Source: Macrostomum lignano (lineage: Eukaryota). From it: 64,000 bases of DNA. The stretch spans positions 1 through 64,000 of the forward strand of contig NIVC01000799.1 of NCBI GenBank assembly GCA_002269645.1, read 5' to 3'. Positions within the stretch are counted from its first letter, which is position 1; each line of letters starts with the position of its first letter. The translations under genes were made by a program, and so were the position numbers. Shown one piece after another: positions 1 through 64,000 of this stretch. The notes beneath the pieces were generated by a model. It made no database searches. It saw only the letters and a list, made by a program, of their open reading frames with translations, and had not been told where the DNA came from.

Positions 1-3000
1 GATCACGTGACTGTCTAAATTGAACTTTTCGATTAGAGCTGCAAATAGTACTCGTAAATATTGATCTCTTATCTCGAAGTCCCGTGGCATTAAAGTGCGC
101 TGCACAGTGGGCGCTGCGTACATCTATTAGCCTTGTATATTTGAAGGCCAACAAGCGACATGTGATACTGCTATGGTGACTGTCCTACAGTACTGTTTAC
201 AGCTATCATTTCTACTGTTCGAGATCTTTTAAAGTTTTACTTGGCTGTCTGTATTGTACTGTGGTGTCTAAGGCTGTACCACACTGTAGGGTACTGGATG
301 TCTATACTGAAACAGACTGTCTGTATACTGGATGTTCTCTACTGTAGAATGGTACCAGACTGTCTGTAACTGGTTCTCTATTCTTAAATCATGGTACCAG
401 ACTGTCTGTATGGTAACTGGGTGGGCTCTGCAGAATAGGGAAGGCTACCAGAGTGTCTGTGGGTGCTGGCCTGCTGGGTGTCTCTAGAAGGGTGGCAAAT
501 TCTCAAAGGGCACCAGGGGTGTTCAAATTGGTTGATAAATGGTAAATGGGATGATAAATGGTTGTCGGAGTCAGATGCTACGAGGTATATCATGACCTTT
601 AGTTCAACACGCGCAGTTCATACATACAAAGAATGCATGTAGGCAAGACTCCCCGCTGCAATTCGTATTTTGTGAAAGCTACTATACGAGCTACATTCGA
701 CTTTTGAACCAATGCACTCGGCTTCTTATTAGTACATTAATTTGTATAGACTTCTTGTACTTATGTGGTCTCGGGTCGGGACTTGCGCATTTTAGCCATA
801 GAATTTTACAGCCAGAGTATACTTGTAGTAAGGCAAGTGCACTTGATAACCCCATCGTTAAATACATGCGGACGAGAAATTCTTAATAGAGTAGCTCTAT
901 TTCAAGCTACAAAACATAAAAAATGCGATTGCTTATTTAATCGTTAAAAATTGTACTATTCTGAGCCTGGAATGTGTTGTCTATGGTAATTTTGACAAAA
1001 ACTAGGATATTATATCATACAATCGAAATCAGGAGCAATCGAATTTCATATATGATAAACGCCGTTTATCACAGTCTATGGTTAGAATGTGAATTAAACG
1101 GCGTTTATCATGTACTTCTTAAACTTGTCACGAATCAGTTGTCTATGGCCGAAAAGAAAAGTCAAACATACCATATCATTAAGAAGTACAGTATGACTGT
1201 ATGACTGCCAAGACAGACTTGGACCCTCGAGGCCTTAGGCAGGAAAGTTTCACTCTTGTCTATGGCTAAAACTTTGCCGCCCTTGATCTAATGTACTTTA
1301 TATAGATAAGTTTTTGTATCACGTGTCTGGTTGTCTCACTTATTTTTGGGACTGCTTTTTAGTACATTATATTTAATGTATTCAGTATACGATTTTAAAT
1401 TTTATTAATATTGGTTTGTTTAATTCAATCAATGTCAACTTGGAGCATTTGTACTTGTAAATCAATTTCTATTGAATATTTGAGCCTAGAAAGTAAGATC
1501 GCATCTACAACAGTTTCCCACCAATTTAGACGATTCCTTACCAGTTGTCTGTTTAATTTTAAACCGGTTTTAATTTTTATTTAAACAACATAACACACAC
1601 AAAAGTATGCTTTTCTTCTTTAAAGTTCACAACGTCATTTTTATATTTGATAAAAACGTCCCTAACAATGCTTTTTTAAGTCAGTTCACTTATGTTTTCG
1701 TTGATTTGGTGGTGTCTGTCTGTTTTTTCACCTTTTCTGTAACAAAAACAATTTGTCATTAACAATTGTTGCTTAGGTTTGTTTAGCCGTGTACAGTCAG
1801 TGCCAGCCCGCGTGCGACGACCGCCACTAATGGGCTGAGTCACTAAACATTTTAAAGTAAGTAGTTCTTATCTCATTAATTATTGATTGCTATTGACCAT
1901 CATTGCTTTCAATTTTTATCTCAATTAGGACTCAAAAGCCGGGGGGGCAAGACAGAGTCGGTGCTTTTGAAGTTCTGGCGTGATTTCAAATCAAATATGA
2001 TGCGAGGCTCATGGATTGTTTACTCACTCGTATAGAGTCGTATACTCAGTCAGTACAGTAGATTAAATGTCTAGATGACTGGACCCCGGTTAGTGTGAAT
2101 GTACTTTTAAAATTGTAAAGCTGAATTTTGCACTTGCAGTTGCGCATGGGCCACTATCGTTCTTTTTAATGAAGTACAATGGAACTGATAAAAAATGATT
2201 CGAATAGAGTTCTCTGTATACCGAGAAAAAATATGATTAATGTGTTTATTCTGCTGCTGCACAGCACAGTACTTAATTTGCCCTCTATTTGTGAATTTAG
2301 CTAATTTCATTTAAACCTTCGCAACGCAGAATGAATTCTATAAAGTTCTCTTAGTTTACTTGAAGTGCACTTGACAGCCACCCCACGACTTGGTCTGGCT
2401 GCGCGATTTCAAGACGGCAAGCAGGGTATTGAAGTTCAGAGTCCAATCTGAACGGCTAAATAGATCCAGTAAATTCAGGCCCAGAAAGGACGAAAATATG
2501 ATAGAAAGCAAGTAGCTAATAACTCGTTTTCGTTCCATTGGCATTTTTTAGGACTTCAGGACTTCAGGAAGAGGCGCCGTCTCGCTAATTCAGACGGAGT
2601 GTGGAAGCATTTGTGTTAAGACGGACCGGCGCCCCATTCGTTCTTTTCGTTCCTCAACTTTCCCAGGACCAGCCAATAAAGCGGCTTGCGCCGGTTAAAG
2701 TTCACTTGGCCCTGATTCAGTGCAAGGGTATAAAATGTATTTTCTCTCTCCCCTTCAAGCCTGCCCATGCCCAACACAGAAAGACGCCGCCAACCCCCCT
2801 TAACTTTCAGCCAACCCAAAGCCGCCGCTGTATTTTCGTCACAATAATAAGTGCGCGCCCCCCATTTCCAGTCCAAGCCTTACCCGGTTTCTCCGTAAAT
2901 ACGAGAAGAAAACTTGTTTTCTTGGCGTTCCAAGGTCCAAATCCAGTGTAAGCTACACATATATCTCACTGCTTTACAAACTCAGCGTTCTCCTTATTTT

Positions 3001-3779
3001 TAGCAACTTTTAACAATCCAAGTATAGCAACACAGTTATGATGGTGTACGGACACCCGGCATCTGCTACGGATGGAGCATACTTCCTGCAAAAGTAAGTT
3101 TCTTTTCTTCTCCCTTCTTATCGGTTATCGTTATCGTATCAGTATACTTTTGAAGGTTTCTCTCACTTGGTGAGAACCGAGAAATGTTCCGCTATTTCCT
3201 TAAGTTCCTCGTTTCCTCCTTTTCCAAGTTCAGTTGTCCTTTTATTTTGCTGTCTGTGCTTTTTTTAGACATACTCTCCACCCCGTTGTAGGGAGGAGTG
3301 AGAGGGGGAAGAAATATAGAGGGCAAAAAAGGTCTTTGTTGGCCCTGATTCCCACACCCCCGTCCTTTACTTCTCTCAACCCCCGTCCCCTCAACCCCCA
3401 AATTTGGGGCCCCATCAGCCCTCCACTCACTGACACCGAGCCGTGTTTACGGTTATTGGACTGGGAAACTGGTGAGGTGGGGGTGGGGTAGACTAAACTT
3501 TGTTCGAACCACCCCAACAAAGACTCCAAGTAAAGTATATCCGTGTCCCAAAAGTCGGCCTCCCAGTGGCGCCTCCCAGGACCCCCAGTCTGTGCTAGAA
3601 GGTACATTGGAAGGCCTAGATAGATATAGTTCGAATTTCCTGCCCAGGCCTTCCAGCTCCACTTTTGCGCTCCCAGCGCCCTCCCCTTACCCAAGAAAAG
3701 TATCAATGACTTGTCCTCGGTCTGGGAGACCTGACTTAAATTAAATAGCGGGGGCGCTCTCATAGTCCAAAACTGAATC

Positions 3780-6243
3780 ATGTCGCCAGACAGCCCCCTG
3801 CCGGCCTCCGCCTGTCTAGCCAGCCAAATGCAGCAGCTCGGCACCACCATTTTCAGCTTTCTCTCCTCAGTGAAGCACCCGCCCGATGAGGCCTCGCCGC
3901 CACAGTTCTTCGTCAGCAATTTCAACGGCTTGGCCCATCCGGCTATCGAACCGTTGATGCCCGCCACTCCGATGCCCCCGGCTCCGGCCGCTTCAGCCGG
4001 CGCTCCTCCAGCAGTGACCGGTGGCGGAGGCAGCGGATTTCTGTACAACCTGCTCACCGCGCGCGACGCCTCCGCTGTACAGCAGCGCAGCGCCTTCCAC
4101 GCTGGCTGCGGCGGAGCCTCGCCGGCCCCGACGACTTCCAACGCTGCTGCTGCCGCCGCCGCCGCCTCCGCCGCACCAATGAACGCCGCTGCTGCCGACT
4201 TCCCGCGCCGATCCAACTCCATGGGCAATCCGACCACGCGCCGTGGCAGCGCCCACCTGCTGCCGCCGCCGCCTCCAGCCCTGCAGCCTCGGCAGCACCA
4301 GCCGCAGGGCCAGCAGCTAGCCGGTGGACGACCCTCCTCGGTGCCGCGCGGTTTTAACGCCGCCGCAGCCGCCGCAGCAGCGACCTCAGCCTACAGCGGC
4401 CTGTCGCCGTCGACCTCGTCGCCAAGCGCCTGCGGCTTCACCTCCTCCGAGGAGCCGCTAGACCTCAGCAGCAGCATGCGAGCAATGGCTGCGCAAGAGC
4501 ACCAGCTGGCCATGATGGGCGGGGACGCTGACAGCAGCATGGGCTCGCCGCCGGACCAGCAGCCGATGCTGCGCACCATCTTGAGCCAGGCGGCGCACCG
4601 CTACCAGACCCAGCTGCAGCCTGTCCAGCTGGCCAAGAAGAACGTCATGGTAGCGCAGTCGCACGTGTCCGACTGGCTGCGCAAAGGCTCCGAACTGGTG
4701 CACACCAATGCTGCACTGTTCGGCGCCCTGGACCGGCCTGCCCAGGCTGCTCTGCTGTGCCGAGCCTGGCCAAGCATCATCCAGTTGTACATGCTGGAGA
4801 ACAGCTTCCACTTTGCTGTCACTCCCTGCTCGCACGAACTGGCAGAGGAGCAGCTTAACCAGAATAGCGGCGGCGGCCGCTTGCCAACTAAGAAGTTCGC
4901 CGAAGATCTTCAGCGACTCATCTCGACCGCATCGGCAATTCCGTTTGACAATATGACCTACAATCTGTTGAGACTGGCCGCCATCTTCAAGCGTGAGTCA
5001 ACTGTTCGATAATTTGTCCTATACGGTGCATTGGAACCTTTAGTCAGGGAGTGCGGGTGATTCATTGCATTCGCTCGCTCACTCACGCGCTCGCCCTGTG
5101 CCCCTCTCTGCCTTGGCCCCCCTCCCCCTTAGCCTTAAATTGCGCCTTAGTCACCCTGTGTCTCCCTCCTGTTCCTCTTAAATTAATTTCATTTAAGTCC
5201 CTAGCGCCACTCATACCGATGGATCGCTAGTTTGAGAGAGTAGAAGTATGCGCGGGGGGGTTGCAGTAAGAAAAGAGTCTTGTTGTGTAATGCGAAATGT
5301 GTAATATGCCACATTTGCTACACATGCGCACGCCACACCACGCGCACGCTTGCGTGTTCTCTCCTCTTGTCCTCCAGGCTTTGCCTCACCCCTGCCCTGC
5401 TCCGCAACACTCGCTCGCTCACTCACTCAGCAACCCCCCCCCTCCCTCCGCCCCTCTGTGAGGAGAGGAGGTCACTCACGTGTCTCCAGCGCACAACCTC
5501 AAATCCTGTTTTCCCAGGCAGCATAGCCCATTATTGCACTTTACTTGTGCTATAAGCCAGTGTTGCCTATTCCTTTCCTGTTCAACCAACCCAGGGGTGG
5601 GGGTGGTCGTTTAAGCCCTCCTCCCGTCCTTCCCCCATGGCTTAGTCAGCGCATTGCGTATTGCCTGGGAGAGAGAGAGAGGGCTGACTCACCACTCAGC
5701 ACCCCCCCGGGGGAATTGGCCGGGTCTCGATTTGACCGCTGCGTGAACTTGCTTCGAACTTTATTTTAGCAGCGATTGGGGGAATACCCCCCCCCTCTTC
5801 CCCAACCTCTCTTACACACCCAGTTCGCGTGCCCGTTTTCCCAACATAATTGAGCAAAGGCTATTTTTGGAACTAGAAAAAATCCCCACAATCTTTAATT
5901 TCACATAGCGCTGCCGTACCCAGCCAGCTAATTGAGGGGGCAGAAAGAAGCCGAACTAGCAATGCAATCCGATGCTATGCAAAGTTGACATTTTCAAAAC
6001 TCGTCATTAAATTTTTCAGCCGAATCAGCGCACGAGATTCACCTGCACGAGGTTCAAGAGGAGATTATGAAACACGTGCTGCGCCACTTGGAGATGAAGG
6101 GCATGGCCAGGCACACCAAGGACGCCGTTGCTATGCTGCAGGCGGTCTCAGCAACAGACAAGGACATGCTGGAGAACCTGTTCTGCAGGCATCTGCTCAG
6201 CTTGTCTGTTGACGAGTTCATCAAGACCAAACTCGGCTGCTAG
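3780..6243 (+). CDS. NR0B (SHP/DAX1)-like orphan nuclear receptor, ligand-binding domain only; exons 3780-4992 and 6020-6243 (~478 aa)
   Basis: The ORF has a GFLYNLLT LxxLL box like DAX1/SHP ILY(S/A)LL. PVQL...FGALDRPAQAALLCRAWPSIIQLYMLENSFHFAV aligns by eye to the SHP LBD helices 3-5. Donor AAGC|GTGAGT (4992/4993) and acceptor TTTTTCAG|CC (6019/6020) join in phase 1, giving ...IFKPESAH...LENLFCRHLLSLSVDEFIKTKLGC* (helix 10-12-like). AATAAA at 6380-6385. No C4 zinc fingers in the ORF. Confidence 0.8.
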
Positions 6244-7726
6244 CACTGACTGGTAGCCCCTCCTGACCTTCATTTAGACACCAGCCAAGGTCTCCAAGCC
6301 GAGCAAAGACTTCATTTGGATAAAAAAAAGAAGTAAAAGTTGACTCAGGCGAATATTTTGTTAAAAAAAAATTGGTTATAATAAAGTGCAAATATTTGAA
6401 TTCCTCCTGATAAGATAATGGATTCCGTCAATCACAACTGATCCCGAGTGTTCGCTGTATTTTCCCTCATAATGTTGTGTGCTGTACTTTTTTTTACAAG
6501 AGCCCATCATAAAGCTTAAATTAAGCCCCCTGTCGCGTGCGTTTCATAGCCCGGTTACAAACGCCTCTATCCGTGTTTTTCTCATTCAAACTTATTAAAG
6601 CCGTTCGCGCTGTTGTTTTATTGCGTGGTTTTTTGTAACTTTCCGTGCTATAACTATAATTTGGTATTTTTATTGAATTAATTAATATTTCTGTAATCCG
6701 GTCTGGTTACTAACCTAGCTCAAGCACTACTCGGACTTTTCTGTGTTAAGAAAAGCAGGTTTTGAATTTTGAATTTTTAAAAGTACATAGTTTTGTGTTT
6801 ATAACAATAATAATGTTAATTAATTTCAATTGTCTGCATTTTTTGAGTTTATAGTGCGTGTGTGTCTCTTACTCTGTAAAATTTCCTAGCTGAATTTTTG
6901 CACCTCGTCAAGTATTGTTTTGTATTCAAGGCTAATGTCTACTCGGTACCTGCTTATACATTTCAATTTTTTTTATATACCGCTAATTCAGAGCGAGCTG
7001 TTCTCCTGCTTTTGCTAGGTCTTTTGGAGCAGAAAAATGTATTGTTTTGTTGGCAATTCACTCTTATCACACATTTGTGCACAGACATCCGACACTGTTG
7101 ATTTCTTTGTTGTTGTTGCTGTTGTTGTCTCGCTTTGTGTTTCCCGAGTTAAACAACAAAAAACACATCTTGCGTCAAAAAACAACCATTTGCTTAGTTT
7201 GCTTTGTTGTTTGTTTATTATTAGTTTTGTTTCCTCGTAGTTTGTTGTTGTCAAACGCTCTTGTGTACTTTTGAAATAGACGCGCGCTGTTGAAAATTCA
7301 GTCAGTATAAACTCATTAAATTGACGCTTCTTTGATATGTTTCTATTGATTCGTACGGTATAAGCAGGTCCGGCCATAGACAAAATCTAAGCAAACATTA
7401 CTGTCTATAAGACTAGCTTTTACCATAGACGACAACACGCGGCAGAATAAATAAGAGTGCATGCACTCTATGGAGGCAAATGAAACAGGCATGTACCATA
7501 GACTATCTCAACAGGGAATTCAATATTCATCTGGAAAAGTCCGTTTGGTAAATTCTGTATTGCGTCTTTTACTAGCTTTAACTGCCATGTGAAAGTCAGT
7601 AGAGAACAAATGCACAGTTGTGTGTGTGCATCTGGCCTTGTGACTGCCAACTGCATCCAGATGCGTCCTTCCTTTTGACAGGGGCGTTGCTTTTGAGCCC
7701 CATACATGTATGACAGACATGACCCC

Positions 7727-8110
7727 TCAGACCGACATGATTCCCAGACCGACATGATTTTCAGACCGACATTATTCCCAGACCGACATGATTCCCAGAC
7801 CGACATGATTCCCAGACCGACATGATTCCCAGACCGACATGATTCCCAGACCGACATGATTCCCAGACCGAATGATTCCCAGACCGACATGATTCCCAGA
7901 CCGACATGATTCCCAGACCGACATGATTCCCAGACCGAAATGATTCCCAGACCGACATGATTCCCAGACCGACATGATTCCCAGACCGACATGACAAACC
8001 GACACGACCCCCAGACCGACATAATCCCCAGACCGACACAGACATGATCCCCAGACCGACATGACCCCCAGACCGGTATAAACTCCCAGACCGACATGAT
8101 CCCCAGACCG
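7727..8110. repeat. 17-bp minisatellite (TTCCCAGACCGACATGA)n
   Basis: About 20 direct tandem copies visible. Confidence 0.95.
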
Positions 8111-8899
8111 CTTTTATCCACTGTCATGTCGGTTATCGTACACGCCTTTCGTGTGTTTATTGTTCAAAAAAGAACTTTATTAGTTTAGTACGAATAAATA
8201 CGAGTATAGAAATCTCTCAATCCAGTCTAGCCAGTTTTTTGTGTTGCGCTTCGCTCAACTATGCGTAAATGTAGTACGTAAACAAATAAATGCATGCTAA
8301 AATGCAAGCAAGACAAATGGAATTCGTACATGAATACTTCGTACTTCGTACATTAGTCTGTATTTTTGCTTGAAAATTACTCCACACCGAGACAGTTCGT
8401 GTATCTGGGTACTAGTCAGGGACTTCTAGACTAATAGCTTCTATATAGTTTGAGTATAACTGTAGTGGCTGTCATAGCTGATATATTGTATATCAGGTTT
8501 ATGGTTACCGCTTTGCGGGTGGCACAACCCCATTACTGGATTCGCATTCGACTTATAATTAAATCAAAACTGCCTCACTGCACACTGAACAATCGCTGCC
8601 CCGTGGGTGCCAAGTCCAACTCTTAAATCTGTCTAGTACGTATAATACAGTAATGCTTGCTTATTTTGCTTGCGGGCTTAAGCAAACAATGGCCGGTCCT
8701 GTCTCCTGCATTTGTACTCGGCTTACTATTCTGCATCTAGAGTTAAAAACTCAATCATGTATGCAAGCCGATGCACCAGTCTTTGCTGCCTCAGCTCTCA
8801 GCTCTTTTGCAAGGCCGGGGGCAGCTCCATCACTGTCTGCATTCTTCTGTTTCTATTTTGATTTGCCTTGTGCGTCTGTCATCTGTCGCGGTCCGATTG

Positions 8900-9140
8900 A
8901 CAGCAGCCTCTTCCACCCTCTTTCTCACCCTCTCTCTCAATCTCTCTCACCCACCCTCTCTAATCCTCCCCTTTCTCTCTCATCCTATCTCTTACCCCGT
9001 CTCTCAACCTACCTTTCACCCTCCCCTACCCTCTCTCTTACCTCCTCTTTCTCACCCTTTCCCTCACCCTCTCTCTCTCTCTCTCTTCACCCTCTCTCTC
9101 TTACCCTCTCTCTCATTCCCTCTCTCAGCCTCTATCTCAG
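8900..9140. repeat. CT-rich low-complexity tract
   Basis: Polypyrimidine (CT/CTC) run with no ordered unit. Confidence 0.85.
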
Positions 9141-10337
9141 TATTCTGCATAGATCTCTGTAGCTACCCACTGTACCTCCGAATCAGACTGCCTAGGAGTA
9201 TTAGGAGAAACGCGTACGAATTATTGGAATATTAAAGTGCTTGCGATAAAAATGATTTTAGAAGTGAAGAAGATCTTCTAATAGAGAGCAAACGATACTG
9301 CATGATACTTCAAAGAACTCTAAAAGAAGTAAATAAACTGCCAGCCCCACCGCCTTCTCTATCTTTGGCGCACGCCCAGTCCAAATACAATTTCTGACTA
9401 AACTTGTATATTACGTAATCGCCTTTTTTCAAACTCCAGCCAGCCCTGCAGCTAAGAGCGGACTTAAACGAAGGGTTATGTGGTAGGGCAACTGTCACTG
9501 TATCTGTGCGGGGCTGGTCTCGGACAGCAAGTTATTAGTTAGGGGCTTGGAATTTTCCAACCGGCCGCGGCCTGATCGATGCCAAAATTGCAGCCAGCTC
9601 TCTTGGGGCGTACAGAGAGAGAGAGAGAGAGAGTATCTGAGGGCTAAGGGTTCGCTTGATGAGGGCAAGAGCGGTTTGCCCTCCGCTGAGTCACCCTCAT
9701 TTGGACAGGGAGGGCAGAAATTGGGGTTACGTAACCTTTCTTTTACGGGTGCAATACTATTATGCAATCCAGGGGGCCCAAGCTACATAGTGCTTGCTGT
9801 TCTCTCAATCTCTCCCTATAGAACGGTTATATAGCAAGCCGGGGGCAGTACGAGGAAGAGAAGAAATGTAAAGCAAAAAGAAGTGAGCGAAAGAAGACAG
9901 CAGAGTTTCTGACAGCCAAGGCCGCGCGGCGTCCCGTGACAGCCCTCTCCTTCCTCTAGATGTTGCGTAATCGCTTCTTTTGGACTAAAAGCAGGGAGGG
10001 CGCGGCAAGGGCGGAGTTGGCTAGAACATTAGTCATCGCCGTGGCGGGTTGGGAAGCATTTTCAGCCGAACTAATCCGGCCTGCAGTCGGCTCATTAGAG
10101 TTTTTTAGAACTGGATGCCGATTGCGCAATAATCTACAGTCAGCATTTGACTGTGAGGGTATAAAGCGAATATTTGTACAATTATTGCATAACTATAATG
10201 GAGTTAGTGAATCGGATTTGTTCATTCAAATAGCTGAACCCACCTGCGATTCACTAGGGACAGGTGCATTCAATTTCATGCTACAGGCATCGCTCTACTG
10301 TTGCAGGCATCTTACTTATGTTAGGGCTGTCATACAG

Positions 10338-10860
10338 TCATATTAGTGTCGGGGCTGTCATACGAGTATTAGTGTCGGGGCTGTCATATTAGTGTCGGGG
10401 CTGTCATATTAGTGTTGGGGCTGTCATATTAGTGTCGGTGCTGTCATATTAGTGTCGGGGCTGTCATATTAGTGTCGGGGCTGTCATATTAGTGTCGGGG
10501 CTGTCATATTAGTGTCGGGGCTGTCATATTAGTGTCGGGGCTGTCATATTAGTGTCGGGGCTGTCATATTAGTGTCGGGGCTGTCATATTAGTGTCGGGG
10601 CTGTCATATTAGTGTCGGGGCTGTCATATTAGTGTCGGGGCTGTCATATTAGTGTCAGGGCTGTCATTCTAGTGTCTGTCAGACTAGTGTCAGGGGTGTC
10701 AAACTAGAGTCAGGGCTATCACACTAGTGTCAGACTAGTGTCAGGGGTGTCAAACTAGAGTCAGGGCTGTCACACTAGTGTCAGACTAGTGTCAGGGGTG
10801 TCAAACTAGAGTCAGGGCTGTCACACTAGTGTCAGACTAGTATCAGGGGTGTCAAACTAC
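10338..10860. repeat. 20-bp minisatellite (TATTAGTGTCGGGGCTGTCA)n followed by a related ~51-bp unit (about 3-4 copies)
   Basis: About 15 near-perfect 20-mers to ~10665, then a GTCAGACTAG...-based unit recurring at a 51-bp period. Confidence 0.93.
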
Positions 10861-11449
10861 TAGTAGAATGCACTAATAGTGCCAGAGGCGTCAGAGAAGC
10901 GTCACACTAGCATTACTTTGGTGCCACACCAGCTCGAAAGCATTTCACGGATGTCTAAGTTATTAGTATCAGAAGCGCCTGGAAATCAGGTGCGCTAAAA
11001 ATTTGGGTGGCTCTGCTGTCTCTGGCTGTACCCTCGATTCTCTTCTCTGTCATACAGGATCAACATCCAGTATTGCATTTTCTCACTCTAAACGCATTCA
11101 CATTCATCCGCGTGGTGACTAGCGGTCTATTCTCATAATACATGAACTTGATTTGGTAACTTAGCAATAAATTTGAAGAGGAGCAATGACTCACCGCCTC
11201 GTGCCAATGCTGACTATAGATAAACGGCATTATTTACAAGCTATATAATTACTGAATTTGAATCCGCCCTGCATCTGAGAGCTGGAATAGATAAGCGGGT
11301 TTGAGGCGGGGTGTAATTGATTAGCGATTAAAAATATTTTTTCTGTTAAAAATGGCAATTAAGAATTTATTCAATCGTACTCTTAGATCTCATGATCTCA
11401 TTCCCCATACAAAATCTCATCAATTAAAGTCTGCTTGGATACCATATCT

Positions 11450-11790
11450 CCCTTCCAGATCCCAAATCTCACTCCCAGGTCGCAAATCTAACTTCCATAT
11501 CCCATATTTCACTCCCAGATATCACATCTCCCTCTCAGATCCCGAATCTCCCTCCCAGATCCCAAATCTCACTCCCAGATCGCGAATCTCACCCCCAGAT
11601 GCGAATCTCACCCCCAGATCGCGAATCTCACCCTCAGATCGCGAATCTCACCCCCAGATCGCGAATCTCACTCCCAGATCGCGAATCTCACCCCCAGATC
11701 GCGAATCTCACCCCCAGATCGCGAATCTCACCCTCAGATCGCGAATCTCACCCCCAGATCGCGAATCTCACCCTCAGATCGCGAATCTCT
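11450..11790. repeat. 20-bp minisatellite (CAGATCGCGAATCTCACCCC)n, degenerate at its 5' side
   Basis: About 10 clean copies at 11575-11790, with decayed copies upstream. Confidence 0.93.
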
Positions 11791-12384
11791 TCCAGATGCC
11801 TAGTCTCGATTTCCCTTGAATAATCTACTAACATGTTATTTCCACAGTTGAGTACTGGGGTGTCCTCAGAGGTGAAGCATTAAAGTGCATATTCCCGACC
11901 CGAAGCGGACCCCTGAGTTGCTTCTAATTTTATCTCACCTGCCTCCAATCATTTCACCTGAAGTAAACAGGCAATATTCGGGTTGGCAGTATTTTTCTGC
12001 CTTTCTTACTGGCTTCAACAAGAGTTCTATAAGTGCAAACACGGGTTCCAACTTCCATGGGTCGTGTTTATAACTTGAAGAGTGTAAATACAAAAGCCGG
12101 CGCTGACCCTTCATAATAATCAGAGAGTAGCGCTTCTGAAGTTAGGTGACCGGCCGTGACCCCCTGAGTAACGACCTCTAGGCTCTTATTAACTTCTATC
12201 TCTGATAATGCAATGCTGCATGGGGTCCCACACGTGCCATATTGGGTCCAGGCAGAGTGGGCCGCCTGCTGCGTCATGGTAACTAAATCATGGCAAGAAC
12301 TGAACCACTCGGTTATTAATACTGAATAGGCTAATAGGAAGGACTCTTCCCAGACAAATGCCAGGATAAGGCATTAGTGTGCCA

Positions 12385-13875
12385 TCCCTGCCATCACTCC
12401 AGCTCTCCCTGCCGTCACTCCAGCTCTCCCTGCCGTCACTCCAGCTCTCCCTGCCGTCACTCCAGCTCTCCCTGCCGTCACTCCAGCTCTCCCTGTCGTC
12501 ACTCCAGCTCTCCCTGTCATCCCCCAGCTCTCTCCCAGCCATCTCTCAGCCCCCAGATTTCTCCCAGCCACCCCCCAGCTCTCTCCCAGCCATCCCCCAG
12601 CTCTCTCCCTGCCATCCCCCAGCTCTCTCCCAGCCATCCCCCAGCTCTCTCCCTGCCATCCCCCAGCTCTCCCTGCCATCCCCCAGCTGTCTCCCTGCCA
12701 TCCTCCAGCTCTCTCCCAGCCATCCCCCAGCTCTCCCTGCCATCCCCCAGCTCTTCCTGCCATCCCCCAGCTCTCCCTGCCATCCCCCAGCTCTCTCCCA
12801 GCCATCCCCCAGCTCTCCCTGCCATCCTCCAGCTCTCCCTGCCATCCCCCAGCTCTCTCCCTGCCATCCTCCAGCTCTCCCTGCCATCCCCCAGCTCTCT
12901 CCCAGCCATCCCCCAGCTCTCCCAGCCATCCCCCAGCTCTCTCCCAGCCATCCCCCAGCTCTCTCCCTGCCATCCCCCAGCTCTCTCCCTGCCATCCCCC
13001 AGCTCTCCCTGCCATCCCCCAGCTCTCTCACAGCCACCCCCAGCTCTCCCTGCCATCCCCCAGCTCTCTCACAGCCATCCCCCAGCTCTCCCAGCCATCC
13101 CCCAGCTCTCTCCCAGCCATCCCCCAGCTCTCTCCCAGCCATCCGCCAGCTCTCTCCCTGCCATCCTCCAGCTCTCCCTGCCATCCCCCAGCTCTCTCCC
13201 TGCCATCCCCCAGCTCTCTCCCTGCCATCCCCCAGCTCTCCCTGCCATCCCCAGCTCTCTCACAGCCATCCCCCAGCTCTCCCTGCATCCCCCAGCTCTC
13301 TCACAGCCATCCCCCAGCTCTCCCAGCCATCCCCCAGCTCTCTCCCAGCCATCCCCCAGCTCTCTCCCAGCCATCCCCCAGCTCTCCCAGCCATCCGCCA
13401 GCTCTCTCCCAGCCATCCCCCAGCTCTCTCCCTGCCATCCCCCAGCTCTCCCTGCCATCCCCCAGCTCTCTCCCAGCCATCCCCCAGCTCTCCCTGCCAT
13501 CCTCCAGCTCTCCCTGCCATCCCCCAGCTCTCTCCCTGCCATCCTCCAGCTCTCCCTGCCATCCCCAGCTCTCTCCCAGCCATCCCCCCAGCTCTCTCCC
13601 AGCCATCCCCCAGCTCTCTCCCAGCCATCCCCCAGCTCTCTCCCTGCCATCCCCCAGCTCTCTCCCTGCCATCCCCAGCTCTCCCTGCCATCCCCCAGCT
13701 CTCTCACAGCCATCCCCCAGCTCTCCCAGCCATCCCCCAGCTCTCTCCCTGCCATCCCCCAGCTCTCTCCCAGCCATCCGCCAGCTCTCTCCCAGCCATC
13801 CCCCAGCTCTCTCCTAGCCATCCGCCAGCTCTCTCCCAGCCATCCCTCAGCTCTCTCCCAGCCATCCCCCCAGCT
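12385..13875. repeat. 21-24-bp C-rich minisatellite (CCATCCCCCAGCTCTC(TC)CC(T/A)G)n
   Basis: About 1.5 kb of tandem variants; explains the many overlapping repetitive ORFs here. Confidence 0.95.
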
Positions 13876-14339
13876 CCCTCTCCCGTCCCTGCCATTCCTG
13901 TGCCATCCACACTCCAAGACTGCCACTTTCCTGCCAAAAGTGTATGAAAATCGTTAACCAGACAAATTTCAGCTTACTTTTGGCATGACACTGCAAGTCG
14001 AAAAGGCAAACAATTTTCACGTTTTTCAAGACCCGTTCGTTTCAGAAAAGACCTACACGAGAGCGCCCAGACCTCCCAAGTAGCGCTGATTCTGGAACTG
14101 CAAAAACACTGTTATACTGTTGCACTGTTTCACTCAAGGCCTGATTTGTAAATTCTTTCTACAAGATAACAATCGAATGCAGTCGGGTCTTCATACATGT
14201 ATTTTAGTACAGCTCTGTGACGTGTGTAGTCCGAAATAGTGCTTCTGTCAACAGGCGCTGACAGTTCTAGTAGAGATGACCGAGCCGCCTAATGCTGCTT
14301 ATTGTGTATAAGACTGAAGCACTCTCTGAGTGAACTCTG

Positions 14340-15310
14340 ACTGAGAGTGACAGAATGGGAAGGCAAAGAGTGACAGAATGGGAAGGCAAAGAGTGACAGA
14401 ATGGGAAGGGAGAGAGTGACAGAATGGGAAGGCAAAGAGTGACAGAATGGGAAGGGAGAGAGTGACAGAATGGGAAGGGAGAGAGTGACAGAATGGGAAG
14501 GGAGAGAGTGACAGAATGGGAAGGGAGAGAGTGACAGAATGGGAAGGGAGAGAGTGACAGAGTGGAAAGTGGGTGAGTGAAAAAATTGGAAGTGAGAGAA
14601 AGTGACAGAATGGAAAGTCAGAGAGTGACAGAATGGGAAGGAAAAGAGTGACAGAATGGAAAGTCAGAGAGTGACAGAATGGGAAGGAAGAGAGTGACAG
14701 AAAGGGAAGGAAGAGAGTGACAGAATGGGAAGGGAGAGAGTGACAGATTGGGAAGGGAGAGAGGGACAGATTGGGAAGGGAGAGAGTGACAGATTGGGAA
14801 GGGAGAGAGGGACAGATTGGGAAGGGAGAGAGTGACAGATTGGGAAGGGAGAGAGTGACAGATTGGGAAGGGAGAGAGGGACAGATTGGGAAGGGAGAGA
14901 GTGACAGATTGGGAAGGGAGAGAGTGACAGATTGGGAAGGGAGAGAGTGACAGATTGGGAAGGGAGAGAGTGACAGATTGGGAAGGGAGAGAGTGACAGA
15001 TTGGGAAGGGAGAGAGTGACAGATTGGGAAAGGAGAGAGGGACAGATTGGGAAGGGAGAGAGTGACAGATTGGGAAGGGAGAGAGGGACAGATTGGGAAG
15101 GGAGAGAGGGACAGATTGGGAAGGGAGAGAGGGACAGATTGGGAAGTCAGAGAGTGACAGAATGGGAAGGGAGAGAGTGACAGAATCGGAAGGTAGAAAG
15201 TGACAGAATAGAAAGGCAGAGAGTGACAGAATAGGAAGGGAGAGAGTGACAAAGAGGAAAGTGGGAGAGTGACAAAATTGGAAGGGAGAGAAAGTGACAG
15301 AAAGGGAAGG
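14340..15310. repeat. 23-bp purine-rich minisatellite (GAGAGTGACAGATTGGGAAGGGA)n
   Basis: About 40 tandem copies. Confidence 0.95.
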
Positions 15311-15711
15311 CAAATGGTAGGGTTTGAGTACAGTTTGAGTACAAAAAAGCTAGGAAATGAGAAATAAAAGACTTCACGAAGGCAAAAACTTGTGTCGAGA
15401 CCATAAATCACGGAGAGTAGAGACAATTGCGGTCGGAACTGATAATTTGCCGGGGACATAAACGATTCTGTCAAAACAAACCCTCGTACTTTTCTGTTGG
15501 GGCTTACAAAGCTCGTTGGGAAGTCAGTTCTCGACTCGTTTCCCCCCTCCCTGTTAATCAAGGATCCAGCAAGCATTACAATGGCCAAATAAAAATAAAT
15601 ACACTGTGGTTAGCCGCGTGAGCAGAGGGAGGGGACTAAAGTGCAAAAAACAACAGTAACTCATTTCTCTCCGTAGGTGTGCGCTCTGTCTTACTGTAAA
15701 CAGAGAGTGGA

Positions 15712-16345
15712 GAAGAGAGAGTAGAGAGTGGGGAAGAGAGATAAGACAGTGGAGAAGAGAGATTATAGAGTGGGGAGAGAGATGAGAGAGTGGGGAAGAG
15801 ATATGAGAGAGTGGGGAAAAGAGATAAGACAGTGGGGAAGAGAGATGAGAGAGTGGGGAAGAAGAGAGATGAGAGAGTGGGGAAGAGAGATGATAGAGTG
15901 GGGAAGAGAGATGAGAGAGTGGGGAAGAGAGATGAGAGAGTGGGGAAGAGAGATGAGAGAGTGGGGAAGAGAGATGAGAGAGTGGGGAAGAGAGATGAGA
16001 GAGTGGGGAAGAGAGATGAGAGAGTGGGGAAAAGAGATAAGACAGTGGGGAAGAGAGATGAGAGAGTGGGGAAGAAGAGAGATGAGAGTGAGGGAAGAGA
16101 GATGATAGAGTGGGGAAGAGAGATGAGAGAGTGGGGAAGAGAGATGAGAGTGGGGAAGAGAGATGAGAGAGTGGGGAAGAAGAGAGATGAGAGTGGGGAA
16201 GAGAGATGATAGAGTGGGGAAGAGAGATGAGAGAGTGGGGAAGAGAGATGAGAGTGGGGAAGAGAGATGAGAGAGTGGGGAAAAGAGATAAGAGAGTGGG
16301 GAAGAGAGATGATAGAGTGTCGAAGAGAAATGAGAGAGTGGGGAA
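15712..16345. repeat. ~21-bp purine-rich minisatellite (GAGAGTGGGGAAGAGAGATGA)n
   Basis: About 28 tandem copies. Confidence 0.95.
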
Positions 16346-16581
16346 ACCCAGACTAACGTACGGAATCTCACTGAGACACTGAGCTTAGCGAGAGACTGGT
16401 GATAGGTAAAGGGTTTCGGTGAGAGAGGCATCGAGGAGGAGCGAAGGTCAGTCATGTCTGGCAGCTAAATACAATAAATATGCAACAGTGCCATTAAGAC
16501 GGTGTTTTAGTTCATCGCTCGAGTCGATGAAGACCAGATTTAAATTTGATAATGAAATTTATCATTCGTTTGATTCAAGTA

Positions 16582-17579
16582 TACCTTTTCAACTTCGGAT
16601 TCGTCAAAAGTGAGTTCAAATTCGTCAGCGTATGCAAAACTATATAGCGCTCAAGGGGAAGAGAATGAGTGTCTGTGGTAAATTTTTTGAGAAAGTGACC
16701 TCGAATTCGTCTAAGTAAGTGAAATTCGTCAGTGCAAATACAGCCTGATCAGAAAAAGTGTTTGCTTTGTCCATGGTAAGAAAAGAAGGTGTCTATGGTA
16801 AGTTTAAGTAAGAAAGTGAGTGAAGTTCGTGCGTGGAAAAGTGGCCCAATTTCTTGAAATCTTCATTTCATGCTTTGATTGTTGTCAGAGATGCCCTGCA
16901 TGAGAATTTCGTCTGTGGATCGCTCTAGACTCGTGCGATGTTTTCAACAAAGACGAGACTGGAGATACATGTAACTCGCAATTGAACTGGATATGAAGAG
17001 GACAACTGCCAGTGACATCATCAGGAGATATGTTGATGAGGGTAGGATTGATCTAAACGCGCATGGAGGTGCAGTGAGACCAAAGCTTTCTGAGGAGATG
17101 CTCGGGGGGTTGACGAGGTATGTGGAAGAGAAGCCGACTGTGACCCTCAAAGAAATGCAGCAAAAGCTTGTTGCAGATTTTCCTGCTGCTCCTGCTGACA
17201 ACGCAGGCAATCAGTCGTCGACTTGACGGGACTTTGTGCGTTACATTGGCTGTTTGTTGTCATGCAGGGCATCTCTGAAAACAATCGAAGCATGAAATGA
17301 AGATTTCAAGAAATTGGCTACTTTTCCACACACGAACTTCACTCACTTTCTTACTTAAACTTACCATAGACACCTTCTTTTCTTACCATGGACAAAGCAA
17401 ACACTTTTTCTGATCAGGCTGTATTTGCACTGACGAATTTCACTTACTTATACGAATTCGAAGTCACTTTCTCTAAAAATTTACCACAGACACTCATTCT
17501 CTTCCCCTTGAGCGCTATATAGTTTCGCATACGCTGACGAATTTGAACTCATTTTGACGAATCCGAAGTTGAAAAGGTA
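16582..17579 (+). mobile_element. Non-autonomous Tc1/mariner-IS630-like DNA transposon with ~320-bp terminal inverted repeats
   Basis: 16582-16903 is the near-perfect reverse complement of 17260-17579 (TACCTTTTCAACTTCGGATTCGTC... / ...GACGAATCCGAAGTTGAAAAGGTA), flanked by TA on both sides. The interior encodes a transposase N-terminal HTH fragment. Confidence 0.88.
16891..17235 (+). pseudogene. Truncated Tc1/IS630-family transposase, DNA-binding HTH region only
   Basis: MPCMRISSVDRSRLVRCFQQRRDWRYM*LAIELDMKRTTASDIIRRYVDEGRI...GGAVRPKLSEEM...YVEEKPTVTLKEMQQKL, with in-frame TAA at 16972 and a shifted ISRRLDG. No DDE domain. Confidence 0.72.
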
Positions 17580-18119
17580 TACTAAATAAATCCTGCAATC
17601 TCCATTTTCGCAAGTCAAACTACCTAGCTCAGAGTTCAGTAAAGCTGCTACTATCTCCTCGGTGTACTTATACTCTAGTATGGGATGGGTGCGCACTTCT
17701 GCGCCCTTCATTGCGCCAAGAACGAGAGTAATTTTTTAGCAAATCCAGACTTGACTGCGCAACTAGCAAAAATCAGTCAGTTAGTCAGTCAGTCAGGCCA
17801 AGTGCGAATGAACCGACTGAATTGCGCGCCGCCAAGTCTGGAGGGCAAGACGGAGTGCGCATTAAAACAAATCGTAATTCTCTTAGTTCTGTTAAGCTCT
17901 GTCAAAGCTTGAACGTCGAGAATTGCGTCTATTAGGGCTTTTTCACCAGCGTTGCACTTGTTCAGCAGATGCTTTCGGTGCAACTCAGTGCCCTGGGCGA
18001 GCAGACGCGATTTTTAAGTAATTATCAACTACAGTTTCAACTGCCAACCTATATAGCACTCTTTAAAGCACTTGCCTGCCTAGAAATCAGCCTAACACTG
18101 CAGATGTCACTCTATAAGC

Positions 18120-19875
18120 TTTGTCCCTCCAACAGCTACTTTGTCACTCCAGGAGCTACTTTGTCACTCCATGAGCTACTTTGTCACTCCAACCGCTACT
18201 TTGTCACTCAATTAGCTACTTTGTCACTCCAACCGCTACTTTGTCACTCCAGGAGCTACTTTTTCCCTCAAGGAGCTACTTTGTCACTCCAACCGCTACT
18301 TAGTCACTCAATTAGCTACTTTGTCACTCCAACCGCTACTCTGTCACTCCAGGAGCTACTTTGTCACTCCAGGAGCTACTTTGTCACTCAAGGAGCTACT
18401 TTGTCACTCCAACCGCTACTCTGTCACTCCAGGAGCTACTTTGTCACTCCATGAGCTACTTTGTCACTCCATGAGCTACTTTGTCACTCCAACAGCTACT
18501 TTGTCACTTCAACAGCTACTTTGTCACTCCAACAGCTACTTTGTCACTCTATTAGCTACTTTATCACTCCATGAGCTACTTTGTCACTCCAACAGCTACT
18601 TTGTCACTCCAGGAGCTACTTTGTCACTCTATAAGCTACTTTATCACTCCATGAGCTACTTTGTCACTCTATTAGCTACTTAGTCACTCCAGGAGCTACT
18701 TTGTCACTCCAACCGCTACTTAGTCACTCAATTAGCTACTTTGTCACTCCAACCGCTACTCTGTCACTCCAGGAGCTACTTTGTCACTCCAGGAGCTACT
18801 TTGTCACTCAAGGAGCTACTTTGTCACTCCAACAGCTACTTTGTCACTCCAACAGCTACTTTGTCACTCCAACCGCTACTTTGTCACTCCAGCCGCTAAT
18901 TTGTCACTCCAGGAGCTACTTTGTCACTCCAACAGCTACTTTGTCACTCCAACAGCTACTTTGTCACTCCAACCGCTACTTTGTCACTCCATGAGCTACT
19001 TTGTCACTCCAGCCGCTACTTTGTCACTCCAACAGCTACTTTGTCACTCCAGCCGCTACTTTGTCACTCCAACAGCTACTTTGTCACTCCAACAGCTACT
19101 TTGTCACTCCAGGAGCTACTTTGTCACTCCAACAGCTACTTTGTCACTCAATTAGCTACTTTGTCACTCCAACAGCTACTTTGTCACTCCATGAGCTACT
19201 TTGTCACTTCAACAGCTACTTTGTCACTCCAGGAGCTACTTTGTCACTCCAACAGCTACTTTGTCACCTCAACAGCTATTTAGTCCCTCCAGAAGCTACT
19301 TTGTCACTCCAAAAGCTACTTTGTCACCTCAACAGCTACTTAGTCACTCCAGGAGCTACTTTGTCACTCCATGAGCTACTTTGTCACTCCAGGAGCTACT
19401 TTGTCACTCCAAAAGCTACTTTGTCACCTCAACAGCTATTTAGTCCCTCCAGGAGCTACTTTGTCACTCCAAAAGCTACTTTGTCACCTCAACAGCTACT
19501 TAGTCACTCCAGGAGCTACTTTGTCACTCCATGAGCTACTTTGTCACTCCAGGAGCTACTTTGTCACTCCAAAAGCTACTTTGTCACCTCAACAGCTACT
19601 TAGTCACTCCAGGAGCTACTTTGTCACTCCATGAGCTACTTTGTCACTCCAGGAGCTACTTTGTCACTCCAAAAGCTACTTTGTCACTCAATTAGCTACT
19701 TTGTCACTCAATTAGCTACTTTGTCACTCTAGGAGCTACTTTGTCACCTCAACAGCTACTTTGTCACTCTAGGAGCTACTTTGTTACTCTAGGTGCTACT
19801 TTGTCACTCTAGGAGCTACTTTGTCACTCTAGGAGCTACTTTGTCACCTCAACAGCTCCTTTGTCACTCCAGGAG
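18120..19875. repeat. 20-bp minisatellite (GCTACTTTGTCACTCCANNA)n
   Basis: About 87 tandem copies with variant triplets (GGA/ACA/TGA/ACC). Confidence 0.97.
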
Positions 19876-20484
19876 CCTTATTGCCGCCTCAGGTGCCATT
19901 TGGAGCTCCACAACCAGCCTGAATGAACAGGATTCGGTAGAGTAAACATACGTGCTTATACAAATCCGTGCTATTCAAGTGCTATAGAAAATTATTTATG
20001 GGAATATCGCCCCGAAAATAGCGTCAATATTTAAACAGAGCCATCTCAGAATGATGCACAAGGAACTGCATTGTTAACTAGAAGTATAGAATTCAATCAA
20101 ACACACCGCTGTCTTTTAACCACATTGCGGCAAACCGGTTCTAAATAGAGACTACGGTAGTGTATTTATATGTCACCAGTGGCCGAAATTGAACACCTAC
20201 AGTGTGTACGGTTCAATGTTTGTTATGATTTGAAGACACCAACCTGAAGGAAGCTGGCGACTGGAAATACAATACAATAAATTAATTGTCTTCTCTGAAC
20301 CATTAAATTTGACTGTAATTTAGAATGTTCGGATAGCGAAATCTGAAAGACACGGATAATTTATTCTTATGATAATTTTTTCATTTCGTTTTGAGTTCAG
20401 AAAAAAGTAATGCTTTGAGGGGCATTGTATATTATTGGATCAATTGTGAATGCAATTTTAGGCATTTTTGTGTCAGTTTTGTGT

Positions 20485-20755
20485 ATTGTTACCTGTAGTC
20501 AGTAGTGTATTGTTACCTGTAGTCAGTAGTGCATTGTTACCTGCAGTCAGTAGTGCATTGTTACCTGCAGTCAGTAGTGTGTTGTTACCTGCAGTCAGCA
20601 GTGCATTGTTACCTGTAGTCAGTAGTGCATTGTTGGGTGTAGTGTAGTCAATATTGTGTTGTTAGTGCATTGTTATGTGTAGTCAATATTGTGTTGTTAG
20701 TGCATTGTTAGGTGTAGTCAATATTGTGTTGTTAGTGCATTGCTACCTACAGTCA
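20485..20755. repeat. 24-bp and ~33-bp related tandem repeats (GTGCATTGTTACCTGCAGTCAGTA)n
   Basis: Visible tandem copies. Confidence 0.85.
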
Positions 20756-21324
20756 AACCAGGGGAATCATCTTCAAGTCAAGAGTGCCAACAAACAGGCC
20801 TCTACCCCTCTGAGGGAGCACTTGAATGACAGAGAACACTAATGCTTTTGCACAGTCCTTATTCACCTTCATCAACTGGAGGCTCAGCTGCAATTTTTCA
20901 TTTCCTCAGACGCAGGCTTTGCACTTTAGTAGAGTCTGGGTTTCTTTTTACTGGGATATGTGCATTGCTTACTTCTCGAACTCTGGGGGGTATGAAAGGA
21001 AGGTTGCACTGCACAGCCACTTAACCATAAGCGCATGCCTGGACCGCTCCGGGTTGCACTGCTGGGATAAAGAGAGAAAATTTTGTCTAAACTCATCCCA
21101 GGCTCTAAAATAGTGCAAGTTCGCGCCGAACTCACACTAACGGGCCTACCCGAGACTGGCAAGTGGGGGACACTGGCCCTGGAGCTGCACTGGAAAGGAA
21201 TGGGAATGGAAGGACAGGACGACAGGGCTATTTTTACATGTTTACCCGTGTCCGATGTACTTTTAGCGATTCTTTGTGATGCGGGTTTAGACTGTGCTTA
21301 ATCGTGACTCATTTGTCAACCGTC

Positions 21325-21650
21325 ACATTGTCCCCCGTCTACTGTCTTCATGTAGTGTCTTCATGTCCTCTGTCTATTGTCTTCATGTCTCCTGTCTACT
21401 GTCTTCATGTCCACTGTCTACTGTCTTCATGTCTCCTGTTTACAGTCTTCATGTCTCCTGTCATCATGTCTCCTGTCTACTGTCTCCATGTCTCCTGTCT
21501 ACAGTCTTCATGTCTCCTGTCTACTGTTTGTATGTCCCCTGTATGCTATCTTCATGTCCTCTGTCTACTGTCTTCATGTCCCTGTCTACTGTCTTCATGT
21601 ACCCTGTATCCTGTCTTCATGTCTCCTGTCTACTGTCTTCATGTCATGCA
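21325..21650. repeat. ~22-bp minisatellite (TCTACTGTCTTCATGTCTCCTG)n
   Basis: About 14 degenerate tandem copies. Confidence 0.9.
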
Positions 21651-22784
21651 CTTATCATCTATCATTCATGCATGTGCAAGTGTTGAACGCAGAATTTATG
21701 TTTATGAAACCGAACAACTGTTTAGTGATAACTCAGACGTACTGAACTCAGACAGTACATGTCGACTCGTATTTACCATCGAGCTCGTATTGACCGCCCC
21801 AGCCAACTACTACAGACGGCAAGAGATTTAGGAAGCTGTATAGGAAATTTAATGCCCGGTAAAAGTACACCCAGTGCACGACAGCGCCAACGCCTGGAAC
21901 CTTCGTCTGCAAAGGTATGAAGATACTAAAAAAAGTAACCGGCAGGCTAGAAAAGTTTAGTTAGAACTTTATTAACTTTGAATTAACTTTTAACTTTGTA
22001 ACTGTGATTATCTTTGAAAACATTTTTGAAATTATGATTCAGTACAGAGATTTTGTGTGTGTATGTATTGCAGTGAGTGGCACTATTGTGTCACGCAAGA
22101 ATTAGCAAAAAATAAATGCATTATTCCTAAGTACAAAGTGCATTTTCCAAAACAGCTTTTATCTTTACTGGGTCTCTTGTTCCTAAGCAGCGTAACACGC
22201 GATGGCCTCGTGAACTGTCTGAATGTCTGACTTTTCAGTGCAATGTGCATAGAAATAGTAACAGGGGCCATGGCAAAGAGCATTATCTTGCTTCTGTCTG
22301 CTCCACCATCTACAACATGCTGCTGACCAAAATCATATTGAATGCATACTGTGAAGAAAGCATCGAATAATGCTCTTTGACTAACAGTTAGTTACCAAAT
22401 TTTGCAAAAAAATCATTCAGGATAGATCGTTTGCGATACAAAGAGGCCGAGCACTGCGAGCAGACCGAACTGACTTAACGAGGCACGTCGTGGACTTTTT
22501 GCGCACCTGAAGCTAAAGAAGAGTGGAAGGATGCTTCTCCGCTCTGTTCTTGCTTGACCTCTAATGCGCTGGACATGAAATGAATCAAAGTGGCGCGCGT
22601 GCAGTCGCTAGAGATGTCCTCTAGGGCTGAATTTTACAGAATAGCTAATTGCTATTTTGTACTGTTCAGTAGTATGACTAGATAATTGATGCCCATTGAG
22701 CAGGAGCAGAGCGGCATACGAGTCGTAAGAAGGAGCAGGAGTACATGTATAAGAGCAGGAGCGGGAGCAGGAGCAGAACCACTT

Positions 22785-25700
22785 ACGCTCCACCCACCAG
22801 TTGCCAACGCCCTGATGACGCCTGGCAGCCAACCTTCAACAACCTACCGGTCACCGGCAGAGCCATCCTCGGGGGCGACTTCAACGCCCATGGCAGCTGG
22901 GAACATCACCTCGACGAGGATGCCAGGTGCCAAACGGTTGATGAATGGGTTGCTCGCAACGGCCTGACCATCTGCAACTCAACCAACAGGTGCCCCACAG
23001 GTGCCCCTGTACAGTGCCCCAGTACAGGTCGCATCAGCAGTTCGGATGTGACGATCTGCAGCAGCGCCCTCTCCGGCGCCCCGATTGACTCCTGGAGAAC
23101 TGGCCCCGACTGGGGCAGCGAACACCTGCCAATCTTCTGCAACATCCCAGCCTCCAACGCCGGACCGCCAATCCGCCAGGGACAGAAACGCTGGATCTGC
23201 AAGAAAGCAAACTGGGCTGTTTTGACTGCCTGGGCCGACTCCGAACTACAAGCGGTCGCGCTCAACGATGAGGCAACTCGGCTTTCCGATGCAATACTCT
23301 CAGCTGCGCGACACAGCATCCCGCGCAGCTCAGGGAAGCCAACACGCCGGCTCCCATTCTGGAACGACGCGTGCGAGGATGCCACGAAAGCGACCAAAGC
23401 AGCACGTCAGGCCGCCGAAGCCGACCCGACCCCGGAGAACCTTGCCGCAGCCGCACGGGCCCGACATAATGCCCCAGACTGCCTCAACAAGGAAAAGAAA
23501 GCCTTTCTGCTGGAAAGGGCGGCACATTTCCACCAGGGCTCCGACATCTTTGGCCCTTTCGCGCCATGAGAGGCGAAGGGTACAAGACAGGGGACTCCGC
23601 AGCGATTACCAGACCCGCCTCAGAAAACGTCCCCGAGCGCACGGCCCGCACTAACAAAGAAAAGGCAGAGCTTTTCTGCCAGATGTACGCGGAAGTGAGC
23701 CGAGTCCCAAGACGCCGTCAGGATACTGCAATCCGCTACGAAGCCAACGAGGCCACGGCAGTCACAGATGACCCCCCTGCCTTCTTCTCTATTGGCGAGC
23801 TCCGCGCCGCTGTTCGTTGCTTCAAGTCGGAGAAGTCTGTGGGGGCCGACGGCGTCTCAAACGAAATGCTGAAACGCCTCCCCGCGGCCGCTGAAAACAT
23901 CCTTCTCAAACTAATCAACCGCACCTGGACACAAAAGGCAAACACCGACCAGCTGGCGAAATGGCACCATCATCCCGATCCGGAAAAAGGACAAGAGTGC
24001 CACGTCACCGGACAGCTATCGTCCTGTCGCCTTGACCAGCTGCGTCGCTAAGTGCGCAGAGCGCATGGCGCTTGTCCGCCTTAACCACGACCTGGAAAGC
24101 CGCGGCTGCCTATCACAAAATCAAGCCGGTTTCCGCCGTGGACGCAGCACTGAGGACCAGCTCGCCAGGGTCTGTCAAGCTATTTTCGACGGCTTGGAAA
24201 ACCACCCTGCCCTGCGCAGCATCCTGTGCCTTATCGACTTCAGCCGGGCCTACGACAAAGTCTGGCGCCTGGCGCTCTACGCCAAAATGCGACGCATGGG
24301 CATCTCCAGACGTATGACGCGCTGGGTCCGCGGCCTCCTAGCGCCCACCCTGTGGAACATATACGTCAATGACCTCGCCGAGGCTGTTGCCGCAGCCAGC
24401 CCACGAACCGACCTGAGCATTTACGCGGACGACTCGGCCCTACTAGCCACGACCCGCTCCCTGGCTACCTGCGCAGAGGAGCTCCAACCTGCTCTGGACG
24501 CAGTGACCAGCTGGTGCAGGACCTGGAAGGTCACCATTAGCAATAGCAAATGCTGCTATACCACTTTCACTATGGCCCCAAACGAGAATAACGGAAAGAG
24601 CCAGGTGAACCTTTGCATAAATGGAGATAAGCTCAACTTCGAGCTCACGCCGACCTTTTTGGGGCTCACGTTGGACGGCAGTCTCAGTTTCGCTCAGCAC
24701 GCGCAAACATCCGACGGAAGATGGCCGCCCGTAAGCGCCGCGCCCACTTGCTGCCCTCGCTACCAGAGCAGCCCTCGCGGACAGCAAGATCCTCCGGACA
24801 GCGTACATCGCAACAGTCCGCTCAGTGGCCGACTACGCCTGCGGCGTCTGGGGATCCTTTGCAGCCCCTCCTCCTAACCAACTCCTAATCGACCGACAAC
24901 AACACAGCTGCGCTCGTATTTTCCCCGGGTGCCTGCAGCTGACTCATATCCGGGATCTGCTGGCTGTTGCCAACCTCCCCACCTTTGGCCACCTGATCCT
25001 CCAGCGCAGTGCAAGTCTCCGTGAAGGAATCCTGCGCCTCCCAGCCGAGACCCCGGCGCGTGAGGTCGCCCTGAGAGACACTCAGCCGCGCCTCAAGAAC
25101 CGTGCCTTTGAGAGCCACCAGAGACAGCAGCGTGACCTCACAGAAATCTGCACCGTCGCGCTCGACTACCAGCGGCACTTCCGAGGCTGCTGGCGACGTG
25201 TCAGCCGGGAACTCGACCGCCCTGGAACCCATAAAGCCTCCCGAAAGAGGACCAGCTGCAACACCAGCCGCCGTGGGAGGCCCGCGGCACCGTCGACTGC
25301 GACCTCTCGCTATCCGAGCAATGCAGCCGCAGACTCCCCCCCGGTCTCCGCAACCACGCGGCCATCACGTACCTGGAGAAGGGCGGCATGCACCCCGTCC
25401 AAGCCTGGACTGATGGATCAGCCTCCGGCGGCACCTCCAATGGCACCAGTGCGGCCGTCGTGATCACCAGTGCAGAAGGCGGCATCTGCAGCAGCACACA
25501 AGCGGAACTTCATGCCATCCTCATCGCCTTACAGTCCATCTCCGGAGAACTCGCCAACCCCCCGGACATCAACATCCTCACCGACTCGCAGGCAGCCATT
25601 CAGAGTATTATGAGAGGTCCCAACGGCGGAGGCAGGACCGTCTCTGACATCTGGCGCATAATTAGCAACGCGAGTGCCGACGTTCGCCTCACCTGGATCC

Positions 25701-26147
25701 CCAGCCCACTGTGGGATGCAGCTCAACGAACGCGCAGACAAGGCAGCAAAGAACACTGTCACTTGCCAAGTTGATCAGGAGGTACCGCTCACGGCTGCAA
25801 ACGCCTACCTCCACCGTCTGAGATCCAACCTCGACCTCGAGTTCTGTGGCCGGGAAACTTCCTGGCCACAACTGCCAGCTTTACCCAGAAGGGCCGAGGT
25901 GGCCATTAATCAGCTTCGCGCCGGCTGCAGCCTCCAAGTGGCCGCCACTCGCCATCGGCTCGGCCTGTCTGACAACCCGCTGTGCCCGGACTGCGGGGAC
26001 CTGGACACTGAGCAGCATCTTCTTTTCGACTGCCCCAGAGGACACGCGGCACACCCGGCTGATCGTGAGCTTCTCCTCTGTGATGCGCCAGCAGTTCTCA
26101 AGCTCGTTCGCAGACTGGGGCGCCAACTGACTTCGAAGCAGCGCTGA
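22785..26147 (+). mobile_element. Degenerate non-LTR retrotransposon (I-group, possibly Ingi-like): APE endonuclease - RT - RNase H - CCHC finger
   Basis: EN motifs GDFNAH and GSEHLPI. RT motifs QAGFRRGRSTEDQL, LIDFSRAYDKVW, YADDSAL, PTFLGLTLD. RNase H motifs WTDGSA, AELHAILIAL, ILTDSQAAI, W(I)PS-HCGMQLNERADKAAK. C-terminal CPDCGDLDTEQHLLFDC. Split over several frames; 5' truncated. Confidence 0.92.
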
Positions 26148-26166
26148 CTTCGGGGTATGCGGTGCA

Positions 26167-26187
26167 GAGAGAGAGAGAGAGAGAGAG

Positions 26188-26224
<37 letters not shown>

Positions 26225-26492
26225 AAAACGGGAGCAGAAACGAGAGCAGGAGCAGGAGCAGGAGCAGGAGCAAAAACGGGAGCAGAAACGAGAGCAGGAG
26301 CAAAAACGGGAGCAGGAGCAAAAACGGGAGCAGGAGCAGAAACGGGAGCAGAAACGAGAGCAGGAGCGGGAGCAGGAGCAGGAGCGGGAGCAGAAACGGG
26401 AGCAGAAACGAGAGCAGGAGCAGGAGCAGGAGCAGGGGCAGGAGCAGAAACGGGAGCAGAAACGAGAGCAGAAGCAGGAGCAGGAGCAGGAG
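26167..26492. repeat. (GA)n followed by a (GAGCAG)n / GAGCAAAAACGG compound microsatellite
   Basis: Directly visible, immediately 3' of the LINE. Confidence 0.92.
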
Positions 26493-27002
26493 CATGATTT
26501 CTGTTGTTGGTACAATTGGCAATGCTCGATTTTCGAGAGTCCTGTTGGTTTCAGCGTTGCTTTTTGTAATAGCAAAAGCCATCCGCGGATTATTGACATG
26601 TAAAACGAGATTTTGATTTCCAATTGAGTAGTTCTCAATGTTTACAATATATCAATCAATGCTTTCAATCTTACATGAAGATCTTGTCGACTTCGCTGGT
26701 GCGAGCTAATCAGCGATCAAATGAATTGAAATCAAGACAATTTTACGAGCTATGAATAAACGCACTACATGTATACAAATTAGTCCGAGTCAGAATGTGA
26801 CTGTCAGCTTTCAAAGCTAATTCTGAAGCTTAGCGACCTGCTAATACACTACTGGATCGAGAGGGGAGCGGCACCACTGCATGCCAACAAGTTAGCTACC
26901 GACAAGTCGGATTTGGGTTAGCGATTAGGTTAGTGCTAGAGTTATGGTTTAGGAATTAGGGTTTAGGATAGGTCTGTGTGCACCCTGGCGCACTTTAAGC
27001 GA

Positions 27003-27134
27003 AATTGTCACACAACCGGCGAGGGGCTTTACTGCCCATTCCGCCGACTCTCCTGAGCAGGCACACAAGCGCGCGGATGCGTACGCAGTCATTTGCACAG
27101 GCACACACTCACACAGGAGTGTTCAGCGGGCGAA
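27003..27134 (-). mobile_element. Partial dispersed repeat, inverted copy of the 3' part of the SINE-like element at ~54207-54340
   Basis: Its reverse complement (...GACTGCGTACGCATCCGCGCGCTTGTGTGCCTGCTCAGGAGAGTCGGC...GTTGTGTGACA) matches 54207-54340 closely. Confidence 0.8.
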
Positions 27135-27309
27135 TGCAAGGTACAGTGATGGTATGAATAACAGAACAGCCGACAGAGTTGCTTTTATCAGAGAAAAAAT
27201 CATATTTAGAATTCAACACAAGTATTCCAAAATTCAATCCCATTCAAATGACTTGAAAAACTTTGTTAAGAAATAGTATCCATTGAACCGCTCAATTGGT
27301 TTAAGCCAT

Positions 27310-28062
27310 TCACTCGAATGGAGACACGCACTCGCACAGGACGCCGGTGGCTCGAGACGAGGTATCCTTCAGGTCAGTAAGCTTGTGCGCGTTGTACCAC
27401 CTGATAGTTACATTTTGACTTCCACTGTCGCTCGGCTCGCCGCAACACTAGAGAGTTGAGTCGATCGGGAGACCGCAGCTCGCCCAGATCCAGCCTCCAT
27501 CCGGCTCCGCACTGCCTGCAGGCTGCACACCTCCGAGAAACGTACCTGTGCTCGAACGGTCGCAAAGCATGTCGATATGGCTCATCTCGGCTGCATCCAT
27601 CGCATCGGCCATGATCACCAAGCCGGGCTCGCTGTCGCACTTGGCCTTGCTCGGCTTCCAGAACTCGATTCCAGGGTGCAGCTTGTACTTTGTCCCACAC
27701 AAATCGTCGCCATAGCCAGCGGGACACAGAGCGCCTGCTCGAAGTCGTTGGTCCTCACGACGGACGAACACGCGACCTCGCGAGCTGCAGTCGCAGTCGC
27801 GTACTCGCTTGCTGCACCGATCGAACACGAACAGCCGACAGACACGGGAGCTCGTGGCCGTCTCCATGGCGAACGCCTTGCACAGGGGCTCCGCGGTGCA
27901 TTGAGAGGCGCATCCGATCTTAGAATCGGCATTCGGCAGGTCTCGAGTGAACTCGTCTCGGATGCACAAGAAGCCGTCCACCGCGTTGAACTCTTCCAAT
28001 TTTGAAGTCACTTTTTCAAATATTGTCGCAGTCAGCAGACAGATGAGTAGTATTTTCTTCAT
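27310..28062 (-). pseudogene. Intronless secreted PAN/apple + C-type lectin domain gene with an in-frame TAG at 27448-27450 (250 codons if read through)
   Basis: Signal peptide MKKILLICLLTATIF; PAN-like GCASQCTAEPLCKAFAM...CRLF; CTLD FWKPSKAKC...FLGG...WIW...IDSTL*CCGEPS...VLCECVSPFE*. The frame stays open for 45 more codons after the TAG, which sits where the W of WxxGEP is expected. Confidence 0.75.
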
Positions 28063-28373
28063 TGTAAACTGTTTAGGATAGCATCAGGCTGATCCCCTGC
28101 GCATTCGTCATATTCGAGCTGCTTAAATACATTGAATGCAATTAAAAGTCACCAAACAGGACAGGTAATGACAGTCATTATTTAAAATCAACACTTCGGA
28201 CAATGATGACGAAGGAATTCGATAAATATTGGCTCCTCATTAATTATTTTCTATTTTAGAGTCGTTGAATCGTTTTTATTGAAACGGACGCAAGTATCGG
28301 TCTGTAGACACTGTTTTTTGTGAGTAGTTTGCTTATCAATTAGCATTAATGGAATAGGAAAAGTCGATTCGAT

Positions 28374-30663
28374 TGTACTAATAATGATAACATTTCGATT
28401 TGTTTACCATTTAGATAAATATACATATATCATATGGATCTCTGTGTCTAGACTCAAGGACCACTGTATATATAGCTACATACAGTGGTCCTTGATGTCT
28501 AGACTGTGAGATTCCGCTTTTTGATTTGATGGAAAATCTAAAAATTAAGGACTACGCCTGTTCCAATTTCTACGGAATATTAACTACGAAAGATTCTAAA
28601 TGAGCTAAGCCACACATTAGTGTTTGCTTGACACCGAAAAATTGAAACCAATATAGTGATCTGATGAGGACGCACTTTTTCCCAAATCCCGCGCTAGCAC
28701 ATGGGCTCTAAACTTACTAGCCTACTGACAGCAGGCTAAGGGCATTTTTATCCTTTTCTGCGAATTTTCATAGAATCTATACTAGATATAATGTCTGGCC
28801 ATACTAGTAGTCATAATAACATAGGCGCAGCTTTTTGGGTCATAAATCATCGCTTTCGAAGCTGATCTGACAGCCACCTGCGCCTCACTCAGTGTTGAAG
28901 CGGGCGCCAGATGGTCTGAGAGGATGCGGGCGGTAGCTTTTTTCTCATCATTTTGACAGGCCATCAAGATTTATGAGGTCAGAGCCTATTGTTCGGATTC
29001 ACTCAAGCGTGTGACAGCTTTGACAGCTATGCGTTTTACCCCTAAAAGTACCTTGGGATTAGCGATTAGCGATTTCTCTTCATTATCTTCACTTTCTATT
29101 TAATAAGAGCTTTCTAATGTATATTTTTTCATTAATTTCTGTCAATCCTACGCGAAAGGTCATAAATCATTTTGTTGCGATTTTGAGTGATTTATGGCCG
29201 CACCTGTCATCTTTTTACGACCCTGTGGGAACTGATAGGATCTCTCGGTCACGTGATTCTGGGTAGCAACGAGCTTAGCCAATCAGAAAATTCGGCGCTC
29301 ATTTTAACAAAACGGCTCAGCCAATCAGAATCGACGTGTTCCGTTATAACAAACTATGCGGTCCAGTTGGCGGCTATTTAAACCGGAGTTTTTGGCCCGC
29401 TCGGACGCTACTTCTTCTTACTTTGGCTCGGGCCCAGCGCGCAACTTCTGGTTCCCGGAGCACGACCGTCGTTTCTTGATCCCCGGATTGCAACTTCCCC
29501 CATCATCATCAAGGACGAGTCCCCCGGTCGACAGCAGCGAACATCCAGTTAAGAGCATCACCTGCTAGCTAACAGCGAAGATTGTGACAGCATCATCCCG
29601 AGTCTACAGCTGCAGAGCATCGAGCCGATTCGGTCACTGTGGAATACCTGGTCTCCGGCTGTTGAGTTTCTGATTGGTTGGGTGAGAGGCTACCTAGACT
29701 TGCTTGATTGGGTAATCCCTTTTCTGTCCCCTGTTGCAGTAGCTGAATTAGGCGCACACTTTTGCTCATTTTGTTCAGTAGTGCTGTTGCTGAGGCAGGA
29801 ATCATTCAATAATACTGCCAGTAGTCTAAGACTCCAATTCAATCTAAAGTGTGAAGTGAATTAAGGAGAAGGTTAAATCTAACAGTTATCTTTGTCGGCT
29901 TTATTTCTTTGTTCGCCGATGGCTCAGATGAGTAGCTAAGCTAGTAGGCGCCGGTCACAGTGGACCAATGGCAAGGCAGTTCTCAGTCGACCAATCTAAC
30001 AAATCAGTGAGCAAAACTGCCAAAAGTGCAGAATCGGCGCCAGAGATGTACTTTGTGCACTCTAGGGTAGCCAAGCGGCTCGGGTAAATGAATCATGCGG
30101 TCTCTGAAGTTCGAGTTAGCCTATCATCAGCGCTATGAGAGGCTAGTTGGCGCGTTGAAGGCTAAAAGTACATATCTTCGTATTTAGCAATGTAATAGTA
30201 CATGTAGCTACCCTATAGACTCGCCACCGCAAGAATCCCCTGCACAAGTCCCCTCTGTACCTGCATGGCCAACGCGATCTAGTCCCAGCTAGCAGTGTCC
30301 CTTATCATCGGCTATGACTTCGAGATTGACAGCAAAAAGACACTAGTTGGCAGGTAAGTGCAAAGCCCCTTCTAGTCGGAAGCCCGATTTCGAGAGTCCC
30401 GGTGTGGTGAGCCAGGGCGCACGGGCTGGTGGCAGCAAGTTAGTTGATCTGCGGATTAGCTAATTTCTACTTTCAAAATTCTCCCTGCTCGTCTCTCGCT
30501 GTCCCTCTCTTAGCTATAGGACCTAGACTGCTCGCCACACGATCAAGCTACCATGGGGCTGACCATCTGACAGGAGTGGGGGGCCAGGTCTCTAATTGAT
30601 TTATTTCTGAGCCTGAGGCCCGAAGGCTTCCCTAACAAGGAGCCCGAAGGTCGAAACCCATCA
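28374..30663 (+). mobile_element. LTR-like unit, copy 1 (~2.29 kb, TG...CA)
   Basis: Similar along its length to 30666-32900. Ends ...GGTCGAAACCCATCA. Contains E-box, two CCAAT boxes and TATTTAAA. No coding capacity recognised. Confidence 0.7.
28455..28494. mobile_element. 40-bp palindromic hAT-like mini-MITE (CAAGGACCACTGTA...TACAGTGGTCCTTG) inside the LTR-like unit; homologue at ~30762-30798
   Basis: 14-bp perfect inverted arms. TCTAGACT lies on the left and recurs 3 nt after the right arm; in the second copy TCAAGACT / TCTAGACT flank it directly. Confidence 0.6.
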
Positions 30664-30665
30664 AT

Positions 30666-32900
30666 TGTAACACGTACTAATAATGATGATAACATTTCGA
30701 TTTGTTTTCTGGAACATGTATAAATATGCATATATCATGTATGGATCTCTGTGTCAAGACTCAAGGACCACTGTACATAGCTATATCAGTGGTCCTTGTC
30801 TAGACTGTGCGATTCCGCTTTTTCCTTTAATGGCAAATCTAAAAATTAAGGGTTACATGTTCCAATTTCTATTGATGAGGACGCACTTTTTCCCAAATCC
30901 CGCGCTAGCACATGGGCTCTAAACTTACTAGCCTACTGACAGCAGGCTAAGGGCATTTTTATCCTTTTCTGCGAATTTTCATAGAATCTATACTAGATAT
31001 AATGTCTGGCCATACTAGTAGTCATAATAACATAGGCGCGGCTTTTTGGGTCGTAAATCATCGCTTTCGAAGCTGGTCTGACAGCCACCTGCGCCTCACT
31101 CAGTGTTGAGGCGGGCGCCAGATGGTCTGAGAGGATGCGGGCGGTAGCTTTTTTCTCATCATTTTGACAGGCCATCAAGATTTATGAGGTCAGAGCCTAT
31201 TGTTCGTGTTCACTCAAGCGTGTGACAGCTTTGACAGCTATGCGTTTTACCCCTAAAAGTACTTTGGGATTAGCGATTAGCGGTTTCTCTTCATTACCTT
31301 CACCTTCTATTTAATAAGAGCTTTCTAATGTATATTTTTTCATTAATTTCTGTCAATCCTACGCGCAAAGTCATAAATCATTTTGTTGCGATTTTGAGTG
31401 ATTTATGGCCGCACCTGTCATCTTTTTACGACCCTGTGGGAACTGATAGGATCTCTCGGTCACGTGATTCTGGGTAGCAACGAGCTTAGCCAATCAGAAA
31501 ATTCGGCGCTCATTTTAACAAAACGGCTCAGCCAATCAGAATCGACGTGTTCCATTATAACAAACTGCGGTCCAGTTGGCGGCTATTTAAACCGGAGTTT
31601 TTGGCCCGCACGGACCGCTGAAATCCGCGGCGAACCGCTTCGCGACGCTGCGCTTCGCCCAACCTCGTTCCTGCTCCACCGGCCAGGAACTGACCGTCGT
31701 TTCTTGATCCCCGGATTGCGACTTCCGGGGACGAATCATCATCATCAAGGACGAATCCCCCAGTCACCAGCAGCGAACATCAAGCGAAGAGCATCACCTG
31801 CTAGCTATCTGCGAAGACTGTGACTGCATCATCCCGAGTCTACAGCTGCGAAGCATCAAGCCGATTCGGTCACTGTGGATTACCTGGTCTCCGGCTGTTG
31901 AGTTTCTGATTGGTTGGGTGAGAGGCTACCTAGACTTGCTTGATTGGGTGATTCCCTGTCTGTCCCCTGTTTCAGTAGCTGGATTAGGCGCACACTTTTG
32001 CTCATTTTGTTCAGTAGGGCTGTTACTGAGGCAGAAATCATTCAATAATACCGCTAGTAATCTGATTGCTCCAATTCAGTCTGAAGTGAGAAGTGATTCA
32101 GTGAGAAGTTTAAATCTAACAGTTGTTTTAATCGGTTTTGTTTCTTTGTTCGCCGATGGCTCAGATGAGTAGCTAAGCTAGTAGGCACCGGTCACAGTGG
32201 ACCAATGGCAAGGCAGTTCTCAGTCGATCAATCTATCAAATCAGTTAGCGAAACTGCCAAAAGTGCAGAATCGGCGCCAGAGATGTACTTTGTGCACTCT
32301 AGGTTAGCCAAGCGGCTCGGGTAATGAATCATGCGGTCTCTGAAGTTCGAGTTAGTCTATCATCAGCGCTATGAGAGGCTAGTTGGCGCGTTGAAGGCCA
32401 AAAGTACATTTCTTCGTATTTAGCAATGTAATAGTACATGTAGCTACCCCATAGACTCGCCACTGCAAGAATCCCCTGCACAAGTCCCCTCTGTACCTGC
32501 ATGGCCAATGCGATCTAGTCCCAGCTAGCAGTGTCCCTTATCATCGGCTATGACTTCGAGATTGACAGCAAAAAGACACCAGTTGGCAGGCAAGTGCAAA
32601 GCCCCTTCTAGTCGGAAGCCCGATTTCGAGAGCCCCGGTGTGGTGAGTCAGGACGTACGGGCTGGTGGCAGCGAGTTAGTTGATCTGCGGATTAGCTAAT
32701 TTCTACTTTCAAAATTCTCCCTGCTCGTCTCTCGCTGTCCCTCTCTTAGCTATAGGACCTAGACTGCTCGCCACACGATCAAGCTACCATGGGGCTGACC
32801 ATCTGACAGGAGTGGGGGGCCAGGACTCTAATTGATTTATTTCTGAGGCCTTAGGCCCGAAGGCTTCCCTAACAAGGAGCCCGAAGGTCGAAACCCATCA
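30666..32900 (+). mobile_element. LTR-like unit, copy 2 (~2.23 kb, TGTAACAC...CCCATCA)
   Basis: Head-to-tail duplicate of 28374-30663 separated by the dinucleotide AT; scattered substitutions and indels (roughly 90% identity by eye). Confidence 0.7.
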
Positions 32901-33214
32901 GATCGTTTTAGGCGTTAAGAGGCGCATTCTATTCCATAGATCTCCGAGCAAATTAATCTCGGACTCACAGGAATCCATCGATTAGCTAGGAATTCTTGCA
33001 AGAAACTTGTAGTCTACTCAATCCCAAAAGCAAACAACGAAATAATAATAATACTGGGAACAGTACAAATTTAGGGGAATTTCAAATGTGAGATAGGAAT
33101 AGAGATACATGCATCCATATGGGCCTGAGAATTTCCATCAGCATTTTACTTGTAGTCGTGAAAATTCATTCAGTACATTATATTCTGTCTCATCAGGAGT
33201 AAAACATGAGCATA

Positions 33215-33482
33215 CATGCGCAACCCCCCTGATTTACACTGGCCATGCGACTTACTTTTTGACCAAAAATGCGACTTACCTGTGAAAGAAACCCTAAAGC
33301 AAAATAAACGCTTATTTGGGTAAACGGCAGGAGTAACTATGACTGTCTTATCAGGCCTAAATGCCTCGGCATCTAATTAGTACTACGTCCATATTCTTTG
33401 GGGTGGCATTTTTGCGACTTACCCCTGGTCCACCACAATTTACGGTGGCCAGATCGGCCAGGTCGGCCAGCAGTTGCGCATG
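33215..33482. mobile_element. ~268-bp MITE with 10-bp TIR (CATGCGCAAC/GTTGCGCATG) and TA flanks
   Basis: TA-CATGCGCAAC at 33213-33224 and GTTGCGCATG-TA at 33473-33484; internal GCGACTTAC repeated three times. Confidence 0.65.
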
Positions 33483-33527
33483 TATGAACATGAGTATAAG
33501 AAAAACCCTGAACTAGCAAAGTGAATG

Positions 33528-33578
33528 CAAGGACTTCTAGACTAACTTCTAGACTAGACTTAGTCTAGAAGTCCTTGA
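33528..33578. mobile_element. 51-bp hAT-like mini-MITE with perfect 8-bp TSD AGTGAATG
   Basis: AGTGAATG|CAAGGACTTCTAGACTAA...TTAGTCTAGAAGTCCTTG|AGTGAATG: 18-bp perfect inverted arms. A left-arm-like CAGGGACTTCTAGACTAA also occurs at ~8417. Confidence 0.8.
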
Positions 33579-34689
33579 GTGAATGCCCGTCGCACCGCAC
33601 TCTACAAAATTTCCAATACATTGATAGTGTAGGCCTAGCCTAGTTCAACCCCAAGAAGTAGACACATAACTTTTAAGTTAAAAATAGTTTTTTATAAGTT
33701 TAGCAATAGAAATTTATATATATTGTGTTTAACTATCGATTAATTTGATTGGCTGTGTTTAGCTGCGTTTATCTGTTCGATAACTTTAAACTTATTTTTA
33801 CTTCGAAACATTTACACGTCGCCGGTCGGACATCATCACCCCCTACATCTATCTATCCATTCTCTCTGTAGTAATTTTAAATTTAGTTTCAAAATTTCAT
33901 TGGCTGCCATTGCAAATTTGACATTGATTTTCTATTTTTACCAAGCTCATTTATTTTTTCTTTCAGTCTCTAATCCAACTCTTGATTTAGCTGCCCACAA
34001 CTCCCAAAGACAAAGGCTTCAAAATGATTCTTCTAACTATGATAGCCAGAATTACAGATGGTTTGCCTTTGGCAGCTTCCTTGCAAGAAGAAGATGTGAG
34101 TTAAACTGTTTTAAGACTCTTTTTTATTTATCAAACTGCGAGGAACTAGGTCAATTTTATTGCACTTCTAAGCTATAATTTTGATTATTAAAGTACATAT
34201 TAATTATTATTTGTACTTGTATCAATCAATCCATAGTGGAATCATAGAGCAAATATTTTATAATATCAGCAAAAAGCTTTTAGTAAAAGGATAATTATAT
34301 ATTTTGCCATAAAAAGGCCTTTGTATCTTTGCTCTAGTCTAGGCCTAGCCTAGCTAGGGTTTAACTTCTTTGATTTATATATATATTACTTATGTGGCTT
34401 GGTTTTTCCATAAAAATGTTTTTCTACAGAAATATAGAAATGGGTTTTTGCTAGAAACAATGTATAAAATTGCACCTTGTAGGTCTTACCCAATTTCAAG
34501 GTACAATTTTAAGGCTTAGAATGCAATTTCTCTTATTTTAAAAAACTAAGAATATAGACATCTATATTTTATTATGTTTAAGTCCAAAGTATACTTGAGG
34601 CTTGACCTCTTGTCTTGTTGTCTGGATCTTATTTTAAGGTAATGCAAATAAGGCTTAAAAATCAGTTATAAGACTGTATTTAATGCTGC

Positions 34690-35055
34690 ACTTAGAGACA
34701 TGGCGACTGTGTCTATAATGCAAAAACTTATAGACATGGTAGCTATGTCTCTAATAGCACAACTAGGCCCATACTTATAGACATGGCCACCATGTCTCTA
34801 AGTTTTTGCATTATAGACATGGCTGCCATGTCTATAAGTATAGACCTAGTCACTATTAGAGACATGGCTGCTGTGTCAATGAAACTTTGCACAGTAGCCG
34901 TGTCATTAATATTGAATAGGTTCATACTTAGAGACACGGTGGGTAGCCATGTTGTTAATATTAAATGGGTTCACACTTAAAGACACAATGGGTGGCCATG
35001 TCATTAATATTGAATGGGTTCACACTTAGAGACACAGTGGGTGGCTGTGTCTAAT
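34690..35055. repeat. Array of ~8 palindromic units AGACATGG-N3-CCATGTCT, partly arranged as a larger inverted duplication
   Basis: Units at ~34696, 34732, 34779, 34815, 34860 and decayed ones downstream; ~34691-34755 is inverted relative to ~34775-34838. Confidence 0.75.
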
Positions 35056-37077
35056 ATTGGAGCTTATAAGCACAGCTGCTATGAATATAATCATTGATCA
35101 GATGAAAAAAAGATCAATTGATTGATTGAAAAGTCAGAGTTTTTAATTTGAATTTTTTAAATGAAATTAAATTACAAAAGTGTGTTTGCATATGTGGTAG
35201 CTACTGAAAAAGAATTTTTTTTAATACATATTGGCCGCTCTTTAAGATTGAGGGTTACTCTTATTAAAAAGTTTAATTTAATTTATTTTAATTTATTATT
35301 TTTTTTTAAATTAAAAACCTTAAAAAGTTCAAGACAGAAAATTTTTTGCATAAAAAATACCCCAATACCTTATGCATAAAAAACTTAGAATATAGCCTAA
35401 TTAGGTCTAGTTACAACTAAGCAACTTAGTTTGGCATGGTTACATATTATTTGTTTCTAGTTGCAATTTAGTTAAGTCTAACTCTAAGATCCTAGAATCT
35501 TATAGTATAAACATTAGTATGATTTTAACCTAATCTCTATTTTCTTTTTTTTCAAAATAATTTTTGCCTTGTATCTTTATTGTTTTTTGCCTTCAATTTT
35601 ATGATTTAGGGCCTTGCTTGGCTAGCTCAGCATTTTTAGCCAATAACTTAGTCTTAGCTAGACTAGGTTTTATATATATTTACTTTAGAGAATTAAAAAA
35701 ATGAAAGCTTCTTTTTAAATCAAACTTGTTATTCATTATGATTACTTATGAATTCAATATAGCTTTAGCTTTGATCGCTAAGTAGTATTGTAACTATTTT
35801 TAGTATATAGCATTTAGGTATCTTAGTTTGCTTATTAACAATTTAAAATAATAATTGATAGTAAGAGCCATTAGTTACAACTCAGAATTCACAAGTTTCT
35901 TAGTTAAGTAATGTGTTGTTAATATATTAATTATACTAATTATATAGGCACTAAATATAAAACTCAAACATTTTTTATATATTAAATTTTATTATATTTA
36001 AATGAATAATTTCTTTTGAGTAACAATCAGTACTCATTTAAAATTTGTTAGCCTTATGGTTTATTACTTAATAAATAGTCCATACTATATATCAAATCCT
36101 ATAAATGAGCCTTTGGTGCTATTCATTAAATAGGCTTTTATAATTACAAGAATGCAGCTATGAATAGTATTTTGCAGATTGTGCCAAATGCATTTGTCTC
36201 AATCAATTCCTATCAACTTAATCACATTTTTGACTGTTGTCTTTTTTCTTTCTCTTTCCCCCTTATTCTCTTCCCCCCTTCTTTTCTTTCCTCTTTCCTC
36301 TCTTGCCCCTCTCCCCTCTTAGATCTCTTCACCTAATGTTCAAGTAAATAAAGTAACAAAATCTCCAATGCTTACCAATATATTCTTTGAGAGCAATGGC
36401 CTGCTTGTCAGTTGGTTCCTAAGAAGATTTGGCAGCAAAAGCCTCCTGAAGAATTGTTTGCAGTCTTGCTTTCTTTGATGGTGGCAAATGCTAGGCAGCT
36501 TCCTCATTGGCTTCATTCATTGTAACTTTAGCCCCTACTATCCCAACCACAGTATGCATATGTTGTCAAAGTCTATTGCTTGAATCTTCAACTCTAGGGA
36601 CTTAAGAGCTGCCTTGCATTGAAAGTAAAAACATTCATCCTAACTTTAGCCCCTACCATCCCAACCACAATATACATACATGTGGTGTCAAACATCTCTG
36701 TTGCTTGAGTCCCCAACCCCAGGGACTTAAGAGCTCTGCTCATATTAAAAATGAAAATTTTCAACTTAAAATTAGTCCCTTCCCTACCATTCTTACCACA
36801 CAATGGGCATTGTGGCGTCGAAAATCTTTGCTTGAATCCTCAACCCGAGAGACTTGAGAACTCCCCTCACAAAAGCTTTGAAGCTGGGCAACATTTATTC
36901 ATTTCTGAAATTAAGTTATTGAGTGCCCTAGATACCGGAACTAGATATGGGAAATGTATGTTCCTATAACTATACCCGTATCTGTAATGTCTGTCTAAAA
37001 ACCTCCGTAGCTATATCCGTAGCTACGGCGGAACTGCTAACAGCCTGTTTACAGTATTGTACTTTTATCTTTTTTAG

Positions 37078-38796
37078 AGGGCACCTAATCTGCAGGAGTA
37101 CCAGAGCAAGGCTAAACAGCTGTTTCGCAGGCTCAATGTCTCCTCGCCTTCCCGATGCAGCCTGGAATCTGGGCCTTATATATTTCAGTGAGTTCAGCGC
37201 TTTTGGCGGTTATGATTATGCTTATGCTCGATTTTAATCACGATTATCAAACAAAAATAATCGGGAATGTCAGATTCTTTATGCCTGAAATATGTTGGTC
37301 AAGTGGGTGAATAAATAAATTGTTGAGCTAATTGACTGGAGAATACGTAAATAGTCAAATTAGCCGGTTGTTGATTGGGCGCAATCTCATTTAACGAGTG
37401 GATTGGTGAATGAGTGCACTCTTATTAAACAAGTGGGTTGATGAATGAGTGCACTCTTATTAAACAAGTGGATTGGTGAATGAGTGCACTCTTATTAAAC
37501 AAGTGGATTGGTGAATGAGTGCACTCTTATTAAACAAGTGGTTTGGTGAATGAGTGCACTCTTATTAAATAAGTGGATTGGTGAATCAGTGCACTCTTAT
37601 TAAACAAGTGGATTGGTGAATGAGTGCACTCTTATTAAACAAGTGGATTGGTGAATGAGTGCACTCTTATTAAACAAGTGGGTTGGTGAATGAGTGCACT
37701 CTTATTAAACAAGTGGGTTGATGAATGAGTGCACTCTTATTAAACAAGTGGGTTGGTGAATGAGTGCACTCTTATTAAATAAGTGGATTGGTGAATGAGT
37801 GCACTCTTATTAAATAAGTGGATTGGTGAAAGAGTGCACTCTTATTAAACAAGTGGATTGGTGAATGAGTGCACTCTTATTAAATAAGTGGATTGGTGAA
37901 TGAGTGCACTCTTATTAAATAAGTGGATTGGTGAATGAGTGCACTCTTATTAAACAAGTGGATTGGTGAATGAGTGCACTCTTATTAAACAAGTGGATTG
38001 GTGAATGAGTGCACTCTTATTAAACAAGTGGATTGGTGAATGAGTGCACTCTTATTAAACAAGTGGTTTGGTGAATGAGTGCACTCTTATTAAATAAGTG
38101 GATTGGTGAATGAGTGCACTCTTATTAAACAAGTGGATTGGTGAATGAGTGCACTCTTATTAAACAAGTGGATTGGTGAATGAGTGCACTCTTATTAAAC
38201 AAGTGGTTTGGTGAATGAGTGCACTCTTATTAAATAAGTGGATTGGTGAATGAGTGCACTCTTATTAAACAAGTGGATTGGGGAATGAGTGCACTCTTAT
38301 TACACTGTCGATCGCCCCCTCCCTGTCCAGCTACCTAATGGATCGCGGTATCTGCTATCTGATCCTAGTCGAGAAGAACTTCTCAAAGCGCTTGGCATTC
38401 GCCTTCTTAGACGACATTCAGGCTGAGTTCGTTAACCAGTACGGAGCGAAGGTGGAGTCGGTGACCCGGCCCTATCATTTCATCGAGTTTGAGCAGTACA
38501 TCAAGAAGGCCAGGAAAAACTACACAGACAGCAGAGCCTCGCGAAATCTCAGCCAGATTGGCGTGGAACTGCAGGACGTTCAACGAATCATGGTTGAGAA
38601 CATGGACGAAGTGCTGGCTAGAGGCGAATCGCTGACCGCCCTTGACGACAAGGCCAGCCATCTGTCCTCGCTGTCTAAGAAATATCGCGACGACGCAGCT
38701 TATTTAAATTTGCGCTCAGTATACGCCAAATACGCCGTGTTTTGCATTGTACTGCTGCTGCTGTTCGCTTACGTCTACTTCAAGTTCCTGTGGTAG
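37078..38796 (+). CDS. SEC22B: Vesicle-trafficking R-SNARE SEC22B; exons 37078-37187 and 38331-38796 (N-terminal exon not located)
   Basis: Exon [38 protein letters not shown]|GTGAGT joins CCAG|C TAC (His-Tyr). It continues [12 protein letters not shown]...RPYHFIEF...[21 protein letters not shown]...[13 protein letters not shown] plus a C-terminal TM. Longin + SNARE + TM architecture matches SEC22B. Confidence 0.92.
37398..38300. repeat. 35-bp intronic minisatellite (GTGGATTGGTGAATGAGTGCACTCTTATTAAACAA)n in the SEC22B intron
   Basis: About 26 nearly identical copies, each with an internal GAGTGCACTC palindrome; no spacers. Confidence 0.97.
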
Positions 38797-38978
38797 ACTA
38801 CTGAAATTATATACTACTGGTGTACTCTCTGTTTTCGGCGATTTAAACAGCCCAATTTACTTTGTTTGCTGCCGGAACAGACCCTGTCGCTTTTGATTTT
38901 TATGTTTGTGTTTATTCTTTGTCTTTTTGTCACCAATGATCGCTAGAAGTAGGACGGGGCATTTTATTTAACGGGAAA

Positions 38979-39093
38979 CCTAGGGATTCACCCGGCTGTT
39001 TCTATTGGCAATACGCGTGTAAGTCACTATTGGCTGAGAGCAGTCACGTGACTACTATTCTGTTCAATAGAAACTACCGGGTGATTCCCAAGG
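38979..39093. mobile_element. ~115-bp MITE with ~29-bp imperfect TIRs; related internal sequence at ~44540-44655
   Basis: CCTAGGGATTCACCCGGCTGTTTCTATTG / CAATAGAAACTACCGGGTGATTCCCAAGG. The core TATTGGCTGAGAGCAGTCACGTGAC is shared with ~44590. Confidence 0.65.
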
Positions 39094-39138
39094 CTCACCT
39101 CCGAATTCTGAAGAATCGCTATCTATAGCGCGACTCTT

Positions 39139-39460
39139 GTGACTTTTTAACGACTCAAACGACCGTGCAATGCGACGTAGAGGCGACTGTTGAGTTGCGC
39201 ATGACGTAAATTGCAGAGTCGTCCAAGAGTCGTTGTGTTGGCGCTTAACGTTCTACTAACTCTCAAACTCGACAGTCGCAAGTCGCATTGTCAGCAGTCG
39301 CAAACAATAAAACGGCTCAAATAGAATCTAACGCGACTTTTTGGAAACTTGTATTGTAACATCTCGTCGTTTTAGAGTCGTCTAGAGTCACTTCTGTCCT
39401 ATTTTACCTGTGTTACCTGCAATTACTCTGGGATGCTTTTTGGTCTAGGTACCATTTTCA
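39139..39460. mobile_element. MITE-like dispersed repeat with ~25-bp inverted ends (39139-39390); related copy at ~42920-43060
   Basis: GTGACTTTTTAACGACTCAAACGAC versus GTCGTTTAGAGTCGTCTAGAGTCAC. The right end plus flank (TTTAGAGTC.TCTAGAGTCACTTCT.TCCTATTTTAC...GTTACCTGCAA) recurs at ~42965. Confidence 0.55.
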
Positions 39461-40249
39461 ACGTGGATTTGCGACATATTTTCAACAAAATTTTTCAAGT
39501 ACAGTAAACAATTCGAAGTTGATGAAGTTCTATTTCACTAAAGTGCTAGTGTACTTTCCAAGAAAAACTTAAGCCGTCAAAAGTTCTAAGAAACAATGTG
39601 TCTCATATTACTTCTGTAGCGATCGTTGGCTGTCAACCCGAGCACCGTCTGTTTTACCCAGCTGAAAGATTGGCTGGCTGCCTTAATAATGAGTTGCAGT
39701 ACAGTTTTCCAATGGCCCCATATTTTGGCTTCCCCCATTAATAAACTTTGCTATCTTTTTTGCGGTTATTGGTCAAACTTTATCAACACTGTATGCGAGA
39801 GCTGCCTATTTATAACCGTAAATATTGTTTGTTAAATGGAGTTTCTATCTTATTTGTCGTCATTAACTTTCTGTTTGTGTGTTTTTTGTTGCTTTTTTGC
39901 CTTTGATAATACTATTGATCTGTTATTGCACTATTAGAGCTGCTTGCGCCTGAGCAGATATAGGTCTCAAGCGATTGAGAGGGATGAGCCTTGTCTGAAA
40001 TTAGTTATTTATTTGAAAATTTAATATACAGATGCAGAAGCAATAGCCAGTTGGTTCGGCGTTTGGTAATGTTGTTCAGTGTTGCAGAATTTGCTTTTGT
40101 TTAATTTAAAAAAAAGTAGAATTAGACTTTTTAGCGCCCTTGAAGCTACAGTTAATTTAAAGTAGTGAGCCCAGCCAGTATTTCTTTGTCTTAGGATTTC
40201 TATTTCATTCCGACAGTAGTATATACTCCTTTATGTTAGGGGGAGGGGG

Positions 40250-40405
40250 GGGGCTGCGAGCGGCCCAGGCTCGGTTCCAGGCTCACAGTCACATTAATTT
40301 GGTGCTATATTCGAATCTCGGCTTGGCTCTGCTCGTGCAATTAACGGCCTTGAGGGCCAAACCCCAGTCACAGTGAAGTGTACATACCTACTAATGAGTA
40401 GAAAG
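40250..40405 (+). mobile_element. SINE family B, 5'-truncated copy
   Basis: GCGGCCCAGGCTCG.TTCC...CAGTCACATTAATTTGG...AATCTCGGCTTGGCTCTGCTCGTGCAATTAACGGCCTTGA...CACAGTGAAGTGTACAT is shared with 54010-54200. Confidence 0.75.
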
Positions 40406-40544
40406 AGAAGAATATGCCAGACTTATTTCCTTGTGTATCAACAGCTATAAATGTTCATAGGCGCTACCCTGACTTGTAGTTATTGTTTCTATTCCTAACC
40501 ATGTCTCTGTCTCTGGTCACGAGACCGTGCCAACTCGTAATGTT

Positions 40545-40730
40545 TCGCAATTAGCTTAGTAGGGGCTAGTAGGTTAGTGGCGACTGAAAGGTCGGGGGTT
40601 CGATTCTCGCCCCACTCGCAAAAAAATTGTGTTCTTAAGCAAGACACTTGACTCTCCGCATTGCTTTAGAGCTGTTGGTTGCACATCTGCCCTTTAGTGC
40701 AGGTGTAATCAATTATTATTATTAATTATT
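40545..40730 (+). mobile_element. tRNA-derived SINE family A copy, just upstream of the kinase gene
   Basis: A-box-like TAGCTTAGTAGG, B-box GGTTCGATTC, TTGTGTTCTTAAGCAAGACACTTGACTC, and 3' GTTGCACATCTGCCC...(ATT)n; homologous to 49286-49620. Confidence 0.75.
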
Positions 40731-40812
40731 GCGCAATGGTAAACGTGTCCCATGCTTAAGAGACTCGAATTACCGCTGGGAGGCTGCGGACCAGGTGTTT
40801 AGCTAATTAGCT

Positions 40813-43800
40813 ATGAAGGGCTTCCTGTCTCGTCTGGGCGGCCCGCCAGCGGCCTCCTCAGCATCGGACAGCGACAGCGGCGGCTTCGCTGGCCGGCAGT
40901 TCAGCTTGTCCCGACACCAAGTTGTTGTTGAAGAGAAACTGGCCGAAGGCGGCTTTGCCTTGGTGTTCCGAGTGCGCAGTCAGCTGGACGGTCGGGTGTA
41001 CGCTTTGAAGCGAATGTGCGTCAACGATGAACAGGCGATGCAAGTCTGCATGCTGGAGGTGTCACTGGTGGTGAGTATTACCTGTATCGTATCTGATATT
41101 TGCATCAGCTCAGCCTGATCTCAACAATAGTTAACCACCTGATGATCCTTGATTTTTCAGCGCTCCATCACGCATAAAAATGTGGTCAGATACGTTGACC
41201 ACGCCGTGCACCAGCTGCCCAATGGAGTTCGCGAAATTCTTCTGCTCATGGTCTACTATAGGCGTGAGTCATGAACAGAAATTCTTAAACTATTCATCTT
41301 CAAGCCTGATTTCGAAATCTCTAGAATTACAACCCGAGCTCTGGAAACCACGTCCTATTTCCAAGACATCGAATCTCAGAATGCACATCCCTTCGCCAAG
41401 TACCAGAATCCCAGAATGCACATCATTTCCCTAAAGAAACAGAATCCCAGAATGCACATCATTTCCCCAAAGAAACAGAATCTCAGAATGCACATCCCTT
41501 CGCCAAGAACCAGAATCCCAGAATGCACATCATTTCCCCAAAGAACCAGAATCCCAGAATGCACATCCCTTCCCCAAAGAACCAGAATCCCAGAATGCAC
41601 ATTATTTCCCCAAAGAACCAGAATCCCAGAATGCACATCCCTTCGCCAAGAGCTTGAATACCAAATCCAAAACCGCAGCCCAATCCTGAGAACTCAAATC
41701 TAACGTCCGTTTTACAATGTCTGGAGATGAAACCTAAACAGCACCCGTTTTTTAACCTCAGCCGCCTGTCCATCTCTCCATGCAGGCAGCCTGTCGGATC
41801 TGCTCAACCGTTGCGCTCAGTCAGGCCGTCAGCTGCCCGATCAGCAGGTGCTGCGCATCTTTGCCGACATTTGCTCCGCCGTGGCGCAGCTGCACCTCCG
41901 CCGGCCACCTGTGCAGCACCGCGATCTGAAAGCCGAGAACGTGCTGGCCGCTTCAGATGATCCGACTGCGCCTTCGTGCTGTGCGATTTCGGCAGCGCCA
42001 GTGAGCGGCCTCTGCAAACCTCCGCGATGGGCGTCGCTCGCGTAGAGGAAGAGATTAAAAAATACACTACGCTGTCCTACCGCAGCCCCGAGATGATCAA
42101 CCTGTACTCTGGTCTGCCTATCGATACCAAGTCCGATATCTGGGCGCTGGGCTGCCTGCTGTACCGCCTGGCCTATCTGGGCCTGCCATTCGGAGAGAGC
42201 TCGCTGGCCATCAGCTCGGCCAAGCTGTGCCTGCCGGACAGTCCGGCCCGTCCGACAGGTCTACGCCGTCTCATTGGCTACGCGCTTCGGCCGGAGCCGG
42301 GCGACAGGCCGGACATCCGGCAGCTGAGTGGTCTGGCATGCCGGCTGGCCGGGAGACAGTGCGACATCCCGGCTGGCACTGAGGTTGGTGTTCAGGCCTC
42401 TTCATATTGTGGTGTTTACTAGCACTGAGGCCCTTTTGTCATATTGTGGTGTTTTCTGGAGCTGAGGTCTCGTGTCATATTGTGGTGTTTTCTGGCGCTG
42501 AGGTCTCGTGTCATATTGTGGTGTTTTCTGGCGCTGAGGTCTCGTGTCATATTGTGGTGTTTTCTGGCGCTGAGGTCTCGTGTCATATTGTGGTGTTTTC
42601 TGGCGCTGAGGTCTCTTGCCTGTTAATAGCGTTATTAAATGTAAAAGATAATCTAGGCAAGTTCCCGAGTCGTTCGGATTGTGAATGTTGAACTAAGTAG
42701 TGAATAGTCAAGCTAAGCGTCAACATCCAGTTGCCTGTGTGAGACTATTGAGAAAATGAATCGAATCATTCATAATCATGCAAGCTGTACAGATGAGAAT
42801 CATTGATTCTGACACAGATGGTCCAACCCGTTGAAAACTTTACCCTGACATGAATCGCTAAAGAGTCACCTCAAACAATTCACTAGTGACCTTAGCGCTC
42901 TGGGGCACAAGAGTGATTTTTGACGACTTAATTCGACAGTAATACAACGGGAGGTGACACCTTGTCGTTTTAGAGTCATCTAGAGTCACTTCTTTCCTAT
43001 TTTACACTGTTACCTGCAACGGCTCTGAAACGCTTCTTGGCCTTAGGTACCGTTTTCACCTGGCAATGCAGCCAGTTGCGTGCGTTAATTTCTCCATTCC
43101 AGTCGGCTGAACTTCCTCAGCTGGATTCGCTACCCTTGCCGCCGTCTGAGTCTGAAGTACGAGAGGCGTCCGCCTTAAGAAAGTCGCCAAGTTCTAGGTG
43201 AGCTGCGTTACAATGCTATGTTGATTTCGATGTTCTGTGAGGGAAAATAGATGTGAATAAGAAAAGTGCATATTTTCCCCATCCTCCCCAGTCAACTGCA
43301 GAGCCAGCCGAATCAATTACAACCAGTCGGCGTTGCCCGCGCCAGCTCCGTGTCCTTGAAGCCCGCCGCCGGATCGACAGCGCCGTCCTGCGCCAGGCAG
43401 CGGCCTCGCCCCGGCAATGCCGGTCTGCAAACACCGCCGCTGCCTCCTCCGCAGCAACAGCAGCCGCCGCCACACCATCCGACTGTCGACCTCCTGTCAG
43501 TCGGCGGCGCCAATCCGCTGATCAGACACCGACGATTAGTGAGCGACACCTCGGCGCTGATGCTCCGTCCGCCGACCGCTGGCCCGGCGTCCTCGGCCTC
43601 GCCGCTGTTCGGCAACCCGGCCCAGCCAGCCGCCGACTGGCAGACCCGTCAACGCGTGGTGTCGCTTGAGAAGCTGTCGACGCCGGCGACTGCCCCGCCT
43701 ACCGACCTGCTCGTGGATTTGGACGCTCCTTCGTCCACAGATGCGTCCGGTGGAGTCTCGGCGCATCGCAACAGCAGCGCCAGCGGCTGGGCGGCCGATG

Positions 43801-45427
43801 CTGGCCTGTTCGCCACGCCTTCGCCAGCCGCGGCTCCGTTAGAGGATTCGGCGTTTGGCGACGAGTTCGACAAGATCCGGAGCGCCGGCTCGATGACCAG
43901 TGAGGATTAGCGGCTAGCGCAGTTGGGGTCCACTGCATCTGACTGACCCCATCTGACTGCCCCCCATCTGACTGCCCCCATCTGACTACCCCCCATCTGA
44001 CTGCCCCCCATCTGACTGCCCCCCATCTGACTGCCCCATCTGACTGCCCCCTATTTGACTGCCCCCATCCGACTGCCCCCTATCTGACTGCCCCCCATCT
44101 GACTGCCCCCATCTGACTGCCCCCCATCTGACTGCCCCCATCCGACTGCCCCCCATCTGACTGCCCCCTATCTGACTGCCCCCGTCTGACTGCCCCATCT
44201 GACTGCCCCCATCTGACTGTCCCCTATCTGACTGCCCCCCATCTGACTGCCCCCCATCTGACTGCCCCCTATCTGACTGCCCCCATCTGACTGCCCCCTA
44301 TCTGACTGCCCCCATCTGACTGCCCCCTATCTGACTGCCCCCATCTGACTGCCCCCCATCTGACTGCCCCCTATCTGACTGCCCCCATCTGACTGCCCCC
44401 TATCTGACTGCCCCCATCTGACTGCCCCCCATTTGACTGCCCCCATCTGACTGCCCCCATCCGACTGCCCCCCATCTGACTGATCCCCATCTGACTGACC
44501 CCCGCCTGACTGCTAACCCTAACCCTAACCCTAATCTACTGGCAATATTCGCACACACATACACACACACACACACGCTCGTAAGTTGCTATTGGCTGAG
44601 AGCAGTCACGTGACAACTGTTTTGTCTAAATGTGTGTGCTGCCAATAGAAACAGTGCTTGTATGTATATTTCCTCTTTTAAAATCTACGCAGATGTCTCG
44701 GTGCCAAAGCAGCCGCAGCCTCAAATACAGACTCCATCATCGTCTCAGCCTCAACCACCGCCTCAACCTCAGCCGGTTAGACCACCAACAGCCGCCGTGA
44801 AACCAGCTGTGATGACGTCATATGGAGCCCACGCTGCGTCAAGGCGTGAGTCTTCGATATGATTTTAATTTCTTGGTTCTACATCTCTGCTGTGATTGGT
44901 TAGCTGTGTGTATCTCTGTTCTGATTGGTTGGCTGTGTATCTCTGTTCTGATTGGTTGGCTGTGTGTATCTCTGTTCTGGTTGGTTGGCTGTGTGTATCT
45001 CTGTTCTGATTGGTTGGCTGTGTGTATCTCTGTTCTGATTGGTTGGCTGTGTGTATCTCTGTTCTGATTGGTTGGTCGTGTATCTCTGTTCTGATTGGTT
45101 GGCTGTGTATCTCTGTTCTGATTGGTTGGCTGTGTATCTCTGTTCTGATTGGTTGGCTGTGTGTATCTCTGTTCCGATTGGTTTGTCGTGTATCTCTGTT
45201 CTGATTGGTTGGCTGTGTATCTCTGTTCTGATTGGTTGGCTATGAATCTCCGATCAGGCATACTAGCGTGTTTTATTAATTTTGCAGCCATGGCCATGCG
45301 ACCGCCGGTTATGAATGCTAGCGGGTGGCCGCCACCGCAGCAGCAACAACAGCAGCAGCATTGGAGCGGCCCCAGTCCCAAGCATCCCAGTCAACTGATG
45401 AATCAACAGGTTTTCTGGCCAAACTAA
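40813..45427 (+). CDS. NAK-family (AAK1/BMP2K-like) Ser/Thr kinase; exons 40813-41070, 41161-41263, 41786-42383, 43103-43197, 43292-43899, 44693-44845, 45288-45427; 1-nt frameshift near 41970
   Basis: LAEGGFALVF, YALKRM, HRDLKAENVL, LCDFGSA, TTLSYRSPEM, KSDIWALGCLLY are NAK-family motifs. All junctions are GT-AG and phase-compatible. The exons sum to 1955 nt, one short of 652 codons. Confidence 0.85.
41370..41650. repeat. ~36-bp intronic minisatellite (CCAGAATCCCAGAATGCACATCATTTCCCCAAAGAA)n
   Basis: About 7 copies in kinase intron 2. Confidence 0.92.
42410..42615. repeat. 36-bp intronic minisatellite (TCATATTGTGGTGTTTTCTGGCGCTGAGGTCTCGTG)n
   Basis: About 5-6 copies just after the exon 3 donor. 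Confidence 0.92.
43940..44505. repeat. 15-16-bp intronic minisatellite (CCCCATCTGACTGCC)n
   Basis: About 36 copies, followed by (CTAACC)3 and (CA)n. Confidence 0.95.
44885..45243. repeat. 27-29-bp intronic minisatellite (TGTATCTCTGTTCTGATTGGTTGGCTG)n
   Basis: About 13 copies in the last kinase intron. Confidence 0.93.
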
Positions 45428-47029
45428 TCTTCTTTTCGAAGTTCTTTAATTTGATTAAATTAATGTGAAACATGTGAAACTCTATTAATGTGAAATTCGA
45501 ATATTATCGATTATCTATGCATATTTTAGATTATTGGCTGTGAAAATTTCATAGACAATGTTCTATCTAGATATATTTTTAATTTTTAATTTAAGTATGC
45601 ATAATAATATGGGATAAATGTCGGAGTGTCAGCGCGTCTGACCAAGTGGCCTGACTGACGATGAACTAATTTGCCGATCAGTTAATCATCTATGCAATAT
45701 CATTTCTAGAATTGACAATCCCTCGCAAACTCAGAAATCTGTTTGTACAAATCGGATATTTGTGTTGTTTTTTCTTAATTGTTGGCAAATTATTGAATAA
45801 TTCACAAAGAGTACTTGAAGTTTATATTTCTACAAACAAGCTAATATTGCTTCCAGTCCAGGACCTTTGCACTTTTAATCTGTTTTGCTGTTGTAGGAAA
45901 TAAGTATATATAAATAGATTTGTTTTTTCGATTATTTATTATAATAAGAGCTTGCTAATTTGCTTCCGCTCTACTGACAGTAGCACTCAAGCTTATATGC
46001 GTATTTTGCTAGACTATTCAAATTCAAATTGGCTCTGTTTATTGTCTTTATCTTAACAGCAAATTTTGCAATCAGTTTATAGATACGTTTTGTTTATTTC
46101 CAAGCTTCTTTTTCTAACTTTGTACCGTTTGTTTTTCGCGCGTCTCGGTTAATACCAGAGATATCAGAATAACAAGATACCACTTAGGCATAGAATACTA
46201 GTAAAACAGCTTTCTACTTCCAGTTCAGCAGCAAAGAAGAATACAATAGTAGTACTTGCTAATTGGTTCAGTCATAATGTACATTAGCCAGCGCCACTGG
46301 AATGTACATTAGGAAAGGCAATAAAAATTGGGCTGCCCGGCGGGGTGGTAAAGGTTCTGTTTGGAAAAGCGCGGTTTAAGCTGAGGGTGCTAAGAGCCAG
46401 TAAATATAAGCATAGTCTAAAAATACATTAAAATGCTTCTGTTTAACTTACTACTGAACAGAAAGTAGCTTACACGCAAATGTGCTTAGTGGCTTATCTA
46501 GTTATTCTGGTATCTGTGGTTAAGACCAGTTTAACATTTGATTCATATCATAATAAGTCGATTTTAATTATTGTTAATTATAATCAGGATTATTATAATT
46601 TTCTCTTATCTAGCGTCTAGCCCGGTCTGTAATCAGCTCAAGTGTTGCCAGCAATACTTATCGTCTGAGCTGTTTGTGAAATTTAATTGGCTTAATAATT
46701 ATTGATTAATAGATTTTTCTCTACTCTTTATACCATTGTTAGCCGTTTGCACCTGATCAATTTGTACTGCTTATTTTCAAGCTTTACTTAATTTCGAGGG
46801 TAAGTGAACAAATTCGCAGTTTCAAACTCGAAATCAAAGAAAAAATTAATTTATTCAAACTTAATATAGCATAATAGTCACATAACTTTATGCATCGAGT
46901 TTTTAAGCTGATGCATTGGCTGATAACTAAGAGCCTTGCACTGAGCCATGCAAATACATTTAATAAAGTCTATTGTATCTCACAGCTATTCATCTCAATG
47001 AGAGTCGTCTCGCTTCTAAGCAGTACTGG

Positions 47030-48420
47030 GCTGAAGAATCTCATAGGTTTCTGTCTAAAGAATGTCATAGATCCTTGTCCAGAGAATCTCGTAGGTTATT
47101 GTATGAAGAATCTCATAGGCTCTTGTATAGAGAATCTCATAGGTTATTGTATGGAGAATCTCATACGCTCTTGTCTGGAGAATCTCAGGCTCTTGTATGC
47201 AAAATCTCATACGCTCTTGTCTGGAGAATCTCAGGCTCTTGTATGCAAAATCTCATACGCTCTTGTCTGGAGAATTTCAGGCTCTTATATGCAGAATCTC
47301 ATAGGCTCTTGTATGGAAAATCTCATAGGCCCTTGTTATGGAGAATCTCAGGTTTTCGTATGGGGAATCCGAATCTCGTATCGTAGGCTCTTGTATGGAG
47401 AATCTCGTAGGTTCTTGTCCAGAGAGTCTCGTAGGTTCTTGTCCAGAGAGTCTCGTAGGTTCTTGTCCAGTGAGTCTCGTAGGTTCTTGTCCAGAGAGTC
47501 TCGTAGGTTCTTGTCCAGTGAGTCTCGTAGGTTCTTGTCCAGAGAATCTCGAGGTTCTTGTCCAGTGAGTCTCGTAGGTTCTTGTCCAGAGAGTCTCGTA
47601 GGTTCTTGTCCAGAGAGTCTCGTAGGTTCTTGTCCAGAGAGTCTCGTAGGTTCTTGTCCAGAGAATCTCGAGGTTCTTGTCCAGAGAGTCTCGTAGGTTC
47701 TTGTCCAGAGAGTCTCGTAGGTTCTTGTCCAGAGAGTCTCGTAGGTTCTTGTCCAGAGAGTCTCGTAGGTTCTTGTCCAGTGAGTCTCGTAGGTTCTTGT
47801 CCAGAGAGTCTCGTAGGTTCTTGTCCAGAGAGTCTCGTAGGTTCTTGTCCAGAGAGTCTCGTAGGTTCTTGTCCAGTGAGTCTCGTAGGTTCTTGTCCAG
47901 AGAGTCTCGTAGGCTCTTGTATGGAGAATCTCGTAGGTTCTTGTCCAGAGAGTCTCGTAGGTTCTTGTCCAGAGAGTCTCGTAGGTTCTTGTCCAGTGAG
48001 TCTCGTAGGTTCTTGTCCAGTGAGTCTCGTAGGTTCTTGTCCAGTGAGTCTCGTAGGTTCTTGTCCAGAGAGTCTCGTAGGTTCTTGTCCAGAGAATCTC
48101 GTAGGTTCTTGTCCAGAGAGTCTCGTAGGTTCTTGTCCAGAGAGTCTCGTAGGTTCTTGTCCAGAGAATCTCGTAGGTTCTTGTCCAGTGAGTCTCGTAG
48201 GTTCTTGTCCAGTGAGTCTCGTAGGTTCTTGTCCAGAGAATCTCGTAGGTTCTTGTCCAGTGAGTCTCGTAGGTTCTTGTCCAGAGAATCTCGTAGGTTC
48301 TTGTCCAGAGAGTCTCGTAGGTTCTTGTCCAGAGAATCTCGTAGGTTCTTGTCCAGAGAGTCTCGTAGGTTCTTGTCCAGGGAGTCTCGTAGGTTCTTGT
48401 CCAGAGAGTCTCGTAGATTC
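47030..48420. repeat. 24-bp minisatellite (GTAGGTTCTTGTCCAGAGAGTCTC)n with a diverged 5' part
   Basis: Homogeneous from ~47400 to 48420; AT-richer diverged copies at 47030-47400. Confidence 0.96.
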
Positions 48421-49285
48421 TTTTCTGGATCGCCAGTTTAGGAAATTAAGCGTTTATATAAGTATGAAAAAAACATTAAGGTCGTTTAATTGATTTCATT
48501 GTGATGGACCACCCTGCATACTCGGATATCTAGAAAATGGTGAGGGCTAACGGGTTAAAAAGGGCTAAACGTTATCTTATCTCTAATAGAGCCGTGTCCT
48601 GACCAGATAAGATTTCTCCAAGCATCAGATAAGCCAACTTGCGTCTGCCTCAGATAAGATAAAATATTACACTTTAATTTACATGTACGTGTGCAACATT
48701 TGTTCGTTTCCAGTTCTAATTCTGTACGCTAAATTATGCTACTGAATATTGTCCATCCTGCTTAGTAGTTAGGATATCAGCATTATGTTCATAAAAATGA
48801 GAGAATACAATGCCGTGATCTCTGGAAGCATTACATGGGATTGTTTAGAGTTTAACTCAATGATGCTCTTTAAGTGTTGCCGTTGGTCTACCTCGTCCTG
48901 TCTTAACATGCCGAGACCTGCAGACGCTGCCAGACTCGCTTGAACAGCAAATTGATTTAACCGTGAGGTGGGAACCATTAAAAATTTCTTTTTGTCAACT
49001 TTTCCGCTTATTTCCTTAGGGTTTAATGTGCAATTTTTATGGTTCTTTCTTGCTTTGTTTAACAGTTTTAATAAAAAGGTCCAAATATTAATTTTGAACA
49101 ACAATTTCGAGGATAACCAGTCCCAAATACAGGTATTTTAAATCCCGGGATTAGAAGCAAACCCCCCCCCCCCCGAGAGGCAGAGGATTCCGGCATCCCG
49201 ATATTTTATTCCCTAATTCTATACGCCCTTATTCTATACGCCCTTATTCTATACGCCCTTATTCTATACGCCCTTAAATGTAAAT

Positions 49286-49620
49286 GGGGGTTGTAGCCTT
49301 GTGGTTAGAGCGTGGGACTAACGACTTGAAGGTCGGGGGTTCGATTCCCAATCCCACTGGAACAAATTGTGTCCTTGAGCAAGGCACTTAACTCTGCATT
49401 GCTTCAGTTCACCCAGCTGTAAAATGGGTGCCAGCATTAGCTGGGGTAATTGAGGGTGTGTGGCGACCCCCCCCCCCCCAGTCCTTGGACTGAACAGCCG
49501 TACGCAGCCTTCAGATACGCCACGCAATAGCTGCGGCTGAGCTGTCGGTTGCACATCTGCCCAAATGGGGATGGTGTAATTAATTATTATTGTTATTTAA
49601 TTAATTAATATAATTATTTA
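49286..49620 (+). mobile_element. tRNA-derived SINE family A, near full length, with a CORE-like central block
   Basis: GGGGGTTGTAGCCTTGTGGTTAGAGCG (A box), GGTTCGATTCCC (B box), then TTGTGTCCTTGAGCAAGGCACTTAACTC...CAGCTGTAAAATGGG resembling the MIR/CORE block, and an AT-rich tail. Confidence 0.8.
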
Positions 49621-50029
49621 CATCAAGTTATTTAAATACGATTTATGGAAAGACGGTCTGATTAGTATTGACATAAAACTTCGTGAAACTTCATTAAATC
49701 TATTCTGAATTTTGAAAATGATTTAAAATCACCTGTGAGAAGCAGATATGCTGGAGTCTACGTGAGAGAGAAAGTGGATAGACACGCACAGAATAAATAC
49801 CATTGGCTTTGCAACATGGCGTTTCGATAAGAGTGAAAGCAATGCTGTTGCTGATAGATAAGACTGTCAAAATGCACATGGTTTTAGCTCATTAATTTTA
49901 AACGTTTTAAAGAGTTCTCTTACATTGACATGGGCAGAAGAGTGGTAGTCAGGTGCTCAGCTGATCAGTGCGAAACTGCACCAGTTACTCAAGGCAGTAA
50001 GTTGCAGCTGCTCAAACAGCAGCCGCATC

Positions 50030-53241
<3,212 letters not shown>

Positions 53242-53244
53242 GGC

Positions 53245-53830
53245 GAGTTGCTTGTGTCCTTGCTGAGTGCGTGTGTCCTTTCTGAGTGCGTGTGTCCTTG
53301 CTGAGTGCGTGTGTCCTTTCTGAGTGCGTGTGTCCTTGCTGAGTGCGCGTGTGTCCTTTCTGAGTGCGTGTGTCCTTGCTGAGTGCGTGTGTCCTTTCTG
53401 AGTGCGTGTGTTCTTTCTGAGTGCGTGTGTCCTTGCTGAGTGCGTGTGTCCTTTCTGAGTGCGTGTGTCCTTGCTGAGTGCGTGTGTGTCCTTTCTGAGT
53501 GCGTGTGTCCTTGCTGAGTGCGTGTGTCCTTGCTGAGTGCGTGTGTCCTTGATAAGTGCGTGTGTCCTTGCTGAGTGCGTGTGTCCTTGCTGAGTGCGTG
53601 TGTCCTTGATGAGTGCGTGTGTCCTTTCTGAGTGCGTGTGTGTCCTTGCTGAGTGCGTGTGTCCTTTCTGAGTGCGTGTGTTCTTTCTGAGTGCGTGTGT
53701 CCTTTCTGAGTGCGTCTGTCCTTTCTGAGTGCGTGTGTTCTTTCTGAGTGCGTGTGTCCTTGCTGAGTGCGTGTGTCCTTTCTGAGTGCGTGTGTCCTTG
53801 CTGAGTGCGTGTGTGTCCTTTCTGAGTGCT
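53245..53830. repeat. 19-21-bp minisatellite (GAGTGCGTGTGTCCTT(G/T)CT)n
   Basis: About 29 copies starting just after the transporter stop codon. Confidence 0.95.
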
Positions 53831-54009
53831 TAAATGTCCCAATGCACTATTCAGGACTCAACATAGCCAAAATTGTCAGTATTCACAGTGAACATTAATT
53901 TTGCCATAAAATGCAGATTTTGTAAAGCGAGTAAATAAAATTGTTTTCTGGTTTCCTTTGTTATTGCCTTTCTATAAATTTCTTTAACTTACAGTTGAGT
54001 TTATCTTAT

Positions 54010-54350
54010 GGGGTGCCGTAGCCCAGTGGTCTGGCGCGGCGCTCTGGTGTGCCAGCGGCCCAGGCTCGATTCCAAGTGCAGTCACATTAATTTGGGGCTA
54101 AATTGGAATCTCGGCTTGGCTCTGCTCGTGCAATGCAATTAACGGCCTTGAAGGCCAACCCCCCCCCCAAGGCACAGTGAAGTGTACATGCCTAACGATA
54201 AATAAAGTTCGGGCCGCTGTACACTCCTGTGTGAGAGTGTGCCTGTGCGTATGACTGCGTACGTATCCGCGCGCTTGTGTGCCTGCTCAGGGGAGTCGGC
54301 AGAATTGGCAGCAATGCCTCTCGCCAGTTGTGTGACAGCTTGCAATCAGC
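54010..54350 (+). mobile_element. tRNA-derived SINE family B, long copy
   Basis: GGGGTGCCGTAGCCCAGTGG (A box) and GGCTCGATTCC (B-box-like). The body is shared with 40250-40405 and the 3' part (inverted) with 27003-27134. Confidence 0.75.
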
Positions 54351-54639
54351 GCCCCCCCCCGTTGGGGAGCCAACGAAGAATGTAACTAGCAGTAAAAAAT
54401 TGAATATGCTGCATGTACGAGCTTCGTAGCTTCTGACCTCTCAGCAATTCCCACGTAAGCCTTGACAGCTCTGCGATTCTCCTCAAGAGTCGCAGCATTA
54501 TAGCAATTCCCAAATTAATATTTTATGTTTGACATGAGGCTTCATTTTTTGGCATGGCGCTTCAAGTGCGCCAGAGTGCATACGGTCCTCCTCCAGACTA
54601 AAAGCGTCTGACACCATTGCGTCGTATATGACAGCGCTT

Positions 54640-55775
54640 CATCATCTGACACTATTCAACTGCATCTGACACTATCGCACTGCATCTCAAACTATTGCAC
54701 TGCATCTGACACTATCGCACTGCATCTGACACTATCGCACTGCATCTGACACTATTGCACTGCATCTGACACTATTGCACTGCATCTGACACTATTGCAC
54801 TGCATCTGACACTATTGCACTGCATCTGACACTATTGCACTGCATCTGACACTATTCAACTGCACCTGACACTATCGCACTGCATCTGACACTATTGCAC
54901 TGCATCTGACACTATCGCACTGCATCTGACACTATTGCACTGCATCTGACACTATTCAACTGCACCTGACACTATTCAACTGCATCTGACACTATTGCAC
55001 TGCATCTGACACTATTGCACTGCATCTGACACTATTCAACTGCATCTGACACTATTGCACTGCATCTGACACTATTGCACTGCATCTGACACTATTGCAC
55101 TGCATCTGACACTATCGCACTGCATCTGACACTATTGCACTGCATCTGACACTATTGCACTGCATCTGACACTATCGCACTGCATCTGACACTATTGCAC
55201 TGTATCTGACAGTATCGCACTGCATCTGACACTATTGCACTGTATCTGACACTATTGCACTGCATCTGACACTATTGCACTGCATCTGACACTATTGCAC
55301 TGCATCTGACACTATTGCACTGCATCTGACACTATTGCACTGCATCTGACACTATTCAACTGCATCTGACACTATTGCACTGCATCTGACACTATTGCAC
55401 TGCATCTGACACTATTGCACTGCATCTGACACTATTGCACTGCATCTGACACTATCGCACTGCATCTGACACTATTGCACTGCATCTGACACTATTTCAC
55501 TGTATCTGAAACTATCGCACTGCATCTGACACTATTGCACTGTATCTGACACTATTGCACTGCATCTGACACTATCGCACTGCATCTGACACTATTGCAC
55601 TGCATCTGACACTATTGCACTGTATCTGACACTATCGCACTGCATCTGACACTATTGCACTGCATCTGACACTATTGCACTGCATCTGACACTATTGCAC
55701 TGCATCTGACACTATTGCACTGCATCTGACACTATTGCACTGCATTTGACACTATTGCACTGCATATGACACTAT
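54640..55775. repeat. 20-bp minisatellite (GCACTGCATCTGACACTATT)n
   Basis: About 56 tandem copies. Confidence 0.97.
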
Positions 55776-56270
55776 AGATATTCCTTAGGAGCGCAGAAAC
55801 CAAACAAATCATTGATGCCACTTGTCAATCTGCATTCCAAGCTTGATGCAATTAAACAGAGCTAATTAAAAAAGCTTTGCAGTAAATTTGCACATGCACC
55901 AATATATTCCATATTTGGCATTAATTGCATTAATAAAACTGTCTAATTAACAAATAAATACGGACAGCAGAGCTGACAAAGTGACTCAAACGCGCAATGT
56001 AAATCAGAGAGCACTACTTCGAAGTATAAGTACAAAGAGAACTTATTTTCAAGTGACGGCCTCAGACCACAGGGAACCAATAAAAGAGTTGTTAAACTTA
56101 GAGACCTCAGCACGGACTGTTTTGACACTATTTCGTTTCAGAGTAAAAGCTCAAAGTAGAAATTGTTGGCTTCGGCAAAAAATATTCCCTAACGTGAAAG
56201 TCGCTTCGGGGCTTCTAAATCCAGTGAAGTTTTGCACCGAGCAAATTCAGCGAATGAAATGCTGCACATA

Positions 56271-57065
56271 CTACTGAGAGTTGGCCAGTCGCCAGAAATC
56301 AACGAATCGGCCAGTTGCATCCAGCTGGCGCGGGTCCAGCGCTGCCTGCTGATAGCCCGGATGGTGGCACTCCTCCTGAGTAGGATGGTAGGTCGGGAGT
56401 TCGATTCCAGCGGACGCGGGACACCGGACCGGAGCTGCAACCGGAGCGGCGATCGCGGGCTGAGGACTCCAGGCTATCGAGCTCAGGTCATCCGGCAGGC
56501 AGTCCTCCTCGCTTCCCGGAGGCTGCTGATGCTGCTGCTCAGGATGCTGCTGCTGCTGCTGCTGCAGGTGATGATGAGGCGCCAGGAGTCTGGGATTGAC
56601 CTGCAGCGAGCCGGCCAGCAGGTTGGCGGTGCTCTGCGACAGGCCGCTGGTCAGGGTGCGGGCGAACGCCAGCGGGTCCGGTGGCTGCCCGGACCGGAGG
56701 ATGTCGCCCAGCGCCAGGATGTAGTTCCTGGACAGGCGCAGCGTCTCAATCTTGCTCAGCCGGTGCGCCTGGGCGCCGCACGGGACGTAGCGACGCAGCG
56801 TGTCCAGCGCCTCGTTCAGCCCGTGCATGCGGCTGCGTTCGCGCGCGTTGGCGCGCACCCGGCGCTGGCGCAGCTTCGCCACGCGCTCCGGCGTCATCTG
56901 CTTCTTCTTGGGGCCGCGCTTCTTGGGCACGCGGACCGCGGCTGCCGGCTCCGATGAAGGTTCTGCTGCTCCCGCTGCTGCTGCTTTAGCTGACTTCTTT
57001 TTCCGCTCCTTGGCCGGAGGCGCAGCAGCCGCGGGCAGTGCGGAGTTCTCCTTGGATGACGTCAT
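56271..57065 (-). CDS. NEUROD: NeuroD-family bHLH transcription factor, single coding exon (upstream in-frame ATGs extend the ORF to 57149)
   Basis: [49 protein letters not shown]...[25 protein letters not shown]...[26 protein letters not shown] is the NeuroD basic region, HLH and NeuroD-specific domain. Confidence 0.95.
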
Positions 57066-58087
57066 TCGCTGCGGTCCGTCTGGAGGTGCAAAATTTGAAG
57101 CGGAGTGCAGATAGCATGAATTTTTATGCATATATATGGCTATACTCAAGGCAGATGCTGCTGAGATGATGAAGCTATTGGTGGAAGCTGCGAGGAGCTC
57201 ATGACTGGCTGGCGTCCCCCTCCCTACTGCGCCCAGCGCATCCCTTAATTAGCCCGCCCCGAGCCGCCATTGTCCCATCAATTACTCTTGGGGATTCTCG
57301 TCTTGCTGGTTGTCCCTTCGAGCAAGAGAAGCTCCCGGGCTAGCGGCAGTCTTTGCGCAACCCCCCCCCGGCCTCCCCGCTGTGCCTCCCCGGCCTCCCC
57401 GCCGAGCTGGGAGCGTTTTGATCAGAAAGATTCTCCTCATCCCCGGGCTAGTTTGATCCCGGCGACTTTGAGCTGACGCCAAGAGTTTGAGACGTCGGGA
57501 AGTCGCGTGGCTTGACACGTCCTGACAATGGGATTTATCGCGCCGGCTATTGTTAGGGAAATTGATCCTATTAGACAGTGGTTGCAACAACAGCGCCGCC
57601 TCCTTGCCTTTCTCTTTCTTTCCTAGAATGGCTATCTAGTTTGGTCACGTGATCCTGGCTGGCTGGCATCAATCAAAACTTCGGGGGGAAGGGAGGCAGT
57701 GCTGCGAGGGTAACTAAGACTGATTTGAGCAGCAGCTATAGTTGGTCTTTGTGTGCTCATGCGCCTTTTTATCGGCGCAATCCTGACAAAGACTCAGCGA
57801 AGCGATAAGCAAAATGGATCGCTGATTTGATTTGACTCTCTCCCAGTCCCAGTTCGGCGCGGGGGTTACCGAAGGAAAATAAAAAAAGAGATTGAAGATG
57901 CAGATCGCTGGGAAGTTTCAGCTTCGAATCATTTATCTAAATAGCTGATGTCGGGCTCTCCTGTCTGTGCGTGATTCACCCCAGGAGCCTCACTGGAATG
58001 CATAATCAAATTTCTGGTCCGAATTTTAAGGCTCAGATGGAAGCTCAGGAACTGCAGTGACTCATGCTGCTGCTTTCTCTTATCCTT

Positions 58088-58632
58088 ATGCGAGAATCGC
58101 CCCCCGCGAGAATCGCCCCCCGCGAGAATCGCCCCCATGCGATAATCGCCTCCCGCTAGAATCGCCTCCCGCGAGAATCGCCTCCCGCGAGAATCGCCTC
58201 CGCGAGAATCGCCTCCCGCTAGAATCGCCCCCGCGAGAATCGCCCCCATGCGATAATCGCCTCCCGCTAGAATCGCCTCCCGCGAGAATCGCCTCCCGCG
58301 AGAATCGCCTCCCGCGAGAATCGCCTCCCGCTAGAATCGCCCCCGCGAGAATCGCCCCCCGCGAGAATCGCCCCCGCGAGAATCACCCCCGCGAGAATCG
58401 CCCCCGCGAGAATCGCCTCCCGCTAGAATCGCCCCCGCGAGAATCGCCCCCATGCGATAATCGCCTCCCGCTAGAATCGCCTCCCGCGAGAATCGCCTCC
58501 CGCGAGAATCGCCTCCCGCGAGAATCGCCTCCCGCTAGAATCGCCCCCGCGAGAATCGCCCCCGCGAGAATCGCCCCGCGAGAATCACCCCGCGAGAATC
58601 ACCCCGCGAGAATCGCCCCCCCCAAGAATCGC
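58088..58632. repeat. GC-rich ~16-17-bp minisatellite (CGCGAGAATCGCC(T/C)CC)n with higher-order blocks
   Basis: Tandem copies visible; a CCATGCGATAATCGCCTCCCGCTAG block recurs three times. Confidence 0.93.
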
Positions 58633-60759
58633 CCCAAGGTAGGTAGATAGAGATGGATAAACACTACTATAACTTGGGCCCTTACCTGGGACATAATTGG
58701 CATGACTAGCATTGTGCAAATGCCCCGGGCAAGTTATCAAGGCCAATTTTAGTTGTCATGCCGCCCCTAAGAGGCAAAACGCAGTTATTGATTTCTCCCA
58801 ACCGTTCCGTTTTTACCTGTAGGCGATATTTTTAATTAACCCCCCCCTCCCTGTTGCTCCTCTTGGTCATCACTGTTTGCCTCTTCAACCTACTCGAACC
58901 GCCCCCTCCCGCCTTTGCTATGCCTCCCCTCCCTTATCTCTCGCCCTCTCTCCAAGTCTCTAATCTGTTAATTCTTCTGCTTCAAGCCCAATCAAATATT
59001 AAACAATGCTGACAAAAATCTTAACTCAACTGATAATTACTGCCTTATCTGGGACACGCTGTTTCCAAGGCCTCTTTTGTTTGCTATTGTTTGACGGATC
59101 TTGCTGCCAACGGCACAGAACCGGAGCTCTCAATCACGGAAGTTCTTCACTCCCGCCACCCCATTTTATTTTCCCAGCTCCCCAGCCGTTTCTACTTTGA
59201 TTGACAACCCTATACTGATAAAGCCGAGTCGGAGCCACGGAGGGTCAGACTGAGAGCAAGGAGAGGCTTCACTGCGGCACATCTGGCGTTAGGTTTTGGG
59301 AATTCTTTTAACTTCTTTAAGGGTTTTTTCCTGGGAATTTGTAATCAATATTTGCGCAAGGAATCGCATTTTTTGCTATTATACAATGTCTACACGACTC
59401 CGGTTCTGCCCAGAGACCGCAGCCGACAAAGATTGCGAGATTGCGTTCATTTTTCGGTGACGCAACAGTATAAGCTGTCAAATGCAGACTCCGGCGCTGC
59501 ATCTCAAGCATCATCTTCTGCTAAGGCTCAGAACTCATCATTTCCTAGAACTGAACCCCCTGTTTTATTTGACAAATTCGGAGACTTAGCAACAGAGCTT
59601 TTGGTGTGTTGTTGACAGAATCTGGGGCGCTTTGGCTGTTTCTAATTGAAATTGGAATTTTTGCCAGAGTACCCCCGAGGCGAGGCCACTAGCTGTGATG
59701 GGCATTGTTGTTAGCCAGTGCTCACAAGCACCCCTATTTGAGTCCCCTGTTCTAACGCGGTCGGGAGTGAAGTGGGTGCAGTTAGGAAACCGGTGCTGAA
59801 GAGGCTCTCTGTGAGATCTCAGAGCCTGGAAGGCAACTGGTAGTCTGATGAGGCTACTTTGGCTTTTATATTTGGTTGCCAAGGGGGTTATTAATGAAAA
59901 TCGTTCAATAAACTCGCCCACTGTCCACTTTATGCCGCCCTTGCCTTGAAGGCGGGCAGCCGGACCGCCACTGCCAAGTCAAACACGGAACTGCCCGACC
60001 GTTGCTGTCAGATCTTGTCAGCTCGGACTTAACCTCCCTGATGCTCATCTGTGCTTTATGATGACCGCTTCCCCGCGCGTTCCCCTACCCCTGGCCCCGT
60101 TATTACAGCCACACCAGGCCGGCTGCCAACTCTGTGTTCGATAGGAAATGAGGTCTTGGCGGGGGGGGGGGTCTGGCTCTCGGCAACAGTGGCGGGACTG
60201 TCTCCATTAAGTCCCCCCCTAGCTGTAGCTATATGGGAATATAGGGGAGATTTCTCCCCGAGAGTAGCCCTTCGCGTCCCGTTGTTTCCGCTTGAATGGA
60301 TCTTCGACCCCCCCACTCTAAACACCCCCTGACCGCTCCCATAGCGATCTGGGGCTGCGGTGGGTCACTAAAAGATAAAAATTGCTATGCCATTAATTTC
60401 TTCTACTAGGAGGCTCACGCGACTTTTGAATAATAATAATAATAAGACAGACAGTTTGGCCTGAGTCCAACTGATTCTGCGATGCAGGACCACCAGCGAG
60501 AAGGCGGATTTCACGCCTCTCGGACTGTGGCCCTGTTTAATCTGAGGAGTCAACAATCTAATATTTGGGCAGTATGGGATTTGATTTACCGATCTTCGGT
60601 TTTTATTGACGATTGATCAATAATTTGCTGTGGAAAAGCTTTCATTGCGATTTTTTAATTGACCATTCTAATTATCAGGTGGATTATGCTTTGGTTGCTA
60701 CTCTCTGATTCCATGATCTCAGTTTCAATTCCTTCTCAATCTTAATCTTATACAAAGTC

Positions 60760-61230
60760 TCATCCAAAACCTCAGTCTCATGTCATTCAAAATTTCACCC
60801 TTAATCTCATCCTAAACCTCATCCGAAATCTCACCCTCAATCTCATCCTAACTTCTCACTCTAAATCTCATCTGAAATCTCACCCTTAATCTCATCCTAA
60901 ATTCTCACTCTAAATCTCATCTGAAATCTCACCCTCAATTTCATCCTAAATTCTCACTCTAAATCTCATCTGAAGTCTCATCTGAAGTCTCATCCTCAAT
61001 CTCACCCAAAATCTCACCCTCAATCTCATTCAAAATCTCACCCTCACTCTCATCCAAAATATCATCCGAAATCTCACCCTCAATTTCACCTTCAAGCTGA
61101 TCCGAAATCTCACCCTAAGTAGCATCCAAAATGTCACAAATTAATCTCACACTTAATCTCACCCTCTTTAGAAATCTCATCCGAAATCTCACAAAGAATC
61201 TAACAACTAATTTCACTCTCAATCCCATTC
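60760..61230. repeat. Degenerate AAATCTCACCCTCAATCTCATC-type repeat
   Basis: Recurrent ATCTCA motifs at an irregular period. Confidence 0.8.
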
Positions 61231-61689
61231 TCAATCCCGTTATCTACTCCACAAGTGAAGAAGCAAATAAAACAAATTGAGTTGTTTGCTCACCAGTGCT
61301 GCAGTAGAATTCCCAGCCGAGCGCAGAGCAGAATGCAAGGCAGATGGATGGATTTGGCAGCACAAGAAAATTTCTTTGGACAGCTGTGGCGGCAGCTCCT
61401 GCTGAGGATTTATTTATCTCACCGAGCTGCCCGAACTGGGCCGGAGGCCACCCACCCCAGGGGGTCCCCCCGGAGTTGAGTAGGAGTGGGGTGGATGAGC
61501 AGTTCGCGGCCAATGGTAACAAGGGACAGCTTATCTTCTAGGAGAGGCAAGCAAAGGAGAGAATTGCTTTGCAAGAGGACTGGAGAGCCGTCTCCGGAGG
61601 GGAAAGTGACTTTGAGTTGGTTGAAGTTCAAGCAATGTCGTGAGGGGACTCAAAAAATTATACAAGACTGACAATGAACTAAATCTACT

Positions 61690-62330
61690 ACAAGATGAGA
61701 TGAGAGAGATAGAGAGGTAAGGGAAGAGAGAGAGGGGTGAGATTGGAGATGAGAGATACACAAGTGAGAGATGAGAGATACACAGGTGAGATAAGATATG
61801 AGAGAGATAGATAGGTAAGGGATGAGAGAGAGGGTGAGATTGGAGATGAGAGATACACAGGTAAGATATGAGAGAAAGGGTGAGATAAGATATGAGAGAG
61901 ATGGATAGGTAAGGGATGAGAGAGAGGGTGAGATTGGAGATGAGAGATACACAGGTAAGAGATGAGAGAAAGGGTGAGATAGGAGATGAGAGAGATTGAT
62001 AGGTAAGGGATGAGAGAGAGGGTGAGATTGGAGATGAGAGATACACAGGTAAGAGATGAGAGAAAGGGTGAGATAGGAGATGAGAGAGATAGATAAGTAA
62101 GACATGAGAGAGAGGGTGAGATTGGAGATGAGAGATACACAGGTAAGAGATGAGAGAAAGGGTGAGATAGGAGATGAGAGAGATAGATAGGTAAGGGATG
62201 AGAGAGAGGGTGAGATTGGAGATGAGAGATACACAGGTAAGAGATGAGAGAAAGGATGAGATAGTGAGCTAAGAGATGAGAAATATGTTAAGACAGAAGA
62301 TGAGATAGGTAATGAGAGGGGATGAGACAG
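61690..62330. repeat. GA-rich ~94-bp higher-order tandem repeat
   Basis: GGTGAGATTGGAGATGAGAGATACAC recurs at a ~94-bp period. Confidence 0.88.
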
Positions 62331-63134
62331 AATGTTGCGATATGGATGAGACGCAATCCCAGAAAGCGGTTGCAGAAAAAGGCAAAGTACAGGCAACTAA
62401 AATTAAAGCTTTAAAAAGCAGACGAGCATAAAAAAGTTTCGAGTGCAGATTTGTTCTCCCAGTCTGAGTTCACAGCTGTGACAATTGGAATCACAGTAAT
62501 TAATTAACTATGGTCTGAGTCTCGGTCACCGGACTCCCAGAGTCCTGGAGACTGGTTGAAATTGAACAGGACTCAAGCAAGTCCTTGGAATTCACACCTC
62601 AAACAATGGGAGTTCTCTGTTAAAGAGAATTTTTGCATGGAATTTTTCTGCCCCCCGAACAAAGCCAAAGTAAACCTGTAGATCGAGCTTCCGATCTCTG
62701 GCTCTCGTATTGCCCCATCTAATGACTGGGGAGTGAAACTCAATACCTAGTCCTAATGGCCTACCTAGCATTAGAGCTTTACATTAGCTGGGGGGTGGCT
62801 ACTATACATTAACACAAATAGCGGTCAGAGTTGTTGTAACTTGAGCTGAAAATATTTGGCTGTCCCAGTGCCATACAAGCCGGACATTAATTAGACTGGC
62901 GCTCATGGTCTCCGGGGATTATTGTTGCTAAGGGGCTGGGGGAGAGAGAGCGATATCAGGAAGTGAAAAACTTCATCTGTGGATGGCTTCCAGTTCGGGG
63001 AATAATATTGGGCTGGCTTATCTTTTAATCTTTTTCTACGTTGTCTTGCCTCTCTTCTGCTTCTGTCTCTCTCCCTTTCACCCTCTTTCACTCTCCCCTT
63101 CTCAACTCTTCTCACCTCTTTTCATCCCTTCTCA

Positions 63135-63620
63135 ATGCCTATGAGCATTTTCTCTCCCCTCCCTTCCCAATGCTCTACCTTCTTCTCTCCCCTCCCTTCC
63201 CAATGCTCTACCTTCTTCTCTCCCCTCCCTTCCCAATGCCCTACCTTCTTCTCTCCCCTCCCTTCCCAATGCTCTACCTTCTTCTCTCCCCTCCCTTCCC
63301 AATGCTCTACCATCTTCTCTCCCCTCCCTTCCCAATGCTCTACCTTCTTCTCTCCCCCTCCCTTCCCAATGCCCTACCATCTTCTCTCCCCTCCCTTCCC
63401 ATTGCCCTACCTTCTTCTCTCCCCCTCCCTTCCCAATGCCCTACCATCTTCTCTCCCCTCCCTTCTCAATGCTCTACCTTCTTCTCTCCCCTCCCTTCTC
63501 AATGCTTATGAGCATTTTCTCTCCCCTCCCTTCCCAATGCTCTATCTTCTCTTCTCTCCCTTCCCAATGCTCTATCTTCTCTTCTCTCCCTTCCCAATGC
63601 TCCACCTTCTCTTCTCTCCC
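63135..63620. repeat. 33-bp pyrimidine-rich minisatellite (CCCAATGCTCTACCTTCTTCTCTCCCCTCCCTT)n
   Basis: About 13 copies. Confidence 0.92.
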
Positions 63621-64000
63621 TTCTGTCTTTATCTGTCTCCACCTCCACTCCCCCTTTTTTCAACTAGCCTTTCTCCCCTTCCCAATGCCGCACACGAATC
63701 TGTAATTAATAACCGACTGTCTATTGACACGCAATAGTATTTTCGAACACTCTCTGTTTAAACACCGTTTTTGGCAGCCAACTTTGCTAACAAGAAGAGT
63801 TTCATATTTTCATATTTAATTTGAGACACTATATTGTAGAAATGCAGTCCGACTTGGTCACGGAGTCTGGTTATAGATTAAATGAATTTTTTATACCTCT
63901 CAACAAAGTGGACCTACACAATAACAATGATTATAATATTAATATACATGTATGCCAATCGCTAGGAGAATTCAGTTGAGCGCAGCTGAGTTGTCATTGC

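What the first reader, a model, noticed from the sequence alone, without database searches (positions are those of the whole stretch)
3780..6243. DBD-less NR0B (SHP/DAX1)-like receptor in an invertebrate, carrying a PLDLS CtBP-type motif
Seen: no zinc fingers; one DAX1/SHP-style LxxLL box (GFLYNLLT, codons 4041-4055); a perfect PLDLS (4455-4469) in the low-complexity N-terminus; an SHP-like LBD; one phase-1 intron after LAAIFK. Established: NR0B1/2 are two-exon DBD-less corepressors that bind other receptors through LxxLL boxes, and PxDLS is the CtBP-docking motif. Inference: this could be an NR-to-CtBP adaptor repressor. I do not know of NR0B genes being characterised in flatworms.
Basis: partly seen in the sequence, partly recalled or inferred. 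Interest (0 to 1): 0.7.

Follow-up and report, generated by a model that had tools for sequence, protein, structure and literature searches.

The report
Flatworm DAX1/SHP-type receptor with CtBP motif
This is a real, selectively maintained gene of the flatworm Macrostomum lignano for a nuclear receptor with no DNA-binding domain, a divergent member of the invertebrate DAX1/SHP (NR0B) family, and its PLDLS motif is conserved across that family, which suggests a testable link to the corepressor CtBP.

Summary
A related flatworm transcript shows a 56-nt coding exon at 3038-3093 spliced to 3857, so 3780-3856 is intron. The coding sequence is 3038-3093, 3857-4992 and 6020-6243, giving 471 aa.

There is no zinc-finger DNA-binding domain. 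An in-frame stop lies 9 codons upstream of the start, the 64-kb window encodes no such domain, and none of 98 relatives has one.

The C-terminus is a nuclear-receptor ligand-binding domain (AlphaFold2 pLDDT 92.5), and mouse DAX-1 is the best structural match. The protein sits with 100% bootstrap inside a DBD-less family found in molluscs, annelids, nemerteans, brachiopods and rotifers. Published work calls that family Nr0b1/2 (oyster 2014, Platynereis 2026). My own tree joins it to DAX1/SHP only weakly (57%), but an N-terminal box, the intron phase and position, and the fold all agree.

P-x-D-L-S/T occurs in 60 of 75 family members, against 1.4 expected by chance, and in 0 of 120 tetrapod NR0B proteins. 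I found no paper that notes this motif or describes a flatworm NR0B. CtBP binding remains an inference.

Verdict: a new member of a known kind that carries a good, testable hypothesis.

The parts
3011..3013 (+). In-frame TAA stop, 9 codons upstream of the start codon. It lies downstream of the nearest strong acceptor-like site (TTATTTTTAG, about 3000).
   Evidence: This prevents an upstream exon from being read in frame into the ORF.
3038..3093 (+). Coding exon 1 (ATGATG...CAAAA|GTAAGT). It encodes MMVYGHPASATDGAYFLQ plus two bases of the Asn19 codon.
   Evidence: 20 of the first 25 residues are identical to ortholog P0002. The L001 transcript aligns to 3035-3093 and then continues at 3857.
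3094..3856 (+). Intron 1 (GT...AG, phase 2).
   Evidence: An alternative promoter inside this intron is not excluded.
3083..3863 (+). NR box 1, FLQNFL (residues 16-21). It is split by intron 1 and coded by 3083-3093 plus 3857-3863.
   Evidence: It corresponds to the family's N-terminal 'C.C...P.IL(Q/H)xLL' box, which matches the vertebrate NR0B N-terminus by hhalign (probability 85.6%, P=5.5e-6). The Macrostomum copy lacks the cysteines.
3857..4992 (+). Coding exon 2. It covers the low-complexity N-terminal region (A, P, S and G make up 54%) and the first two-thirds of the LBD.
4035..4058 (+). NR box 2, GFLYNLLT (residues 79-86), a DAX1/SHP-type ΦLYxLL box.
   Evidence: It is identical in P0002 and P0005. 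Tetrapod NR0B1/2 carry (S/A/T)ILY.(I/L)L.
4200..4253 (+). Basic-serine motif FPRRSNSMG...RRGSA (residues 134-151).
   Evidence: It is conserved in P0002, P0004 and P0005, and appears as R.RS.S.GS in many family members. The idea that it is a phosphorylation or 14-3-3 site is inference only.
4455..4469 (+). PLDLS (residues 219-223), a CtBP-type PxDLS motif in the context SSEEPLDLSS.
   Evidence: It is conserved in P0002 and P0003 and in 60 of 75 family members, against 1.4 expected. It is absent from 120 tetrapod NR0B proteins.
4566..4583 (+). Box 3, MLRTIL (residues 256-261), 21 residues before the LBD core.
   Evidence: All but one of 24 members examined have S(L/I)L(R/K)x(L/I)L at a variable distance of 21-72 aa. 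It is predicted helical with pLDDT about 84-88. It could be LBD helix 1 rather than a free NR box; this is undecided.
4620..6240 (+). Nuclear-receptor ligand-binding domain, residues 274-471 (PVQLAKK...KLGC), interrupted by intron 2.
   Evidence: AF2 pLDDT is 92.5 and pTM 0.88. The top Foldseek hit is 3f5c_B DAX-1. The family profile hits NR LBDs in PDB at E=1e-27. dN/dS is 0.12.
4993..6019 (+). Intron 2 (GTGAGT...TTTTCAG), phase 1, in the Pro398 codon after LAAIFK.
   Evidence: It has the same phase as, and lies within one codon of, the single coding-sequence intron of a bird NR0B1 (TVLFNP|D) and of the Haliotis family member (LVLFNA|G).
6020..6243 (+). Coding exon 3 (74 codons plus TAG). It covers helices 8/9 to 12 of the LBD.
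6380..6385 (+). AATAAA, 137 nt after the stop codon. Candidate polyadenylation signal.
   Evidence: This is a consensus match only.

Best explanation
The locus (3038-6243, + strand) is an expressed-type, selectively constrained gene of Macrostomum lignano. It encodes a 471-aa nuclear receptor without a DNA-binding domain. It is the divergent flatworm member of the spiralian Nr0b1/2 family, the invertebrate counterpart of vertebrate DAX1 and SHP.

Proposed mechanism: the protein cannot bind DNA itself. Its N-terminal ΦxxΦΦ/LYxLL boxes (FLQNFL, FLYNLL, possibly MLRTIL) dock onto the AF-2 coregulator groove of DNA-bound receptors, as DAX1 and SHP do. Its conserved PLDLS then recruits the corepressor CtBP, and the LBD provides a further repression or dimerisation surface.

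Shown here:
- the gene structure;
- the absence of a DBD;
- the NR-LBD fold, closest to DAX-1;
- family membership;
- conservation of the boxes and of PxDLS;
- purifying selection.

Inferred:
- binding to other receptors;
- binding to CtBP;
- transcriptional repression.
For: **Gene model**
- Ortholog transcripts L001 and L002 align to 3035-3093 | 3857-3892 and to 4445-4991 | 6019-6241, with canonical GT..AG at each break.

**No DBD**
- An in-frame stop lies upstream in the genome and in both transcripts.
- The window has no DBD-like coding sequence.
- 0 of 98 relatives has a C4 pattern.

**Fold**
- AF2 pLDDT is 92.5 for the LBD and 83.0 for the longer construct.
- DAX-1 3f5c_B ranks first in both Foldseek searches, with rmsd 3.5 Å. 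NR2F6, TLX/PNR, SHP and TR4 follow.

**Family**
- An exhaustive HMMER search found 98 relatives.
- Named ones come from Owenia, Capitella, Lineus, Tubulanus, Elysia, Haliotis, Lottia, Babylonia, Octopus, Lingula and Rotaria.
- Family monophyly including the window protein has 100% bootstrap.

**Link to NR0B**
- The family is sister to DAX1+SHP in the NJ tree (57% bootstrap). Alternatives get 0-6%.
- N-terminal box profile against the vertebrate NR0B N-terminus: hhalign probability 85.6%.
- The intron has the same phase and position as in bird NR0B1.
- Published orthology and knock-out work exist for CgNR0B and Platynereis Nr0b1/2.

**PxDLS**
- 60 of 75 members carry it, against 1.4 expected. 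The consensus is (Q/E)(D/E)EP(M/I)DLSCK.

**Selection**
- dN/dS is 0.17 overall and 0.12 in the LBD.
Against: - The window LBD alone finds nothing in PDB by sequence at E<=10, and Pfam has no precomputed hit on the M. lignano proteins. The domain is very divergent.
- The family profile scores COUP-TF2 (100.4 bits) and DAX1 (98.1) alike, and SHP lower at 78.8.
- Support for family+NR0B is only 57%, in a simple distance tree with few NR2 references.
- NCBI's automatic names for family members are inconsistent: COUP-TF2-like, NR2C1-A, PNR-like.
- In Macrostomum the residues aligned with the AF-2 charge clamp have changed: H3 Lys to Thr and H12 Glu to Thr or Ala. The LBD may therefore behave differently from DAX1.
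- No expression data for this exact locus were available.
- CtBP binding is untested, and vertebrate NR0B proteins lack the motif.
Confidence: 0.7

Rival explanations
1. The spiralian DBD-less family, including this gene, arose by an independent loss of the DBD from an NR2-type receptor (NR2F, NR2E or NR2C). Under this reading it only resembles DAX1/SHP and is not their ortholog.
For: - Profile scores for COUP-TF2 and DAX1 are equal.
- Bootstrap for family+NR0B is only 57%.
- Mouse DAX1 itself scores TR4 at 79.9 bits, about as well as family member P0020 scores against mouse DAX1 (70.4 bits).
- Automated names for family members point to NR2 groups.
Against: - The N-terminal Cys-box plus ILxxLL profile matches the vertebrate NR0B N-terminus (hhalign 85.6%).
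- The FLYNLL/ILYNLL box is shared.
- DAX-1 is the top structural match twice.
- Intron phase and position are shared, although this intron may also exist in NR2 genes, which I did not test.
- Groupings with NR2F, NR2E or TR4 get 0-6% bootstrap.
- The published phylogeny supports orthology.
Confidence: 0.17
2. The conserved PxDLS is functional but is not a CtBP dock. It might bind another partner, or act as a degron or localisation signal, with repression working through the LBD as in DAX1 and SHP.
For: - Vertebrate NR0B proteins repress without this motif (0 of 120).
- The rotifer subgroup lacks it.
- No binding data exist.
Against: - The family consensus EP(M/I)DLSCK(K/R) fits the PxDLS class exactly.
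- The motif sits in a low-complexity, presumably disordered stretch with acidic residues before it and basic residues after it.
- From my own knowledge of the field, CtBP is the established reader of this motif.
Confidence: 0.3
3. This is an ordinary nuclear receptor whose DBD exon lies further upstream, beyond the 3 kb of flank available in the window.
For: - Only 3,037 bases lie upstream of the start within the window.
Against: - An in-frame TAA at 3011-3013 lies between the nearest strong acceptor-like site and the ATG.
- Two independent ortholog transcripts carry a 5' UTR with an in-frame stop 54 codons upstream and no finger.
- All 98 relatives lack fingers, including models from chromosome-scale assemblies.
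Confidence: 0.03
4. This is a decaying pseudogene or a recent non-functional duplicate in the repeat-rich, partly duplicated M. lignano genome.
For: - The genome holds near-copies: P0003 is a partial model 78% identical to the window protein (86% in the alignment), with a divergent middle segment, and P0004 is a 56%-identical paralog.
- The window is full of minisatellites and a retrotransposon.
Against: - The 471-codon frame is intact across three exons with canonical splice sites.
- dN/dS is 0.17, and 0.12 in the LBD.
- The motifs are conserved with the ortholog.
Confidence: 0.02

Closest known systems
Spiralian Nr0b1/2: Crassostrea gigas CgNR0B (PMC4070562), Platynereis dumerilii Nr0b1/2 (PMC13012086; bioRxiv 10.1101/2025.03.12.642703) and Tridacna crocea DAX1 (cited in those papers)
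   Same: - No DBD.
- N-terminal LxxLL-type boxes.
- PxDLS.
- The S(L/I)LRxLL box.
- A C-terminal NR LBD with the phase-1 intron at LFNx|G.
- The window protein falls inside this family with 100% bootstrap.
   Different: - It is much more divergent: only 25-33% LBD identity to other phyla, no Pfam hit and no direct PDB hit.
- Box 1 has lost its cysteines.
- There is an extra intron inside box 1.
- The residues aligned with the AF-2 charge clamp are substituted.
- I found no flatworm member in the papers, and the platyhelminth NR census (PMC8363021) lists no NR0A/B entry in the part of its count table that the look-up returned, which covers the free-living flatworms including M. lignano.
Vertebrate DAX1 (NR0B1) and SHP (NR0B2)
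   Same: - DBD-less.
- A ΦLYxLL box near the N-terminus.
- An LBD that is the best structural match.
- The same intron phase and position in the LBD.
- Presumed action as a corepressor that docks on other receptors.
   Different: - Tetrapod NR0B proteins have no PxDLS (0 of 120).
- Most tetrapod NR0B sequences scanned show a single N-terminal box; two mouse Dax1 isoforms show a second, and mammalian DAX1 has 65-70-aa repeats (own knowledge).
- LBD sequence identity to the window protein is too low for direct detection.
- DAX1/SHP genes have two coding exons; this gene has three.
RIP140/NRIP1 (a functional analogue, not a relative; from my own knowledge of the literature)
   Same: A corepressor that binds nuclear receptors through LxxLL boxes and recruits CtBP through PxDLS-type motifs. 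This is the same two-motif logic proposed here.
   Different: It is unrelated in sequence, has no NR LBD, is much larger and is recruited to ligand-bound receptors. It was not compared computationally here.
Drosophila Knirps (NR0A; from my own knowledge)
   Same: An atypical nuclear-receptor-family repressor that uses a PxDLS-type motif to recruit CtBP.
   Different: Knirps keeps the DBD and lacks the LBD, the opposite truncation, and it binds DNA directly. It was not compared computationally here.
Orphan NR2 receptors: COUP-TF (NR2F), TLX/PNR (NR2E) and TR2/4 (NR2C)
   Same: The closest LBDs by profile score and by fold after DAX-1.
   Different: They possess a C4 zinc-finger DBD and lack the N-terminal boxes and PxDLS. 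The family does not group with them (0-6% bootstrap).

Membership tests
NR0B (DAX1/SHP-type atypical nuclear receptors) | C-terminal nuclear-receptor ligand-binding-domain fold | tested here: met
   AF2 pLDDT 92.5 and pTM 0.88. The top Foldseek hit is DAX-1 3f5c_B, with TMt 0.75 and rmsd 3.5. The family profile hits NR LBDs at E=1e-27.
NR0B (DAX1/SHP-type atypical nuclear receptors) | No C4 zinc-finger DNA-binding domain | tested here: met
   An upstream in-frame stop is present in the genome and in two ortholog transcripts. The 64-kb window has no DBD-like sequence. 0 of 98 relatives has the pattern.
NR0B (DAX1/SHP-type atypical nuclear receptors) | N-terminal LxxLL-type (ΦLYxLL) receptor-interaction box | tested here: met
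   FLYNLL at residues 80-85 compares with (S/A/T)ILY.(I/L)L in 118 of the 120 tetrapod NR0B sequences scanned. The family box-1 profile matches the vertebrate N-terminus by hhalign (85.6%, P=5.5e-6). Binding itself was not tested.
NR0B (DAX1/SHP-type atypical nuclear receptors) | LBD groups with DAX1/SHP in a phylogeny | tested here: inconclusive
   The NJ tree recovers family+NR0B with 57% bootstrap; the alternatives get 0-6%. The tree has few NR2 references and uses a distance method only. The published trees support orthology for the annelid and mollusc members.
NR0B (DAX1/SHP-type atypical nuclear receptors) | Phase-1 intron in the LBD at ...LFNP|D... | tested here: met
   Bird NR0B1 has TVLFNP|D, Haliotis has LVLFNA|G and the window has AAIFK|P, all phase 1. 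The window site is one codon off in the alignment. Whether NR2 genes share this intron was not tested. This gene also has an extra 5' intron.
NR0B (DAX1/SHP-type atypical nuclear receptors) | Represses other nuclear receptors by direct binding | not testable with these tools
   Needs interaction and reporter assays.
Spiralian Nr0b1/2 family | Reciprocal similarity and monophyly with the mollusc, annelid, nemertean and brachiopod DBD-less receptors | tested here: met
   The best non-flatworm hits have E=5e-18 to 1e-12. Monophyly has 100% bootstrap.
Spiralian Nr0b1/2 family | Shared linear architecture: box 1, box 2, PxDLS, S(L/I)LRxLL box, LBD | tested here: met
   All five elements occur in the same order in the window protein and in the family.
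CtBP-recruiting repressors (PxDLS class) | P-x-D-L-S core in an exposed region, conserved in orthologs | tested here: met
   PLDLS lies at residues 219-223 in an A/P/S/G-rich region. It is conserved in P0002 and P0003 and in 60 of 75 relatives, against 1.4 expected. Disorder is inferred from composition and was not modelled.
CtBP-recruiting repressors (PxDLS class) | Physical binding to CtBP and CtBP-dependent repression | not testable with these tools
   No assay was possible.
NR2E/NR2F/NR2C orphan receptors (the rival filing) | C4 zinc-finger DBD N-terminal to the LBD | tested here: not met
NR2E/NR2F/NR2C orphan receptors (the rival filing) | LBD nested within one of these groups | tested here: not met
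   Bootstrap is 0% for family+NR2F, 6% for family+NR2E and 0% for family+TR4. Raw profile scores to COUP-TF2 are nonetheless as high as to DAX1.

The most novel reading that the evidence does not exclude
The ancestral spiralian NR0B, and possibly the ancestral bilaterian one, was a receptor-to-CtBP adaptor. LxxLL-type boxes tether it to DNA-bound nuclear receptors, and a strictly conserved EP(M/I/L)DLS(C)K motif brings in CtBP. Tetrapod DAX1 and SHP lost this motif and switched to other corepressors, rotifers lost it independently, and flatworms, previously thought to have no NR0B, retain the whole module.
Probability: 0.5. Interest if true: 0.6.

Novelty: new member of a known kind. Interest (0 to 1): 0.5.

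Why it matters
DAX1 and SHP are central repressors of steroidogenic and metabolic nuclear receptors in vertebrates. They were long regarded as vertebrate inventions, and invertebrate orthologs have only recently been studied functionally.

This locus adds two things:
1. It extends the family to flatworms. DBD-based receptor censuses cannot detect such a gene. M. lignano is a laboratory model with RNAi and transgenesis, in which gonad, stem-cell and regeneration roles could be tested.
2. The comparison brings out a motif that the papers I could search do not mention. A CtBP-type PxDLS is conserved across at least five phyla of spiralian NR0B proteins and is absent from tetrapod ones.

If the motif binds CtBP, it gives a simple molecular mechanism for NR0B repression in invertebrates. 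It would also be a clear case of corepressor switching during evolution, and it is testable with a one-motif mutant.

Tried and rejected
1. phmmer of the full protein and of the LBD alone against PDB sequences found no NR hit at E<=10. The link to known receptors had to go through the family profile.
2. The first database search with the full-length protein was swamped by low-complexity candidates and gave only 3 hits. An LBD-only exhaustive HMMER search solved this.
3. Profile and single-sequence scores against PDB could not decide between NR0B and NR2F: COUP-TF2 scored 100.4 and DAX1 98.1 bits with the profile, and 72.4 and 70.4 with a single sequence.
4. An internal alternative promoter is not excluded.
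5. I tested whether box 3 (MLRTIL) is a free NR box or LBD helix 1. It is predicted helical with fair confidence, but Foldseek alignments that include H1-bearing receptors have rmsd 13-17 Å, so the question stays open.
I reran it without that row.
7. Supplementary data of the Platynereis paper, needed to see its taxon list, are not held.
8. Literature searches for NR0B with CtBP or PxDLS, and for NR0B with flatworms, found nothing relevant.
9. The organisms behind several unnamed relatives could not be determined. These include P0005, the closest non-Macrostomum hit, and the 'PVDLSCKR' subgroup.
Full report
**1. What is in the sequence**

It starts at ATG 3780 and runs to a GT donor immediately after LAAIFK (4992|4993). 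An acceptor TTTTCAG at 6019|6020 restores the frame, making the intron phase 1, and the frame ends at TAG 6241-6243.

LYNLL is at 4041-4055 and PLDLS at 4455-4469, as stated. The spliced product is 100% identical to UniRef A0A1I8J8M1 of Macrostomum lignano, annotated only as 'NR LBD domain-containing protein'. The organism guess (a flatworm) was correct.

**2. Corrected gene model**

The closest relative outside this genome is P0002 (473 aa, 57% identity). It is encoded by two intron-less contigs from sequencing-run assemblies (L001 and L002), which are evidently transcripts.

P0002 begins MMVYGHPTHAAADGAFFLQNFLTSVKQPPDEA. The window encodes MMVYGHPASATDGAYFLQ at 3038-3093, followed by GTAAGT. 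Splicing to the acceptor at 3856|3857 gives ...FLQ-N-FLSSVKHPPDEA in frame.

blastn of the transcript against the window gives blocks at 3035-3093 and 3857-3892. These are contiguous in the transcript (278|279). Further blocks lie at 4445-4991 and 6019-6241.

The conserved coding sequence is therefore 3038-3093, 3857-4992 and 6020-6243, for 471 aa. An internal alternative promoter cannot be excluded.

An AATAAA lies 137 nt after the stop.

**3. No DNA-binding domain**

- In the genome an in-frame TAA (3011-3013) lies 9 codons before the ATG and downstream of the nearest strong acceptor-like site.
- Both ortholog transcripts have an in-frame stop 54 codons upstream of the start and no finger.
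- A tblastn with an NR DBD probe finds nothing in the 64 kb (best E=1.3). No CxxC-x13-CxxC pattern exists in any frame.
- None of the 98 relatives has a C4 pattern.

There is an upstream spliced exon, but it encodes no finger.

**4. The domain and the family**

The window LBD is too divergent to hit any solved structure by sequence. Pfam has no precomputed hit on the M. lignano proteins, whereas relatives carry PF00104.

An exhaustive HMMER search of 1.84 billion representatives with residues 249-471 found 98 proteins at E<=1e-3. Those with names come from:
- annelids (Owenia, Capitella);
- nemerteans (Lineus, Tubulanus);
- molluscs (Elysia, Haliotis, Lottia, Babylonia, Octopus);
- a brachiopod (Lingula);
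- a rotifer (Rotaria).

These are listed. The databases name them inconsistently: COUP-TF2-like, NR2C1-A, PNR-like, NR2F1-B-like.

A profile of 20 family LBDs hits NR LBDs in PDB strongly but does not discriminate among them. COUP-TF2 scores 100.4 bits, DAX1 98.1, NR2F6 92.8, PNR 91.2 and SHP 78.8.

With that alignment AlphaFold2 gives a confident model of the window LBD (pLDDT 92.5, pTM 0.88). A longer construct gives pLDDT 83. For both models the best Foldseek match in PDB is mouse DAX-1 (3f5c_B, rmsd 3.5 Å), followed by NR2F6, TLX/PNR, SHP and TR4.

**5. Is it NR0B?**

I built an LBD alignment from three sources:
- the family;
- tetrapod DAX1 and SHP sequences fetched from the database;
- COUP-TF2, NR2F6, PNR, RXR, USP and TR4 sequences read from the PDB alignments.

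In a neighbour-joining tree (194 columns, 300 bootstraps):
- the family including the window protein is monophyletic (100%);
- the window protein groups with P0002 and P0005 (98%);
- the family is sister to DAX1+SHP in the best tree, but with only 57% support;
- grouping with NR2F, NR2E or TR4 gets 0%, 6% and 0%.

Independent characters point the same way:
- The spiralian N-terminal 'C.C...P.ILxxLL' box matches the N-terminus of non-mammalian DAX1 and of SHP by profile-profile comparison (probability 85.6%, P=5.5e-6).
- The window's FLYNLL has the same core as the (S/A/T)ILY.(I/L)L box found in 118 of the 120 tetrapod NR0B sequences scanned.
- The LBD intron is phase 1 in a bird NR0B1 (TVLFNP|D), in the Haliotis member (LVLFNA|G) and in the window (AAIFK|P). 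The window site is one codon off in the alignment.

The literature already files this family as NR0B:
- CgNR0B in the oyster (PMC4070562).
- Platynereis Nr0b1/2, with a phylogeny, knock-outs and LXXLL-related motifs. The authors describe it as the single ortholog of dax-1 and shp, lost from arthropods and nematodes (bioRxiv 10.1101/2025.03.12.642703 and PMC13012086).

I found no mention of a flatworm member there. The platyhelminth NR census (PMC8363021) shows no NR0A/B count for the free-living flatworms, including M. lignano, in the part of its count table that the look-up returned.

**6. The motifs**

The N-terminal 270 residues are A/P/S/G-rich. They carry conserved islands in a fixed order:
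- box 1, FLQNFL (residues 16-21, split by intron 1);
- box 2, GFLYNLLT (79-86);
- a basic-serine motif, FPRRSNSMG...RRGSA (134-151);
- PLDLS (219-223);
- box 3, MLRTIL (256-261).

Identity to P0002 is concentrated in these islands and in the LBD.

Across the family, P.DL[ST] is present in 60 of 75 proteins that have at least 150 N-terminal residues, against 1.4 expected after shuffling. Its context is remarkably constant: (Q/E)(D/E)EP(M/I)DLSCK(K/R). The exceptions are mainly the N/Q-rich rotifer subgroup.

None of 120 tetrapod NR0B1/2 proteins has even the relaxed pattern P.[DN]L[STCV]. The papers I could search do not mention CtBP or PxDLS in connection with NR0B.

Box 3 is nearly universal in the family. 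It sits 21-72 residues before the LBD core. It is predicted helical with pLDDT about 84-88. Whether it is LBD helix 1 or a free NR box could not be decided.

**7. Selection**

Nei-Gojobori dN/dS against the ortholog transcript is 0.17 overall, 0.24 for the N-terminal half and 0.12 for the LBD. The gene is under purifying selection and is not a pseudogene.

**8. Mechanism**

Established knowledge of DAX1 and SHP is that they dock through LxxLL-type boxes on the AF-2 surface of other receptors and repress them. Established knowledge of PxDLS is that it is the CtBP-docking motif.

The most likely reading is that this protein is a non-DNA-binding corepressor that bridges DNA-bound nuclear receptors to CtBP. 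The anatomy and its conservation are shown here. The two binding steps and the repression are inferred.

One peculiarity stands out. In Macrostomum the residues aligned with the AF-2 charge clamp are changed: H3 Lys to Thr, and H12 Glu to Thr in the window protein and to Ala in P0002. Its own coregulator groove may therefore not work in the canonical way.

**9. Verdict**

The gene is a new, very divergent flatworm member of a known family, so it is not a new kind of system. The added value lies in three things:
- the corrected gene model;
- the extension of NR0B to Platyhelminthes;
- the phylum-spanning, apparently unreported PxDLS motif, which makes a CtBP-based repression mechanism directly testable.

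Noticed in passing
relatives P0017, P0021, P0031, P0038, P0045, P0062, P0064-P0070, P0073, P0078, P0081, P0082, P0084, P0090, P0091, P0094: A distinct N/Q-rich subgroup of the family. One member is named Rotaria magnacalcarata, so they are probably rotifers. They lack PxDLS but share an 'ELGEVV.I(D/E)K(L/I)KN' motif upstream of the LBD. In the NJ tree they cluster with the flatworm sequences (91%), which may be long-branch attraction.
   Followed up: partly
window 4200-4253 (protein residues 134-151): A conserved basic-serine motif, FPRRSNSMG...RRGSA. It is shared with P0002, P0004 and P0005, and appears as R.RS.S.GS in many spiralian members. It looks like a kinase or 14-3-3 site that could regulate the protein.
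   Followed up: no
P0003 and P0004 (M. lignano proteins): The M. lignano assembly holds at least two more related models. One is a partial near-copy (BOX15_Mlig025668g2) whose middle part diverges as if frameshifted. The other is a 56%-identical paralog (A0A1I8F4F9). This fits the known duplication of this genome.
   Followed up: no
window LBD, helix 3 (about 4671-4700) and helix 12 (6208-6240): The residues aligned with the nuclear-receptor AF-2 charge clamp are replaced in both Macrostomum-type sequences: H3 Lys to Thr, and H12 Glu to Thr or Ala. They are kept in other family members and in DAX1/SHP.
   Followed up: partly
window 22745-26147 (+): A run of ORFs with endonuclease-like and reverse-transcriptase-like text (FRRGRSTEDQLARV, YADDSALL). 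This is a non-LTR retrotransposon broken into several frames.
   Followed up: no
window 56271-57149 (-): A 292-aa ORF with a basic helix-loop-helix region of atonal/NeuroD type ([28 protein letters not shown]...[17 protein letters not shown]).
   Followed up: no
window 38278-38796 (+) and 41976-42422 (+): An R-SNARE/longin-like ORF with a C-terminal membrane anchor, and a protein-kinase C-lobe exon that resembles the NAK/AAK1 family.
   Followed up: no
window 50882-53241 (+): Multi-pass membrane transporter-like ORFs interrupted by a 207-copy (GTCT)n array at 51600-52427.
   Followed up: no
window 7712-8110, 10337-10859, 11455-11789, 12385-13880, 14343-15310, 15702-16345, 18119-19876, 37381-38302, 43936-44513, 47381-48422, 50261-50812, 53249-53829, 54643-55775, 58090-58635 and others: More than 25 minisatellite arrays (periods 12-50 nt, up to 88 copies) fill the intergenic space and create long spurious ORFs on both strands.
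   Followed up: no
database names of relatives: Public automatic annotation names members of this DBD-less family as 'COUP transcription factor 2-like', 'NR2C1-A', 'photoreceptor-specific nuclear receptor-like' and 'NR2F1-B-like'. These names are misleading for proteins without a DBD.
   Followed up: partly
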